From IMG/VR virus record IMGVR_UViG_3300000101_000013, positions 1-62,334 of that record: DNA of 62,334 nt; one strand, 5' to 3'. Every line of letters starts with the position of its first letter. Within the stretch, counting starts at the first letter, position 1. This DNA comes from a virus (lineage: Duplodnaviria; Caudoviricetes). Under the pieces are notes generated by a model. The model saw nothing but the letters and a program-made list of their open reading frames with translations. It searched no databases and was not told where the DNA came from. Of the stretch, positions 1 to 62,334 are shown one piece after another. Made by a program: the position numbers and the translations under genes.

Positions 1-28
1 AATAGAAAAATGGGGAAGATAATAAGTT

Positions 29-1507
29 ATGCAACATTTTTATGACGGACAAATAAGACGCTACATAACACAAATGGTACGCCTCATGAGTAACTTTAGT
101 TACAAAGACGGCAAAGGTAACCTAACACAAATACCTGTTATGTACGGCGATCTTACACGACAAGTTGCAAACATAATACGAGAAAATTCGGAAAATAAAA
201 TTCCCAGTGCGCCACGCATGGCTGTATATATTACCGGACTAGCTATGGATACAGCAAGACTTTCTGATTCAAGTTATATTAATAAAGTTAACATACGTGA
301 ACAAGCATATGATACTGATGGCAATGAATACTTAAACAAAGAAGGCAAGAATTACACAGTTGAAAGATTAATGCCTACACCATATACCCTTACAGTTAAT
401 GTGGATATTTGGAGTACAAATACAGATCAAAAATTACAAATACTAGAGCAAATATTAATGTTGTTTAATCCTAGTTTAGAAATACAAACCACAGACAACT
501 ACATTGATTGGACAAGTTTAAGTGTAGTTAATTTAGAAACATTAACCTTTAGTAGTAGAAGCGTTCCAGTTGGTGTTGATAGCGAAATTGATGTTGCAAC
601 TATGACATTTAACACACCAATATATATTTCACCTCCAGTCAAAGTAAAACGCCTTGGTGTTATTACACAAGTTGTTCAAAGTATCTTTAACGAAACCAAA
701 GGTACTATTGATTTAGATCTTGCAAGACCTACTTCTCAAGCATATGACGATGCACCAGTTCCACAAAGTGACATAACAACTAGAATTGCTGTTACTGGCA
801 CAGGTGAAATTGAAGAACAAATTTTAAGCGAGGGCATGTTAAAAACAGATGTTGATTCGCTAGTTACAACAGGACACGACAATTATGGAATATTAGTACT
901 TGGCACAACTGCTAAACTTATTAACAAAGGTGTTGTAGGTGCTGAAACTTGGACTGGATATACCAAAGGTATGCCGTTTGACTTCCAAAGTGGTGTAACA
1001 GAATTAAGACTAAGACGTACTGATATTGCAAACGAATTAGTAGGTACTGCAGTTATTAATCCGTTAGACGAATATGAATTAACAATTTCTTGGGACGCTG
1101 ATAGTTTCCCTGCTGATACTGTAATGCATGGGCCAAATGGTGATAGGAATAAAATTGATTATATTATAAATCCGTATAAAACAAATCCAACAGATTTAAA
1201 GTCTAGTAATCCTAGAATATTAATACTTGATAAAATTAATGATAGTGCTAACGCACAAGACGTTGCATATGATGGACCAGATGCTTGGAAAAACAACGAT
1301 GGTAGTGAATTTGTTGCAGACGCTGGAGATATCATTGAATGGGACGGATCTAGTTGGCATATTGTATTTGATGCTAGTACTGATGATAGTACGGTTGTTT
1401 ATACAACCAACCTTAACACAGGTAAGCAATATAAGTACGAAAACAACGATTGGATTTTAGCCTATGACGGTGAATACCAAAACGGTACATGGAGACTAGC
1501 GTACTAA
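29..1507 (+). CDS. T4 gp15-like tail completion / sheath stabilizer protein with a long C-terminal extension
   Basis: N-terminal FYDGQIRRYITQ...IPVMYGD...PRMAV...MPTPYTL...DQKLQILEQILMLFNP pattern is typical of T4-like gp15. About 280 extra C-terminal residues. Confidence 0.75.
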   Translation: MQHFYDGQIRRYITQMVRLMSNFSYKDGKGNLTQIPVMYGDLTRQVANIIRENSENKIPSAPRMAVYITGLAMDTARLSDSSYINKVNIREQAYDTDGNEYLNKEGKNYTVERLMPTPYTLTVNVDIWSTNTDQKLQILEQILMLFNPSLEIQTTDNYIDWTSLSVVNLETLTFSSRSVPVGVDSEIDVATMTFNTPIYISPPVKVKRLGVITQVVQSIFNETKGTIDLDLARPTSQAYDDAPVPQSDITTRIAVTGTGEIEEQILSEGMLKTDVDSLVTTGHDNYGILVLGTTAKLINKGVVGAETWTGYTKGMPFDFQSGVTELRLRRTDIANELVGTAVINPLDEYELTISWDADSFPADTVMHGPNGDRNKIDYIINPYKTNPTDLKSSNPRILILDKINDSANAQDVAYDGPDAWKNNDGSEFVADAGDIIEWDGSSWHIVFDASTDDSTVVYTTNLNTGKQYKYENNDWILAYDGEYQNGTWRLAY

Positions 1508-1520
1508 GATAATTACTAGT

Positions 1521-1955
1521 ATGAACAGTAAAATTATCATATGTAGTGGTGCATTAGTATATGCACGATCAACAAAACGATTCTTATTATTACACAGAAC
1601 ACAAGGCAGAGCCAAAGACGTATGGGGTCTAGTTGGCGGTACTACTGAAGAAAAAGAAACTCCTTGGGAAGGACTGCGTAGAGAAATATTTGAAGAAATT
1701 GGCGAAATTGAAATAAAGAAAACTATACCACTTGAAACATTTATTAGTAACGATGATAAGTTTCATTTTCATACATTCCTATGTGTTGTAGATAAAGAAT
1801 TTCTTCCTAATCTAAATAACGAACATAATGGATATGCCTGGACTACATTTAAAAGCTGGCCAAAGCCCTTACACAATGGCTTAAAAAATACCTTAACTAA
1901 TAAGGTAAATCAAACTAAACTAGAAACAATATTTAAAGTAATGGATTTATTATGA
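1521..1955 (+). CDS. Nudix hydrolase
   Basis: Nudix box GGTTEEKETPWEGLRREIFEEIG. Confidence 0.9.
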   Translation: MNSKIIICSGALVYARSTKRFLLLHRTQGRAKDVWGLVGGTTEEKETPWEGLRREIFEEIGEIEIKKTIPLETFISNDDKFHFHTFLCVVDKEFLPNLNNEHNGYAWTTFKSWPKPLHNGLKNTLTNKVNQTKLETIFKVMDLL

Positions 1956-2311
1956 ACGAAAATGTAGATAAAAGTAGTTTTGGATACGAAGCAACTTGGG
2001 CTAAAACTGATAATTATATATCAAAGATTTTAGTATTTGAAAATGTAGGAAGTGGCTTGCCAATGCACTTTCATAAAACTACTGAAAAGTCTTGGTTTGT
2101 AAACAGTGGCAATTTTAAAATTGCTTGGATCGACACAGCTGATGGTATGCTCTACGAAAAAGAAATTAAAGAAGGCAGTGTTTTCCATGTTCCACCTTGT
2201 ATGCCGATTGGTTTAGAAAGTGTAATGGACGGTGGCAGTATTACGCAAACAAGTAACAAAGATCCTAGTTTAGATTTCTTTCAGTTAAGACCTACTCCAA
2301 AGGAAGAATAA
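1952..2311 (+). CDS. Cupin-fold protein (sugar isomerase-like)
   Basis: MHFHKTTEKSWFVNSG...VFHVPP cupin motif; paralog of 13899..14261. Confidence 0.7.
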   Translation: MNENVDKSSFGYEATWAKTDNYISKILVFENVGSGLPMHFHKTTEKSWFVNSGNFKIAWIDTADGMLYEKEIKEGSVFHVPPCMPIGLESVMDGGSITQTSNKDPSLDFFQLRPTPKEE

Positions 2312-2568
2312 TGCTATCATTAAATAATAGTAAAAAATTCCAAAACGAATTTTCAGAATTTGAACAACAAATTTCTAAAATTACATTTGATAAAACTAAA
2401 AGACAAGCACAAAAAATGTTGCAGGAATTAAAAAGCCACGTTGTTTTAATTAATAATGGACATGCTAGTGAGCATGACGGAAATATTGATCCTCATACAC
2501 TAAGAGAGAATGTTGTTGAGATACAACGACTAAGGTATAGTTTACAAGTTTTCTTAAAGAGTACTTAA
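2311..2568 (+). CDS. Hypothetical protein
   Basis: 85-aa ORF coupled to the upstream gene by a TAATG overlap; overlaps the end of the convergent gene by 15 nt. Confidence 0.6.
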   Translation: MLSLNNSKKFQNEFSEFEQQISKITFDKTKRQAQKMLQELKSHVVLINNGHASEHDGNIDPHTLRENVVEIQRLRYSLQVFLKST

Positions 2569-3357
2569 TCTTTTAATTGTTATTGGGCCAACCATTAATG
2601 AATGTGATGTACATTGGTATCTATAGTTAGGTGGGCTACTTAAACTTTCTTGTATTCTCCAATACAACACTCCTGAATCTTTTCCTTGAGCATTCGAACC
2701 AGTACTTACTGTGCCGTCTGTAGCTACATGTACAAGTCCGGTACTGTAAGCTGACCCTGTACTGTCCTGTATTTCGAATGGGTGACCACTAATTTGTGAT
2801 AAATCAAAAGCTACTGTAGTTCCGCTTATAACATATATAGTAGGATTGTCACCAGTATAATGACTGTTAAATGTATACGCTGAAGCACTATTATTATCAA
2901 CTCTAAAAGTTGTAATTGCTGATTCATAAAAGTTAGCAGGTGTAAGTCCTGTTGGCACATCAGTTAAATCAGTAAATGCAACAGTTCCTGCGGCACCTGT
3001 AGCATCTGTTCCGTTAACCCATTCTCCTGAACTATATTTTAAAACTTCATTGTCTTGTGGGTTTGAAACGTTTACATCACTTAGGTCATTAATTGCAGAG
3101 GCACCGCCTCCACCTCCACCACCGGATTGTGCAACCCAGTCATAGCCTGCGCCGTCCCAACTAAGTACTTCACTTGATGAAGCTGTACTTGTTTGTAAGT
3201 GGGTGTCAACGTCTGTATTAGAATAAGAGCCTCCGCCACCACCACCGCCACCTGACGTTGATTGAATTGACCAAGCTGTTCCATCCCAAGTCCATGTTAT
3301 ATTACCAACTATGTGGGTTTCGCCTATTGTTGGAGCATTTGGATAATTTATTGCCAT
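2554..3357 (-). CDS. Virion structural protein with a C-terminal cupredoxin-like domain
   Basis: N-terminal NYPNAPTIG...WTWDGTAW, Gly runs, LSDV repeats; C-terminal GHPF...YQCTSHSLM. Upstream TAAATA late-type motif and AGAGG RBS. Confidence 0.65.
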   Translation of the reverse strand: MAINYPNAPTIGETHIVGNITWTWDGTAWSIQSTSGGGGGGGGSYSNTDVDTHLQTSTASSSEVLSWDGAGYDWVAQSGGGGGGGASAINDLSDVNVSNPQDNEVLKYSSGEWVNGTDATGAAGTVAFTDLTDVPTGLTPANFYESAITTFRVDNNSASAYTFNSHYTGDNPTIYVISGTTVAFDLSQISGHPFEIQDSTGSAYSTGLVHVATDGTVSTGSNAQGKDSGVLYWRIQESLSSPPNYRYQCTSHSLMVGPITIKRLSTL

Positions 3358-3381
3358 TGTAAACCTCTCTTATTGTATTTA

Positions 3382-6300
3382 TTAATATACATCTATTACT
3401 GCTGTGCCGCCGCCAGTTGGTGTTCTAACTAGATACAAGTGTTCTGATGTTATAACAACGTTTCCGTATTCATCCCAATTAAAGCCACTAGGTGGTACTA
3501 GTGTTTTTTGCACTGTCCCAGATTCGTTATAAACTCTAACACTTTGTCCTGCAATACCATATGGATCACTCCAAACCATTACAGCATAATTATCACCGTT
3601 AGCATCAAGTCCTCTAAAACTGTTGTAATTTAATCCGTCATTTGATGTGCTAGTTACTGTTGGATTGGTTATTGTTGCTCCGGACCCTCCAGTAAATAAA
3701 ATATTTCTTAATCTTCCAGCATCTGTATATCCGCTATAATCATCACCTGATGAAGTAAACCAAACTCTGTTTGCTGTTAATGCAATCCCGGCTCCAAGAT
3801 ACCAATTATCTGCTCTATTATTTGTATATCCCCCGGAATACGTTGATGCTGATCTAGATACTCTTACAGCACCAGTTGAAGGAGTAATTACAGAAAATCT
3901 ACCTTCTTGGGCTGTAGTTGTTCCCCCATACTGTCCGTCAAAGTTTGGATCAGTATACCCAATATAGGTTCCGTTAGTACCAACAGCCCATCCTGTCCAA
4001 TCGTCAATTGTTGCAGCTGTACTATTGCTGTAGATGTCAGCTAGATCAATATACTTACATAATCCAGTGGTGCTATAATTATAGTCACCAATTACTATAT
4101 ATTGACCGAAGGCTTTAAAAGATTTTCTGCCTTGTCCAAGACTCTGTGGTGCTCCGGCGTATGATGTGTATTCAGTAAACTCCACAGTTCTACTTAATGT
4201 AATATTTGCAAAACCGTCTGATGTTTCATATATGTATAATCTTGGTTTAGCTACGTTACTTGCATCTCTATAATCTGGTGCAAGTATACATGCATACTTG
4301 TATCCATTATATTCTGTAATATCTACAGCGTAACCAAATTTAGATAATGCTCCGTATGTTTCGCTAGTTGTAGGACTATTAAAAATTCTTACTAATGCTC
4401 CTGTAGCTCTATTAAAAATAGCAACTTGTCCTGAATTTGGATTTACTGGAGTACCACTTACAGCACTTGTTCCATTTCCACTACTGCCTGTAATTATAAA
4501 ATCATTATCACCTCCTATAACTCCACCAAAGAGGTAACCCAAGCCATACCATCCCTGTGCATTACTTGGCATTGAGATAGTTCTTACTAATCCAGTACCT
4601 GGTATTCTTGGTGTAGTACTACTATCAACTATTGTTGCTGTAGTGCTTAACCCGCCAGTAGCATTTCCATTACTGTCTGTTGCTCCTAGTGTAACTGTTA
4701 ATGTTTCTGCACCTTCAGTTGTTAGGTCTGATGTAATAATTGTTTTGCTTGCTGAATAAGGTGAACCTTCGTATGTATATCCATCTAATAATGTTAATAC
4801 ACCGCTTGTTTGGTTAAAATCTCCGGAGCCGCTTGCACTTATAGTATAACTAACTGTAGTACTAATACTATTATTTCCTGTTTTGTTAACTGTAATAGTA
4901 ATAGTTTCGCCTTCGTTATATGTTGACTTATCAAGTGCAATACTATTATATATTGTTGCTACGTAATCATCAGATATCGAAACTGTAGGACTTTGTAAAC
5001 TGTCTGTATCATTTCCTATACTGTCTGTGGCCGCTAGTGTAATCTTAAACGATTCTGTTCCTTCAGTTGCAAAGTCTCCGTCTGCTCTCATAGTAACAGT
5101 TGCAGAGCCATCTGCTCCAATAGTAAATAAAGCATCTCTACTTAAAAAGTCAGAATCATTTACTGTACCTGATACATTTGTAATAGTATAACCTACAGTA
5201 GTACCTTCTGGAACATCAGTTGTACTAAGAGTGAAAATTACTTTAGCTTCGTCAACTTCAGATGCGCTTTCTTCAATGTTGGTGTCACTAGCAATTAATG
5301 TGTCATATGTGCCAGTAACTGCAGCTTCATTTACAGTTCTTGTTGCCGGATATTGTCTACTTGTTCCTGGATATAAAACTCTAACATATCCCGGAGCACC
5401 TGCTTGTCCACTACCTTGAGCTGGATTAGCAGTATAGTTAGATCCTGATCCGCCTCCACCAAAATCACCACCTAATCCATTTTGTCCTTCTTCACCACCT
5501 GAGCCACCGCCACCGTCGTTATTATATAACCCGCCGGCACCTGATATACCTTGTCCTAATTTGCCTACACCTCCACCACCAGAGATACCTGGGCTTTGTG
5601 TTGTAGAGCCTCCACCGCCTCCACCGCCACCAGCACCAGCTGCGCCAGGTGATGTTGATGTTCCGCTTTGGCCAGTTCCGCCAGTGCCACTATATCCTCC
5701 AGCGCCTCCGCCGCCGCCACCTCTACTAAAACGTTGGCCTGCTCCTCCTGCTCCTCCTGCATACCCTGATGTTCCTGTATAAGTGCTACTTGCTGATCCG
5801 CCAGTACCACCTGAAGCTGCACCACCGCCGCCATTCGCTGAACATAAAGTTACTGAACTACTGTTTACTAATTTACTTAGGCCACCTGCTCCGCCACCGG
5901 AACTATTTCTTACTCCTGCTGATCCGCCTGAACCAACCGTTGCCGTTAATACTTCTCCTGGAGTAACAGTTATATTATTTGCATATCCTAAAGTTCCACC
6001 GGCTCCGGCTCCACCGCTATATCCGCCTGACTGTTGAATTCCACTTCCGCCACCGCCACCACCAATACATAAAATACTAATTTTAGTTACACCAGCTGGT
6101 ACCGTCCATGTTCCAGAAGATGAAAAATCATGTTGACCAGTTACTGCTGTTAACGATGTATCACCTATTGTTACTGTAGGTGATTCTAAAGCTCCTGTAG
6201 CCGTTCCTGCACTGTCAGTTGCAGATAATACAACTTTATACGATTCTGCACCTTCAGTTATTTCGTCATTACTTAAAGTTACTGTGAAATCTTGGACTTG

Positions 6301-7545
6301 TGATATATTATTTAATGCACTATTCCATGTAATTGTGCGTGTGGTTGCAGCTGGTATAAAATCTGAACCTGATACTGTTCCACTTACACCTGTTATTGTT
6401 GCAGTTAGTGTTGTTCCAGTAGCAATGTTTCTTCCTGTAATTCTAAAAGTACTTGCAGCTCCTTCGTTGACTGTAGTTGCTGTTTGCAATGTAAAATTGG
6501 TATAGGCAGGTGTTGTATCAACTGAAGTATCATTAACTGTAACTTGTACTGTTCCGCCTGCTCCGTTATCTAAAACAATTTGAAAAGTTTCTGCACCTTC
6601 ACTTAGTGTACTATCTGCTGTTACAACAACAGACAAACTTGCTGTATTACTTTGGACAACAAAATTTCCTGTTAAACTAGCATCATTAATGTCAGCTGAG
6701 CTTACACCACTTATGGTATATCCTACTTCAGTACCGTTTGAAACATCAGTAGTTACTAGATTAACACTAAAAGTGTCTCCTTCATTTACAGAACTTGAAC
6801 TTGCTGTTATTGAATATGTAGGATTTAAACTAGTATCATTAATTGGAATGGTAATTGCATCTTCGCCATTATCCAAAGAAAACACGAGATTTTCAGCACC
6901 TTCAGTTGTAGCATCTGAAGAAATAATTATGTCAACGCTATCAGTTGTTCCTGTAACAAAGTTACCAGTTAAACTAGCACCGTTTATATCTGCACTATCT
7001 ACTCCAGAAATAGTATAACCAACAGTTGTTGCAGCACTAACATTTGCTGTAGTAAGTGTTATAGCTACACTACTGCCTTCGTCTACACTTGCTTTATTTG
7101 TACCAAGGACGAATGTCTCGCCTACTGGAGTTGTACTAGAGTCTAGTACTGTCCAACTAGGTGTACCTGTAATAGTAGTTGTTCCGTCAACTGGATGCTC
7201 ATAACTGTATGACCAGGCCATATTAAAAGTTTCAGGCCCCTCAGTTGTAAGATCTTCGTTTAGAATAAAACTTGCTGATGTTATTCCTGAAGTGACTATT
7301 AATGGACTAGTTGCGGTTGTACTATAATCGGCTGCTTGAACTCCAGTTATAGAAAATGTTATTTCACTGTTGTCTGGTATTCCTGTAGTAGCAAAAGTTA
7401 CTGCAATCTCTTGTCCTTCATTTAAACTTTGTCCGGATGCAGGAGCATATGTAGGAGTTACGGTAGGTGCAACAAATGCTGTATTGCTTATACCACCGGG
7501 CGATGCTGTAAGTATTTTTCTACTTGCTTGTGTAAGTAACGGCAT
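3382..7545 (-). CDS. Large tail-fibre/adhesin-like protein (Calx-beta/Ig-like repeats, Gly-rich domain, C-terminal propeller-like region)
   Basis: About six repeats of V.EG...YTI.G...D..TEG.E; WTVPAGVTKISILCIGGGGGG Gly-rich domain; FG-GAP-like FGYAVDI segments. Confidence 0.7.
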   Translation of the reverse strand: MPLLTQASRKILTASPGGISNTAFVAPTVTPTYAPASGQSLNEGQEIAVTFATTGIPDNSEITFSITGVQAADYSTTATSPLIVTSGITSASFILNEDLTTEGPETFNMAWSYSYEHPVDGTTTITGTPSWTVLDSSTTPVGETFVLGTNKASVDEGSSVAITLTTANVSAATTVGYTISGVDSADINGASLTGNFVTGTTDSVDIIISSDATTEGAENLVFSLDNGEDAITIPINDTSLNPTYSITASSSSVNEGDTFSVNLVTTDVSNGTEVGYTISGVSSADINDASLTGNFVVQSNTASLSVVVTADSTLSEGAETFQIVLDNGAGGTVQVTVNDTSVDTTPAYTNFTLQTATTVNEGAASTFRITGRNIATGTTLTATITGVSGTVSGSDFIPAATTRTITWNSALNNISQVQDFTVTLSNDEITEGAESYKVVLSATDSAGTATGALESPTVTIGDTSLTAVTGQHDFSSSGTWTVPAGVTKISILCIGGGGGGSGIQQSGGYSGGAGAGGTLGYANNITVTPGEVLTATVGSGGSAGVRNSSGGGAGGLSKLVNSSSVTLCSANGGGGAASGGTGGSASSTYTGTSGYAGGAGGAGQRFSRGGGGGGAGGYSGTGGTGQSGTSTSPGAAGAGGGGGGGGSTTQSPGISGGGGVGKLGQGISGAGGLYNNDGGGGSGGEEGQNGLGGDFGGGGSGSNYTANPAQGSGQAGAPGYVRVLYPGTSRQYPATRTVNEAAVTGTYDTLIASDTNIEESASEVDEAKVIFTLSTTDVPEGTTVGYTITNVSGTVNDSDFLSRDALFTIGADGSATVTMRADGDFATEGTESFKITLAATDSIGNDTDSLQSPTVSISDDYVATIYNSIALDKSTYNEGETITITVNKTGNNSISTTVSYTISASGSGDFNQTSGVLTLLDGYTYEGSPYSASKTIITSDLTTEGAETLTVTLGATDSNGNATGGLSTTATIVDSSTTPRIPGTGLVRTISMPSNAQGWYGLGYLFGGVIGGDNDFIITGSSGNGTSAVSGTPVNPNSGQVAIFNRATGALVRIFNSPTTSETYGALSKFGYAVDITEYNGYKYACILAPDYRDASNVAKPRLYIYETSDGFANITLSRTVEFTEYTSYAGAPQSLGQGRKSFKAFGQYIVIGDYNYSTTGLCKYIDLADIYSNSTAATIDDWTGWAVGTNGTYIGYTDPNFDGQYGGTTTAQEGRFSVITPSTGAVRVSRSASTYSGGYTNNRADNWYLGAGIALTANRVWFTSSGDDYSGYTDAGRLRNILFTGGSGATITNPTVTSTSNDGLNYNSFRGLDANGDNYAVMVWSDPYGIAGQSVRVYNESGTVQKTLVPPSGFNWDEYGNVVITSEHLYLVRTPTGGGTAVIDVY

Positions 7546-10077
7546 TTAACTTCCTATCGATATATTACTTGGTCCTGATAATGTCCAAGGATTTTCTTGA
7601 TTATATTTAGAATATAAAATTTTATTTGCTTGTCCCATCCTAGAATTTGAAACATCGTTATAATCGTTGTCAGCACCTGTATCATTTACAACACTTTTTG
7701 CATCTTCTATAATTCTATCTTTTAAATCACTTGGTGACATGCCAGGTAAGACTTGTAAGTGTAAACAACATAATCCAGCTACTTGAGGTGCCGCCATTGA
7801 AGTTCCGCTAATACTCATTTGATAAAAACTAGCATTATCAGAATACGCTACGGGTGCAAATTTACTAGTGTCATAATCATTTGATGTTGCACTCATAATA
7901 TTCGAACCCGGTGCCCATATATTACATCCTGGGCCTCTACTTGTAAAAATACTAGGCTTGTCTTGATTACTTGCACTTACACTACTATCTATACTCGCAA
8001 CCATATAAGCATTTAAACTGTAAGGTGAACTGCCTTGATGATATGTTAAATTTGTTGTCCATAATACCTCGTTAGCATAATCAGCACCTGCGCCTGAATC
8101 TATTTTATTATAATTATTTCCAGCTGCAATTACTACGTGTATTCCTGCATCTACCATATCTTCAATTTCTGCATCAACACTAGCGACTCTTATCGATATA
8201 CGACATGCTGGCGAACCGCCTGAGGTTGTTCTATTTTGGTTTACTCCGGTTGCTGTTTCTAACTCTGCTCGAGTAGTATAATCAACACCGTATGTCCAAG
8301 CAGTTCCTCTGTATGTTCCGCTTGTTGGATCTCCTGTCCTTGTAGTTCCGTATCCCCAACTCATGTTAACAACAGTAGGTCTATTAGCATCAGCTCCTGA
8401 CTTATTATTATGCCATAAACGTATTGTATCAAATGCGTTAGTAATACTAATTCCGCTATTAGGGTCTAATGCACCTTCTAGTCCACCAAGTTTTTGCGAA
8501 TATACTCTTGCGTTTTTTGCCCAGCCAAATGTCTTACCTGTAGCAATACCTGCACAGTGAGTACCGTGGCCGTCATAGTCTGTATAAAAATTTGCGTCTT
8601 GTGTTTCACCAACAATACCACTACCACTAAACCAGTCAATCTCTTGTACTCTTGATGCAGACGGTTGTGCTGAATATCCCGATACTCCGGCATCACCATC
8701 TTGAAATATACGTTTTAGTATATTAAAATCTGGTTTACTAAGTACTGGGGCAAAGTATTTGTTAAACATGGCATAACCTAGTGGATTATTTGATTGCATG
8801 CCTGCTGGTGTTTTTAAAGTATCATCCCATTCAGGACTAAGACTTTCTCCGTCCCAAAACTCACTCATATCCCACATTGACCAATTTACCAAATAAGTAT
8901 ATTCTTTATATGCTATTGTTGCTGCATCAGGATCTGTCGCCCAGTCAGTAGAGTATCCACTCGGATCGTATAGTCCTGCGTCAATAGCTTCTTTCATAGC
9001 AAGATGTAATTCTGTAGTTGTCCAAGAAAAACTTGGGTTACTATTTAATATCATCAGCAATGTTTCCATTGGAACTTGTGTTGCACTTCCTTCTACAGCC
9101 CCCGGAATACCAAAGTTGTGTATTGTATGGAACAAGTGTTCCATTATCTCTTCAATATCTCTATCGCTTGTACTTGGATCAGGACCGCTTGTATTTTTAT
9201 ACCACACCATGTCATTTACAAGATGCGAATCTAAAAATGCTTGATATCCTGTATAACTTGGAATGCCTGCATCTAATAACCAGTTGGGTGTATATGATGC
9301 TCCGCCACCATAACCAATTCGTTGTGCTGTTGGAGTTCCTGCATGTGTTGTTCCTGCATCACCTTTAAGTGTTGCAATTAAATTTTTCTGTTGTGTAATA
9401 TCAATGCTATCTCTATTAGGATCAATTAATAACTTTACAGCCTGCGCTGTTTTCTTTACCCATTCATCTGGTACTGTTGTAGCACCGCCGACCGCTCCTG
9501 CTGCTACAAGTTTTATACCCCTTACAGTTAAACTTCTGTCAAAAACTGCTCCATTAGTAGCATCATTTACTAATGCACCACTTACATATTCAGTTGTGTT
9601 AGGCATGTAAAACTCAGGATGGTCTGCTTGTATTCCGCTATCTTGTACAATAAAGTCAACACCTGTTCCGTCTAAAGGATATGTATAATCACCAGTTAGT
9701 GTAGTTGCATCGTCAAATGTCCCTACATTTGTTTCTTCAATACATCTACGCAATCCCCAATTTACATGAGTATTATTAGTGCTTGATCCCCTATACCATA
9801 TTTCAGTTTGACTAGCATTTAGTCCAATTGATATATCATCGCGTTGATCCGCTGGTATTTCAACAGCTAACACTCTTTCGTCACTTGCTAATGTTTCTGC
9901 TTCTGCATCAGTTAACATCCAATGGGTCATTCTTTTTGACCCCCATCTTGGATTTGCTACTTCAACTGCTCTATTTGGAATTGGTCCAGATCCTGTGTCT
10001 GCTGCAACTTCTGCGTCAAACTCTTCTAAATCTACACCTCTATTAACAACTACTACGTACTCTTTTTCATTAGCCAT
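7546..10077 (-). CDS. S8 subtilisin-family serine protease with a large internal insertion
   Basis: Catalytic triad motifs IVQDSG, DGHGTHCAG and SGTSMAAPQVAG; oxyanion AAGN; N-terminal prodomain-like segment. Confidence 0.9.
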   Translation of the reverse strand: MANEKEYVVVVNRGVDLEEFDAEVAADTGSGPIPNRAVEVANPRWGSKRMTHWMLTDAEAETLASDERVLAVEIPADQRDDISIGLNASQTEIWYRGSSTNNTHVNWGLRRCIEETNVGTFDDATTLTGDYTYPLDGTGVDFIVQDSGIQADHPEFYMPNTTEYVSGALVNDATNGAVFDRSLTVRGIKLVAAGAVGGATTVPDEWVKKTAQAVKLLIDPNRDSIDITQQKNLIATLKGDAGTTHAGTPTAQRIGYGGGASYTPNWLLDAGIPSYTGYQAFLDSHLVNDMVWYKNTSGPDPSTSDRDIEEIMEHLFHTIHNFGIPGAVEGSATQVPMETLLMILNSNPSFSWTTTELHLAMKEAIDAGLYDPSGYSTDWATDPDAATIAYKEYTYLVNWSMWDMSEFWDGESLSPEWDDTLKTPAGMQSNNPLGYAMFNKYFAPVLSKPDFNILKRIFQDGDAGVSGYSAQPSASRVQEIDWFSGSGIVGETQDANFYTDYDGHGTHCAGIATGKTFGWAKNARVYSQKLGGLEGALDPNSGISITNAFDTIRLWHNNKSGADANRPTVVNMSWGYGTTRTGDPTSGTYRGTAWTYGVDYTTRAELETATGVNQNRTTSGGSPACRISIRVASVDAEIEDMVDAGIHVVIAAGNNYNKIDSGAGADYANEVLWTTNLTYHQGSSPYSLNAYMVASIDSSVSASNQDKPSIFTSRGPGCNIWAPGSNIMSATSNDYDTSKFAPVAYSDNASFYQMSISGTSMAAPQVAGLCCLHLQVLPGMSPSDLKDRIIEDAKSVVNDTGADNDYNDVSNSRMGQANKILYSKYNQENPWTLSGPSNISIGS

Positions 10078-11578
10078 AACTTGTTAAACTCCCTATAACA
10101 GACCATGCTCCGCCAGTTCTTATTAATGCAAATGTAACCATGTCGGTTTTATTAGCATTTCCTGTTGGCGTTGTACCATCTTCCCAATTAATTGTAGTTG
10201 ATGACCCTGCTATTGTTACTGCTGTTGGCATATATGCTGATGCGCCTTGCACTAGCACTAACGCAACACCTATAACCCTATTGTCTGTAGTAGGAACGTT
10301 TGTAAAGTTTGCTGTAAAGTCAGCAGCTATTGAGGTATGTCTCCATACCGATGCTGTTGCAAGACTGTGATCAACAATACTTGTAGCACCTGTTTTGTTA
10401 CCAACAACTTCACTTGATCTTGCAATACCACTTAAGAATACGCCGTCAGTTGCTGACAATGTTAATGATGTTGCACTTGTAAAGTTTGTTACTCCAAGTC
10501 CTGTAGTTAGTAAGTTAGCCGATGTAACACTAGCAAACGTAACAGCATCTGTTGTATTTAATGTTTGATCAAATGCCGAACCACCTGCAACTGATCCTGG
10601 TTTCCATGTACTTGTTGAATTGTCCCATACTATTGCTTGTCCATTTGTTGGCGCTACTGTAGTTGTATCAACATCTGATAAATCATCTATAGAACCAGGT
10701 ATTGTTGGCGGACTTACTAAGTCTGAAAACGCACCAGTAGTTGCTACTGTAGCTAATGTTGGTGCTCCTACTAGATCAGAATAAGACCCGCTGAATACAT
10801 TACCTGCAACAGGCTGTACCCATTGGCTGCTATCAGCATCTTCTATATAAACATACAAATATCCTGAAGTACTATTATACCAGATATTTCCTGCACTAGG
10901 ACTATTTGGTGCTGTATCACTTACAGCTAAACTAGCGCCGCCGCCGCCTGCTGAAGTTCCTATCGCGATTGTATTTCCCATGCCAGTATGATTTTGGCAC
11001 CAGTAATATAATGTTTCCGGTGTACTAGATGTTACTGTAATTTGAACTTGTCGTTTTGTAGACCGAGCAAACTTACTCCAGTATGTATCTTTATCAACTA
11101 TTAAGTCTTCTAGTAAATATACTACACCATCTAAGAATGTTACGCCACCGCCTAATTCTCCGTTTGCTGTTTGTGAAAAGTTTAACGGATGCTGATTTAT
11201 TGCTCCGCCCTGTGCATTAGGAAAATAAACATTTGTAAAATTAGATTGGTCAAAAACATATGTATAGCCAACAACAAACGATAATGTGGGTGCATATTCT
11301 GCACTACCATTAAATACATACTTGTTTCCACTACCGTCACTTCCAACAGTTGTGATATATTTTATTGTAGCAATTTCAGCGTTGGCTGCATTGATTCGTA
11401 GTCTGTCTTGACTAACAATTTCAAAGCCGCCTCGATCAATACCATTATAGACTCGAAGTGTTTTTGTTTCTTTTTCGTAAAATAGCTCACCACTTGCTCC
11501 AACGTTTCTGTTTAAAAAATCGTTAGGACGTGGTACTAATCTTACTCTATCGAATACGGGGGCTACTGGTAAGACCAT
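10070..11578 (-). CDS. Virion structural / tail-associated protein with a cupredoxin-like motif
   Basis: QHPLNF...LYYWCQNHTGMG; P..P..G.IWYNS tail-fibre motif; LSDVD repeat; C-terminal INWEDGTTPT...DMVTF domain. Confidence 0.65.
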   Translation of the reverse strand: MVLPVAPVFDRVRLVPRPNDFLNRNVGASGELFYEKETKTLRVYNGIDRGGFEIVSQDRLRINAANAEIATIKYITTVGSDGSGNKYVFNGSAEYAPTLSFVVGYTYVFDQSNFTNVYFPNAQGGAINQHPLNFSQTANGELGGGVTFLDGVVYLLEDLIVDKDTYWSKFARSTKRQVQITVTSSTPETLYYWCQNHTGMGNTIAIGTSAGGGGASLAVSDTAPNSPSAGNIWYNSTSGYLYVYIEDADSSQWVQPVAGNVFSGSYSDLVGAPTLATVATTGAFSDLVSPPTIPGSIDDLSDVDTTTVAPTNGQAIVWDNSTSTWKPGSVAGGSAFDQTLNTTDAVTFASVTSANLLTTGLGVTNFTSATSLTLSATDGVFLSGIARSSEVVGNKTGATSIVDHSLATASVWRHTSIAADFTANFTNVPTTDNRVIGVALVLVQGASAYMPTAVTIAGSSTTINWEDGTTPTGNANKTDMVTFALIRTGGAWSVIGSLTSYG

Positions 11579-11588
11579 AGATTAATCC

Positions 11589-11921
11589 TTAACCTAAAAT
11601 GCCGTGTGCTGTAAATGCTCTAATTGCATCAGGCTCAAATCTATGATCAGAATCTGTACTTGAACTAATATTTACGCTGCCTTCTGGTCTTGCTGGATCT
11701 ATTGACGCTGCATATCTTTCAGCTATCATTTCGTCTGTCTGGTCAATTTCATATCCTATTTCTTCTACTACTGCACCTGTGTGTTCTGCTGCAAATGTGT
11801 TTGCTTTTGCTTCATCAGGGAACTTACGAATTTCTTCGTATCCGTCACCGTCTGGATCCCAAGTATGATAAAGCATTACATCCGCTTTACTTGGATGTGG
11901 TTTTTTAACTGCATATGGCAT
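11589..11921 (-). CDS. Hypothetical protein
   Basis: 110-aa ORF with AGGAG RBS and upstream TAAATA motif. Confidence 0.65.
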   Translation of the reverse strand: MPYAVKKPHPSKADVMLYHTWDPDGDGYEEIRKFPDEAKANTFAAEHTGAVVEEIGYEIDQTDEMIAERYAASIDPARPEGSVNISSSTDSDHRFEPDAIRAFTAHGILG

Positions 11922-11954
11922 ATATTTCTCCTATAAAAATTACATATATATTTA

Positions 11955-12551
11955 TTATAACTGATCTGCAAAGTCAGCTAAACTGTCAAATACATAGGTT
12001 TTCTTTTTAATTTCCTTGTACGTATACTTATTTAGCTGTTTTTCGGTTTCTCTTCCATAACCGGTTCTTACAAGTACAGGCCTAGCACCAACCTTCATAG
12101 CTGCTTTTAAATCACTCATTTTATCGCCTACATAGAAACCTTGCTTCCAATGTATGCCTTTTATTTCTTTTGCACAACGTTTAAACATACCAGCATTAGG
12201 CTTTGCAAACATATCATTTTTTAAACTACTTTCACTGTAATATATACCCTCAATACTAGTACAACCTGCTTCACCAAATAAGTTTAACATATGTTCATGT
12301 ACTGATTCAACTTGTTCGTTTGTAAGCACCCCCTTAGCAATGCCGCCCTGATTTGTAAGTATTACAATACGATGTCCTAGTCTACGTAATTTTGCTACCG
12401 CTTCTAAACTTCCTTCAATTGGCTCAAACTGATCTGCAGACTTTACATATGTTCCTAAATCTCTATTGATTACTCCATCTCTATCTAAACCAATTACGCA
12501 TTGTGTTGGAAGTGTAGGAGCGGCTGTTACAATTTTATGTTTATCTATCAT
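11955..12551 (-). CDS. gmhB: D-glycero-D-manno-heptose 1,7-bisphosphate phosphatase (HAD family)
   Basis: LDRDGVIN, TNQGGIA, KPNAGM, VGDKMSD, LVRTGYG motifs; clustered with hldE and hldD. Confidence 0.88.
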   Translation of the reverse strand: MIDKHKIVTAAPTLPTQCVIGLDRDGVINRDLGTYVKSADQFEPIEGSLEAVAKLRRLGHRIVILTNQGGIAKGVLTNEQVESVHEHMLNLFGEAGCTSIEGIYYSESSLKNDMFAKPNAGMFKRCAKEIKGIHWKQGFYVGDKMSDLKAAMKVGARPVLVRTGYGRETEKQLNKYTYKEIKKKTYVFDSLADFADQL

Positions 12552-13110
12552 AGGTATACCAACCTGTTATAATATATTTTTCGCCGTTATATATAGGATT
12601 ACCTCTGTGTGGAAATGTAAATCCACAAGGAAAAATTACAACTTTACCTTGTTCTGGCTTTAGTTTTTTACCTTGGTATAAGAATTCTGTTTCTCCGCCT
12701 TCGTCAATATCATTAAGATATAACATATAATTTATAACTCTTGTACTACTACTTTGATCTGATGCTTCAGCATGCCAGGCGTGATATCCTTGGTGTGGGC
12801 GTGTGCGTTGTACACTCATGCCTTTAGGACTATGTTGTTCACTTTGTTTTAACATTGTATATTTTTCTATATATTGTGTAGTATAAACTTCGTGTATTTT
12901 TTTATAGAAATAGTCGCATAATCCAAAGTCATAATGATATTGATTTTGTGTATGTGCCCAATCAAAAACTACTCTATCGTCACTGCTTGCTTCGCCGTGA
13001 TTAGGACGTACAACTTCTCTCTGTGCCATTACATTAAAATGTTTTATAATTTCTTCGCAATACTCTTTTTCAAATATGTTTGGGTATTCTTCTATTCCTG
13101 TAAATTCCAT
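12541..13110 (-). CDS. 2OG-Fe(II) oxygenase (prolyl-hydroxylase-like)
   Basis: WHAE...YMLYLND..EGGETEF...FPCGFTFPHRG...KYIITGW. Confidence 0.88.
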   Translation of the reverse strand: MEFTGIEEYPNIFEKEYCEEIIKHFNVMAQREVVRPNHGEASSDDRVVFDWAHTQNQYHYDFGLCDYFYKKIHEVYTTQYIEKYTMLKQSEQHSPKGMSVQRTRPHQGYHAWHAEASDQSSSTRVINYMLYLNDIDEGGETEFLYQGKKLKPEQGKVVIFPCGFTFPHRGNPIYNGEKYIITGWYTYDR

Positions 13111-13111
13111 T

Positions 13112-13906
13112 TTATTGTTCCTTTAGCATTGGTATATACTGTTCAGCAATTTGTTTGTGTACTTCTTCAGTATAATGTTCACCGTCTAATGTTTCAAACT
13201 TTTTATTAAAAAATGTTTCGGCATTTTGACTTGCAAACTTTGTTTTATTTAATTTTGTATAGTAGTTAGCTGTTTCTTTTGGTACAAAACACCTATTATT
13301 AATATTCCAAACGTACATAGGTACATTATTGTTATTACATATCATATCACATACAGCAATATCTTTAAAATAATCTTCTTGTTCTAAATGTGTATTTTGA
13401 TAATGCCACATTTGGAAATACAAGTGCGAACTACGCCTAGTATCAGGCTCAGCTACCCAAGGTGCTGTTTCTCTGTTGTAAGGAAACATTTCCCAATCCT
13501 GCGGCTGTGGTTTATGATAATGTTCTAAATATTTGTTGTCTACGCTTAATGCAATACTCCAACGATCAACAAGTTCGTCACTTGTATCTTTTTGTAAGAA
13601 AAAGTCTGTAGGAAATATTTTTGTAGGATCTAAATCAGGATTTATCACAATAGGAAATCTACCCCAATATGTACTTTGAATAAACACTTCGTCTATGTCA
13701 TTATATGTTTGGAATGCGTGTGCTAGAAATCTAGGATATACTCTGTTACCTGTTCCTGCGCTTGCCATTACAACACATTTTTTATTATGTTTTTTACTAT
13801 AAAATTCTGCGTAATTATTCGGTCCCCAAGTGTTAGGATCATTGTCTTTACTTGCTCCTTGGTAACCCATACTATGACTACAACCGATAAACAATGTTCT
13901 AGACAT
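13112..13906 (-). CDS. SGNH/GDSL-like hydrolase or acyltransferase
   Basis: FIGCSHS at the N-terminus, G.GN block and DGEHY at the C-terminus. Start moved to MSRTLF (13906) to minimise overlap with the upstream cupin. Confidence 0.55.
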   Translation of the reverse strand: MSRTLFIGCSHSMGYQGASKDNDPNTWGPNNYAEFYSKKHNKKCVVMASAGTGNRVYPRFLAHAFQTYNDIDEVFIQSTYWGRFPIVINPDLDPTKIFPTDFFLQKDTSDELVDRWSIALSVDNKYLEHYHKPQPQDWEMFPYNRETAPWVAEPDTRRSSHLYFQMWHYQNTHLEQEDYFKDIAVCDMICNNNNVPMYVWNINNRCFVPKETANYYTKLNKTKFASQNAETFFNKKFETLDGEHYTEEVHKQIAEQYIPMLKEQ

Positions 13907-14261
13907 TTTGGCTATCACCCTTTTCAACTCTATAATTATCTTCAACACTATCAGGGGTACTTACCTCAATAATAGACCCTGCTTCTACACACATAAGTTG
14001 ATGTGGTAACATAGGAGGAATGTGTTTTGTATCTCCTTTGTTTAGTGTTTCTACAACTAAGTCTGCTGTCTTTGTGTCAATTGTTTTAAGAACAAAGCTA
14101 CCACTTAGCACATGCCATGTTTCATCTTTTTCTCTGTGCATATGCATACTAAACTTAGCACCTTGATTAAAGTTTAATAATTTACCACAGTATAGCTCAT
14201 TAGTTGCAAAGATAGTTTCGCTGCCCCACCCCTTTTCAACTAAGCCGTTCAGTTTCGTCAT
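13899..14261 (-). CDS. Cupin-fold protein (mannose-6-P/ketol isomerase-like)
   Basis: VEKGWGSE...FSMHMHREKDETWHVLSG...IPPMLPHQL...EVSTPDSVEDNYRV. Confidence 0.8.
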   Translation of the reverse strand: MTKLNGLVEKGWGSETIFATNELYCGKLLNFNQGAKFSMHMHREKDETWHVLSGSFVLKTIDTKTADLVVETLNKGDTKHIPPMLPHQLMCVEAGSIIEVSTPDSVEDNYRVEKGDSQNV

Positions 14262-14880
14262 TTGTTGCCGCCTCTATTTTAAAGTTTGCTGCTATTGTAG
14301 CACGTCTTTTGTTAGTTTTATTAGGTAAAACATAATGTGGTATCCAACTAGGAAACAATATAAGTTTACCCGGTTCTAGTTCCGGAATAAATTTTTGATA
14401 TTGCCATTGATTAAATATTTGTTCCATTCCAGATGATTGTATAATATTATAGTTAGGACAATCTAAAACTAGTTGCCCACCTATGTCGTCACCTTCTGGT
14501 AATTCTAAAACGTATACTGCACTAATAGATCTTCCTGGAAATGCGTGATCGTGTATTTCTTGGTAATCGTGTTCTTTATAAGTGTTGACCCAAAACTCCT
14601 CACAAGAAATAGTATAAGGCATTACCGGTTTCATATCATCAAAATACTGTTGTGTATAAGGTCTAATGTTTTCAAAAAATACTTGCCAAGGCAGAGCATC
14701 ATTTTTTTTGCTTCTAATACTACTACGGCAACTGCCATATATCCAAGTATCTTCAAAAAAACTATCGTCATCTAAACAGGGCGAAAACTCTTTATATATT
14801 TTGTCGTGTGTTTCTACTTTAGCTTCATACATCCAAGTAGGCCACATGCCTTGAGTTTTTCCGTTTACAATCATTCCCAT
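14236..14880 (-). CDS. Putative 2OG-Fe(II) oxygenase (TIGR02466-like)
   Basis: WVN.Y...QEIHDH...ISAVY...LILFPSWIPHYV...RATIAANF. Confidence 0.82.
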   Translation of the reverse strand: MGMIVNGKTQGMWPTWMYEAKVETHDKIYKEFSPCLDDDSFFEDTWIYGSCRSSIRSKKNDALPWQVFFENIRPYTQQYFDDMKPVMPYTISCEEFWVNTYKEHDYQEIHDHAFPGRSISAVYVLELPEGDDIGGQLVLDCPNYNIIQSSGMEQIFNQWQYQKFIPELEPGKLILFPSWIPHYVLPNKTNKRRATIAANFKIEAATNDETERLS

Positions 14881-15389
14881 CCTCCTCCTGGATTTCCTTT
14901 TGTATCAAAGAAAAACACCTGTGTCAATCTTCCTGTTTCTTTGCTATCGCCAAAGCCAGATAACAAACTACTGTGTAAGGAATCTGCTCTGTATAATATT
15001 AATCTATTATACTTGTTTGCTATAGCATCTTGTAATTCAAATTCACCCGAATTAGGTTCAGTAAAAATTCCTGTGCCTGCTTCTTGTGGTGCGTCCGGAG
15101 TAAGGTATAATACTCCTGCCCAGTCTACACCTTCGTCTCTGTGTACCCAAGTATCAACATCTTCTGTGCATAATTGAAAACAAAAACTATCCATTTTCCA
15201 TGCTGTAATTTTTACACCTAATATACCTTCTATTTTCTGCTGTATATATCTTCTATATTCTTCGTCGGCACTATCGCTACGCATACCAGGATACCTACCG
15301 TCACGTTCAAAAGGTAGCTGTAGAACTTGTTCTCTTACATGGTCAGGATTTGCTAAGAAATCGTCAGTAACAATTAAATTAACATTCAT
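14871..15389 (-). CDS. Putative 2OG-Fe(II) oxygenase (DUF6445-like)
   Basis: DDFLANPD, YPGMRS, WVHRD, WAGVLYLTP, NRLILY...HS, RLTQVFF. Confidence 0.78.
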   Translation of the reverse strand: MNVNLIVTDDFLANPDHVREQVLQLPFERDGRYPGMRSDSADEEYRRYIQQKIEGILGVKITAWKMDSFCFQLCTEDVDTWVHRDEGVDWAGVLYLTPDAPQEAGTGIFTEPNSGEFELQDAIANKYNRLILYRADSLHSSLLSGFGDSKETGRLTQVFFFDTKGNPGGGWE

Positions 15390-16185
15390 TTACATACTCC
15401 TCTACACTTTTAAATTTGTGCATTACTAATTTACTTAAACTATCTAAGTTAGCACATGTGTATTCTTGGTACTGGCCTTTTAAGTTATTGGGCATAGGAA
15501 TATATTCAATATCAGCACTATGCTTTTTTGCAACAAATTCAGCAACTTGTTGAAAACTAATAGCAGTTCCAGTCCCTATATTATATACACCTTTTTCATT
15601 TATGTCAAGCATTTTTTCGTGTATTTTACATATATCACTTACACAAACAAAGTCCCTTTTATAATTTTCACTATTTTCAAATAGTTTTATTTTACCAGTT
15701 TTTGCTTGTTGTGTAAACTTATGAATAGGACTTGCTTGTTCACCTTTGTGATCTTCGTTAGGACCATAAACATTAAAGTAACGAAATCCTTGTATTGTAA
15801 TTTGCGGATTCATGCCTCCTATCCATCTATCAAACAAATACTTACTCCAAGCATAAGGACTTTTAGGATCACTCGGACCTGACTCAGTAAAGTGTGTTGT
15901 ATTACCATAAACACTTGCACTTGATGCATACTGCATATTAACTTTATAAGCATTACATTGATTATAGAGCCATTTAGTAAATTCGTAATTGTGTAATATA
16001 ACTTTATCTACGTCAGTTTCAGTTGTACTACTTATTGCTCCTAAATGTATAACCCAGTCATAATCTTTTACCAAAGGTAATTGCTCTGGATCAAACTCGT
16101 ACCCTGCAACTTCATGTTTAGATTCTAAATAGGACATCATATTTTGTCCTATAAACCCTTTGTGTCCTGTGACCAGAATTTTCAT
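15379..16185 (-). CDS. hldD: ADP-L-glycero-D-manno-heptose 6-epimerase
   Basis: ILVTGHKGFIG, HLGAISSTTE, YASSASVYG, YAWSK, FRYFNVYGPNEDHKG, RDFV, YQEYTCA. Confidence 0.88.
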   Translation of the reverse strand: MKILVTGHKGFIGQNMMSYLESKHEVAGYEFDPEQLPLVKDYDWVIHLGAISSTTETDVDKVILHNYEFTKWLYNQCNAYKVNMQYASSASVYGNTTHFTESGPSDPKSPYAWSKYLFDRWIGGMNPQITIQGFRYFNVYGPNEDHKGEQASPIHKFTQQAKTGKIKLFENSENYKRDFVCVSDICKIHEKMLDINEKGVYNIGTGTAISFQQVAEFVAKKHSADIEYIPMPNNLKGQYQEYTCANLDSLSKLVMHKFKSVEEYVNEC

Positions 16186-16703
16186 TAATACACCGCCAAA
16201 TTAAATGCAACAGTAAATTTTGAATTATCTGTTTCGTTAGTAGTAACACCATGTTTTAAATGACTTGGAAAAATAATGATATGTCCATTTTCAACAGCTA
16301 GTTGGCATCTATCATAATCATTATCGAAAAAGAAATGACAACTATCAGTGTCACCAATATCGTAATAGTAGCAGCCTGAATATGTTGCAGGATAATGACT
16401 ATGTATTTGTGCATAGTCTCCTTTATCATATTTTGCTATCCAAGAATTACATACGTAACGCAATTCACGCTGTGCATAATCACATACTGAATTATATATT
16501 TCTTCTTTCAAGGATGTCATTTCACATCCATCAATAATGCAATTCGACCAATCTTTGAAGTTACTTAATTTTACAGTTTTCCCCCACTCGGGTTGATAAC
16601 CAAACTCACTTTTAGCTATGGCTGTTTTAACTTCTTTTTGTATAGTATCAAATTTTTCTGCTTGCCTTACATATACTTTTGTGGGTAAAATATCATAAAT
16701 CAT
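16185..16703 (-). CDS. Putative 2OG-Fe(II) oxygenase
   Basis: SWIAKY...QIHSH...SGCYY...IIFPSHLKHGV...TVAFN. Confidence 0.8.
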   Translation of the reverse strand: MIYDILPTKVYVRQAEKFDTIQKEVKTAIAKSEFGYQPEWGKTVKLSNFKDWSNCIIDGCEMTSLKEEIYNSVCDYAQRELRYVCNSWIAKYDKGDYAQIHSHYPATYSGCYYYDIGDTDSCHFFFDNDYDRCQLAVENGHIIIFPSHLKHGVTTNETDNSKFTVAFNLAVY

Positions 16704-17829
16704 TTATTATCCTTGTGGTGCTATGTCCTTCAACTGTAGGAAAAATAACAACCTTAGCTAGTTCATTACCTACTACGGTATCAAACGTATAGTCGCCACC
16801 TTTTACTATAATATCTGGCTCTAATTTGGTGATTGCTTCTAAAGGTGTATCTTCTTCAAACACAATAACTTCGTCTACAAAACCAAGCTCTAAGAGGCTT
16901 TCCTTGCGGGTGTCTTCTCCGTTAATGGGTCTTAAATCGCCTTTTAACCTCTTGACACTGGAATCGCTGTTAATGCCCACTATTAGTCTGTTTCCAAGCG
17001 TTTTAGCGTGTCTAAGAAGCTTTAAATGACCAATATGTAATATATCAAATACACCATTAGTGAATACAATAATATCTTCTACATCGTCTTGTTTGAGTAT
17101 ATATGTGCCTGCGTGTTTAACACTTTCTGTTGATCCTTTAACTGCAACTTCTAGACATTTTTTATGTGTGTACCCTTTAGTAAGTCCGTAAACAAATGCC
17201 GCCATGAAACAATCGCCAGCGCCAGTAACATCTGATACTTCTAAATTGTCAACTGGTATCTCATATGATTTGCCGTCAATATTAGCAATAACTTCCTCAC
17301 CAGCATTAGTTGTAATAATATTACCCTGCCACTCATCAAATCCCAAACTATGAAACTCATTATAATTAGGTTTTACTAACCATGCATTTTCATAGAACCA
17401 TGCATTTTCTTTTGGGTCAACAATTACTTTACATCCAAATGTATTAATATATTTTATAATATCTTTTGCTTCGTCAAGTACACCTTTGTTATAATCACTT
17501 AGCACAACATAGTCGTACGGTGAAAAGTCAGTCGATTTTACAAGGTCTAATACATCTGTGCCACTTGATTGTGCGTCATCATCAATACGTGTAATATAAT
17601 GTCCGTCACAAATTATTCTAGTTTTAACACTTACTTGTCCTGGTGTTTCAAACATATCAACATCAACACCTAAATTTTTTAAGTTCTCATATACAAGTCC
17701 TGCTCCGCCTCTTGTTTCTTTTTCTTCAATATAAGTTACAACAGGCACAGGTGCTTCAGGGCTGATACGTGTAGACGTACCGTAAATATATTTGTCAATT
17801 ATTATATCACCTAATACTAATACTTTCAT
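16693..17829 (-). CDS. hldE: Bifunctional heptose-7-phosphate kinase / heptose-1-phosphate adenylyltransferase
   Basis: PfkB domain (RISPEAPVPV, SDYNKG, DVTGAGD) fused to a nucleotidyltransferase domain (FTNGVFDILHIGH, GINSDSSVKRLKG, KGGDY, STTRII). Confidence 0.92.
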   Translation of the reverse strand: MKVLVLGDIIIDKYIYGTSTRISPEAPVPVVTYIEEKETRGGAGLVYENLKNLGVDVDMFETPGQVSVKTRIICDGHYITRIDDDAQSSGTDVLDLVKSTDFSPYDYVVLSDYNKGVLDEAKDIIKYINTFGCKVIVDPKENAWFYENAWLVKPNYNEFHSLGFDEWQGNIITTNAGEEVIANIDGKSYEIPVDNLEVSDVTGAGDCFMAAFVYGLTKGYTHKKCLEVAVKGSTESVKHAGTYILKQDDVEDIIVFTNGVFDILHIGHLKLLRHAKTLGNRLIVGINSDSSVKRLKGDLRPINGEDTRKESLLELGFVDEVIVFEEDTPLEAITKLEPDIIVKGGDYTFDTVVGNELAKVVIFPTVEGHSTTRIINDL

Positions 17830-18341
17830 TCGTAATCCATATATACATTGCCGCTTATTGTTGATCCAACTGATCCAGGACGAACATAATGTTCTAAGAA
17901 ACTAGGAAATATAATTATATCTCCTGTTTTTAATTCTGGTCTAAAGTCTAATGGAAAGTCCTTTACGTTTGTGCCTAAATGATTTTGTATATCCTTAAAC
18001 ATAGGATTCATAAAAACAGTTTTTGATTCTTCTACAGTTTCGTATATAACAAAACTCCAAGCACTATTTGGGTGTATGTGTATATCTTGCCAATCAGTTT
18101 TTTTATACTTGTTGCGCCATATAGGGCCAAATCTTGGATTAGGTCCAACTAGATGCTCTAGGTTTTTTGAAATAATACTTACTAGATATTCAAATGTTTC
18201 GGGTGCAATTTTATGTTCTTTTGTAAATGTACTAGGCGTTTCACTGAGCCAAGTAGGCTCAGTATCTTCTTGACTAATGTCAATTTTTTTTAAATCAATA
18301 GTGTCAATAAATATCGGAACACTAAACATATCAACACGCAT
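17826..18341 (-). CDS. Putative 2OG-Fe(II) oxygenase
   Basis: WRNKY...QDIHIH...IIIFPSFLEHYV...TISGN. Confidence 0.8.
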   Translation of the reverse strand: MRVDMFSVPIFIDTIDLKKIDISQEDTEPTWLSETPSTFTKEHKIAPETFEYLVSIISKNLEHLVGPNPRFGPIWRNKYKKTDWQDIHIHPNSAWSFVIYETVEESKTVFMNPMFKDIQNHLGTNVKDFPLDFRPELKTGDIIIFPSFLEHYVRPGSVGSTISGNVYMDYE

Positions 18342-18982
18342 TATGTTCTCCAGGGTTGTGCCGCTGGTAATGGCTTTGCTCTCATTGTTTTATACACTAA
18401 TGTAGCACGTAGTCCTGTATACGATTCATTTGGTGGCATTCCGTGATGTGGTATTTTGCCTTTAAATAAAAATACCCTACCTGGTTTAGGATAAACTTTT
18501 TGCCACTCGTCGTCAAGTTTGATAACTGTTTCGCCGCCCCATTCTTCTTTCCAATTCCTATTTACATAGTATATCCAACTAATACCATTATCACAATCAC
18601 AGTCAGAATGTGGTGTAGTGTTGTGTATATATTGTTGACCGTTAACAAGTATTTCACCTACTTCTAATTCGAAAGGAATTAATTGGGCAACTGCATTATA
18701 AATCATACTCCATGCACTATCTGACGAGTTTGCACTTTGTGGTGGGTATATTTGTTGCTTCAATGCAGGAATCTCTGGCCAGTCTGGATCTGCTCCTATA
18801 TCATAATTTGGATCTTCAGGGTAATTGCTTGTATGCCCGTACATCCAATTATAACCTGTAAATACTGCATCATGAACATGATTAATAATATATTGAGGGA
18901 ATAGATCATCAATTACAATCATTTGATCTTTTGCTAAATCTATTCCAGATAAGTCTTTTGCTTCTTTTCCATTAACTAACAT
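18341..18982 (-). CDS. 2OG-Fe(II) oxygenase
   Basis: PHSD...IYYVNRNWKEEWGGET...PKPGRVFLF.GKIPHHG...RATLVYK. Confidence 0.85.
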   Translation of the reverse strand: MLVNGKEAKDLSGIDLAKDQMIVIDDLFPQYIINHVHDAVFTGYNWMYGHTSNYPEDPNYDIGADPDWPEIPALKQQIYPPQSANSSDSAWSMIYNAVAQLIPFELEVGEILVNGQQYIHNTTPHSDCDCDNGISWIYYVNRNWKEEWGGETVIKLDDEWQKVYPKPGRVFLFKGKIPHHGMPPNESYTGLRATLVYKTMRAKPLPAAQPWRT

Positions 18983-20777
18983 TTTCTACCTTTGCTAAAA
19001 TTCCGTGTTCTGCTATGTACAGATATTCAATATCACTGTTAGCAAGAGTTCTAAAAGCATCATCTAATGTTTCAACTAAAGGTTCTCCGCCTAAGTTAAA
19101 TGATGTGTTGAATATAATAGGAACACCTGTCTGTTTATAGAATTCATTAATGTAGTCATAGTATAATGGATTCTGTTCTCTTGTTACTGTTTGTATACGA
19201 CATGTGCCGTCGACATGTATAATGCTTGGAATCTTTTCGCCGATGCCTGGTTGGCAATTCATTGCATACATCATATGCGGTGATTCTTTCATTCCACGCA
19301 TATCAAACCATTCTTCTGCATGTTCAGCTAATATAGTACCAGCAAATGGACGGAAGTATTCTCTACGCTTGACTTTGTTAACATGATCTTTACCGTTAGG
19401 ATCTGTCGGATCATACATCAAACTTCTATTACCTAATGCACGTGGTCCTGACTCTGAACGTCCTTGGAACATTGCTACAATATTTTTGTCACACATAAGT
19501 TTCACAACTGATTCTATATCTGTTGTTTCTAACGTAGCATTATATTTTTCAGCTGTTACAGTCACTTGTTCGTTTGTATAATCTCGAGGTAATCCTAAAT
19601 ATAAACTTTCACCAAACGGAAGTACTTTCTTATTTTGTGATGTTTGATGATATGCAATAAATGCCGCACCAATTGCTGTTCCTGCATCGCTAGATACTGG
19701 TTCAACATATAGGTTAATATCCATATCTTTTAAGGTGTCTAAATAGTAATAATTAGCAACACAGTTAAGCCCGTAACCGCCACTTACTACAACATTTTTA
19801 TTGCCTGTACGTTCTACAGCATCTAAAATTAATTTTAATACTTGTTCTTGACTTTCGCTTTGTAATGCATATGCTAGGTCTCTTCTATTTTCAAGATCAA
19901 CAAGTTTATCCTGCATTATTCCTTCTGGTGTATGTAGTTCTTTAAAAAAGTTTTCATTTACTAAAGCACCATTTGGATAAGTTGGTCTAATTAAGTTAGA
20001 ATTTGCTACAGTCCAGTCTCCTCCAGCTGTGTGATATAATGGAGGAATATTAGCATTAGGCTTTCCATAAGGTGATAGCCCCATAGTTTTACCTGCTTCA
20101 ATTGCACTAAATCCACAATACTGTGTTACAGCTTCATATGCTTTAACAATGCCTGCACTATCGTCAATAATAACTTCGTGGTCACCTTCTTCATCAAATT
20201 TTTCACTAGACATATTAGGAACATATGCAGCTCTAAACGGACCATTTCCTCCCAAGTGTTTCCAGATAGTTTTTATATTATATGGATATTCACATGTAAA
20301 AATACTTTCTAATTCATATAACATGTTATCATAGCCATCCATTTGTGCTGGTATAAATGTTCCTGCACCGTCAACAATAACTGCTACTGCATCTTTGAAT
20401 CCGCTTCTATAAAATGCACACGCGGCATGTAGTTTATGGTGTATATGACTTAGGTCAACTACTTGTGGATGATTTAATACGTCGACACTAGGATCATTAT
20501 TAATTAATCCTAATTTACGTGCAAGTCCAGTGTATACATCATCACCTGTAAAATCTACTTTTCCTGCTGTTTCGTTTACTGGTTGTGTATGTGCAATAAC
20601 TAAAAAATCAATCTTGTCAGTGTAATCTAAAATTTTAACCATAGCCGCATAAGGACCGCCATCATATTTTTGTCTACTTAATCTTTCTTCTTCAATAGCA
20701 AATACAATTTCGCCGTCTTTAAGTAAACATACACCGCCGTTGTGCCCTCTTGTAATTGCAGCAATCCATTGACTCAT
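18972..20777 (-). CDS. O-carbamoyltransferase (NodU/CmcH/TobZ family)
   Basis: EEERLSRQKYD, HHKLHAACAF, VDGAG, GKTMGLSPYG, SGGYGLNCVAN, GPRALGNRS, KRREYFRPFA, HVDGTCRIQTV, NTSFNLGGEPLVE. Confidence 0.93.
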   Translation of the reverse strand: MSQWIAAITRGHNGGVCLLKDGEIVFAIEEERLSRQKYDGGPYAAMVKILDYTDKIDFLVIAHTQPVNETAGKVDFTGDDVYTGLARKLGLINNDPSVDVLNHPQVVDLSHIHHKLHAACAFYRSGFKDAVAVIVDGAGTFIPAQMDGYDNMLYELESIFTCEYPYNIKTIWKHLGGNGPFRAAYVPNMSSEKFDEEGDHEVIIDDSAGIVKAYEAVTQYCGFSAIEAGKTMGLSPYGKPNANIPPLYHTAGGDWTVANSNLIRPTYPNGALVNENFFKELHTPEGIMQDKLVDLENRRDLAYALQSESQEQVLKLILDAVERTGNKNVVVSGGYGLNCVANYYYLDTLKDMDINLYVEPVSSDAGTAIGAAFIAYHQTSQNKKVLPFGESLYLGLPRDYTNEQVTVTAEKYNATLETTDIESVVKLMCDKNIVAMFQGRSESGPRALGNRSLMYDPTDPNGKDHVNKVKRREYFRPFAGTILAEHAEEWFDMRGMKESPHMMYAMNCQPGIGEKIPSIIHVDGTCRIQTVTREQNPLYYDYINEFYKQTGVPIIFNTSFNLGGEPLVETLDDAFRTLANSDIEYLYIAEHGILAKVENVS

Positions 20778-21799
20778 TATTTTTTATCTCCAATTAAATT
20801 AGTATTACCAGGAACTAACTTAGATATTTGCTTTTTAGTTTCTGGTGCTTTTACTACTGTACCTTTGCCTAAATGTTTTCTTACGCTACTACAGATTTCT
20901 TCAATTTGTTTTTTTGTTAATTCCATAACTTCGTCGTTATGTCTATCTTGTTCTTCTTCCATAGTTAAACGTATTGGCGCATATACACGTTTTCCGTCAC
21001 CTACGTCTATAATATCAAACTTAGGATCATCTGGGTAAGAAATATTAATAGGGTAAGTTGACCCTGTTATAATAGTTGCTGTACCATCTAATGCTTTTAC
21101 CATATGTTGACCTAAACTGTCACATCCTAAAAAGTGATCAGCTACATCAATTACACTTGACCAAATACGTAAGTCTGGTATTTGTGGTTGTGCTACTGGA
21201 TACTGTTTATTTTCTGTTTCTTCTAGCGGAACTGGTATTTCACTCATTATAATTATTGCGTATTCTTTTTTAAGTACGTTAATAATATCTACAATATTGT
21301 TTAGTTGAAAACTACGGCTAGTTGGATCTACAATAAAGTCGCCGTGTGTTTCTGTTGTTCTTCCAAATGGTTGTACAACTAATACTTTGTCTTTACCAGT
21401 ACCTTGTTTTATTTCTTCAACAATAGTTGCGGCTTGTACAATTTCTTGTTTGTTTGCATATATTTTAGGAGCGCCTACTTTACGCAATCCTTTGTTATTA
21501 ATGTTAATATCAAATGCTTGTGCTAAGTCACACTTTTGATTGTAATATTCCCATACTCTATATGGTTCTGGTGTTATACAATTTCTGTCTTTGATGTGTT
21601 CTTCAAATAACCCTTTATGCCAGTGGTCGTATGCTCTATTGTGTAGAGTAGGATGTCCTTTATAAAAGTCCATGCCTCCTTCACATACAATGATAAAGTC
21701 ATCGTTGGGATTTTCTTTTTCATATAGTTCAAATGCTGGCAGGGAACATATCACTCTTCCTGCTCCGCCGTTAATAAAAAATGCTGTAGATCTTGTCAA
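20777..21799 (-). CDS. GT-B fold glycosyltransferase, GT9 (heptosyltransferase)-like
   Basis: GGAGRVICSLPA N-terminal loop, VVQPFG and FLGCDSLGQH (compare the GT9 D-S-G-x-x-H motif). TTG start with AGGAG RBS; first gene of the heptose cluster. Confidence 0.6.
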   Translation of the reverse strand: MTRSTAFFINGGAGRVICSLPAFELYEKENPNDDFIIVCEGGMDFYKGHPTLHNRAYDHWHKGLFEEHIKDRNCITPEPYRVWEYYNQKCDLAQAFDININNKGLRKVGAPKIYANKQEIVQAATIVEEIKQGTGKDKVLVVQPFGRTTETHGDFIVDPTSRSFQLNNIVDIINVLKKEYAIIIMSEIPVPLEETENKQYPVAQPQIPDLRIWSSVIDVADHFLGCDSLGQHMVKALDGTATIITGSTYPINISYPDDPKFDIIDVGDGKRVYAPIRLTMEEEQDRHNDEVMELTKKQIEEICSSVRKHLGKGTVVKAPETKKQISKLVPGNTNLIGDKK

Positions 21800-21820
21800 A
21801 TTAAACTCCTTATAGTGTTT

Positions 21821-21857
21821 ATTATAACACCATATTAGTGATTATACAAGATATTTA
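21821..21857 (-). promoter_or_regulatory. Sigma70-like promoter plus an adjacent late-type TAAATA motif driving the modification cluster
   Basis: Minus strand reads TTGTAT-N17-TATAAT with an extended -10 TG (21849..21821); TAAATA at 21857..21852. Confidence 0.6.
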
Positions 21858-21881
21858 TTGAGGTTTTTTCAAATGAGGTGG

Positions 21882-21916
21882 AAAAGCGAACGCAACAATT
21901 AAGTTACGCTCGCTTT
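21882..21916 (-). terminator. Rho-independent terminator after the tail chaperone gene
   Basis: AAAGCGAGCGUAAC-UUAAUU-GUUGCGUUCGCUUUU; G-U pairs make the stem complete only on the minus strand. Confidence 0.75.
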
Positions 21917-21928
21917 AAAAATTTTAAA

Positions 21929-22657
21929 TTACATTATGATTGAATCAGTATCTGGATCAACCATTCCTGTTTCTGGATCTGCTCCAACTTGGATCGGTTC
22001 CATGTTGTATGCAAATATTGCAGGAACTCCGGCATTTTGCAATACTGTTGGCCAGTCACGTAGTCTTTGACGATAGTCTTCCCACTGTGTTCTAAGTGCT
22101 GCAGGCATGTCTGGGTTAAGTTCACTATCACTGTTTTTTAAGAAAGAGTTACGTTTTGCTCTAACATCATCCCAAGTAATATCTCTTCCAATATCAATAC
22201 CCATAATATAATCTCTAGGTTCTTTAACTGGTATTGTTGGTACACCGTCTGCATCAAATGTTACTTGATCGTCATGTAAAAATTGATACGGTAGTACTGG
22301 TGTTTGATATGTAAATGGTGCATATCCTGCAATCTTAGTTGCTCCTGTTGGTGTAGCTTCACCTGTATGATCTTCTTCCATCTCGTCGATGATCGGTCCA
22401 CGTAACTGACATAATTCTGGATGTTCTGTGCAATCTATTTCTACATATCTGCAATCATCTGGAATTGGTCTTCCATCGTTTTTTTCAATCTCTGTGATAG
22501 GTCCTAATTCTTCTCTGTTTGTAGTATTGTTTACAATGAAGAAAAGTTTATCAGGTCCATCGTACTGAGCCGTTCTTGTATTACCATCTGTAAAAGTATG
22601 GTCCACACATAGTTCATTTGGAACATTGTATGTGTAATTAAATTGTATCATTGGCAT
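21929..22657 (-). CDS. Tail fibre assembly chaperone-like protein
   Basis: C-terminal WDDVRAKRNSFLKNSD...WEDYRQRLRDWP phage tail assembly chaperone motif. Confidence 0.75.
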   Translation of the reverse strand: MPMIQFNYTYNVPNELCVDHTFTDGNTRTAQYDGPDKLFFIVNNTTNREELGPITEIEKNDGRPIPDDCRYVEIDCTEHPELCQLRGPIIDEMEEDHTGEATPTGATKIAGYAPFTYQTPVLPYQFLHDDQVTFDADGVPTIPVKEPRDYIMGIDIGRDITWDDVRAKRNSFLKNSDSELNPDMPAALRTQWEDYRQRLRDWPTVLQNAGVPAIFAYNMEPIQVGADPETGMVDPDTDSIIM

Positions 22658-22693
22658 AATATATTTCTCTCCTGTATTACTATTTATTTATTC

Positions 22694-23503
22694 TTAGTAA
22701 AAAGTTAGTTTGACTAATCCCGGTCCGCCTGTGCCACCTTGGCCACAGCATCTACCGCAATAGTTTGATGTTGCATTTTGACCGCCTTGTCCGTATGGTG
22801 CTATCCAGCAACCACATCGTATCCAGCAATAATTTGAGTTTTGTTCAGCATATCCTGTGTTTAAAGCTACAGCACCTGTTGAGTGTCCTATGTGTTTCCA
22901 ACAGTGACATGCACTACCTGGATACATATAAGCTGACGCACCCTGGAAGTTACCACCGTGTGTATAACCTACATAGTCTTGACTTGAACTTGTGCCGTTA
23001 CAACCAGATTGTACACAGTATGGCATACTAGAGTGACAGTTATCAGTCCAAGAGCCGTTTGCACAACCTCTTTGTCCGCCACATGCACAAACACATATTC
23101 CTGCACCACATGCAAACGATGAACATCCATTACAGCCGTTACATTCTCTACTTAGACATCTATAAACACCTGCAGCACACATTCTATATGTACATCCAGA
23201 TGTTGTCTGTATTGTCTTACTTGTATATGCTCCACCGCCTGGAGGTCCAAAGTGTTGACATCTGTTACATGAACAAGCACCAGATCCGTTTCCGCCAGCA
23301 CCCCATAATTCAAAATTTAAATTTCTAACTTGGTCAGGTGTAGTCCATAAACAACAACACCCTGCTGAACATCTGCATGGATTACCCCATGTCCATTTCA
23401 CACACCAGTTGTCTCTCACTCCTGCTGCAAAATTATCTGCATCAACTGATCCGTCAACTATTTGTGCTCCGGTAACTTTTTTATAACTTCTATAACTTGC
23501 CAT
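22694..23503 (-). CDS. Cys-rich Gly-rich tail-associated protein, paralog 3
   Basis: 31 Cys in 269 aa (counted); CRCSAGCCC, ELWGAGGNG, CSCNRC, YCGRCCGQGGTGG. Confidence 0.75.
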   Translation of the reverse strand: MASYRSYKKVTGAQIVDGSVDADNFAAGVRDNWCVKWTWGNPCRCSAGCCCLWTTPDQVRNLNFELWGAGGNGSGACSCNRCQHFGPPGGGAYTSKTIQTTSGCTYRMCAAGVYRCLSRECNGCNGCSSFACGAGICVCACGGQRGCANGSWTDNCHSSMPYCVQSGCNGTSSSQDYVGYTHGGNFQGASAYMYPGSACHCWKHIGHSTGAVALNTGYAEQNSNYCWIRCGCWIAPYGQGGQNATSNYCGRCCGQGGTGGPGLVKLTFY

Positions 23504-23512
23504 TTCTTGTCC

Positions 23513-24292
23513 CTAAATATATGTTAGTCTTACTAGGCCGCCACCGCCGGTTCCGCCCTGTCCACAGCAACGACCGCAATATGTATTCATTGCACTTTGT
23601 CCACCAGTTCCGTATGGTACACTAAAGTTACCACAACGTACCCAACATTCTCTAATACCTTGTGTACTTATTCCGCCGATAATTGGTGCAACACCTTGAT
23701 GTATTTCTTGCACGTGACAATGACAATAGCCTGACGCTGTTGACCACGCTGGATTGTTTGGAACAACATACATATCACCATTGTTGTGTGTTGGACATCT
23801 ACAATATGCATTTGTATAGAAACATCCGTTTGACCATGATGTGTTTGCTTCTGCTCTATATCCACCACAAGCACAAAAGCCTGACATGTTATAGCCGTTC
23901 ATATAAGTTGTACACCCATTACAGCCTGTACATTCTCTACTTAGACATCTATACACACCAGAAGCACATGTAGTATATGTACATCCTGGTCTTGTTCCTA
24001 GTGTTTTTGTGTTATGACTACCGCCCATGGCTGCTTTAAAGTGTTGACATCTGTTACATGAGCATGAACCTGCGCCATTGCCTCCAGCTCCCCATAAGTC
24101 TACAGTTAATCTGCATACTCCAGTAGGTACAGTCCAGTTACAACAGCAACCTCCACTACATCTACAAGGTACGCCCGATATCCATTTTACACCATAATTG
24201 TTTAATGTATTTGAATTAATATCATTATCAGTTAATGTTCCATTAACCATTTGGTCGCCGTGTACCTTTTTATAACTTGCATAACTTGCCAT
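23513..24292 (-). CDS. Cys-rich Gly-rich tail-associated protein, paralog 2
   Basis: Same motif skeleton as its neighbours (CRCSGGCCC, LWGAGGNG, RCLSREC, CHCH, CGRCCGQGG). Confidence 0.75.
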   Translation of the reverse strand: MASYASYKKVHGDQMVNGTLTDNDINSNTLNNYGVKWISGVPCRCSGGCCCNWTVPTGVCRLTVDLWGAGGNGAGSCSCNRCQHFKAAMGGSHNTKTLGTRPGCTYTTCASGVYRCLSRECTGCNGCTTYMNGYNMSGFCACGGYRAEANTSWSNGCFYTNAYCRCPTHNNGDMYVVPNNPAWSTASGYCHCHVQEIHQGVAPIIGGISTQGIRECWVRCGNFSVPYGTGGQSAMNTYCGRCCGQGGTGGGGLVRLTYI

Positions 24293-24302
24293 TAATAATT
24301 CC

Positions 24303-25085
24303 TTACGTAAATGTTAATTTTACTACTCCTGGTCCACCTGTTCCACCTTGTCCACAACAACGTCCACAGTATGAAGCCATTGCTCCTTGACCACCATGTC
24401 CTGGAGGTGCAATCCAACAACCACAACGTATCCAACAAACTGATTGTGACATACTAACATTACCACCTAGCATAGGTGCTGCTGTTGGTCTAACATATTG
24501 ATGGTGACAGTGACAGTTGAAAATACCGCTAAAGTGTCCAATGTGGCTCATTATGTGCATCTCGCCTCTGCCTGTTCCACATCCTGGTCCAACACAACAA
24601 CCCCAACAACTGAAACAATAGTTTGACCAGTCAGTGTTTGCGTTTGCGCAACGTCCGCCTACTGTACATAGGGTACAAGCGTTGTAACCGCAAACATATG
24701 AAATACATCCGTTACAAGCAGAACATTCTCTACTCAAACATCTGTACACACCGCCTGCACACATTCTGTATGTACAACCTGGTGCTGTAGTAATTGATTT
24801 TTGATTATATGATCCGCCGCCAGCCCCATGATAGTGATGACATCTGTTACATGAACATGCACCATTTCCATTGCCGCCTGCTCCCCAAAGTTCAAAATGT
24901 ACTTTACGTGTACACCCAGGTGCTGTCCATAAACAACAACAACCTGCTGAACATCTACATGCATCACCAATTAGCCACTTAGTACAAAGTCTGTGACGAA
25001 CACCGCTTCCCATTTTATCTTCGGTAACCGATCCGTCAACAATCTGCTCATTTGTAACTTTTTTATAACTATCGTAAGTTGCCAT
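24303..25085 (-). CDS. Cys-rich Gly-rich tail-associated protein, paralog 1
   Basis: Same motif skeleton, plus HHYH and CHCHH. Confidence 0.75.
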   Translation of the reverse strand: MATYDSYKKVTNEQIVDGSVTEDKMGSGVRHRLCTKWLIGDACRCSAGCCCLWTAPGCTRKVHFELWGAGGNGNGACSCNRCHHYHGAGGGSYNQKSITTAPGCTYRMCAGGVYRCLSRECSACNGCISYVCGYNACTLCTVGGRCANANTDWSNYCFSCWGCCVGPGCGTGRGEMHIMSHIGHFSGIFNCHCHHQYVRPTAAPMLGGNVSMSQSVCWIRCGCWIAPPGHGGQGAMASYCGRCCGQGGTGGPGVVKLTFT

Positions 25086-25100
25086 TCAACTTTGCTCCTA

Positions 25101-25802
25101 TTAGATTGTAAAGATACGCCATCCGTAAGTGTTATTGTGGAACACCATTTCGAACGCTGCATCTTCTGTAGTAACTGTTAAGTTTGCTGCATCGCCGTTA
25201 ATTAATTTACCGTTACGTGCTACTGTAAAGTTTGATCCACTTACTAAGAAGAATCTAACTCTATCACCTTGTGCTGGTGCACTTGGTAGCGTAACTGTGT
25301 GGTTACCTTGTACCCAATTTGTTTGGAAACTTAGTGTTGTTCTGCCACCTGTAACAGCAACGTCTTGAAATCCACCTACTGTCCAACTTGAACCATTGTA
25401 CCATTCTAGATGACCATAATCAGTGTTAAACCTTACAAAGCCTTCGGACGGAGAGCCGGGGCGTTGTGCAGTTGTACCCTGAGGTATTGTCATATGCGTT
25501 GATGCTGCTGCTGTTAAATATTGTGAAGTTAGTGTTCCTGCGACATTTATAGCGCCACCAACATAAGCATTACTTGCTATACCTACCCCGCCACTAACTA
25601 CTAGTCCACCTGTTGCTGTAGTTGTACTTTGTGTAGTATTTTGTACTAGTAATTGAGGGTTTGCTGGAATAACAACATCACCTGATCCATTTGGTTCAAT
25701 GGTAATATTTTCATTCGGAACAAGACTTGATAGTTTGTTGTCAACACTTACTAATCGTGCTAGTAGAGGTCTTCCAACTGTTCCTGTGTTAATTCTGCGC
25801 AT
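25101..25802 (-). CDS. Tail fibre / adaptor-like structural protein
   Basis: GTTAQRP..P..G.VRFNTD...EWYNGSSW motif; C-terminal VTLPSAPAQGD...TVARNGKLING...GWRI domain. Confidence 0.7.
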   Translation of the reverse strand: MRRINTGTVGRPLLARLVSVDNKLSSLVPNENITIEPNGSGDVVIPANPQLLVQNTTQSTTTATGGLVVSGGVGIASNAYVGGAINVAGTLTSQYLTAAASTHMTIPQGTTAQRPGSPSEGFVRFNTDYGHLEWYNGSSWTVGGFQDVAVTGGRTTLSFQTNWVQGNHTVTLPSAPAQGDRVRFFLVSGSNFTVARNGKLINGDAANLTVTTEDAAFEMVFHNNTYGWRIFTI

Positions 25803-25812
25803 GTCTGCTCCT

Positions 25813-26133
25813 TTATGCTGTTGCTGTTTCTATACCATATACTACAACATTTACGTCTGTACTGTTAGAATAAACAACAATATTTTTTGTTGCATCTAAT
25901 ACAATTCCGCCTCGTTCTAGGCTACCATTGCCTAATAGTTCGGTATCAAATTCTATCCATTCAGCGTTAGTTGGTGTACCAGTAGCTGATGTTGCTACTC
26001 GTACATCTCTTGATGCTGCGTTTCTATTTGTTACATTAACAGTTATAACTGCAAATGTGTCTGCGGGTACAGTATACACAGTGGTGTTTGCCGCTGCTGC
26101 TAGATCTGCACTTCCTAATATTCCTGTTGCCAT
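25813..26133 (-). CDS. Small beta-rich virion protein (paralog family with 41448 and 48479)
   Basis: TTVYTVP...VNVTNRN...LERGGIVL...VVVYGIE. Confidence 0.65.
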   Translation of the reverse strand: MATGILGSADLAAAANTTVYTVPADTFAVITVNVTNRNAASRDVRVATSATGTPTNAEWIEFDTELLGNGSLERGGIVLDATKNIVVYSNSTDVNVVVYGIETATA

Positions 26134-26148
26134 TTTCTTTTTCTCCGT

Positions 26149-29100
26149 TTATCTTAAAAAGTAGTTGTATGCTATTGGTAAACCAAGTACACTGCCTGTG
26201 AAGTTTACGTTTGCTTTTATATTTATCTGCTCTCCACTAACTGTTGTAATTTGGTTAGTGTTGATAAAGATATCTCCAGCTGTTACACTGTTAACGTTTA
26301 GTGTAGCACCACCGCCACCAATTTGGGCTTCGATGTATGCTTTCACTGCTCTCTGTGTTGGTACTACTGTATCACTATTAGCTGTAAAGAAAGGATCTGT
26401 ACTAAATTCGCTAATACTTGCAGAGTTACCACCTAGTGTAACTTCACCTAATGATAATTCTTGTAGTCCTGCAATGTTAAACGCTTCTGCGTTCAATGTT
26501 GCAACACCAGTTGCTTGTTCAATACTAAACAAGTCACCAACTCTAAAGTTACCATCTTGGTCAGTAGCTGTAAAGAACACTCTTCCGCCATTGTCGTCTT
26601 TGGTTTCTTTTAATTGGTCTGGTGCTATAGTTGGTATGCCAGGATAATTAGTAGTTGTAAATCCTCCTGTACCAATATCTAAGAAGTCATGTCCTGTTAG
26701 ACGTACTTGACTAAATCTAATACGCATTGTTACTCCATTACCATCTACTGGAGCATCTGTAATACTCATATCTGGTGATAGTTGTAAGAACGCTGTTTTG
26801 GAACCATCGTTAAGTCCTACTAGTGAAACTGTGTTAACTAGTTTAAAGAACTGTCCTGGTAAGCTATCAAACTCAACGTTTGATCCGTTTACTGGAGTTG
26901 CACTTAATCTTCTTACAGCAACAAACTGTCCACTTTGTGTAAAGTCTGCACCACCGTTAGATGTAGTAGCGTCTACTTCCGCACTAGCTGTAATAAATCC
27001 TGAACCTCTATTAATAAATGTTGGATTAGCTAATACTCCGTTTCTAATTTTTGGAACTAGTACAACGTCTTCGATGTTGCCTGGATCTGTAACTGTAATT
27101 GAAGGTGCTGCACCTTCGTATCCTGATCCTGGTTCAGTCATTCTAACTTCAAATATTTTCTGGTTAGCAACGCCTGCTCTACCTAGTGCCGGAGCACCTC
27201 TGTAAATTGCTTTTGCTGTGTTAGATGTATCGTCAACACTTACGAATCTACCAATTGGAACACTTGCGCCAATTGTATGTGGATTACCAAATGCAATCTT
27301 TTCACCGATATCAGTTAAGCCTGTTACTTCAGTCCAAGTAACACCGTCGAATGATTCACCTATAATTGTTTCATCATCACTATATGTTATAACAAATACA
27401 CCTTGTCCGTATGCAATTCCACTTGGTGTAGCTGTTGCACTTGGTGTGCTTGCTGCTACCCATGTTATACCATCAATACTGTATGCCATGTTATTAGCAC
27501 CTGTATCGCTTGCTAGTGCAACAAATATACCGTTGCCCCATACTACGTCAATCCATGTTTTACTGTTAGGAAGTGTTCTAGCTGTCCATGTTTCACCTGT
27601 TGGTGATGTTTGAGCGTTAGTACTTCCTGAGTCAAGTGCAACAAATAATCCTTTACCGTATGTTAAACAATCATAACCAGTTCCTGGTAATGCTGTTGCA
27701 TATGTGGACCAGTTTGAGCCGCCATCATCTGAGTAAGCAACATCTTGATCTGCATTTGATGTAACAATAAATCTGTTAGTTCCTGCTGCAACATAACCAG
27801 TTGCAACATTCATTGCTGTTCCTGCTGTTAAGTCACTAAGTGTTTTATTAGACCATGTAGCTAAACTTTCATCAATACTTACACTAACAATATTTGAGCT
27901 TGCTCTTGTTGCTACTGCTGCATGTGGTTTAAATGTTGTTGAACCATCATTTAGTAATGCACTTGCTAAGTTTAAATGATCACCAGTTTGTGTAATTGTT
28001 GTCCAACTTGCTGCTGTTGTGCCGTCTACACTTGTATAGAAGTTTCCATCTGCACATGCAATAAAGTAACCTTTACGTCCAATACCTGCAAAGTCAAAGT
28101 CAACAACTCCGCCTGCCGCTGTAACTGTGGTAATTGTTACAACAATGTCGTTGTCTACATCTGTACCACCTAAGTTACTACCTTTAATAGTTACTGTTGA
28201 TAGTCTAGTAAATTCTTGACCTGCACTTGCAACAGTTACATAATATTTTGCACCATTACGTGTTACATTAAATGTTGCTCCACTACCGTCACTGTTTGAT
28301 TCACTAGCAACAGCAGTATATTGATTTGCTGTTTCAACAAATTCAATATTATTAAAGTCATCTGTTGCAATAGTTTGTACTGTTGATACTGAGTTAGCTG
28401 GAGCTGGAATTGTAACTCTTGGTTCAACAACATATGTTGAAGAACTGTTTGGAGCAACAATAGCTGTTCCTGGAACAACATGACTCCATCCACTTACACC
28501 GTATCTATTACTTACTGCCGCTAATTTACTTCCTGAGTTGTATGATGTAATGTAACCGTAGTTACCAGTACCTGCACCACCAGTAATATAAATTGCCATA
28601 CCAACATAAGCACTTGAAATGCTACCGTCTGTAGCCGCTAAGTTAATACTTGTTGTTGATCCTGCCTGTGCTGTGTTTGATACAACAGTATAGTTTGTAC
28701 CACCAGCGTTACTAGGAGTTTCAACTGTTTCACCAATTTGTATTCTATTAATTCCGCCGTCTCTAAACTCGTCAGCTAATAATGATTCGTTTTCACCTGC
28801 ACCAAATATATTAATGTTTGCTTCAGTATAATCGTTACCAGCGTGTGCGTATTCTAAACGCTGAAGAGTATCAGTGTCTGTAAACAAGTTACTTATAGTA
28901 GCGTTGTACTGTGTTGAGTTATCAACTACTGCTGTTACTGGAACTTCATCTGGATCAACTCCTTCTGCAACCGAACCGTATGTACCGTATGAGTTGTTAC
29001 CGTTTGTAGCACGAGCTCTTCCGCCTGTTTCACACAAGTACCCAATATGTGAGTAGTATGTAAACACTGACACAAGTTCTGCTCTACCATTGTTAAGCAA

Positions 29101-32100
29101 CCATGCTCCGATACCATCACTAATAACTTGTGTAAAGTCGTTACTAACAATTGAATCATTTCCGCCGTCATGTAGTGCGCCGTCAATTTTCTGACCTACA
29201 GCTGCTCTACCAAACGTTGTACAGTTTTGTACATATGGCGAACGTGCTGTAATCCATACACGCTCATCTTTTGGTCCCCATCCTGGATCCAACGATGCAT
29301 AAGCACCTGCTGATGGTCTACTTGTACCGTAAGCGTTTGCCGGCCCTAGGTCACCTTGTAGTCCGTCCATTGTTTGTAGTCTAATACCAGTACCATTACG
29401 TAGGTAGTAGAAATCTTCTTCTTGTGATCCAAGCACACTATTTGCATAGTATCTTGCACCTAATGCTGCTCTATACCACCCAGTGTAGTCAACTGCTAAT
29501 ACACTTGTATCATACGATACTAATGGAGCGTTATATTTCTTATTCCAGTTACGTGAATATGCAGCGTCCCATTTCATTCCGTATACATATTCTCTAACAT
29601 CTCTTGCACATAATGTTCTATTATAAGCATAAGTGCTTCTAACTTCAAACATTGCACTATAAGTTTTGTCAATGTATCTTACTGTTCTAATAACAATATC
29701 ATCTGCATTACGTTTAATTTGTATTTGTGCTGCTTTTAAGTCAGCTACTGCACCGTTTACATCTGGATAAGTTGCAGTTGGTAAGCCGTCTAAGTCGCCG
29801 TCTGTAATTACATCTTCAACAAGTTGTAGTAGTGTTTGAGAAAGTGTACCTTCTGTTGCACTAGCTGCTGTTCCTGATGTATCTTGGTTAGCTGCGTTTC
29901 CTGATGATTTAGTAACAGAAACTTCTCTAATAACTTCGTCAGTTACTACTGAAAGTCTGTTGTATGCCGCCGCTGTTGCTGCACCTTCGCCAGCACCACC
30001 TTGGTATACTCCGTCTACATAGTAGCTTCTTGCTGCTTGGTTACTTGCACTTGTACCGCCATACATTATATCATAACGTAGTGCGTCAATTACATAACCA
30101 ACATCTCTTTCACATTTTGCTACATCGTAACTCAGTGAAGGATAGTTAACAGCAATCCATGCTGTTATTTCAGCTATCATAAATGCTCTGTTAGCACCTA
30201 GTTGTGCTACAGCATTAGTTGTGTTTGCTGTTGCTCCTGCTGGTGCTGGATATGTAATTGCATCTGCACTTGCTGGATTTCCGTTTAGAATATCTACTAT
30301 TTCTGCAAAGAATGCATTTGATCTTGATAGGCCTGTTGTACTTGTTCTTACTTTATAAAGTTCTGCAACTTTAGCTTTTGTAAAGTTAATACCTGCTGTT
30401 GTTTGAGCTAATTGAGCTCCTCTACTACTGCCTGCACTTGCTCTTTGATAAGCAAGACCTTGTGTTACAGCATTGTAGTTAGTTCCTAATGTAATATCAT
30501 AACCTACAGCATCTAAGAAATACCCAGTATCTCTACGACATTTGGTTTTGTTATATTGGAAAGATGATTCAGTAGGATCAAAGGCAAAAGCTGATCCGTT
30601 AATAGATGCACTTGCAATAAATGTTGTGTCGCTTTCTATTGATTTAACATAGTATGTTGTACTGTCGCTAACACCAGCTTCAGTAAGTGAATTTGAACTA
30701 TCATCATAGTTATAAAATTTAATACCCATGTTTGGAGATAACCAGCTTGTATCTGCAACGGTAACTGTACCATTTGCTTCAACTTTTGAAACAGCTGCTT
30801 TATAACATTCGTCTGCTTCATTAAGTGCTTCTTGTACAATCCATTCTTTATTAGTTTCTAATTGATATTGTGCATTGTAAATTTCTGGATCTGTTACTTG
30901 CTTGTTTGCACCTTCGTAACTTGCTGTCCAAATAATATCGTTAACCCATTCAAATGTTTCTTCAAGTTGTACACTTGTTTCACATTGTTCACTTGATAAT
31001 ACAGCCTGCATCTCTCTCATTGCAAACATGTTAGCTGCAATAGTAGCATCCTTTTGATCTTTAATAGTTTTGTTTCTTGCTGGTTGTCTACGATATGAAA
31101 ATGCTGTAATGATACTTGCAATATTAGTTCCAAGCATTGCATCATAACGTGCTGCATCAAAAATTAATCCTAAGTCTCTTGTACACTTATCATGATTAAA
31201 TTTAAAGTCACTGTATGTATCAGTTACATACTGTAGAGTTGTTTTGATATGCCCGTCTCTATTTGTATCAAACAATGCATAATCAGTAGCTGTTTGTCCA
31301 GCTTCAGTACTTGTTACTTCAGTAATTGCACTAATTCCTGCAGGACTATCAGCTGTAATAGCATTAGTAACTTCAGTAATAAATGATACAATTAAATTTT
31401 CTTCAGTTGCAGATGCTGCATTACCATTTGTACTTTGTGTTTGTGTGTTACCAGTTTGTTTTGTAATTGAAACTTCAGTAATAACATCTTGTGCAACACT
31501 TGATAAATGTCCGTAAGCTGCAATAGTTTCTGTTGCTTCACCTGGGATAACACTTGCGCCGTTTAGGTTAAAGTATGATTTAGCAATACGTACTTGAGCA
31601 ATATTGCCGCCATACATAATATCATGACATAATCCGTCTACAATAAATGCTACGTCTCTTTCGCAACGTGCTCTATCATATACAAATGATCCTGGAGGAT
31701 TATTGTATGTATTTTCAACATAATTTACAACATCATCAATTATAAACTGTCTGTTTGCTTGTAATAAAGTTTTAGCATTAACAGCATTTGTTGTTGAGTT
31801 GTAACTTGGAAAAGTTAATGCATTTTCAGCTGTAGTGCTATTTTGTAAAATATCAATTACTTCGTTATAAAATGTTGTTGTTCGTGTTGTATAAGTTGCA
31901 TCAGTTAAATCAGCTACTTGTAAATCACGGAACTTTCTAATTGCTCCAACAGTTTGGCTTTTTTGAGCACCTTGTAAATATTCAGATGTTTCTCTTCTGT
32001 ATGCTCTTCCAGCTTGTATTGCTAGATAATTAGAACCTGTAAGTGTATCATTTTGTGCACCTTCAGATAATATTTCTAAGTCACGTCTACAAATGCCACT

Positions 32101-33171
32101 GTCATATTTAAAGCTACCAAAGTTTTTGCTAATAAAGTCAATTGTATATTCGCCAACTTGAGCTTTTGCGTTATCTATTGCTGTTGAATCTGCAAATGTT
32201 AATGCGTTTGCTCCTGCGACACTTGGGTATACTTCTGCAACTGTTCCCACACCACTATTAATAGTGTCTGTAATATCGTCAAACAAGTTACCAATTGTAG
32301 TTGATTCAGTTGCTGTTCCGCCAGTGCCTGCAATTTGTGTTACGTCTGTTTGTAGTACCGGTGTTACTGTAATGTTACGCTGTACAGTTTGTACTAGCTG
32401 TTTCATAAATCCGTAAGCTGCAATAGTAGCGGCTTTTTCACTTGCTGCAATTTCTAAAACTGCACCTGTATAATATGCTTCGCCTGCAACAACTGATTGC
32501 CAGTTACCACCGTATGTTAAATCGTATGCTATTGCATCTAAAATAAATCCAATATCTTGTTTACACTTTGTACGACTATATTTTAAGTTTGGATAGTTTT
32601 CTGTAATATAAGCTGTAGTTTCAGTTTTGATAAAATCTCTATTTTGTAAAAATAAATCACGTCCACGTCCAGCGTTTGCATTTGTCATATCCCATGGCTT
32701 AGGAAATTCTGCATATAATTTTTCACCTAGTTGTGCATCAATACTTCTACGTATACCACGTACTTGACGTGTTAAGCCTTCCCAGGCTTGTGGAGTTTCA
32801 GCATATGGATATGCTACTGTTTGAGTTAGAGTATTGCCGGTTGTTGGAGCCATTGTTAGCCCCGATGCAACGTTACCTACAACTTGCTCAATTCTTTCTA
32901 ATGCTTTACTACTATATTTAAAATCGCTTTTTGGTGTTAGTGTTGAGTTTGTAGACTTTCTTGGTTGTACGTTTACAGAACGAAGTTCGTCTCCCATAAT
33001 ACAACATTCAGCTGGAATAATAATAGGAAGTACTTCTCTGTATTGACCAGTTGTAACTTTTATTAATGTTTTCCGTATGCTTCTTGCCGGAATGTTTGTC
33101 GCAACCCCTGCGGTAATTGCGTCTGTAATTATTTTCCCTAAACTGGAAATAGTTGCAAAATTAGTAGCCAT
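26149..33171 (-). CDS. Giant virion structural protein: tandem phycobiliprotein-like helical repeats, beta-helix, propeller-like region and conserved C-terminal domain
   Basis: 2340 aa. Seven C-x-[RQ]-D repeats; RSPYVQNCTT beta-helix; S.DG..W repeats; C-terminus (GHDFLDIGTG, TDQDGNFRVG, EFSTD) shared with 35433..41012. GGAGG RBS and TAATG coupling. Confidence 0.8.
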   Translation of the reverse strand: MATNFATISSLGKIITDAITAGVATNIPARSIRKTLIKVTTGQYREVLPIIIPAECCIMGDELRSVNVQPRKSTNSTLTPKSDFKYSSKALERIEQVVGNVASGLTMAPTTGNTLTQTVAYPYAETPQAWEGLTRQVRGIRRSIDAQLGEKLYAEFPKPWDMTNANAGRGRDLFLQNRDFIKTETTAYITENYPNLKYSRTKCKQDIGFILDAIAYDLTYGGNWQSVVAGEAYYTGAVLEIAASEKAATIAAYGFMKQLVQTVQRNITVTPVLQTDVTQIAGTGGTATESTTIGNLFDDITDTINSGVGTVAEVYPSVAGANALTFADSTAIDNAKAQVGEYTIDFISKNFGSFKYDSGICRRDLEILSEGAQNDTLTGSNYLAIQAGRAYRRETSEYLQGAQKSQTVGAIRKFRDLQVADLTDATYTTRTTTFYNEVIDILQNSTTAENALTFPSYNSTTNAVNAKTLLQANRQFIIDDVVNYVENTYNNPPGSFVYDRARCERDVAFIVDGLCHDIMYGGNIAQVRIAKSYFNLNGASVIPGEATETIAAYGHLSSVAQDVITEVSITKQTGNTQTQSTNGNAASATEENLIVSFITEVTNAITADSPAGISAITEVTSTEAGQTATDYALFDTNRDGHIKTTLQYVTDTYSDFKFNHDKCTRDLGLIFDAARYDAMLGTNIASIITAFSYRRQPARNKTIKDQKDATIAANMFAMREMQAVLSSEQCETSVQLEETFEWVNDIIWTASYEGANKQVTDPEIYNAQYQLETNKEWIVQEALNEADECYKAAVSKVEANGTVTVADTSWLSPNMGIKFYNYDDSSNSLTEAGVSDSTTYYVKSIESDTTFIASASINGSAFAFDPTESSFQYNKTKCRRDTGYFLDAVGYDITLGTNYNAVTQGLAYQRASAGSSRGAQLAQTTAGINFTKAKVAELYKVRTSTTGLSRSNAFFAEIVDILNGNPASADAITYPAPAGATANTTNAVAQLGANRAFMIAEITAWIAVNYPSLSYDVAKCERDVGYVIDALRYDIMYGGTSASNQAARSYYVDGVYQGGAGEGAATAAAYNRLSVVTDEVIREVSVTKSSGNAANQDTSGTAASATEGTLSQTLLQLVEDVITDGDLDGLPTATYPDVNGAVADLKAAQIQIKRNADDIVIRTVRYIDKTYSAMFEVRSTYAYNRTLCARDVREYVYGMKWDAAYSRNWNKKYNAPLVSYDTSVLAVDYTGWYRAALGARYYANSVLGSQEEDFYYLRNGTGIRLQTMDGLQGDLGPANAYGTSRPSAGAYASLDPGWGPKDERVWITARSPYVQNCTTFGRAAVGQKIDGALHDGGNDSIVSNDFTQVISDGIGAWLLNNGRAELVSVFTYYSHIGYLCETGGRARATNGNNSYGTYGSVAEGVDPDEVPVTAVVDNSTQYNATISNLFTDTDTLQRLEYAHAGNDYTEANINIFGAGENESLLADEFRDGGINRIQIGETVETPSNAGGTNYTVVSNTAQAGSTTSINLAATDGSISSAYVGMAIYITGGAGTGNYGYITSYNSGSKLAAVSNRYGVSGWSHVVPGTAIVAPNSSSTYVVEPRVTIPAPANSVSTVQTIATDDFNNIEFVETANQYTAVASESNSDGSGATFNVTRNGAKYYVTVASAGQEFTRLSTVTIKGSNLGGTDVDNDIVVTITTVTAAGGVVDFDFAGIGRKGYFIACADGNFYTSVDGTTAASWTTITQTGDHLNLASALLNDGSTTFKPHAAVATRASSNIVSVSIDESLATWSNKTLSDLTAGTAMNVATGYVAAGTNRFIVTSNADQDVAYSDDGGSNWSTYATALPGTGYDCLTYGKGLFVALDSGSTNAQTSPTGETWTARTLPNSKTWIDVVWGNGIFVALASDTGANNMAYSIDGITWVAASTPSATATPSGIAYGQGVFVITYSDDETIIGESFDGVTWTEVTGLTDIGEKIAFGNPHTIGASVPIGRFVSVDDTSNTAKAIYRGAPALGRAGVANQKIFEVRMTEPGSGYEGAAPSITVTDPGNIEDVVLVPKIRNGVLANPTFINRGSGFITASAEVDATTSNGGADFTQSGQFVAVRRLSATPVNGSNVEFDSLPGQFFKLVNTVSLVGLNDGSKTAFLQLSPDMSITDAPVDGNGVTMRIRFSQVRLTGHDFLDIGTGGFTTTNYPGIPTIAPDQLKETKDDNGGRVFFTATDQDGNFRVGDLFSIEQATGVATLNAEAFNIAGLQELSLGEVTLGGNSASISEFSTDPFFTANSDTVVPTQRAVKAYIEAQIGGGGATLNVNSVTAGDIFINTNQITTVSGEQINIKANVNFTGSVLGLPIAYNYFLR

Positions 33172-35396
33172 TAGTATCCTCCGCCCTCGGCATATCCGCC
33201 CTCGGGTGTTTCATCTGAATATGTGCCGCCGGAACTACTTCCGCTTATTACGCCATCATATACAACAGTGTCCTGTGCGCCGAGTGCTGTTTCAAAATAT
33301 TGTGGTACAACTCTAGTTGAGTTATCACCGTTTGTTGTTTGGTAATTTACTGCTGGTGCAGCTTGTTGTAGAACTTTTTCTATTAAACTAATACCGTAAT
33401 TAATACTAGCAACAGTTTCTGCTTCTTGCCCTAGTGCATAAAATTGTCCTGGATCAGTTACATATGATAGTGCAACTTCTCTTGATTTAACATTTCCGCC
33501 GTGTTTTAGATCATATATAAAAGCATCAATAATATAACCCATATCTCTTTCACATTTTTTACTATCATATTTAAATGAAGTAGTAAAAGGTGATGTATTA
33601 TTAGCAACTTGATAGTCAGTCCACTCAACAATTTCACGTTGTATAAATCTTCTATTCATTTCTAATAATTTTGATGCACCAACTGCTTTAGTTCCTCTTT
33701 CAACTTGTTGTGCTGCATATCTAATACTCTTAAATGGTCTATCAATATTTTTTCCGTAAGTTGGAGCAGGTGAATTAGTGCCATGTTCTGCTACATAATA
33801 TACATCTACTGATTGTCCTAAGAACTCCCAGTTTGGTACACCACTTGAATCTACTGTAAGTATTTGTCCATCTTCGCCAATTGGTAATCTAACTGGTGTT
33901 GCACCACTATAGTAAACCATGTCACCTTTAGTAGTTAGTACTGATTGCTCAGTACCAATTGTCATAACATTCCAGTATGTACCTGTAGTATCTTGATCTG
34001 GTCTCGAATTATCAGCACCTGCGCCTACACCAGATGAACCGTCGTCACCTTCTGATAAGTGTCCTAGTATACATACGTATGAGTTATCACCGTAACGTAC
34101 AACATCACCTAATACATAACTTGCATCATCGATCCAAATTCCTTTCCAGTCAAAACCTGTACTTAGTTTTTCCCAGTAAGTAGTATTTGGTGGTGTTTGT
34201 GTTCTGTGTGCTAATATACAACGATACATGTAACCGCCTAAGCGTACAGTATCACCTTGTAAGTAATATCTATTTGTTGAATCTTCTTCCCAGTCTCCTT
34301 GGAACGTCATGCCACGTGCAAACAATTCCCATTCCGGAGTTCCTGTTGCTGTTGTAACCCAAGTTCCGCCTGAGGTATAAGCACCAAACGCAGTTGAATT
34401 AACTGCAATAGTTAATGCTCTATCTGTATAAAGTTTAAAAGTATTAGTACTAACAGCGCCAACATAATAGTTATTTGTATTAAGGTCTGTCATACCAACA
34501 ACACCAGTAATTGTAATCTGTTTACCGTTGCTTAATTCGTGTAAGTTACTTGTAATTGTAACCGATGCCGCATTGTCAGCGCCAGTGATTACTCCGCCAC
34601 TATCGCCTGGCTTAGGACCAAGAGTGTCTTCTTTGGCAATATAACTATTACCGCCAAATTGTACAACGTCACCTGGTTGATAACCAATTGCATCGTTCCA
34701 TTCGTTTTCGTATTGGAAGCCTTCGACAAACTTAGACCATTTTGCACTGTCTACTGCAAATGTTGCTTGTGATGTGTGGTAAGTGTTTACAATCCATAAA
34801 CTAGCACCAAATTTTACAACATCATTTAGTTTATAACGTATGCTAGGTGCCCAATCATTTTTCCAATCAAACCCTTGATTAAATACTGTCCATTTTGATA
34901 AATCAGCTTCTAGTCCTAATGTATCAGTTGCTGCACTAATGTGATATGTATTACAAACATATGTTGAACCACCGTACTTTACTAAGTCATTAGCTTTGTA
35001 ATCGTATGTTGTAGCCCAATCGCCTTTGTAGTCAAGTCCTGTAGCAAATACTTCCCATTTAGCAATGTCTGGTTCTAAACCTGTACTTGAATCAACTGCA
35101 GATGTGTGATCTGTTTTACAGATATAAACTGTTGCTCCGTAACGTACAATATTATCTCTAATATATGCAGTTTGAGGTGCCCAATCGCCTAACCATTTTT
35201 GGCCATCAGCCATAATGTTCCATTTGCTAGGAACAATGTCTAAATCAGTAAAGAAAGCTGCTGAGCCAACATGCCCTGTTACACAAATGTATATCTTGCC
35301 GCCATATTCTACAACGTCATCTTTGAAGTATGTAGTACCGGTTACCCATGTACTTTTCCATACAAATCTAATTCTACCTAACTTAAACTCTGCCAT
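33171..35396 (-). CDS. Virion structural protein with carbohydrate-binding-type Trp repeats (N-terminal half of a split giant protein)
   Basis: MAEFKL start; about 7 W.G.W...Y...D.V.YG...Y.C...H repeats (CBM5/12-like); LTTKGDM; one KCERDMGY repeat. Confidence 0.8.
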   Translation of the reverse strand: MAEFKLGRIRFVWKSTWVTGTTYFKDDVVEYGGKIYICVTGHVGSAAFFTDLDIVPSKWNIMADGQKWLGDWAPQTAYIRDNIVRYGATVYICKTDHTSAVDSSTGLEPDIAKWEVFATGLDYKGDWATTYDYKANDLVKYGGSTYVCNTYHISAATDTLGLEADLSKWTVFNQGFDWKNDWAPSIRYKLNDVVKFGASLWIVNTYHTSQATFAVDSAKWSKFVEGFQYENEWNDAIGYQPGDVVQFGGNSYIAKEDTLGPKPGDSGGVITGADNAASVTITSNLHELSNGKQITITGVVGMTDLNTNNYYVGAVSTNTFKLYTDRALTIAVNSTAFGAYTSGGTWVTTATGTPEWELFARGMTFQGDWEEDSTNRYYLQGDTVRLGGYMYRCILAHRTQTPPNTTYWEKLSTGFDWKGIWIDDASYVLGDVVRYGDNSYVCILGHLSEGDDGSSGVGAGADNSRPDQDTTGTYWNVMTIGTEQSVLTTKGDMVYYSGATPVRLPIGEDGQILTVDSSGVPNWEFLGQSVDVYYVAEHGTNSPAPTYGKNIDRPFKSIRYAAQQVERGTKAVGASKLLEMNRRFIQREIVEWTDYQVANNTSPFTTSFKYDSKKCERDMGYIIDAFIYDLKHGGNVKSREVALSYVTDPGQFYALGQEAETVASINYGISLIEKVLQQAAPAVNYQTTNGDNSTRVVPQYFETALGAQDTVVYDGVISGSSSGGTYSDETPEGGYAEGGGY

Positions 35397-35432
35397 TTAT
35401 CTGCTCCACTATTGTATTTATCATTGTTGCCA

Positions 35433-38400
35433 TTAACTCGATCCACCTTGGACTTCTGATACAAATTCTCTTGAAAACAGCATTTGACTTATAATTGTAC
35501 CTTGTACTGCTGTAAGATTTCCGTTTGCGTCTTTACCACTAAAGTCTACTACTCTCGGAATATTTAGATATCCATCAGTTGTTGTTGATATTTCGTTTGT
35601 ATCAGTTCCTACTTTTACTGTACCTGCAACAATTCCGTTTGTTTCTAAGTCAGAACCACCAACTGATAATCTATCAGCTAAGAATGTTGCTACAGCTTTT
35701 TGCGTAGGAATAATATTATTTGAATCAGCACTAAATGTTCCGTCAGTACTAAATTCGTTAATTACTGCTCCTGATCCACCAAGTCTAACACCACCTAATG
35801 ATAACTGGCTCAGTCCGTCTAAGTCAAAGAACTCAGCACTAATTGTTACAATACCAGTTGCCTGTTGTACACTGAACAATTCACCTGCTCTAAAGTTACC
35901 ATCTTGGTCTGTACTTACGTAGAATACTCTACCACCATTAAGTTCTTCAACTTCGTTTTCTGGCGCACTTGTAAAAAATGCTCCGCCAGCATATAATGTT
36001 GGATAGTTTGTTTCTTCAAAGTTACCTGTACCAATATCTAAAAAGTCGTGTCCTGTAATTCTACATTGACTATATCCGCTTCTAAGTGTTACTGCTGTAC
36101 CGTGTAGCATATTATTTTCGTTACGTAGTCTTGGTGTAATTGTAAATTTTACGCTTTTTGTTCCATTACCTGAACCGTCGTCACCTAAGTCAGTAATACC
36201 TACACCTGTGTAAAGTGCTAAGTCTGCTGGATCTTCAGTAAGTAGATTTGGTAGTGTTGAAAATCTAATTTGAACACCTGGTCCAGGTACAACATTTACA
36301 CCGTCAATTACCACTTCATTCTTTTCTGGTATAATATCAGCGTACCCGTCACCTGCTAATGTAATAGTTGAACTACTTGATCTATAACCTGCACCTCTAT
36401 CAATAAAGGATGGTTGAGATAATACTCCATTACCGTAACGCATGTCAACTTCTAATCCTGTAACAAATGTTGTATCAACAATAGTTAAGCTACATGGATT
36501 TGTATCTGAATAACCACTACCTGGATCCCATATTAGAATATTGTTGTATGCTCCTTGGAATATATTTGCTTTAAATTTAGCACGTTTTCCAGCATTCATA
36601 CTAGTTATACCATTGGATGATGTTTGGTCACCAAATGCAATAAATGTACCTACTGATCCTGGGTTTGCAAATAGTAGTGTTGAGTACAATCTAGCATTGC
36701 TATTCATATTACGTTCAGTCCAAATTATACCATCTTCTGTTGTAGCACAACGATCAGTTTCATCTGCTGCTGGTGTCGGTGCTCCTGTTCCAACAATTGA
36801 CTTGTCGCCAACTGCCATAAACACACCTTGCCCGTATATAAAATCTTTAATCTGTATATCTACACCATCAAGTTGTGGAATCTGTGTTCCTAATTTAAAT
36901 GTTTGACCTCTATCTAAACTATAAACAGTTTTACCACTAAATGTTACTCCAATAAATCTATTATCTCCGTATGCAAATCCTGCCCAATCATATTCGCCTG
37001 CTGGTAACGCATTTAAATATAATGTCCAGGCTGAGCCATTTGTAGTTACAGCTGATTGCTGATCACTTCCTGATAACACAACAAATTGTCCTTGTCCGTA
37101 TTCAACTTTTTGCCACTGTGCTGTTGTAGAATCATCACTAGCAGGTATAGTTCCTGAAGTCCAAGTAAGTCCGTCTGTACTAGTTGCAACAGCATTACTT
37201 CCTTCTGCAATAGCTAAGAATCGACCCCCTCCAAATGCAATATCAGTCCAGTTATCTGTTCCTGGTAAAGCTCTTTGAATCCAAGTTTCTCCATCATATG
37301 AAAATGCAACATTACTAGTATTATTTTCTAATGCTACATATGCATCTTGTCCTGCAACAATTTTCCTCCAGTCACCTACATTTGGTAAGTTACCTTCAGT
37401 CCAGGTTGCACCATCATCTGAATATGCTGTAAAGTTCGGATCTGCTATAGCAACAGCTCTTTTACCTCTTGTAGTACCTTTGCTACTAAATGTTACAATA
37501 GCGTTAGTACTATCATCCGATACTGATAATACTTCTACTTCAATATCGTTTGCAGGAGTTGCTCCGCCAACTGCTGTTCCTAAGATTGTAAGTTTATCTC
37601 CAACAGCATAACCTGCACCTGCACCAACTTTTGTTAGATTGTATGCTTGTCCTTTGCGCTCAACATTAAATCTAGCTGCAACAGCTTCGTCGTCAAATGT
37701 TTCACCTGTACCTATACCTACAGTTATGTTTGTATAAACAACAGTTTGATAACCCCAAGTTGCTCCAAGCCAGTTTCTTGCTGCTGGTAAGTTTCCTGAA
37801 TTCGCTGTAAATGTTGGAGCATTTGCAATAATACTTGCTTCAATTCTATAGTTAGTTGTTGAATCAAAATCTGGTACTAAGTCAGTTCCAGGTATAATAT
37901 GATCCCATCCTGCTGTGCCGTCTGATTCTTTTGTTACTGTCACGTCTCTAGTTACACTATCAAATACATTAAGCTGTGCATATTGTCCTGCACCTCTACC
38001 ACTAGTAATAATAACACGCATATCTTGAATGTCTGATGTAAACTGAGTCGGGTCGTTAGCATTTAATCTAATAGTACTTGTTGCATCTACAGTAATCTGT
38101 GCGCTACTTGCTATAACCTTAAATCCACTACCGCCTTCTGTTCCTGAACCTTTTGTATTAATAAGTCTTGGTTCAAATACTCCGCCGTCTCTAAAATCAA
38201 CATATTCAACAGTAGCATTATCGCCAGCACCAATAATAGTTGCTGTTGCATTTGTATACTGTTCGCCTGTGTTTTCGTACTGGAATAAAAATAATTCGTC
38301 AGCTGATCCGCCAGCAAAAGCACTTTCAACAATAGCTTCGTTTACTCTGTTGTTTACTGTTCCTGCATCCGGAGTTTCTAAAGGATCGTTACCGTCAGCA

Positions 38401-41012
38401 ACTGATCCAAAGCTACCGTATGAGTTGTTACCGTTAGTAGCACGTATAACACCACCTGATTCAGCTAGATATCCAACCGCACAATAGTATGTAAATACTG
38501 ACACTAGCTCAGCTCGTGCATTGTTTAAAATATGTGCGCCAATACCATCACTTAATACTTGCGTAAAGTCATTTGATGTCATTGACTTATTACCGCCATT
38601 GTGTAATGCGCCGTCTACTTTTTTACCATAACAACGTTCGCCGATATTTGTTATACCCTGAATGTAAGGTGATCTATTAGCAATCCAAACTCTTTCATCA
38701 GCCGGTCCCCAACCTGGATCAAGTGCAACACATGCACCACCTGTTGGTCTTTGATAAATGTCGTAAACTCCTGGAGGATTCAATCCACCAGTTAGTCCTT
38801 CAATGGTCATTTGGCGTAAGCCTGTTGTGTCTCTAACTCTAAACATATCAGTTGTACCAGACCCTGTTACAGCTCTTGCATATCTGTTAGCAGCATTAAT
38901 AGTACCGTATGTTCCTGGATATTCTATATCTCTTATCATTGCTCGTATAAAACTTTGTACGTCATTTCTAATACGTAATAAGTCACCAGTAAAATCTGGG
39001 AATACTGTTCTAATATATCCGAAACAATCTTGCACAATGTATTCTTTATTTTGATCTAAAATTGCAGCTGCATATGTTAATCCAGTATCTGTACTTTTTG
39101 TGTTAGTGCCACTCATTACAGGATCTGTTGCTCCGCTTGCTGATAGGAATTCAATTCTGTTAAAGTAATCTAATTTACGCTGTGTTATTAATACATATGC
39201 ATCGTTAGATCCTGATGGTAAGTTTCTTTTTTGTTCAATAGTATTTCCGCTTTGTGAAACTACTTCTTGGTTTACTACAATTTTCTGTGCTATACCTATG
39301 AAGTGTGAAATAATGTTATTATGGAATGCTGTGTCGTTTTGATAATCTGCTATGGGTCCTGTAGCTGCTATCGTAGTTGCACGTAATTCGTCGCCCATAA
39401 CAACACATCCTGCTGGAATACTTATAGGTCCAATTTCTTCAAATCTTCCTGTTGATACTGCAACTTTAGTTGGTACTAGTGGATTAAAATTATCTTCAAT
39501 CCATTCACATGCATGTCGTACTGTACGGAATGGGGTTTCTGGTTCTCTACCATATGTTTCCTGGTCTTTGCCATTTAATCCAACATATACAACTTGATTT
39601 TCAAAATCTCTGTTACGCCAAAATATTTCTTGTTCAGCTGTTACACTTAATATTTGATTTGTTTCGCCAATCCCTACTCTTGCATCTCCAAGTGTACTAT
39701 CGTCTTCGTAGTTGTCTTTTCTCCAAGCACCATATGTGAGTAAATCACCTTTGGTTGTAAGTGCCGCTGGCTGTCCTGCTTGTACTGTTAAATCCCAGTA
39801 ATTATAAATTCCTACAGCAAAGTCTCCTGGTGCATTTTCAAAATTAGATGCATGTTCAAAGTTAGCTGTATATGTACTACCTAAGTGATAAACAACATCG
39901 CCTCTTGAGTAGTATGTATTATTACCCCAAGTTCCGTTCCATTTTTGTCCTTTAGTAAGTAAGTTCCATACTTCTGGATCTAGGTCAGTACTTGCACTAT
40001 CTTTGCCATCTTGTAATCCTACATCTCTTACTGCTTCATATAAATAACCACCACGCTGTACAATGTCGCCTGCTTGATATTCGTTTCCTAATGCCCAATC
40101 ACCAGCAAAGTCGTTACTTTTAGCTAAGACTCTCCAGTTAATTGTAGAGTCGCCACCTAAATCTTGTGATACAACTTTACCTTGTGCATCAAGAACAGTA
40201 ACTAAACTTGGTTGACTGTCTTGGTTATTGTTTATGGCACTGTATAAAAATCCGCCGTATCTTACAATATCACCTATTGAATAAACTACTAACGATGACC
40301 ATTCATTTTTAAATGCAGTACCCGGAAATGTAATTGTAAAGTTTGTATTGTCAATTGAATTACCTTCTGATGTATGCGTAGTATTACATTCGTAAATTGC
40401 TCCACCAAATGATACTGTATCATTAACTCTATAAACTGTGCTAGTTAACCAAGCATTGCGCCATTCTTTTCCTGGATGAAAAATGTCCCAGCAATTAAAA
40501 TTAGGATTAGCATCAATGCTTTCTTCAAGTGTTGTGCCTGCATCGTGTGCAAGTTTACAACGATATACTATACCGTTATATTTTACTAATGCTCCTTCGC
40601 CGTATCCTGTACCAGCAACCCAATTACCTACAAAGTCTATACCGTCTCCAAAGTCTTCCCAATTAGTTAACTGTGTTGCAAAGTTAGTAGAGGTATGCGG
40701 TTTAATACATAAGTGTAATTTACCGTTAAATAAAACTATTTCTCCTGGAACGTATTCAACACCAATAGTATAATCGCCGCTAAACGTTTTACTACTAGTC
40801 ATTACAATCCAATATGGTGCAGGTGCAGGAGGATTAGATCCTGGAAGTATTCTTGCTAATTCATTTCCAAATTCTGTACTTGAAGAATGACTTACAATAC
40901 ATACATAACTTTTACCGCCGTTGTAAACAATGTCGTCTTTTAAGTATTCAGTACTTATAGCCCATTGGCCCTTCCATGTATACTTAAACCTGTCTAACTT
41001 AAATTCTGCCAT
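35433..41012 (-). CDS. Giant virion structural protein (unsplit paralog of 33171..35396 plus 26149..33171)
   Basis: MAEFKL start, Trp repeats, GDELR, DPGWGP.DERVWI..RSPY.Q, propeller repeats, shared C-terminus. Confidence 0.8.
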   Translation of the reverse strand: MAEFKLDRFKYTWKGQWAISTEYLKDDIVYNGGKSYVCIVSHSSSTEFGNELARILPGSNPPAPAPYWIVMTSSKTFSGDYTIGVEYVPGEIVLFNGKLHLCIKPHTSTNFATQLTNWEDFGDGIDFVGNWVAGTGYGEGALVKYNGIVYRCKLAHDAGTTLEESIDANPNFNCWDIFHPGKEWRNAWLTSTVYRVNDTVSFGGAIYECNTTHTSEGNSIDNTNFTITFPGTAFKNEWSSLVVYSIGDIVRYGGFLYSAINNNQDSQPSLVTVLDAQGKVVSQDLGGDSTINWRVLAKSNDFAGDWALGNEYQAGDIVQRGGYLYEAVRDVGLQDGKDSASTDLDPEVWNLLTKGQKWNGTWGNNTYYSRGDVVYHLGSTYTANFEHASNFENAPGDFAVGIYNYWDLTVQAGQPAALTTKGDLLTYGAWRKDNYEDDSTLGDARVGIGETNQILSVTAEQEIFWRNRDFENQVVYVGLNGKDQETYGREPETPFRTVRHACEWIEDNFNPLVPTKVAVSTGRFEEIGPISIPAGCVVMGDELRATTIAATGPIADYQNDTAFHNNIISHFIGIAQKIVVNQEVVSQSGNTIEQKRNLPSGSNDAYVLITQRKLDYFNRIEFLSASGATDPVMSGTNTKSTDTGLTYAAAILDQNKEYIVQDCFGYIRTVFPDFTGDLLRIRNDVQSFIRAMIRDIEYPGTYGTINAANRYARAVTGSGTTDMFRVRDTTGLRQMTIEGLTGGLNPPGVYDIYQRPTGGACVALDPGWGPADERVWIANRSPYIQGITNIGERCYGKKVDGALHNGGNKSMTSNDFTQVLSDGIGAHILNNARAELVSVFTYYCAVGYLAESGGVIRATNGNNSYGSFGSVADGNDPLETPDAGTVNNRVNEAIVESAFAGGSADELFLFQYENTGEQYTNATATIIGAGDNATVEYVDFRDGGVFEPRLINTKGSGTEGGSGFKVIASSAQITVDATSTIRLNANDPTQFTSDIQDMRVIITSGRGAGQYAQLNVFDSVTRDVTVTKESDGTAGWDHIIPGTDLVPDFDSTTNYRIEASIIANAPTFTANSGNLPAARNWLGATWGYQTVVYTNITVGIGTGETFDDEAVAARFNVERKGQAYNLTKVGAGAGYAVGDKLTILGTAVGGATPANDIEVEVLSVSDDSTNAIVTFSSKGTTRGKRAVAIADPNFTAYSDDGATWTEGNLPNVGDWRKIVAGQDAYVALENNTSNVAFSYDGETWIQRALPGTDNWTDIAFGGGRFLAIAEGSNAVATSTDGLTWTSGTIPASDDSTTAQWQKVEYGQGQFVVLSGSDQQSAVTTNGSAWTLYLNALPAGEYDWAGFAYGDNRFIGVTFSGKTVYSLDRGQTFKLGTQIPQLDGVDIQIKDFIYGQGVFMAVGDKSIVGTGAPTPAADETDRCATTEDGIIWTERNMNSNARLYSTLLFANPGSVGTFIAFGDQTSSNGITSMNAGKRAKFKANIFQGAYNNILIWDPGSGYSDTNPCSLTIVDTTFVTGLEVDMRYGNGVLSQPSFIDRGAGYRSSSSTITLAGDGYADIIPEKNEVVIDGVNVVPGPGVQIRFSTLPNLLTEDPADLALYTGVGITDLGDDGSGNGTKSVKFTITPRLRNENNMLHGTAVTLRSGYSQCRITGHDFLDIGTGNFEETNYPTLYAGGAFFTSAPENEVEELNGGRVFYVSTDQDGNFRAGELFSVQQATGIVTISAEFFDLDGLSQLSLGGVRLGGSGAVINEFSTDGTFSADSNNIIPTQKAVATFLADRLSVGGSDLETNGIVAGTVKVGTDTNEISTTTDGYLNIPRVVDFSGKDANGNLTAVQGTIISQMLFSREFVSEVQGGSS

Positions 41013-41013
41013 C

Positions 41014-41448
41014 TTAGTATCCTATCTGTTCGCTACTTGAGTTTACAAGCACTAGTGAATCGTCACCTGATCCGTATCCCGGTGAACTTACTTTATCCGG
41101 GTAAGTATATGCTTCTGAAATTCTTTGTATAAAAAACCCTGTTTCTTCTTCAATGTAATATAACAAACTTCTGTTTTCCCATTTAAATTGTTGGTAACGT
41201 AAGTTTGGATATAACTGCTCATGATCAATATCAATGCCGTCTAAGAAATCAATACCTTCTTCAAAGTCTGGATAGTTTTCTGATGCAATACCTAAGTCGT
41301 TAACAATAACAACATTTTCCTGACCTAAACGCAACTGATCAAGTTGTTGTAAAAATAATTCGCCGTCTTCGTTTCTACGTAGACCATAAAAATATCTTTT
41401 AATAAATCCTGCTGCTACATCACTTGGTGTTGTTCCTATATAATACAT
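41014..41448 (-). CDS. Hypothetical virion-module protein
   Basis: 144-aa ORF, TAATG-coupled, between structural genes. Confidence 0.65.
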   Translation of the reverse strand: MYYIGTTPSDVAAGFIKRYFYGLRRNEDGELFLQQLDQLRLGQENVVIVNDLGIASENYPDFEEGIDFLDGIDIDHEQLYPNLRYQQFKWENRSLLYYIEEETGFFIQRISEAYTYPDKVSSPGYGSGDDSLVLVNSSSEQIGY

Positions 41449-41777
41449 TATGTAATCTCCACGTAACTAATAATAACGTCTACTGAATCGTCAAGTGTTG
41501 CTGATACATACATTGCATTACTAGTTGCTAATATTAATTTTTCGCCGGATGATACTGCACGTAAACTTGTGCCTGAAGGAAGAATAGAATCTTTTAAATA
41601 AAATCCTCTTGCGCTATCCTGGCTTTGTAGTTCTACGTTAACATACACGAACTTATCAGTAAGATTAGTAAAACTTAATCCAATTACTGTTGCTCGTGTA
41701 GCACCATTAGTTTCAATAACTTTTACTGGTGTTGTTCCTACGTTTTTTACTACTTCATTTCTAAAAAAAGTTGCCAT
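41448..41777 (-). CDS. Small beta-rich virion protein (paralog family)
   Basis: TVIGLSFTNLT...ILPSGTSL...GEKLIL...VDVIISYVEIT. Confidence 0.65.
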   Translation of the reverse strand: MATFFRNEVVKNVGTTPVKVIETNGATRATVIGLSFTNLTDKFVYVNVELQSQDSARGFYLKDSILPSGTSLRAVSSGEKLILATSNAMYVSATLDDSVDVIISYVEIT

Positions 41778-41787
41778 CTATATTTCC

Positions 41788-44700
41788 TTATCCCATAAAT
41801 AAAACATTTTCAATTGCAATGTTTGTTGCGTCGATTGAACTAACCGCTCCGCTCAAACCTGCTACACTAGTCCAAATACTACCATCAAAAACTTCAACTC
41901 TAAGATCAGCTGTGTTAAAACGTATCATGCCTATTTCAGGCGTTGCTGGTCTATTTAATGATGTTCCTACTGGTATAACTAATCCGTATGATCCGTCGAA
42001 TTTATAATACGCATTAACTCCAGTTTTTTGGAACTCCATTATGCCTTGAGGTACTGTATGTGTTATAGTGTTGTCTTTGATAGCAAAATTATCAATTACA
42101 ACTGAGCCTGTTCCGTTGGGTGATAAAACTAAGTCTAAATCTCCCGACGTTGTATTTATCACATTACCATCTATGCGAATATTATCTATTTCAATTTGAT
42201 TTGCATTAAATCCGTTAGCATCTACACTAAAAACTACATCATTTTTAACATAAAATCTAATTATATCGTCGTTTGCGCCTTCTGTTAATTCAGCTGTGAT
42301 TCTAGTATCTCCGTTGATATCCTCAACACCTTTTAGGTTAAACCAATTAGTTCCATTAAATCCTTCAAATCTTGCTAATTCACTATTGTAACGTAGTTCT
42401 CCTGCTACGCCAGCTGTACGTTGTGCTGTTGTTCCTGTTGGAAGTCTAATTGCTCCTGATGAATTAAAATTAATTAATTCTGAACCAGCGTCAAATACCA
42501 TATCGCCTGTAGTTGAAATATTATTTGTTTCAAATGTAAATCCTTCAGCTACAACACTACCTGTTCCGTTTGCACGTAATTCTAAATCTGCATTAGATGA
42601 TGTAGTTGTAATAACATTTGTATTAATGTTAACATCATCAACTTGTAATTCTGATACCCAAAGTTTTGACCAACTATTTGTATTTGTTCCTAAACTAAAT
42701 GTGTTTGTACTACTTGGTACTAAATTACTATTAATACCTGCTACAATTTCTATACTATCTGTACCTTCATCACCAATAGTAATATTTCCGCCAATAGTTA
42801 CGTCACCGCTAACATCTAAGTTACCAGTAATATCTACGTTGTCTAATAGATTAATTACTCCGCTACTACTATTAAGATTAATATCACCTACGGTACTTGA
42901 TAATGTATTTCCAGTTAGTCTTAAATTTCCAACATCAATGCGTGATCCGTTTATAAAACTAGTATCTCCGCCTGTTGTAAATGTTGCACCTGTTGTTAAG
43001 TCAACAGTAAGTGCATTTGCTGTGAAACTAACAGTACCGGCATCTTGGTTTACATAAAATAATTCACCAACTCTAAAATCACCTTTATGGTCAACTGAGT
43101 TATATCTTACTTTTGCGTTGTTTAATTCGACAACTTCGTTTGCTTGTATTACTGTTCCTGGGTCGTTAGTAACTTCTTTTCCGTTACCAATGTATGCCAA
43201 ATTTTGTCCAATTGCATATACAATAATACCCGGGCCGTCTCCGTAAATACCAAAGTTACCATATACACATGCAGAACCAATCATTCTTATTTCTGCACCA
43301 AAGTCGGCTAAATCTACATTTTCTATTGTTGTTGCTGTTGCACCTGCACCATTTGAAATGCTTTGCGGAGTTGTGTCAAATCCAATAAAGTTTGTGTTCT
43401 TTCCATCTACGACAAGTATATCATTATCAACACTTTCAACTGTTACAGTTTGTACAGTACTTGCATCAGCTGATGTAAATGTAACTGTATCTGCGGCATT
43501 AAATGTGCCTGTTATTCCACTAAGTCTAATACGTGTTTTACCATCACCTTTTAGACCAGTTGCTCCATCAAGTGCGTGTATTCCTTTATTAGCAAAATAT
43601 GTAAACGAGTTTAGCCATTCTATTCTAACGCCGTTTGTTGCTGTTAATGCATCAACCCCTGGTGTGATAAATGTTACACTATGGAAAAGCATGCTTGCTT
43701 CTTTGCTTGCTGCATTTGCAACTGATCCGTCAGCTAAAATACCTCTACCAGCATCTCCTTGATTGAACCCTCTTGGATCTTCTGCTGTTGTTACACTACC
43801 TGCTGTAATAACTGTAATATTTTTTATGTAAGGTGATCTTGATGTAACTGTAATATTATTTGCAAATCTAAATGCATAACCTGGACTAAAAAATCCTGTT
43901 ATTGTTAAATCTTCAACAGTTGTTTCGCCGTTTAATAATATAGCATCATTACTGTTAGTTCCTGCTGTAGGTTGTATTGTAACTGATCTTATTCCAGCAC
44001 CTTTTAAAGCAACACCAACCGGAATAGTTAATGGAAATACTTCTGTATATACTCCTGGAGTTACCATTACAGTATCACCTGTTGTTGCTAAACTTAGTCC
44101 TTGTACAATGCTTGCTACTGGATCTTGCGGATGTGTACCTGTATGAGCATCGTCTCCGTTTTCACTTACATAAATTATATTACCTTGTCTAAGTGTAAGA
44201 TCAATATCACCTATACTTAAAGCTGTAGTGTTTACAGTGTCAGCATATAAATTATTTACATGCACGTCATTCCAAATTCTTCCAGCTTCACCTAATGTGT
44301 AGGTATTAGATTGGTCAGGAACAATATTACTTGCTATATCTGCGTTGATAACAAGATTATCAGTATCAGCGTCACCTAGTGTAATGTCACCATCAGCTGT
44401 GATATTGCCAGTAGCATGGATATTGCCAGTGACATTCATATCAGAATGTACATGTACTTCGCCGGTGCCGTTTGGTCTAAATTCTAAATTAGCACTAGAA
44501 TCGTTAGTGCTTATTACATTACCCTGAATGTCAATGCCATCAATTCTTGCTTTGTTTTGATAAACTATGTTATCAAGAGTACCTAAGTTTAAATACTGTT
44601 CTGAGGTACTGATTGTATTGCCAGTTACATTAATATTTGCTATGTCTAAATTATTATCAACATTAATATTAGTACTTCTCATTGTACCAGTAATGTCTAA

Positions 44701-44844
44701 ATCGTATTGGGGAGATGAGTTTTTAACACCAATGCGCTGATTGTTTACATCTAAATATAATAAATCTGTCTCAAATGCTAAATCTATTCCATTACGAATA
44801 AGATTCGACTTTAAGAGCGGACCCGATATGCGACCTACAGCCAT
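41788..44844 (-). CDS. Large tail-fibre-like structural protein with a pectate-lyase-like beta-helix
   Basis: MAVGRISGPLL start; IYVSENGDD...PGVYTEVFPL...RSPYIKN; N.DL.L..NGTG.V repeats; two GTxxxRP/R motifs. Confidence 0.75.
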   Translation of the reverse strand: MAVGRISGPLLKSNLIRNGIDLAFETDLLYLDVNNQRIGVKNSSPQYDLDITGTMRSTNINVDNNLDIANINVTGNTISTSEQYLNLGTLDNIVYQNKARIDGIDIQGNVISTNDSSANLEFRPNGTGEVHVHSDMNVTGNIHATGNITADGDITLGDADTDNLVINADIASNIVPDQSNTYTLGEAGRIWNDVHVNNLYADTVNTTALSIGDIDLTLRQGNIIYVSENGDDAHTGTHPQDPVASIVQGLSLATTGDTVMVTPGVYTEVFPLTIPVGVALKGAGIRSVTIQPTAGTNSNDAILLNGETTVEDLTITGFFSPGYAFRFANNITVTSRSPYIKNITVITAGSVTTAEDPRGFNQGDAGRGILADGSVANAASKEASMLFHSVTFITPGVDALTATNGVRIEWLNSFTYFANKGIHALDGATGLKGDGKTRIRLSGITGTFNAADTVTFTSADASTVQTVTVESVDNDILVVDGKNTNFIGFDTTPQSISNGAGATATTIENVDLADFGAEIRMIGSACVYGNFGIYGDGPGIIVYAIGQNLAYIGNGKEVTNDPGTVIQANEVVELNNAKVRYNSVDHKGDFRVGELFYVNQDAGTVSFTANALTVDLTTGATFTTGGDTSFINGSRIDVGNLRLTGNTLSSTVGDINLNSSSGVINLLDNVDITGNLDVSGDVTIGGNITIGDEGTDSIEIVAGINSNLVPSSTNTFSLGTNTNSWSKLWVSELQVDDVNINTNVITTTSSNADLELRANGTGSVVAEGFTFETNNISTTGDMVFDAGSELINFNSSGAIRLPTGTTAQRTAGVAGELRYNSELARFEGFNGTNWFNLKGVEDINGDTRITAELTEGANDDIIRFYVKNDVVFSVDANGFNANQIEIDNIRIDGNVINTTSGDLDLVLSPNGTGSVVIDNFAIKDNTITHTVPQGIMEFQKTGVNAYYKFDGSYGLVIPVGTSLNRPATPEIGMIRFNTADLRVEVFDGSIWTSVAGLSGAVSSIDATNIAIENVLFMG

Positions 44845-44965
44845 TTTTTCTCCTTATACGGGCATCCTGTGCCTCCAACCTGTTCAAGCATTATGCTTCT
44901 ATCGCTGGTTGACCGCGGTTTGTAAGTGCAAAACAATGGTCGCTGTTTTGCATTATTAGTATTTA
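44845..44965 (-). promoter_or_regulatory. Late-type promoter motif and structured 5' leader
   Basis: TAAATA (44965..44960), then hairpins at 44927-44952, 44886-44898 and 44861-44873 before the AAGGAG RBS. Confidence 0.5.
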
Positions 44966-44989
44966 GTTGTATTTGTAATTTTAGGTGTG

Positions 44990-47911
44990 TTATCCTAGGA
45001 CAATGGACCAAATATTAACCTGGTCTTCTTGATACTCTATAGTTACACTTTCCCCAGCACCTGTAGCTGGGATCCATTCTTGGAATTCACCTTCTTTGTT
45101 ATCAACGCCAGCATACACTTCTAGAGCTTTTACGTCTGCTCTAGCATTGAATCTAGTATCACCAGTTTGTGGATTAGGCCCTCTAGTGTCATTACCACCA
45201 CTTGGCATAACTATTCCTGACGCTCCTCTAAATGCAAAGTACCCGTCATCGGTTACAAATGTCATAGGTCCGCCGTCAGTTATTTCTAAAATGTTATTTT
45301 TTATTTTTAAATCTTCTTGTACAAATTTGCCGTTGCCGTGCATAGCAAATTGTAAATTACTATTTGATACTTCTGTTGAAATAGTGTTGCCATCTAATTT
45401 AATATCATCTACACTAAGAGCTCCAAATAAGATACTGTCGCCTGTTATGTCTGCCATTAATGTAGAAGAATCTATTGCATCTACTGCTCCATTTACTATA
45501 AATCTAATGTTGTTTGATGTAGGATCAGCTGTTACGCTAGTAAGTCTGTCTGAAGAAAATATACCGTTAAATGTTATTGGAGCATTGATAGTTTGTCCTT
45601 CAAATCTGTTTGAATCTGTACTGTATCTAATTGATCCTATTGCAGGCGCACCAGAAGAATCAGCGTTTAACCTTTGTCCGTCTGTGCCTGTAGGCAATTT
45701 AATTGATCCTGTAGTTGCAATGTTAAAATTAGTATTTGTAGTAAAATTTAAATCATCAGCTCTAGTAAAAAGTTTATTTTCATCTACAGCTATATCTTCT
45801 AATAATACCGCGCCAGTGCCTTGAGCTCTAAATTCTAAATCGTTATTTGTTTCAGTAGTTGTTATAAAAGTATCCTGTATCAACACATCATCTGATTGTG
45901 CAGCACTTAACCAGGCTTTTTTCCAAGTCTTACTTGCAAGTCCTAAACTATATGCTCCACTAATATCTGGTACAATATCTTGATCAATTTCTTGTGCAAA
46001 GCTAATTGTATCATTGGCATCATTACCGAATCCTATTGCACTTCCACCAATTGTAAAGTCTCCTGACATTACAACATTACCGGTAACATTTGTATTGTCT
46101 AAAAAGTTTATTATTCCTGCTGCACTATCAACATTAATACTTCCTGGACTACTAAACAATGTATTGTTTGTGATTATAAGATTACCTGTTGATGCTTGTG
46201 CGCCGTTTAAAATACTTGTAGATCCACCGGTTGTAACATTAATTCCGTTGAGTGCATTTACTTGTGCTTCTGTAATAACTATACTTGATTCGCCACTTTC
46301 TAAATCAACAACAAATTGATCTCCAACTCTAAAATTACCTAAATGGTCAGTTGACGAAAAGTAAATATTGCCACTGTTAAGCTCACTGGTTTCTTGTGTT
46401 TGTAAAGCTCTACTAGGATCATTGTCCAAGAATTTACCACTTCCGATATATCCAAAGTTGTGTTGTATTAGATACATAATAGTATCTGCACCGTCGGCTA
46501 CTGCTCCGTAATTTCCGTAAACGTTTGCTGAACCAATAGACCTAATTTCAGCTCCAAACTGTGTTGTTGATCCGTCTGTACTTAAATGACCAGTTACTCC
46601 TCTAACAGCATATAATCCTCTGTTTGCAAAATATGTAAACGAGTTAAGCCATTCAACTCTAACACCATTTGTCATAGTAAGTGCATCAACTCCTGGTGTG
46701 ATAAATGTAACGCTATGGAATAACATACTTGCTTCTTTACTAGCACTTAAAACATTTGCTCCATCAACCAATGCACCTTTACCTGCATCACCTTGTGCAA
46801 AACCTCTAGGGTCGCTTGCACTTGTTACACTACCTGCTGTAATTACTGTTACGTTTTGTATGTAAGGACTTCTACTACTTACAACAGTATTAGATGCAAA
46901 ACTAAATGCATGCCCTGGACTAAAGAAATCTTTTATAGTAACATGTTGAACGGTTGATTCGCCATTCATTAAGAAACAGTTATTTGTATTTGTTCCTGCT
47001 GTTGGTTTAATAATTACACCACGCATGTTATGTCCAACTACACTTACGTTAGTTGGTATTTCTAAAGGAAATACTTCTTCGTATTCTCCAGGAAATATAT
47101 GTATTTCGACTGGTCCTTGTATACTTGCATCAGCTCTTGCTAGTGCTGCTTTGATAGTAAGCATAGGACCTTGTACATTGTCTCCTACTGCTGAATCACT
47201 TCCGTTTTTGCTTACATAAAATATGTTACCTACACGTAATCCAAAATTTGCTGTCTCAGCAAGAATAGCACTTGCTTGAACGGCTTGAGTATTAACTAGG
47301 TTAGTATGTAATTCACCCCATTCTTTGCCAGCACTACCTAAATCATATGTGTCTGTAGTATCAGGTAAAATGTTATTTGGTATGTCAGCATTAATAACTA
47401 AATTATCTTCTGATCCGCTACCTAATGTAATATTTCCGTCAAGGGTTATGTTAGATTGTGAATGTAACCCGCCAAATACTTCTAAATTAGTAGGTATTTC
47501 TGTTGTACCTGTGCCGTTTGGTCTTAGATCAATATTTGAATTTGTATTATAACTTTTAATACTATTATCATTAATTTCAATTTGATCTGTTGCTAATCCT
47601 GATAAATTTATTGTTCCGCCAACAGCTGCTTGTAATACAATTGGAGAATCTAAGGAATTAATGTTACTTCCGTTGCCCCAAGTAAGATTTCCTATTTGTA
47701 ATTGTGTAGATGCGATCATACTAGGCATCTTAGACATGCCTAATACTTGTACTTCGTCAGTTGTTGTGTTTGAATTGAATCCTAATTTAAGAGCTGTTGC
47801 ATCTAAATGAAGGAGAGATGTATCACTAAGTGTGTTTTTAACATTTAAATTAATTCCGTTACGTTCAAGATTTGCTGCTAATAACGGTCCGGATATTCTA
47901 CCTACTGCCAT
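44990..47911 (-). CDS. Large tail-fibre-like structural protein (paralog of 41788..44844)
   Basis: MAVGRISGPLL start; near-identical SKEASMLFHSVTFITPGVDALT.TNGVR.EWLNSFTYFAN block. Confidence 0.75.
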   Translation of the reverse strand: MAVGRISGPLLAANLERNGINLNVKNTLSDTSLLHLDATALKLGFNSNTTTDEVQVLGMSKMPSMIASTQLQIGNLTWGNGSNINSLDSPIVLQAAVGGTINLSGLATDQIEINDNSIKSYNTNSNIDLRPNGTGTTEIPTNLEVFGGLHSQSNITLDGNITLGSGSEDNLVINADIPNNILPDTTDTYDLGSAGKEWGELHTNLVNTQAVQASAILAETANFGLRVGNIFYVSKNGSDSAVGDNVQGPMLTIKAALARADASIQGPVEIHIFPGEYEEVFPLEIPTNVSVVGHNMRGVIIKPTAGTNTNNCFLMNGESTVQHVTIKDFFSPGHAFSFASNTVVSSRSPYIQNVTVITAGSVTSASDPRGFAQGDAGKGALVDGANVLSASKEASMLFHSVTFITPGVDALTMTNGVRVEWLNSFTYFANRGLYAVRGVTGHLSTDGSTTQFGAEIRSIGSANVYGNYGAVADGADTIMYLIQHNFGYIGSGKFLDNDPSRALQTQETSELNSGNIYFSSTDHLGNFRVGDQFVVDLESGESSIVITEAQVNALNGINVTTGGSTSILNGAQASTGNLIITNNTLFSSPGSINVDSAAGIINFLDNTNVTGNVVMSGDFTIGGSAIGFGNDANDTISFAQEIDQDIVPDISGAYSLGLASKTWKKAWLSAAQSDDVLIQDTFITTTETNNDLEFRAQGTGAVLLEDIAVDENKLFTRADDLNFTTNTNFNIATTGSIKLPTGTDGQRLNADSSGAPAIGSIRYSTDSNRFEGQTINAPITFNGIFSSDRLTSVTADPTSNNIRFIVNGAVDAIDSSTLMADITGDSILFGALSVDDIKLDGNTISTEVSNSNLQFAMHGNGKFVQEDLKIKNNILEITDGGPMTFVTDDGYFAFRGASGIVMPSGGNDTRGPNPQTGDTRFNARADVKALEVYAGVDNKEGEFQEWIPATGAGESVTIEYQEDQVNIWSIVLG

Positions 47912-47942
47912 GATGTCTCCTTATGCAGTAGTATTTATTGCT

Positions 47943-48476
47943 TTACTTGTCAAAGTTATGTAGTACAGTAATAGGTTTTGTTAAATCTGGAGCTGATCCA
48001 AATTTAATATACCAGCCGTCTGCATATGGTTGATTAGGACCGACTAAATTTCCGCTTACACTCTGTACTAACGTATAGTTTGTTGTTGCTATTTGAAAAA
48101 CATTTTCTACAAATACAAGAACATTTTGAGCTGCTGCTGGAACTGGATAATCTGCATCACCGCTTGCTAGTGGTCCAAAAACAGTTTCTGTTGCATCTCC
48201 GTTACCTAAATTTTGTTGCGTAATACCCGGATCTTGATTTGGTTCTTTAAAACGTATTTCTCTCCAGGCTCCGTTTTGATATGATTCAAATTGATCATCG
48301 TCAGTATTATATCTTAGATGTCCGTTATTTGGAGTTGTTGGTCTTTGTGCTTCAGTTCCTTTAGGAACAAGCATAGTATTTGTACTATCAAAAATAACCT
48401 GACCATTGACATCATACTTAACTCCGTTTCCGTAAATATTACGTAGGTTAGTATTTTGTGCTTTGAGTAATCTCAT
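47943..48476 (-). CDS. Structural protein (baseplate/fibre-associated)
   Basis: GTEAQRPT.P..GHLRYNTD motif; GNGD...F...VLVFVENVFQ...F..AP domain. Confidence 0.65.
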   Translation of the reverse strand: MRLLKAQNTNLRNIYGNGVKYDVNGQVIFDSTNTMLVPKGTEAQRPTTPNNGHLRYNTDDDQFESYQNGAWREIRFKEPNQDPGITQQNLGNGDATETVFGPLASGDADYPVPAAAQNVLVFVENVFQIATTNYTLVQSVSGNLVGPNQPYADGWYIKFGSAPDLTKPITVLHNFDK

Positions 48477-48478
48477 TA

Positions 48479-48814
48479 TTACACTTCCAAATAACTTATT
48501 GTTACAGCAAGATTAGTTAAATTTGCTCCAATATCTGGTGCAGCAACAAAGCTAACTAAATCGCCAGCTTCTAAAACTATTCTTTCTGAATCAAATGTAA
48601 ATGTTTCTCCTGCTGGTAGTACTAAATTGTTTACAATTCTAGTCACAGAGTTATTAAGTGCTACTCCGCTTGGTAAAAAGTGTAAATCAAAGTTTGCAGA
48701 ATCAACGCTACTATTATTACAAACCATTATATTTGTAATAGCATATCTTTTACCTGACGGTACTGTAATAACATCTAGTTGTGTATTTGTTAGTTGTGCG
48801 TTTACGATTGCCAT
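48479..48814 (-). CDS. Small beta-rich virion protein (paralog family)
   Basis: ITVPSG..YAITNIMVCN...LPAGETF..DSERIVLEAGD...ISYLEV. Confidence 0.65.
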   Translation of the reverse strand: MAIVNAQLTNTQLDVITVPSGKRYAITNIMVCNNSSVDSANFDLHFLPSGVALNNSVTRIVNNLVLPAGETFTFDSERIVLEAGDLVSFVAAPDIGANLTNLAVTISYLEV

Positions 48815-48823
48815 ATTGTTTCC

Positions 48824-49879
48824 TTAAAAGAGCATTCCGAACAGTAATGCTCTATTTTTACTTACTAGTTCGTCTGTTACATTGTTTTTATTTACATAAT
48901 ATAAGCCAACATTGCCTTCACTGTCGGCTGTATTTTTTGAAAATATTTTTATTCCATCACTAGGTACTGAAGGTGTTGCTGATAGATCATCGTCAAAAGG
49001 AGATCCAGTTAATACCATTGAATCTTTAACTATAACAGATCCTGTTCCAGGTGCTGATAAAAATAAATCATCATCTGATATTGTAGTAGATATTTCATTT
49101 TTTTGTATTTTTATATCAGCAAGTTCTAATCTGTTACTATAAATATTTCCAATCAAAGTATTGTCTACTTTTATCTCTACTGTACTTTCAACTCCGGTTG
49201 TGTCTTGATCTCTTGTTTTTACAGAAGTATCATTATCAACAATACCCGGCTGTAAAATATTTGCAAAACTATATGTAATATAATCCTGCACAGATTTTAC
49301 TGTTGTTAATCCATCATCATTTAATGATACAACTCCGCCACCTGGGTCAGTAATTACAAAGTCATTTGCAACAGCATCGAACGCATAATTAAAAATATTA
49401 CGTTCATAATTTACTGTACCACTAACATCTATCATAGATGCTGGTGTTGTAATATATAATCGTCCTTCGGCATTAATACTATTTGTTGCAAAAGGCAAAG
49501 TTGTTCCTGTTGCATCTTGTAATTTAAAAGATCCTGTTCCGCTTGATCCGCCTGTGGCAAACGGTGTCTGTTCATTAAAAACTATTCTTGCTGCAGGTAG
49601 TGAACCTCTATCAATTTCTACACCTGCTATATAACCAGCTGATGCACTTATTCCTGCACCAGACTCGCCTTCGTTTAGTGTAATAATATTATCAGCAATA
49701 GTAGTAACGGTTGATTCTACTGTAGTTTGTGTTCCTTTTACTTCAAGATCACCGTTAATAACAATAGTTCCTTGAACAGCAGAATTACCATCAGTAGTAT
49801 CTAAAGTAATAGTGCCTGCTGCTCCATTACTAACAGTAATTTTATAATTACCACCAGTTACTTTTTCTATTTTTGACAT
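48824..49879 (-). CDS. Virion structural protein
   Basis: GDLEVKGTQTTVEST..TIADNIITLN...AGVEIDRG motif, common in fibre proteins of large myoviruses. Confidence 0.65.
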   Translation of the reverse strand: MSKIEKVTGGNYKITVSNGAAGTITLDTTDGNSAVQGTIVINGDLEVKGTQTTVESTVTTIADNIITLNEGESGAGISASAGYIAGVEIDRGSLPAARIVFNEQTPFATGGSSGTGSFKLQDATGTTLPFATNSINAEGRLYITTPASMIDVSGTVNYERNIFNYAFDAVANDFVITDPGGGVVSLNDDGLTTVKSVQDYITYSFANILQPGIVDNDTSVKTRDQDTTGVESTVEIKVDNTLIGNIYSNRLELADIKIQKNEISTTISDDDLFLSAPGTGSVIVKDSMVLTGSPFDDDLSATPSVPSDGIKIFSKNTADSEGNVGLYYVNKNNVTDELVSKNRALLFGMLF

Positions 49880-49895
49880 TTACAAATCCTTAAAT

Positions 49896-49922
49896 TGTTG
49901 TGGGGAACTTGCCCCCACAACA
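49896..49922 (-). terminator. Intergenic hairpin, probable terminator or processing stem
   Basis: 10-bp inverted repeat TGTTGTGGGG...CCCCACAACA; weak U tail. Confidence 0.5.
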
Positions 49923-49935
49923 TTTATATCTTACT

Positions 49936-50553
49936 TTAAGTTGCTTGTGCATCAACAACAATGCCGCCACTTTCAGTCGCCGCTTTAGTTGCTACACCAT
50001 CTGATGTATAACCAGTAAAGCCACTACTATCAACACCATCTAATTCGAAAGTGTTAGTTGTTTTATTTGCCACTGTGTATGCAGTTTCAAGGTTAAGCTC
50101 AACCATTCCAACTACGCCACGGATAGATACTTTATCTCCGTTGCTGAAGCCGTGTCCAGTTGCTGTGATAACACATGGATCTGCCGCTGTTGCACCTGAA
50201 ATAACTTTTTCAATTGCTGAACTTGTTCCTGTAGCTGATCTTGCCCACTTGTGTTTTGTTGCGCCTTCAAGTTGCATTTTTCTGTTGAACATTTTTGTAA
50301 TCTGTTTAGTAACACCGTCACTGTCAGTTACGTTAATGCAAAATTCACTAGCACCTAAACCTCCAATTGACTTGTTAACCAATGTACAAGTTTCTGTTTT
50401 GTTTCCATCAGTAACAATAAATTTATTTGTTGATCTTTGTTTTACAATGTGTGACTCAGTAGTAATTTCTCCACCAGCTGCAAATTTAACTGCTGTTACT
50501 TGGATTTTACCGGCTCCGTCACCAATGTGTTTTTTATTAATTGGTCTTCCCAT
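49936..50553 (-). CDS. Late structural protein with an E1-FCCH-like beta domain
   Basis: Start reassigned to MGRPINKK (AAGGAG RBS). ISGAT.A.PCVIT...HG.SNGD.V.I.GVVGM.ELN domain, also present in the 741-aa protein. Confidence 0.65.
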   Translation of the reverse strand: MGRPINKKHIGDGAGKIQVTAVKFAAGGEITTESHIVKQRSTNKFIVTDGNKTETCTLVNKSIGGLGASEFCINVTDSDGVTKQITKMFNRKMQLEGATKHKWARSATGTSSAIEKVISGATAADPCVITATGHGFSNGDKVSIRGVVGMVELNLETAYTVANKTTNTFELDGVDSSGFTGYTSDGVATKAATESGGIVVDAQAT

Positions 50554-50555
50554 TT

Positions 50556-50647
50556 GTTTTCTCCTTTTAAAACGTTCTAGGTTTACGCAGTGGGTCATTT
50601 CTGCATAAGTCCGCATGATGCGGCACGATTATTGACACAAGTATTTA
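50556..50647 (-). promoter_or_regulatory. Late-type promoter motif and structured leader
   Basis: ATAAATA near 50647, then hairpins CCGCA/UGCGG (50611-50623) and UUAUGCAG/CUGCGUAA (50583-50608). Confidence 0.45.
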
Positions 50648-50656
50648 TCAAATAGA

Positions 50657-51133
50657 TTAAGTACGGTGTTTTAGTTTCTCTAGTACTAGTTTTTCTACAA
50701 TATAAAATGAACTAACGTATAACAGTGTGCTCAACAACGTCATATGAAAGAACGGTATTGCCGCTATATAACATGTTAATAAGCCTGCAAGAGTTAGTCC
50801 GTAGTATCCACTAGTCCATATTGCAAAGTTAGTTATAACAAAAAACAATATAGGACCCGCAAATGTTATTGATAACAGTTTAATTTTTGTTGCTAGTAGC
50901 GTACACATTATGATACTACTATAAGTCCATATCATGTAACCATGAAGTCCCCAATATATATCTGCTATAAACATAGCAAGTAATATAGCACATATTGCCG
51001 TCGGAATGTGCTTTATAATTCTTGGAGCAAAAACAGCGACAGCAATAATAGGTGTAAAATTAGGTGGGTGTGGTATAATTCTACTAAGTGCTAATACAAA
51101 TACAAATCCTAAAAACCAATATATATTATTCAT
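50657..51133 (-). CDS. DUF6580-like inner-membrane transporter (ECF S-component/BtuM-like)
   Basis: Hydrophobic 158 aa with SRIIPHPPNFTPI...FFVITNFAIW...CYIAAIPFF; TAATG-coupled to the TonB receptor gene. Confidence 0.7.
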   Translation of the reverse strand: MNNIYWFLGFVFVLALSRIIPHPPNFTPIIAVAVFAPRIIKHIPTAICAILLAMFIADIYWGLHGYMIWTYSSIIMCTLLATKIKLLSITFAGPILFFVITNFAIWTSGYYGLTLAGLLTCYIAAIPFFHMTLLSTLLYVSSFYIVEKLVLEKLKHRT

Positions 51134-52869
51134 TACATTACTATTCTAATACCAGCCTGGAAGTTTATTCCCATTTGGTTGTATCCATCTGGTTGTTCAT
51201 ACTTCTCATCTGTAATATTATATAGTCCTAGATAAAACATTTTGTTTTCATGTGTTTGATTTAATTCTAAATCAAACGTAGTTATACTACTTTTATCTAT
51301 TGTTTTAAAAGTTGAACTATCGATGTCTTTGTGGTCACCATAATAATTCATTGACGCTTTGTAATTTAGATCATCTATATTTTTAGAAATACCGGAACTG
51401 TTAGTCCAAGCAGGTCTACGTAACTTTTCATCACCGTTATTTAATTTTGCTTCTGTATAAGTTACATTAGAATCAAAAATATACCCGCTATAATCTTTAC
51501 TATAACTTACTTCAGCACCTTTGCTTGTTCCGCCGCCTGTAATATTAGTATATGTAGAATTAGCATATGTGATTGAATTAGTTTCTTCAATATAAAATAA
51601 TGCTGTATCAAAGTTGCCTATCTTATAACCTATTTCATATGAGTCAATATCTTCAGCATTTAAGTTTGGATTACCATTATATCCATAACTGTCTATACCA
51701 TACATTTCATATAATGTTGGTAATCTATAACCTTGTGAGTAACTTGCTCTTAAATGATCAAATGATATTCCTATTCTTGAACTAAGTTTGCTATCAAAAT
51801 CACTAATGCTATCATATCTACTACTAAAACTTAGAACAGTTCCTAGATAGTATTCTTTATCAACTTCAAAGAACAATCCTGAAACATATCTATTTTCTTT
51901 AACACTACTTTGATAACTGTTTATATTTGTTGCAAAGTCTGCACTTGCTTCATTGTATTCCCAACCTACGGAATAATCATATGAGTCTTTATTAAAAGTA
52001 TGCTGTGTTAAATATGTATTACTTTCACTGTTGTATTTGTCAACTACTCCGTTTTTAGTATATGTTCTATCATGTTTACTATTGTTTAGGACTACTCTTG
52101 TATTTTTGGTTTGGAAATCTATTTGGTTGTTATTCCATTCCCAATCACCTGTATAATTTAATACATCTGCTGATCCGCTATCAAGACTCATATCATTTTT
52201 GTCTTTAATTTTGTTTAGTTTAAGAATGTATTTGTTTCCTATGTAATCATAACCAATATTAAATGTATTTGCTTCATGTGGATCTTTTTCTTCACCTTGT
52301 GCGTATACACTTACACCATCTGTTGTTGTTTGATTAGCAGTAACTTTAAAATTATGTCTATCAGTTTGATCTTTATCAACTACACTTATTTCTTTGCTGA
52401 TAAGATTATTAGAGCCTATACTAACATCTATATAACTATTTCCATATGTACTTGAGTGCATATCAATAACACCGCCTGCCGCATTAGGCCCGTGTGCGTT
52501 GCTCATAGGACCCTTTATAACTGTCAAATAGTCTATTCCTATCAAGTTATGTTGACTAAAATCATCTGCTCCACTAGGTGTGCTATGGTCTTTGATTACA
52601 ATTCCGTTTAACGTAATTAAACTGTGATCGCTTTCGGTACCTCTAATAAACAAACTACTTGATTGTCCTGGAGGTCCATTTTGTACAATACTAACTCCAT
52701 TAGTCGTTTCAACTGGAGTGTCAACACCTATAATATCATATGAATATGTTCTAGTTGCTAAGTCACTTGCTGTTCTTGGAATTGTTATTGTTATTTCTAA
52801 AGGTTCGGCCAAACTTTGGCCACAAAAAAACACGGTAAGAACCGTGACTAACAATATTATTTTATTCAT
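51133..52869 (-). CDS. TonB-dependent outer-membrane receptor, BtuB-like
   Basis: Signal peptide; plug VQNGPPGQSSSLFIRGTESDHSLITLNG (compare BtuB FIRGTNASHVLVLIDG); KGP.S..HG..A.GGVI; PTLYEMYG...GNPNL; RRP; NITDEKYE. Confidence 0.8.
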   Translation of the reverse strand: MNKIILLVTVLTVFFCGQSLAEPLEITITIPRTASDLATRTYSYDIIGVDTPVETTNGVSIVQNGPPGQSSSLFIRGTESDHSLITLNGIVIKDHSTPSGADDFSQHNLIGIDYLTVIKGPMSNAHGPNAAGGVIDMHSSTYGNSYIDVSIGSNNLISKEISVVDKDQTDRHNFKVTANQTTTDGVSVYAQGEEKDPHEANTFNIGYDYIGNKYILKLNKIKDKNDMSLDSGSADVLNYTGDWEWNNNQIDFQTKNTRVVLNNSKHDRTYTKNGVVDKYNSESNTYLTQHTFNKDSYDYSVGWEYNEASADFATNINSYQSSVKENRYVSGLFFEVDKEYYLGTVLSFSSRYDSISDFDSKLSSRIGISFDHLRASYSQGYRLPTLYEMYGIDSYGYNGNPNLNAEDIDSYEIGYKIGNFDTALFYIEETNSITYANSTYTNITGGGTSKGAEVSYSKDYSGYIFDSNVTYTEAKLNNGDEKLRRPAWTNSSGISKNIDDLNYKASMNYYGDHKDIDSSTFKTIDKSSITTFDLELNQTHENKMFYLGLYNITDEKYEQPDGYNQMGINFQAGIRIVM

Positions 52870-52874
52870 AATGT

Positions 52875-52903
52875 ATTTTATATTCTAAAGAAAGATTTGT
52901 CAA
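52875..52903 (-). promoter_or_regulatory. Sigma70-like promoter for a probably leaderless receptor mRNA
   Basis: TTGACA-N17-TAAAAT ending 5 nt before the ATG; no Shine-Dalgarno sequence. Confidence 0.6.
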
Positions 52904-52904
52904 G

Positions 52905-52929
52905 AAAAAAGACTCCAAAGAGCCTTTTT
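52905..52929 (-). terminator. Rho-independent terminator after the structured RNA
   Basis: AAAAAGGCUC-UUUG-GAGUCUUUUUU on the minus strand. Confidence 0.65.
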
Positions 52930-52934
52930 AAAAT

Positions 52935-53151
52935 ATAAGCAAAATAGGTAGGACTTGGGTACACCTACAAGCACGGACCGAAATACCATTTCTAAACCGT
53001 ACAACCTGTCCCCGCGGGTTAGTGCGATGTGACTCAGCGTATTTCTACTACCAAGCCTGGGTACCACCCCTGGACAGTCAAGTTCGACTCTTTTGGTAGG
53101 AGCCTCTTCCTTGCACTATAAACAAAAAGTAATTAGTTTTTTGTTGCTTAT
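52935..53151 (-). ncRNA. Unclassified structured non-coding RNA (~215 nt)
   Basis: GC-rich and without a listed ORF; own promoter and terminator; ends pair (AUAAGCAA/UUGCUUAU); several internal stems. Confidence 0.6.
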
Positions 53152-53157
53152 GTACTT

Positions 53158-53186
53158 AATATAACAGACTTTATTCATAAAGTCAA
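53158..53186 (-). promoter_or_regulatory. Sigma70-like promoter of the structured RNA
   Basis: TTGACT-N17-TATATT; the predicted +1 (~53151) coincides with the 5' end of the closing stem. Confidence 0.65.
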
Positions 53187-53205
53187 CCTCTTTTTTACCA
53201 AAATA

Positions 53206-53358
53206 TTAAATTTTTTGTAATCTAGGGTCTGTACTAAGTATGTTCTTTTCAGCTCTTGGTCTAGATAAACGATTTTCAGCCATTTTGCGTATTATTGCTT
53301 TATGTGCTAGTTCGGTTTTTCTTTTTTTGCGAGCTATTTCGAAGTCTTTGTAGTTCAT
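53206..53358 (-). CDS. 50-aa basic peptide downstream of the glutamine riboswitch (not in the ORF track)
   Basis: MNYKDFEIARKKRKTELAHKAIIRKMAENRLSRPRAEKNILSTDPRLQKI; GAGGAG RBS upstream. Confidence 0.75.
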   Translation of the reverse strand: MNYKDFEIARKKRKTELAHKAIIRKMAENRLSRPRAEKNILSTDPRLQKI

Positions 53359-53383
53359 TGACACTCTCCTCGTTAAAGTTAAG

Positions 53384-53430
53384 TGCGTTCCTTCGCTAAT
53401 GCTACTTCCGGGCTTGACGCCTGAACGTTG
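53384..53430 (-). ncRNA. Glutamine riboswitch (glnA RNA motif, glutamine-I)
   Basis: CGUUC-AGGC-GUCAA-GCC-CGGAAGUA-GC-AUUA-GC-GAAG-GAACG: P1 CGUUC/GAACG, a P2 stem, and the E-loop GGAAGUA...GAAG as in the glnA motif consensus. Confidence 0.8.
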
Positions 53431-53435
53431 TATTA

Positions 53436-53807
53436 TTATTTAGTATCTAGAACCTGAATAAATTCATTTTCTCTATCCAAATATTTGAAGTCGATCTTTA
53501 CTGGATCAAACTTATCTAGTGCATCAAATACTATACGTGTGTCTAAATCACCACAAGTATAGACATCTAATTGGATTAATTTTGGCGATTGTTCGTCCCA
53601 TATGTGTATTGCTACGTGTGATGTTTCAATAATAGTAACACAAGTAAATCCTTTGTTACCTTCTATATCACAATACTTAACATAAGGTCCCATCATAATC
53701 TTCATACCAATGTCTCTAATTAAATTAGAAGCCCAATCAGTAATAGTTTGTTCGCATATTGGAGGATTACTTACTTCTGCTCGTACTATTAAATGTTTAT
53801 GTTTCAT
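53436..53807 (-). CDS. speD: S-adenosylmethionine decarboxylase proenzyme
   Basis: KHLIV...GFTCVTIIETSHVAIHIWDE...LDVYTCG, with the pyruvoyl self-cleavage SH motif. Confidence 0.88.
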   Translation of the reverse strand: MKHKHLIVRAEVSNPPICEQTITDWASNLIRDIGMKIMMGPYVKYCDIEGNKGFTCVTIIETSHVAIHIWDEQSPKLIQLDVYTCGDLDTRIVFDALDKFDPVKIDFKYLDRENEFIQVLDTK

Positions 53808-53827
53808 AAGTTTTTGTTTATGTATAA

Positions 53828-53856
53828 TTTATACCTTATTTGACACAAAAAGTCAA
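53828..53856 (-). promoter_or_regulatory. Sigma70-like promoter of speD
   Basis: TTGACT-N17-TATAAA directly after the capsid gene terminator. Confidence 0.6.
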
Positions 53857-53871
53857 CCAGAAAATTTAGTC

Positions 53872-53900
53872 AAAAAAATAGGCGCCGTAGCGCCTATTTT
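53872..53900 (-). terminator. Rho-independent terminator after the major capsid gene
   Basis: AAAAUAGGCGC-UACG-GCGCCUAUUUUUUU. Confidence 0.85.
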
Positions 53901-53919
53901 AGTATTTCTATTTAACGAC

Positions 53920-55092
53920 TTAGCTGAAGCTTACGTTAGCAATGCTAACACGAGCTAGATAGTCTGCTGCGTTACCTAATGAACTTGCAGTGTTGTTTAG
54001 CTCAACATATCCGTATCTAGTCATGAAACTCACAACTGGCTCGAATGATGTTGGATCTAATACAACGCCACTTGACATTAGTGGGATATATGGGCAATAG
54101 AACGCTGCTGCGTCTGATTCGCTTGATCCTTTGTAACCTACAAGTACGTCTTGTGCATCAGCAGCATATGTGTTTACATATACTTTCATTGCATTGTTTA
54201 AAGTACCAACCATTTTAGTGTTAGTTGGAGCTTCAAAAGTGCCTTCAGTTGTTCTTGCAAACGCTGAAGTTGTTGCTGATTGAAGTACTGTTAATGCAAA
54301 CGGACTCACAACTGCCCAGTTACCTGCGCCTCTACGTGTACGTTGTGCAATTTTGTTACTTGCGCGGTTGATCATAACTGCTAATGCAGCATGCTCGTCA
54401 CCTACGAAAGTAGCTGTACCTGACACACCAGCTTGATCATACTGAGTATCTGCTTCAGCTGTTCCTGCTAATGTATATAGGCTACCAAGTACTTCTTGGT
54501 CAATCTCAGCTGTAATTTCTTGAGCCAAAGCAGCCATAATTTCTGCTTCAACATCAATACCATGCTGTGATTGTGCGTCTTGTGCAGACTCAAAAGTCCA
54601 ACGAGCTGATAGCTTTCTGGATTTTGCTTCTACAGTTTGCTTCAAGATTTGAATTGACATCTTGTTACCAGCTTCACCTTCTAGTGCTGCTGTTGATGCC
54701 GCTGTTCCTGCTGTTGCACCTGAGTACGCTTCAGCAATCTTGAACGGTGATAGTGCTTCTTCACCAGCTACAGTACCGCTTGCGCCTGTACCTACTGTAT
54801 CCGAATAACGAACACGTAGCGTGTGAATTTGCCCTACTGGGCCAGTCATAGGCTGAACACCAACGATTTCATTAGCAATGACTGTTGGCATTACACGTCT
54901 GATGACGGGTAAAATAACTCTGTTAAGAGTTGCGACGTTACCGGCGGATGTTGCGCCTGCGCCTGCAGTTTCTGACAAATACTTACGTGTATTTTCCAGT
55001 GTTGCTGACATTACAGATTTCTTTGTGCCTGATAGGCCTTCAAGAAGTGCGCTCTTGGTATCCAGCCAGCGACTTTCTAATAGTTCTGACAT
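53920..55092 (-). CDS. gp23: Major capsid protein (T4 gp23-like)
   Basis: IVGVQPMTGPVGQI, VEAKSRKLSARWT.E.AQD, EITAEID.E, FYCPYIPL, F.TRYG. Confidence 0.95.
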   Translation of the reverse strand: MSELLESRWLDTKSALLEGLSGTKKSVMSATLENTRKYLSETAGAGATSAGNVATLNRVILPVIRRVMPTVIANEIVGVQPMTGPVGQIHTLRVRYSDTVGTGASGTVAGEEALSPFKIAEAYSGATAGTAASTAALEGEAGNKMSIQILKQTVEAKSRKLSARWTFESAQDAQSQHGIDVEAEIMAALAQEITAEIDQEVLGSLYTLAGTAEADTQYDQAGVSGTATFVGDEHAALAVMINRASNKIAQRTRRGAGNWAVVSPFALTVLQSATTSAFARTTEGTFEAPTNTKMVGTLNNAMKVYVNTYAADAQDVLVGYKGSSESDAAAFYCPYIPLMSSGVVLDPTSFEPVVSFMTRYGYVELNNTASSLGNAADYLARVSIANVSFS

Positions 55093-55102
55093 AGTTTTCT
55101 CC

Positions 55103-56194
55103 TTAATTTAAACCAGCTAAACGTCTAATGTCAACGACATTATCGTCTTGCTTTGAACTAACGTTAGTTTGTTTTCTATTGCCTGTGATTTCTGTGCCTT
55201 CTGTAATTACTGCCTTCTGCTTCGCTGGAGATTTACCATCAATTACTGACGGTAGGTACTTGTCAAATGCAGATTGTAGTCTGTTTGTTTGTACTGATTC
55301 CAGTAAATCTGTCATGATTTCTTGTTCTGCTCTGTTTAGTGGGCTTAACAATCCATCAATAGTTTCTTTGCGCTCAGCGACTAGTGCCATACGCTTAACT
55401 TCGTTCGCCTTAGACTCAGCTAATACTTTTGCTTTTGTTGCAAATGCTTTTGCTTCAACTAGTTGTTTGTCTTTAACTGCGACTACATTCATAAGTTTAG
55501 CAACTTCTGAATTTTCATTCAGGTGACTAGTTGCGTACTCTGATGCAAACGCTTCAAACATTTTGCGACCGAAATCGTTCTTACGTGCTTCATTGATATC
55601 TTCTTTTAATGCGCTGATTTCACCTTTTAGAGTTGTTTCAACGATTTTCGATACCTTGTTAGCACCTTTCGCAATAAAGTCTTTTTTGACTTCAGCAAAT
55701 TTACTTTTAGCTTCTTTTATAAGTTTTACCTTAGTTTCAGCTAAATCTTTTTTGTCTTCATGGAACTCTGCAATTTCTTTAGCAAGTGCATCGACAATAA
55801 AGTTCTCAAGCATGCTGAACTTATCAGACATTGCTTTTTGATCTTCATGTAACTCAGAAACTTCTGTCTTTAGTGATTCTAAAACAAATTTTTGCATTAA
55901 TTTTGCGTCTTCACGCATTTTAACAGCATATTTTGCTTTAGCTTCAGCTAGTTGTTTGCGATCTTCTGCAAACTCAGATATTTCTTCAGCTAAACGCTCT
56001 GAGATCATAGCATCGATAGCTTCAACCATAGTTGATTTATCATGCTCATATTTCTTAGCAAATTCTTCGCGAAGTTCAGCAGTTGCCTGCTGACGATTCT
56101 CTTTGATTTTGCTTTCCCATGCGCCTTCGATTTCAGCACGTACTTCTTCAGAAACTACATCGTTTTCAAAAAGTGTTTTAAGTGCGTCCAACAT
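55103..56194 (-). CDS. Prohead scaffold/core protein (gp22-like)
   Basis: Coiled-coil, charged; lies between gp21 and gp23; GRKMFEAF motif. Confidence 0.8.
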   Translation of the reverse strand: MLDALKTLFENDVVSEEVRAEIEGAWESKIKENRQQATAELREEFAKKYEHDKSTMVEAIDAMISERLAEEISEFAEDRKQLAEAKAKYAVKMREDAKLMQKFVLESLKTEVSELHEDQKAMSDKFSMLENFIVDALAKEIAEFHEDKKDLAETKVKLIKEAKSKFAEVKKDFIAKGANKVSKIVETTLKGEISALKEDINEARKNDFGRKMFEAFASEYATSHLNENSEVAKLMNVVAVKDKQLVEAKAFATKAKVLAESKANEVKRMALVAERKETIDGLLSPLNRAEQEIMTDLLESVQTNRLQSAFDKYLPSVIDGKSPAKQKAVITEGTEITGNRKQTNVSSKQDDNVVDIRRLAGLN

Positions 56195-56208
56195 ATTATG
56201 TTCTCCTT

Positions 56209-56841
56209 TTATTGGAGTCTACTGATTATATTAATCAGAGATTCTTTTAAGTATTTTTGTGCCTTTGAGTCGTGTTTTGTAGCCTGTGCAAGTTCGTATG
56301 CCTTCATTCCTCCACGTGCATTCATTAAATGTTCGTAGATTGGTGTAGGATACGCACCAGGGGCGCTAGGCTGAGCCACAACGTCCACAGTGATTATTTC
56401 AAAATCAGAGACTTCATTACTTCCGTCTTCTGATACGTTTCCGCTACCACGCGATGAAACACCTAGTTTCACACCATTTTGTATCATAGTGCTTACTAAC
56501 TGTCCCATCGGAGTTGGTAGAATTTTTAATTTACCATAACCGTTTGCGCCATCCATCCAACATTCGTTGATCATATGACTCACGCGGTCTAAGTTAATGT
56601 TAAGTCCTTCTGGATGATCAACTTCGCCGAGAACTGAATATCCTCCAGTGATTTGATCATTGAGAGTTTTGACAGCCCTACCAATTTCGTTTACAGGATA
56701 TACACGTTGGTTTGCGTTACGCACTCCACCTTGTATACAAATACCTTTCATGTAAAGATCTTTGCCCCCACTGGCGTTATCGGTAGACTCAACGACTATG
56801 TTAGCCTGGTCGAATGTCAGATGCTCTCGTAAGTTTATCAT
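56209..56841 (-). CDS. gp21: Prohead protease (gp21-like)
   Basis: GICIQG..RNANQRVYP, LGEVDHP, ILPTPMG, LGVSSRGSG, DVVAQPSAPGAY. Confidence 0.92.
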   Translation of the reverse strand: MINLREHLTFDQANIVVESTDNASGGKDLYMKGICIQGGVRNANQRVYPVNEIGRAVKTLNDQITGGYSVLGEVDHPEGLNINLDRVSHMINECWMDGANGYGKLKILPTPMGQLVSTMIQNGVKLGVSSRGSGNVSEDGSNEVSDFEIITVDVVAQPSAPGAYPTPIYEHLMNARGGMKAYELAQATKHDSKAQKYLKESLINIISRLQ

Positions 56842-56857
56842 TTAAAGTTCCTTAACC

Positions 56858-57832
56858 TTATTTGCCAACAACAGATTTTTTGTTGTCAGCTGTGTCGCCT
56901 GCGCCTTTTTTCTCTGCGCCGTGGCCTTTTGGCTGTGCTTTCATGCTTTTTGATGCTTTGCCGCCTGGAACATTAACGTTACCAGCTGTTTCATCTTTTG
57001 TAGATGTTCCTGCTAGTCCGCCTTCTGTGCCGCCGTTTCCGCCGTCTGCATTCTGCGCCAAGTTTGAAGCAGTTCCGCCCATGTTGTTTGCACCAGCTAC
57101 AGTTGACTTAGTGTTTGCACCGTTGTCGCCCATTTTTGCTGTTACTTTTTCAACATATTCACGCATTGTTTCTGCTTCTGATTTAGTTGATTCGTCAGTT
57201 TCTTCGTCTGCTGCTTCTTCAACTTCTTCATCGTCTGATGCTTCGTCGACTTCTTCGTCTGATGCTTCAAAAGCTACTGCTTCGTCTGCTTCATCTTCGT
57301 CGCCTTCTTCGCCGTCCATGTCTGGCATTTCTTCGTCGCCACCATCTTCGTCGCCCATCATTTTTTCAAATTCTGCTTTTAGATCATCTAAAGCAACTTC
57401 TAGATCGTCAACACGATCTTCAACATCGCCTTCGCCTTCAGCATCTGGTTCCATGTCCATGTCCATATCCATGTCGCCGCCTTCTGCGTCTCCATCCATG
57501 TCCATGCCCATTTTGTCCATCATATCGTCTGCTGGATCACCACCTTCAACTTCAAACTCGTCTAAGTTAAAGTCTTCGTTAGTTTCTTCTTTGTCATCAT
57601 CATCATCTGATGCTTCATCTACTTCTTCATCTGATGCTTCATCTACTTCTTCATCTGATGCTTCATCTACTTCTTCGTCAGTTGTTTCATCAACTTCTAG
57701 ATCTGACTCTAATAGTCCTTCGTAGATATCTCTTGATTTTTCAACCACTATTTCGTGGAATAATTCTTCTGCTCCAGCTTTGTCTTCGTTGACTAGCTTT
57801 TCGAGCATTTCTTCAAATTTGTTACTCGCCAT
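56858..57832 (-). CDS. Highly acidic prohead core / internal protein
   Basis: Asp/Glu/Met-rich low-complexity protein between portal and protease, in the gp67/gp68 position. Confidence 0.65.
   Translation of the reverse strand: MASNKFEEMLEKLVNEDKAGAEELFHEIVVEKSRDIYEGLLESDLEVDETTDEEVDEASDEEVDEASDEEVDEASDDDDDKEETNEDFNLDEFEVEGGDPADDMMDKMGMDMDGDAEGGDMDMDMDMEPDAEGEGDVEDRVDDLEVALDDLKAEFEKMMGDEDGGDEEMPDMDGEEGDEDEADEAVAFEASDEEVDEASDDEEVEEAADEETDESTKSEAETMREYVEKVTAKMGDNGANTKSTVAGANNMGGTASNLAQNADGGNGGTEGGLAGTSTKDETAGNVNVPGGKASKSMKAQPKGHGAEKKGAGDTADNKKSVVGK
57603..57674. repeat. Three perfect 24-nt tandem repeats encoding EEVDEASD
   Basis: TCATCTGATGCTTCATCTACTTCT x3; degenerate copies at about 57200-57270. 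Confidence 0.85.
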
Positions 57833-57915
57833 TATTTTCTCCTATAAATTGTTGTACCTATGGTAAGGCTGTCCATTGTATTTAACGTATAAGGGAAAAA
57901 GTGTATAGAAATAGG

Positions 57916-57936
57916 TTCAAAACGACTCGTTTTGAA
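57916..57936. other. Intergenic inverted repeat
   Basis: TTCAAAACG-ACT-CGTTTTGAA just after the stop of 57941..58699. Confidence 0.5.
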
Positions 57937-57940
57937 GAGA

Positions 57941-58699
57941 TCAGAGCAATGCAAACTGTTTTTTGAATTCCTCTACAGTAATTGTACTGTAGTTTTCAAG
58001 TTTATTTAGTTCCTCAGGACAATAATTATCTGGTATTATAACACGTATAAACTGAGTTTTTTCATGTTCTTTTACAACACTTTGGGTTTGTCTTAACCAA
58101 TTTCCAAAAAATGTTGCAGTATCTTGTGACTTTTTATAGTTAGGTGTATCAGCATATAAGTTATTAAACTTTTGACCATCTTTTAATCCCTTATAATCAA
58201 ACCCTAATATATAAATCCTTTTATGTCTGTGTTGTGCTGATAGCCATAATGCTGTAGGTCCACTTGACCAGCCTTTGCCAGGTTGAAAATAATTAAAATG
58301 CTGTAGTCCTTCATAGGATTTGTTATAGTTTGTCCATACTTGATTTTTTTGTTGATACATAGACTTATTAATTTCTAATATCATTTTAACATCAACAGCA
58401 ATTAAATAATCTGATCTAAATGTTCTATACAAAGCATTACACCCATATACTGGTCCATACTTTTTTAGTTCTTGAGGTTCTATACTTGATCTGCTTAATC
58501 CATTACCTAAGACAAACGCTGCGTTTTGATTGTGAGCAAATCTACTTTCGTCTACTATTTCATTCTGAAGAAAGTCTATTGGTTTAGATCGTTTGGCGTA
58601 TTCTACTTTTTTGTCATGCGACATTTTTTCCAAGCGTCTAATTTCCATTAAACGTGTTGCTTCTTGTTTAGAATACCTAGTCTTATCTAGTTTTGCCAT
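57941..58699 (-). CDS. Rossmann-like protein (DUF115/Maf/sialyltransferase-like) inside the head module
   Basis: FVLGNGLSR...YGCNALYR...YLIAVD...WSSGPTA...IYILGFD. Confidence 0.55.
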   Translation of the reverse strand: MAKLDKTRYSKQEATRLMEIRRLEKMSHDKKVEYAKRSKPIDFLQNEIVDESRFAHNQNAAFVLGNGLSRSSIEPQELKKYGPVYGCNALYRTFRSDYLIAVDVKMILEINKSMYQQKNQVWTNYNKSYEGLQHFNYFQPGKGWSSGPTALWLSAQHRHKRIYILGFDYKGLKDGQKFNNLYADTPNYKKSQDTATFFGNWLRQTQSVVKEHEKTQFIRVIIPDNYCPEELNKLENYSTITVEEFKKQFALL

Positions 58700-58947
58700 T
58701 AAACACCGGCAGCGGCTGCTTGCGCTGCTATTCCATACATTTGTCTTACGAAGTCTAGTTCGTCAGCCTTCTCATTTGTATGTAGCTCGCTTGCTTTCCT
58801 TGCACGGTTAATTTGGCGTAGGGTAAGTCTTGTTTTTCTTGTATCATCAAAATCAACAATTGAATCATCATATTGTGGCTCGTAGCGATGGTCGTCTACA
58901 GGCTCAACAGTTTCTTTATCGTAATAAAATAATTCTCTTAATATCAT
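58699..58947 (-). CDS. Small head-module protein
   Basis: 82 aa, DTRKTRLTLRQINRARK; canonical TATAAATA at 58960..58953. Confidence 0.7.
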   Translation of the reverse strand: MILRELFYYDKETVEPVDDHRYEPQYDDSIVDFDDTRKTRLTLRQINRARKASELHTNEKADELDFVRQMYGIAAQAAAAGV

Positions 58948-58955
58948 AATACTAT

Positions 58956-60707
58956 TTATATCGTTTGTTCGGTTGCTGGTGCTGCGCCAGGTGCTCCGGC
59001 TGTGTCGCCGCCTGTTGCTGTGTCGGGTGGTGTGCCTTCTGCGCCTATTTCTGGTGCTTCGTCATCTGGTGCAATATCTTCTGCTCCACTTATGTCAGCA
59101 CTAATTCCTGCAGAGCTAATTCCTGCACCACGCATTTCTGCGCTTGCATCTGCTGGTGGCTGATTTAGTTCTTCATCATTTTCTTCACGCCACATACGTT
59201 CATTCTCTGCAATCTCTTCTGCACTCATTCCTAAGAAACGTTTCATTGCAAAGCGATTTGAAATATATGGAATAGCACTCATTTGTGTATATGTTGGTAC
59301 ACGAGCATTATCAAGTTCTGATTGTCTATATGCCGCAAAGTTTTGTGGTGGTTCAAATTCTAAGTCAAACATTGCTGTGTCAATGTTTACGCCTTTTTCT
59401 AAAAGATACCTTTTAAATTCTTGGTTTAAGTCTTCAATTATAAGACCTTGTAAACGTTCACAGTATGTATTAAAACGTAATTCTTGAATAAATGCTGTAC
59501 CTACTCTACCATCATTATATGATGAAGTTGCGTCATCACCGCCGGTAGGCAAGTAGCTGCTAGGGATTCGTAAGCCACGTACGAGCTTATTAGTAAAATA
59601 TCTAAGGTCATCAATTTCTCCTAGGTTAGTTCCGCCTGGTAATGTTTCTACTTTTGAGCCTCTTCCTTCTGCGGTTTGTGGAAAGAAGTAATCTTCGTTG
59701 ATTGACAAAGGATTATAAGAACTGTCTATGACATTGGTACCGCCCCCAGTCGCCGATGGAATACGTCTTTGGTGTATTTCCGTTTTAACACGCTCTACAA
59801 ATTGCATAGCAAGGTGACTTGGCATGTTACCCACATCAACATAGAATACCCTGCGCTCTGGCGCACGTTGTACTCGATAGATAATAATAGCATCTTCAAG
59901 TAATTCTTTTTGTTTGAATACTTTAAATATTGTTTCTAGTAATGAGTTACCAAAAGGAAAGTTATTGTCTAGTCCTTCACTTAATGAAAGATGAACTACA
60001 TGCTGTGCATCAACAGCAACTTCGCCTTCTTCAATTGCAAAACGTGATCCTGGAGGTACGTTAACGCCGCCAGTCATTCCTCTTGCTCCGCCTGTTTGAT
60101 AACTTGCACCAGGACTACTTATGTTTCCATTAGTAATATGTGGTGACGTAGCAACCATTTCTTTAAAGTTTAAATTTACGTCTTTAATGATATATTGCTC
60201 AGGCCGCTTGCCTTCACTCTCGTTAACAATAATACGTGTAAGTTTTGCAGGATCAATATGAAACAATTTTTTTGTTTCTGGATCTCTTAAAAATATTGCA
60301 TCTCCGTATTTGAATACATTACGGAACGTTCTAAACATTCGTGTTTCAAAATTATTAATTTTGCACCACTGTTTTAGGTACTGGCCTAAAATATTAATTT
60401 CGTTGTTTGTTGCTGATTTATTATAATGAAAATTAAAATTAGTTCCATTTTCATCATTCTTTTGTGTACAAAATTCAGCAAGAATATCTAGTGCAGCATT
60501 TACTTCTGAATCATTATCCATTGTATTGTATTGACCATAACGTTCGACACGATTTGGACTACCTACATATACATCTGGCAAGTATGATGAATAATTTGAT
60601 CTTGCTGGTCCTGGACGACCGGCTGCGCCGCCGCCACTAATAGGTCCGTAACTGCCGCTTACATTGTCACCTGTGGGCACTGGGGTAAAATATTTTTTCC
60701 AACTCAT
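58956..60707 (-). CDS. gp20: Portal vertex protein (T4 gp20-like)
   Basis: LLEDAIIIYRVQRAPERRVFYVDVGNMP, EDYFFP...GRGSKVETLPGG.NLGEIDD. Confidence 0.95.
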   Translation of the reverse strand: MSWKKYFTPVPTGDNVSGSYGPISGGGAAGRPGPARSNYSSYLPDVYVGSPNRVERYGQYNTMDNDSEVNAALDILAEFCTQKNDENGTNFNFHYNKSATNNEINILGQYLKQWCKINNFETRMFRTFRNVFKYGDAIFLRDPETKKLFHIDPAKLTRIIVNESEGKRPEQYIIKDVNLNFKEMVATSPHITNGNISSPGASYQTGGARGMTGGVNVPPGSRFAIEEGEVAVDAQHVVHLSLSEGLDNNFPFGNSLLETIFKVFKQKELLEDAIIIYRVQRAPERRVFYVDVGNMPSHLAMQFVERVKTEIHQRRIPSATGGGTNVIDSSYNPLSINEDYFFPQTAEGRGSKVETLPGGTNLGEIDDLRYFTNKLVRGLRIPSSYLPTGGDDATSSYNDGRVGTAFIQELRFNTYCERLQGLIIEDLNQEFKRYLLEKGVNIDTAMFDLEFEPPQNFAAYRQSELDNARVPTYTQMSAIPYISNRFAMKRFLGMSAEEIAENERMWREENDEELNQPPADASAEMRGAGISSAGISADISGAEDIAPDDEAPEIGAEGTPPDTATGGDTAGAPGAAPATEQTI

Positions 60708-60708
60708 T

Positions 60709-62334
60709 TTATGCTCTTCCTAATCCGCTCATTAAATTGCCCGCACTGCGCATTGTTCGAATCTGTTTATTTCCAATATCTTTATGCATAGTATTTATAT
60801 TAACTAATTGTAACATGGTTTGGTTCAGAATGTCAAGTTTTTCTTCTACCGATCCGCCTTTTGGCATTGTAGCCATAGCTGTTTTAGCCGCTTCTGTCAT
60901 AGGAGCACCCATAGTTGCCATTTGATCTTGTAATTGTTGTGCTATATCTGGCATTCTGTTCAGCATCGACTTCATATTTGGTATAATTGCGCCGTCCATG
61001 CCTGCTACAAATGTTTCTGGTCCTAGCTCGCCGATTTTATATGCTTCTCCAGATAGTACGCCACCGCCAATTGCTTTTGGAGGTAAATTGCCTAAATTTG
61101 TTGGAACTTCAGTTGTTACTTCTGGATTAAGTTTTCCGTCAAAAAAGTTTGGATCCAGTGAACCGGCAAAAATACTAATAGCACTTCTCAGCTTATCTGC
61201 TCCTGCTTCTAACAAACTTGTAAATTCGCTGTCAGGCCCCATTGCTTCACCGATATTTTTATTAAGTTTTGCAGCACTATTAGCAAGCGCCAATTGTACA
61301 TCGTTTATCGCTGTTGACATTTCTTGACCTGTAACCATTCCGGCTTTTTGGGTTTTAGAAATACTAGTTGTTTCTAATATAATATCGTTAAATGTTCGTA
61401 CATACGAAGCTGTGTCAGTTAAAGGTTCACCTATTTTTTTTGCATGCTCGCTTACTTGGTCGATTATACCGCCTACTTCTTCTAGATTACCAGCTACCAT
61501 TTGTGCAATAGGATTTACTTTAGCATATGTAGCTAGTGTTAATCCTTCAGTGCTGTTAGAAAACGCAATAGAAGCTGCTGTTAGTTGCTCACCTAATTGT
61601 TTGGCTTTATCTTTTTCACCGTTCTTAATTGCGTTTGCCATTTCGCGTCCTAGGCGCTCTGCGTCTTTGTTGGTTGACATAAATGCTTTTGTGCTTTCAC
61701 TCATAGGCACACCAGTTTGAAGTAGATCATCTACTAAATCTCTTGCTGCTTTAGGAGCGCCTTGTAATGATGTTTGGGCCGCTCTATAAGATTCGCCTGC
61801 TCCTTTAATACCTTGTTGCTCTAACAAACGTAGTTTGGCTTGTGTGGCACCACTACGTTGTCTTTCAACTAATTCGTCGTTCATCCTCTTTAGATCTTTA
61901 CCAGCAACTTTTGCCATTACATCCAAAGACTCTGCCATTTGTAAAGAACTTTCAAGCATAAGCTGTTGGTTCATTGTTCCGTCGGCATTTCTAAATTTAG
62001 CATCTCTTCGTTGGAATTCTAAATTCTTTAAAATAAATTCATTTGATTCTTGTAAACTATAACCTAAGTTTTGGAAGCCGGCAATAGTGTCACCTTCCAT
62101 CATTGCAGAACTTAGTTGTCTAAAACGTTTTATACCACCGGTCACGCCTCCTGCAAAGCCGCCAAGCAATTCTGAATTGTTTCCAACCATATTTGCAAAG
62201 TCACCTAAGGTCATTCTGGTTTCGGCTGCGGACATACGTAATTCGCCTAGTCTACCTTCAAGACCTGCACCTACTTTAGATAACCCTTTGAATGTATCGT
62301 TTGTTTCTTCAAAATACCCAATTACAGCCCCTAT
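60709..62334 (-). CDS. Tape-measure / baseplate-hub-like protein (5' partial)
   Basis: Helical Ala/Gln-rich protein with a GG.V.....Y.IGE.GPE.FV motif. The frame stays open from 62235 to the window end. Confidence 0.6.
   Translation of the reverse strand: MGAVIGYFEETNDTFKGLSKVGAGLEGRLGELRMSAAETRMTLGDFANMVGNNSELLGGFAGGVTGGIKRFRQLSSAMMEGDTIAGFQNLGYSLQESNEFILKNLEFQRRDAKFRNADGTMNQQLMLESSLQMAESLDVMAKVAGKDLKRMNDELVERQRSGATQAKLRLLEQQGIKGAGESYRAAQTSLQGAPKAARDLVDDLLQTGVPMSESTKAFMSTNKDAERLGREMANAIKNGEKDKAKQLGEQLTAASIAFSNSTEGLTLATYAKVNPIAQMVAGNLEEVGGIIDQVSEHAKKIGEPLTDTASYVRTFNDIILETTSISKTQKAGMVTGQEMSTAINDVQLALANSAAKLNKNIGEAMGPDSEFTSLLEAGADKLRSAISIFAGSLDPNFFDGKLNPEVTTEVPTNLGNLPPKAIGGGVLSGEAYKIGELGPETFVAGMDGAIIPNMKSMLNRMPDIAQQLQDQMATMGAPMTEAAKTAMATMPKGGSVEEKLDILNQTMLQLVNINTMHKDIGNKQIRTMRSAGNLMSGLGRA

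Follow-up and report, generated by a model that had tools for sequence, protein, structure and literature searches.

A probable free-standing manA-family RNA gene in a T4-like marine phage, with complementary loop pairs

Several highly structured RNAs of bacteria and phages are orphans, among them ROOL, GOLLD and OLE, some of which are phage-associated and which form RNA-only multimers; these span several hundred nucleotides, belong to other families with other symmetries and have no sequence relation to manA. The manA RNA, also an orphan, was described as a motif in 2010 by Weinberg et al. (PMC2864571), who in the passages on this motif rate it cis-regulatory and a probable riboswitch, the loop pairs L5/L7 and L8/L9 being entered there as 'pseudoknot?', and the alignment of the family, RF01745, was revised in Rfam release 14.3 (PMC7779021). 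The main text of a 2026 cryo-EM preprint (10.64898/2026.07.01.735769) reports that the kissing loops L5-L7' and L8-L9' join manA RNAs between molecules, with pentamers building up to decamers or to a 60-mer shell or cage. This assembly took place in vitro, at approximately 3 mg/mL RNA and 10 mM Mg, and with manA sequences other than the one treated here: manA_A0F1 formed the 60-mer, and manA_67AA, manA_pho_A28C, manA_pho34_A767 and manA_6FAB decamers or octamers. In the same main text the terms 'covari' and 'in vivo' are both absent. A 2020 survey of pelagimyophages, in the sections that bear on the matter, found no riboswitch-type RNAs with the tool used (PMC7029224).

Here we analysed 62,334 nucleotides of an IMG/VR virus record, IMGVR_UViG_3300000101_000013 (the window), estimated to be 20% complete, in which genes for gp20, gp21 and gp23 adjoin, as befits a marine T4-like phage. 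A pelagimyophage identity was considered and rejected, since the capsid protein is closest (67-69% identity) to those of Sinorhizobium, Vibrio and Pseudomonas jumbo phages. An earlier reading made from the letters alone (the sequence-only reading) had pointed to a GC-rich island and proposed that it harbors a stand-alone structured RNA of unrecognised class. Indeed, the island is present (GC 0.455 at 52900-53099 versus 0.30-0.34 in the flanks), and the covariation of relatives and conserved signals confirm a real structured RNA on the minus strand, read as a discrete non-coding phage RNA with a promoter and a terminator of its own. The class, in turn, is one already recognised: RF01745, the manA RNA, matches 52938-53143 on the minus strand with 49.9 bits over model positions 1-192 of 192, with E = 1.1e-11 in the 801-base stretch 52700-53500 and 8.4e-10 in the whole window. 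Because this score lies below the gathering cut-off of 55.2 bits, a default Rfam scan at gathering level is silent on manA; the cmscan that had been suggested as a check on novelty thus in substance returns a known family, though 5.3 bits below the curated cut-off. Scanning 52700-53500 with E up to 10 yielded manA, Glutamine and a chance match to UPD-PKib, with no cobalamin riboswitch model among the matches, and ARAGORN found no tRNA or tmRNA genes in the window. The Glutamine match corresponds to a separate glutamine riboswitch located upstream of the manA RNA. All consensus helices form in the window and in order, namely the 5' hairpin, the closing stem, P3, the P4 multistem with P5-P7, P8 and P9 (Table 1). 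From its sequence, the element is almost certainly a member of the manA family, and the window RNA is a new, somewhat divergent member of an already described family.

Table 1. Features at the manA locus of the window; helices are numbered as in this analysis.
Feature	Position	Strand	Description
manA-family RNA	52936..53150	minus	215 nt, both strands of closing stem P0 included; Rfam and covariation
P0	53150-53146/52940-52936	minus	end-closing stem, outside the Rfam model
P1	53145-53138/53128-53121	minus	5' hairpin
P2	53119-53116/52947-52944	minus	junction-closing stem
P3	53113-53110/53082-53079 and 53104-53100/53090-53086	minus	hairpin
P4	53077-53072/53011-53006	minus	four-way multistem with P5-P7
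P5	53070-53068/53061-53059	minus	
P6	53057-53046/53041-53031	minus	extended helix
P7	53027-53024/53015-53012	minus	
P8	53002-52997/52976-52971 and 52992-52989/52983-52980	minus	hairpin
P9	52968-52964/52952-52948	minus	hairpin
L5, GUGGUA	53062..53067	minus	complementary to L7
L6, GAAA tetraloop capping P6	53042..53045	minus	GAAA or GAGA in most of 85 sequences
L7, ACUAACCC	53016..53023	minus	window-type variant, one extra A
L8, UGGUA	52984..52988	minus	complementary to UACC in L9
L9, UGUACCCAAGU	52953..52963	minus	contains UACC
Putative sigma70-type promoter, TTGACT-N17-TATATT, TG before -10	53158..53186	minus	10/12 matches; predicted +1 near 53151
Predicted intrinsic terminator, A5-GGCUC-UUUG-GAGUC-U6	52905..52929	minus	-7.6 kcal/mol, RNAfold-based rule
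Second promoter-like site, TTGACA-17-TAAAAT	52875..52903	minus	11/12 matches, directly 3' of the terminator
TonB-dependent receptor gene, downstream cargo	51133..52869	minus	Pfam Plug and TonB_dep_Rec_b-barrel
DUF6580 gene, after the TonB receptor gene	50657-51133		Pfam

The cut-off splits the clade to which the window RNA belongs. Ten of 28 scored sequences (the window, a copy in Pelagibacter phage Mosig EXVC030M and 26 IMG/VR loci) reach 55.2 bits and 18 lie below it, with the IMG/VR relatives contributing 9/26, divided into 5/12 (range 40.2-67.5 bits) and 4/14, and relatives such as L006 (67.5 bits), L071 (61.9) and L139 (59.8) fit readily into the alignment described below. The whole clade, with at least 168 loci in IMG/VR, straddles the threshold by which members of the family are recognised. 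Mosig is the sole cultured-phage match by blastn, and its copy lies in an unannotated intergenic stretch (MT647606.1, 108165-108391), is 75% identical to the window by blastn, with 82% mean column identity in a pairwise alignment, and scores 64.0 bits against manA, above the cut-off. Promoter spacing is the same in both, and the promoter is conserved; unlike the window, however, the Mosig copy is without a terminator, with the annotated start of rubrerythrin some 22 nt beyond the Rfam match, and it resides in a neighbourhood comprising a replication module and a tmRNA.

The at least 168 loci were obtained by two pattern scans of IMG/VR, and the resulting alignment, A2, holds 85 distinct sequences. 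Across these the manA fold with P0 has 93.6% of cells paired, compared to 80.8% in shuffles, and both partners have changed in 48 of 74 pairs, as opposed to 33.7 in shuffles, with none of 500 shuffles reaching either value, although these counts overstate significance because the sequences share kinship. Slid controls gave 31.6-48.6% paired cells and 17-23 pairs changing on both sides, and each of the 12 nested helices has at least one pair with changes on both sides among the 85 relatives. The folding energy of the window sequence by itself is modest (z = -1.87, with 10/200 shuffles folding as well) and was rejected as stand-alone proof. Compensatory changes among relatives show the fold (P1, P2, P3, P4 with P5-P7, P8 and P9) to be real and highly structured. 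Most pairings of the sequence-only reading hold up: compensatory changes in the 85 sequences preserve CUGUCC/GGACAG, the GAAA-capped hairpin, GUACGG/CCGUGC enclosing GAAA/UUUC, and GUAGG/CCUAC, and the 8-bp end-closing stem is present in the window, with three of its five tested pairs changing on both sides. UAGUGC/GCACUA and the competing CUACCAA/UUGGUAG, on the other hand, occur in the window but find no support in the alignment, with 75.9% of cells paired against 76.0% in shuffles (410/500 reach the value) and 1/13 pairs changing on both sides.

Compared to the Rfam description of the family, the window RNA shares the nine consensus helices over the full model length, AGUG after P2, the GGUGGU loop and the complementarity of L5 with L7 and of L8 with L9. 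It is also found, as are the manA RNAs in the relevant passages of the 2010 description, in T4-like marine phages and upstream of varied auxiliary genes, including mannose-6-phosphate isomerase. The window copy differs in its extra end-closing stem P0, its score (49.9 versus 55.2 bits at the cut-off), a P6 that is about 15 nt longer and GAAA-capped, a 5-nt deletion in P3, and an L8/L9 pair of UGGUA/UACC instead of the consensus UACUGUA/UACAGUA. Furthermore, unlike classical manA, the carriers here are jumbo-phage-like and pelagimyophage-type contigs rather than cyanophages, and in most copies of the clade a promoter and a terminator of its own would make the RNA a separate gene; this comparison rests on the Rfam consensus lines, because blastn against cultured phages matched one record only, that of Mosig.

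The proposed promoter stands when the relatives are considered: TTGANN-N16-18-TANNNT ending 5-9 nt before the closing stem is kept in 140 of 167 copies among the matches listed, compared to 3/1700 random points. Analogously, of 145 copies among the matches listed, 102 have a terminator no more than 70 nt away (78/1700 random points), in the form of 31 different hairpin sequences. The U-tailed terminator of the window, as the sequence-only reading had it, is detected by the RNAfold-based rule only and is missing from the output of a simple terminator scan; it is clear of the helices of the RNA, and the transcript ending there is predicted to be about 247 nt. A promoter scan alone performs at the level of chance (60 sites versus 64.4 expected in 44000-62334), and the promoter and terminator claims rest on the relatives for this reason. 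Of the 102 copies with a terminator, again among the matches listed, 76 carry TTGANN right after the U-run and 14 a strict full promoter there; in the window, 5 nt separate the -10 element of the second promoter-like site from the ATG of the TonB receptor gene, and the site is conserved in three other TonB-type loci. Judged by these conserved signals, the RNA is likely an independent transcription unit in this phage.

This arrangement bears on the suggestion that the RNA is an atypical regulator of the downstream B12-uptake genes. The TonB receptor gene, which scores 132 bits against TIGR01779, far under the cut-off of 599.7, lies on the same strand as the RNA and 66 nt beyond it, with the terminator and the promoter-like site in between. 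Of 145 copies among the matches listed, 139 have an ORF downstream, and these ORFs sort into 18 unrelated groups, including a tail-like E1_FCCH protein (40), gp32 (21), mannose-6-phosphate isomerase/cytidylyltransferase (11), cold-shock protein (8), TonB receptor (4), rubrerythrin (3) and peroxiredoxin (3); a TonB receptor thus follows the RNA in only 4/145 of these copies. Moreover, the number of genes that lie between the RNA and the freshwater-2 leader varies: L018, L014 and L053 have none, L008, L010 and L068 a single gene, and the window two. The TonB receptor gene represents one of the many cargo genes that interchange at this position and is not read as a target of the RNA. Because promoter and terminator are conserved and the downstream genes fall into so many unrelated groups, the manA RNA of the window is probably a self-contained sRNA gene in this phage, and the B12-regulator idea can be dropped.

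Sequence changes among the relatives show that L5/L7 and L8/L9 are complementary pairs, and that complementarity is kept when the loops change. For L5/L7 it persists through GUGGUA/UACC, GUUGUC/GACA, GUUAUA/GAUA and GUUGCA/GGCA, and clade-wide the observed value is reached by 1/2000 shuffles; in the window, the extra A in L7 brings the contiguous match to L5 down to three pairs, GGU/ACC. For L8/L9 the observed value is reached by 76/2000 shuffles, two relatives pair GGAA with UUCC, and the window can form 4-5 pairs between UGGUA and UACC. The Rfam consensus has different sequences at both L5/L7 and L8/L9, which are complementary again (L8/L9 with UaCUguA and uacAguA). L3/L5, L3/L8, L5/L9 and L7/L8, in contrast, remain at shuffle level (269, 248, 1955 and 1442 of 2000, respectively), and an L3/L5 helix in fixed register has 0/5 pairs changing on both sides. 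The sequence-only reading had taken crossing stems to imply pseudoknots or a switch; the loop-loop complementarity is real, whereas no conserved alternative fold accompanies it.

With helices counted 5' to 3' and the GNRA loop placed on the sixth helix, we infer that L5, L7, L8 and L9 correspond to the like-named kissing loops of the preprint, the covariation fitting contacts within one molecule as well as between molecules. The window RNA resembles the cryo-EM manA RNAs in its Rfam family, in the complementary L5/L7 and L8/L9, which are the pentamer interfaces of the preprint, and in the GNRA loop on the sixth helix, a likeness that rests on element names and descriptions in the preprint text rather than on construct sequences. 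The two kissing pairs of the clade share the words GGUA/UACC, and L3 also carries UACCA; for this reason, the choice of kissing partner may differ from that of the cryo-EM RNAs.

As the best explanation of the locus, the carrier would be a large T4-like marine phage with a manA RNA copy, where host sigma70 RNA polymerase would initiate near 53151, at the base of P0, the stem of 5-8 bp in which the two ends of the RNA pair, and where the intrinsic terminator would end the transcript to leave a free-standing RNA of approximately 247 nt, while the TonB-dependent receptor would be expressed from its own, second promoter. The manA RNA would then not be a ligand-sensing leader for a B12-type uptake gene. 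By analogy, the most likely mechanism would be self-assembly of an RNA that acts in trans once transcribed from the host-type promoter, because kissing loops join other manA RNAs in the cryo-EM preprint. We hold this explanation as a whole, a manA RNA that is a free-standing unit and may self-assemble in trans, to be reasonably probable. That self-assembly is relevant in the cell, an argument from analogy, we would put at somewhat short of an even chance. A further-reaching and doubtful reading takes the manA of this clade as a phage gene devoted to a self-assembling RNA particle, with a host-type promoter and a terminator to itself, and its pentamer-based shells as functional in infected cells; just as tentatively, selection might keep the kissing loops complementary because the shells act in the cell, for instance by sequestering a host factor or small molecule. 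If true, the covariation of the interface loops would constitute the first evolutionary evidence for an RNA-only cage as a biological entity, beyond the in-vitro state, and the 'cis-regulatory' label of the family would be wrong for most copies. The promoter at the foot of P0, the terminator, the interchangeable genes and the co-varying loops thus bear both on assembly in vivo and on the riboswitch label of an RNA for which the preprint demonstrates a 60-subunit shell in vitro.

That label would be justified if the RNA were a cis-acting riboswitch or attenuator, in which a fold set by a ligand or condition governs read-through of the terminator into the TonB receptor gene. Besides the 2010 proposal, such a role would account for the position upstream of a same-strand gene in 139/145 copies among the matches listed. 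Aptamer followed by terminator is a common expression platform. By the RNAfold-based rule, 43 of 145 copies among the matches listed lack a terminator, and these include all 21 upstream of gp32 and the 3 rubrerythrin and 3 peroxiredoxin copies, 27 in total, where the RNA sits leader-like 16-99 nt before the start codon; the manA family is for this reason not always free-standing. In the window, moreover, the terminator arms GGCUC/GAGUC are identical to both strands of inner P3, which could allow an alternative pairing. This identity fails in L010, L068, L071 and L089, whose terminators are unrelated to P3, and a conserved anti-terminator switch was rejected accordingly; the terminator overlaps no helix, and its 31 hairpins differ freely. 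The 18 unrelated downstream groups share no common pathway, another promoter-like site comes directly after the terminator, no alternative fold has covariation support, the papers retrieved report no manA ligand, and no riboswitch model matches here other than that of the separate upstream glutamine riboswitch. We therefore regard regulation in cis as unlikely for the window RNA.

Less probable still is a structural 5' module without a trans function, which would protect or insulate transcripts beside a hyperplastic cassette-swapping region, with the oligomers as an in-vitro by-product. P0 pairs the extreme 5' end, the RNA borders a slot of variable gene content, and the gp32-type copies look like leaders. 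The junction of terminator and promoter furthermore resembles PeSL, which Comeau, Arbiol and Krisch (2014, PMC4122927) in the sections on these motifs present as composite terminator/promoter elements mediating cassette shuffling in T4-like phages: at 52929-52875 of the window, an early-type promoter comes directly after a stem-loop terminator, bordering a region where genes are exchanged. PeSL as described there are short and repeated many times in a genome, whereas the junction word TTTTTYTTGAC (11 nt) is present a single time in the 62 kb of the window, which make up about 20% of the genome. Nine helices, conserved loops and loop-loop covariation exceed the needs of a protective 5' stem, and the terminator severs the RNA from the downstream message in 102/145 copies among the matches listed. 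Finally, an RNA class distinct from manA, a GC-rich island arisen by chance or a small coding gene, as might be read from the sub-threshold score, the silent default scan and an overlapping 55-aa ORF at 52900-53067 on the minus strand, is exceedingly improbable and ruled out by the full-model match at E 8.4e-10, the scores of close relatives, Mosig included, above the cut-off, the compensatory change in 48/74 pairs and single-base indels between homologues.

Metatranscriptome coverage had been suggested as a further check on the free-standing manA RNA, and contigs from RNA libraries cover it in 4/4 marine runs examined, from four studies, which lends it weak support, these being assembled contigs that give coverage rather than transcript ends, strand or level. 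One example is a contig of 347 nt over 52899-53163, and of the words sampled from the 801-base stretch, 21-35% recur in each of 15 RNA-labelled rows. Some contigs run upstream past the promoter, and such libraries may contain DNA. Cover over the TonB gene is low or absent in 3/4 runs, to which we attach no evidential weight as the contigs are assembled. At 53151-53163 and near 52899-52932 some RNA-library contigs depart from the window; this carries no weight on transcripts and fits other phages that carry the same RNA with different flanks.

By its match to the family model, the structured element of the window is a manA RNA, a slightly divergent new member of a known family. A default Rfam scan of the window returned a glutamine riboswitch and a freshwater-2 RNA only; with an E-value threshold, Rfam matched 52938-53143 (minus strand) to the full RF01745 (manA) model, positions 1-192, at 49.9 bits, below the 55.2-bit gathering score (E = 1.1e-11 for an 801-base stretch, 8.4e-10 for the whole window). 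The sequence-only reading was sound in observing a structured element within a GC-rich island (0.455 vs about 0.30-0.34 in the flanks) that is neither tRNA, tmRNA nor cobalamin riboswitch (ARAGORN found none of the former two in the window, and the Rfam cobalamin models gave no match at the element), while its proposal of an unrecognised class was rejected by the RF01745 match. What is new is this divergent member, the family itself having been described in 2010 as a riboswitch candidate with a doubtful pseudoknot marked, from marine metagenomes, T4-like cyanophages and two gamma-proteobacteria, where it lay ahead of genes linked to mannose or fructose, nucleotides, chaperones and photosynthesis (PMC2864571). 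We found no report of a ligand or in-vivo function in the literature on manA RNA or RF01745, and a pelagimyophage survey that used Riboswitch Scanner reported no riboswitch-type RNAs (PMC7029224).

Relatives were collected to assess the fold. A blastn search of 50,697 phage records recovered a single one, 75% identical and located in an intergenic region of Pelagibacter phage Mosig that carries no annotation; it scored 64.0 bits with the manA model. IMG/VR was then queried with two short patterns taken where the window and Mosig are conserved, yielding 65 and at least 120 loci, 169 in total among the matches listed, and the 143 with full flanks gave 85 distinct 222-nt sequences, window included (alignment A2, mean column identity 78%). 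Rfam was run on 26 IMG/VR loci, picked for diversity and size: at E <= 0.001, manA was matched in 11 of 12 (40.2-67.5 bits; none in L089), five of the 12 reaching the cut-off, as did 4/14 in a second, gathering-level scan. The Rfam threshold therefore cuts through the clade.

Single-sequence evidence was weak, with a fold z-score of -1.87 and promoter-like sites over 44000-62334 no commoner than in shuffles, so that it is the comparison with relatives that carries the case. The window row was given the manA structure of Rfam, to which we added an outer stem (P0), the longer P6 and, on trial, two loop-loop helices. In A2, 93.6% of 6198 cells were paired (80.8% in shuffles) and 48 of 74 pairs changed on both sides (33.7 in shuffles), values reached by none of 500 shuffles, and slid controls gave 31.6-48.6% and 17-23 pairs, respectively. 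Covariation among homologues, a check put forward with the sequence-only reading, was thereby observed. RNAalifold predicted 48 pairs, 36 with compensatory change, and P0 is backed at one position by A-U in 64 and U-A in 18 sequences, and at another by C-G in 78 against U-A (3), G-C (1) and U-G (2). Two competing pairings previously pointed out, UAGUGC/GCACUA and CUACCAA/UUGGUAG, received no covariation support.

A July 2026 preprint describes manA RNAs whose pentamers build decamers, an octamer or an icosahedral-like shell of 60 subunits; kissing loops between molecules, L5-L7' and L8-L9', join the pentamers, the contacts in one variant being L3-L8' and GNRA-receptor instead; 'covari' and 'in vivo' are absent from its main text, to which any priority claim is limited (10.64898/2026.07.01.735769). 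Counting helices 5' to 3' places the GNRA loop on the sixth, as the L6-P6' GNRA contact of the preprint needs, and we infer the correspondence to its loops. Those of the window are L3 CUACCAAAA, L5 GUGGUA, L6 GAAA, L7 ACUAACCC, L8 UGGUA and L9 UGUACCCAAGU. Among the 85 sequences, L5 and L7 combine as GUGGUA with UACC (30), GUUGU(C/G/U/A) with GACA (11), GUUAUA with GAUA (2), GUUGCA with GGCA (1) and GUAGUA with ACUA (2), a matched complementarity reached by 1 of 2000 shuffles. The corresponding figure for L8/L9 was 76, with GGAA facing UUCC in two relatives, and L3/L5, L3/L8, L5/L9 and L7/L8 did not rise above shuffles. The Rfam consensus carries other, still complementary words at the same places, UGGU/ACCA (L5/L7) and UACUGUA/UACAGUA (L8/L9). 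In the gp32-type clade of A2 (e.g. L075, L085, L088), the P6 GNRA loop is swapped for a UUACC(A)-containing loop, adding one further occurrence of the word that complements L5 and L8; this may alter assembly of these variants.

The promoter and U-tailed terminator of the sequence-only reading are both present (see table), and they recur: TTGANN-N16-18-TANNNT ends 5-9 nt before P0 in 140/167 copies (3/1700 random points in the same loci), and a hairpin with U-run lies within 70 nt 3' of the RNA in 102/145 (78/1700), fractions that count sequences, not independent events, since the copies are mutually related. The terminators comprise 31 different hairpin sequences, never overlap the manA helices, and have an A-run ahead that pairs with the U-tail. 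TTGANN follows straight after the U-run in 76 of the 102 terminated copies, and a full promoter by strict criteria in 14, a junction similar in form to PeSLs, composite terminator/promoter motifs of T4-like phages (PMC4122927). At the window and three other TonB-type loci (L039, L137, L149), where this pair of signals recurs, the second site consists of TTGACA and a -10-like hexamer that ends 5 nt before the ATG; if it is used in the window, the receptor mRNA would have little or no leader, and no Shine-Dalgarno is visible at the receptor ATG.

Features around the manA RNA of the window
Feature	Position	Strand	Remark
gp23-type capsid gene	53920-55092	-	product closest to jumbo-phage capsids
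S-adenosylmethionine decarboxylase gene	53436-53807		
Glutamine riboswitch	53382-53429	-	44.2 bits, cut-off 35 (Rfam); ahead of 52-codon ORF
52-codon ORF	53206-53364	-	very basic; downstream of glutamine riboswitch
Promoter TTGACT-N17-TATATT	53186-53158	-	sequence scan
P0 outer stem			5' UAAGC with GCUUA 3'; outside Rfam model
U-tailed hairpin (terminator)	52929-52905	-	seen in sequence
Second promoter-like site	52875-52903	-	-10 ends 5 nt before receptor ATG
TonB-dependent receptor + DUF6580 protein	50657-52869	-	two-gene cargo inside phage structural region
Freshwater-2 RNA	50551-50625	-	53.2 bits, cut-off 49.9; leader of ORF 49936-50616, spans ribosome site and ATG
E1_FCCH-domain protein, 226 aa	49936-50616	-	weak PHROG 'major tail protein' match

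The suggestion that the RNA regulates downstream B12-uptake genes fared poorly. An ATG-ORF of at least 40 codons starts within 330 nt downstream in 139/145 copies, from 18 unrelated groups (copies, with terminator): tail-like E1_FCCH protein (40, 34), gp32 (21, 0), mannose-6-phosphate isomerase/cytidylyltransferase (11, 11), cold-shock protein (8, 3), TonB receptor (4, 4), rubrerythrin (3, 0), peroxiredoxin (3, 0), unknowns of 139 (22, 20), 95 (10, 10), 244 (7, 7) and 200 aa (3, 3), and seven singletons (7, 5), one a radical-SAM protein. The TonB receptor thus follows 4 of 145 copies, and is weakly BtuB-like (TIGR01779, 132 bits vs cut-off 599.7). The window-type order is glutamine riboswitch, small ORF, manA, variable slot, freshwater-2 leader and E1_FCCH gene, the last two pairing in six relatives, where the slot is empty (L018, L014, L053) or holds one ORF (L008, L010, L068); in the window it holds the receptor and DUF6580 genes, for which tblastn against 50,697 cultured phage records gave no full-length match (3 records, at 14% coverage). 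Thus, the RNA marks a constant position next to a cargo slot and is not a partner of B12-type genes. Most likely, it does not regulate the receptor and is, in this phage, a free-standing RNA of ~247 nt, which by analogy with the preprint would self-assemble. Marine RNA-library contigs cover the RNA in 4/4 runs examined (4 studies), a weak hint of expression, as these are assemblies that may contain DNA and show no transcript ends. Separately, a terminator-like hairpin (CACGG-UUCUUA-CCGUG + U7, 52831-52846, minus strand) lies 23 nt into the receptor coding sequence, in the signal-peptide region, its stem preserved across L039, L137 and L149 despite varying loop bases; it could be an attenuator or mere coding constraint.

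All genes around the RNA are on the minus strand, on which the finding is to be read, and T4-type portal, prohead protease and gp23 capsid genes lie nearby. At 67-69% identity, the capsid protein is closest to its counterparts in jumbo phages that infect Sinorhizobium (Phosso, 469 kb), Vibrio (2.275.O, 349 kb) and Pseudomonas (PA5oct, 287 kb); the phage is probably large, and this likeness together with the 20% completeness estimate of the IMG/VR record suggests a genome of ~300 kb. Of the 26 IMG/VR relatives scanned, 9 likewise have the glutamine riboswitch ahead of manA. The 52-codon ORF had no match in Pfam, PHROG or NCBIfam, and may be a phage version of a glutamine-synthetase inactivating factor, because cyanobacterial glutamine riboswitches control such small factors. 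In gp32/rubrerythrin-type loci without a terminator after manA, permuted alphaproteobacterial tmRNA genes (L075 4516-4781, L085 2105-2378, L001 1587-1925) are found 2-3 kb away from manA, likewise in phage Mosig.
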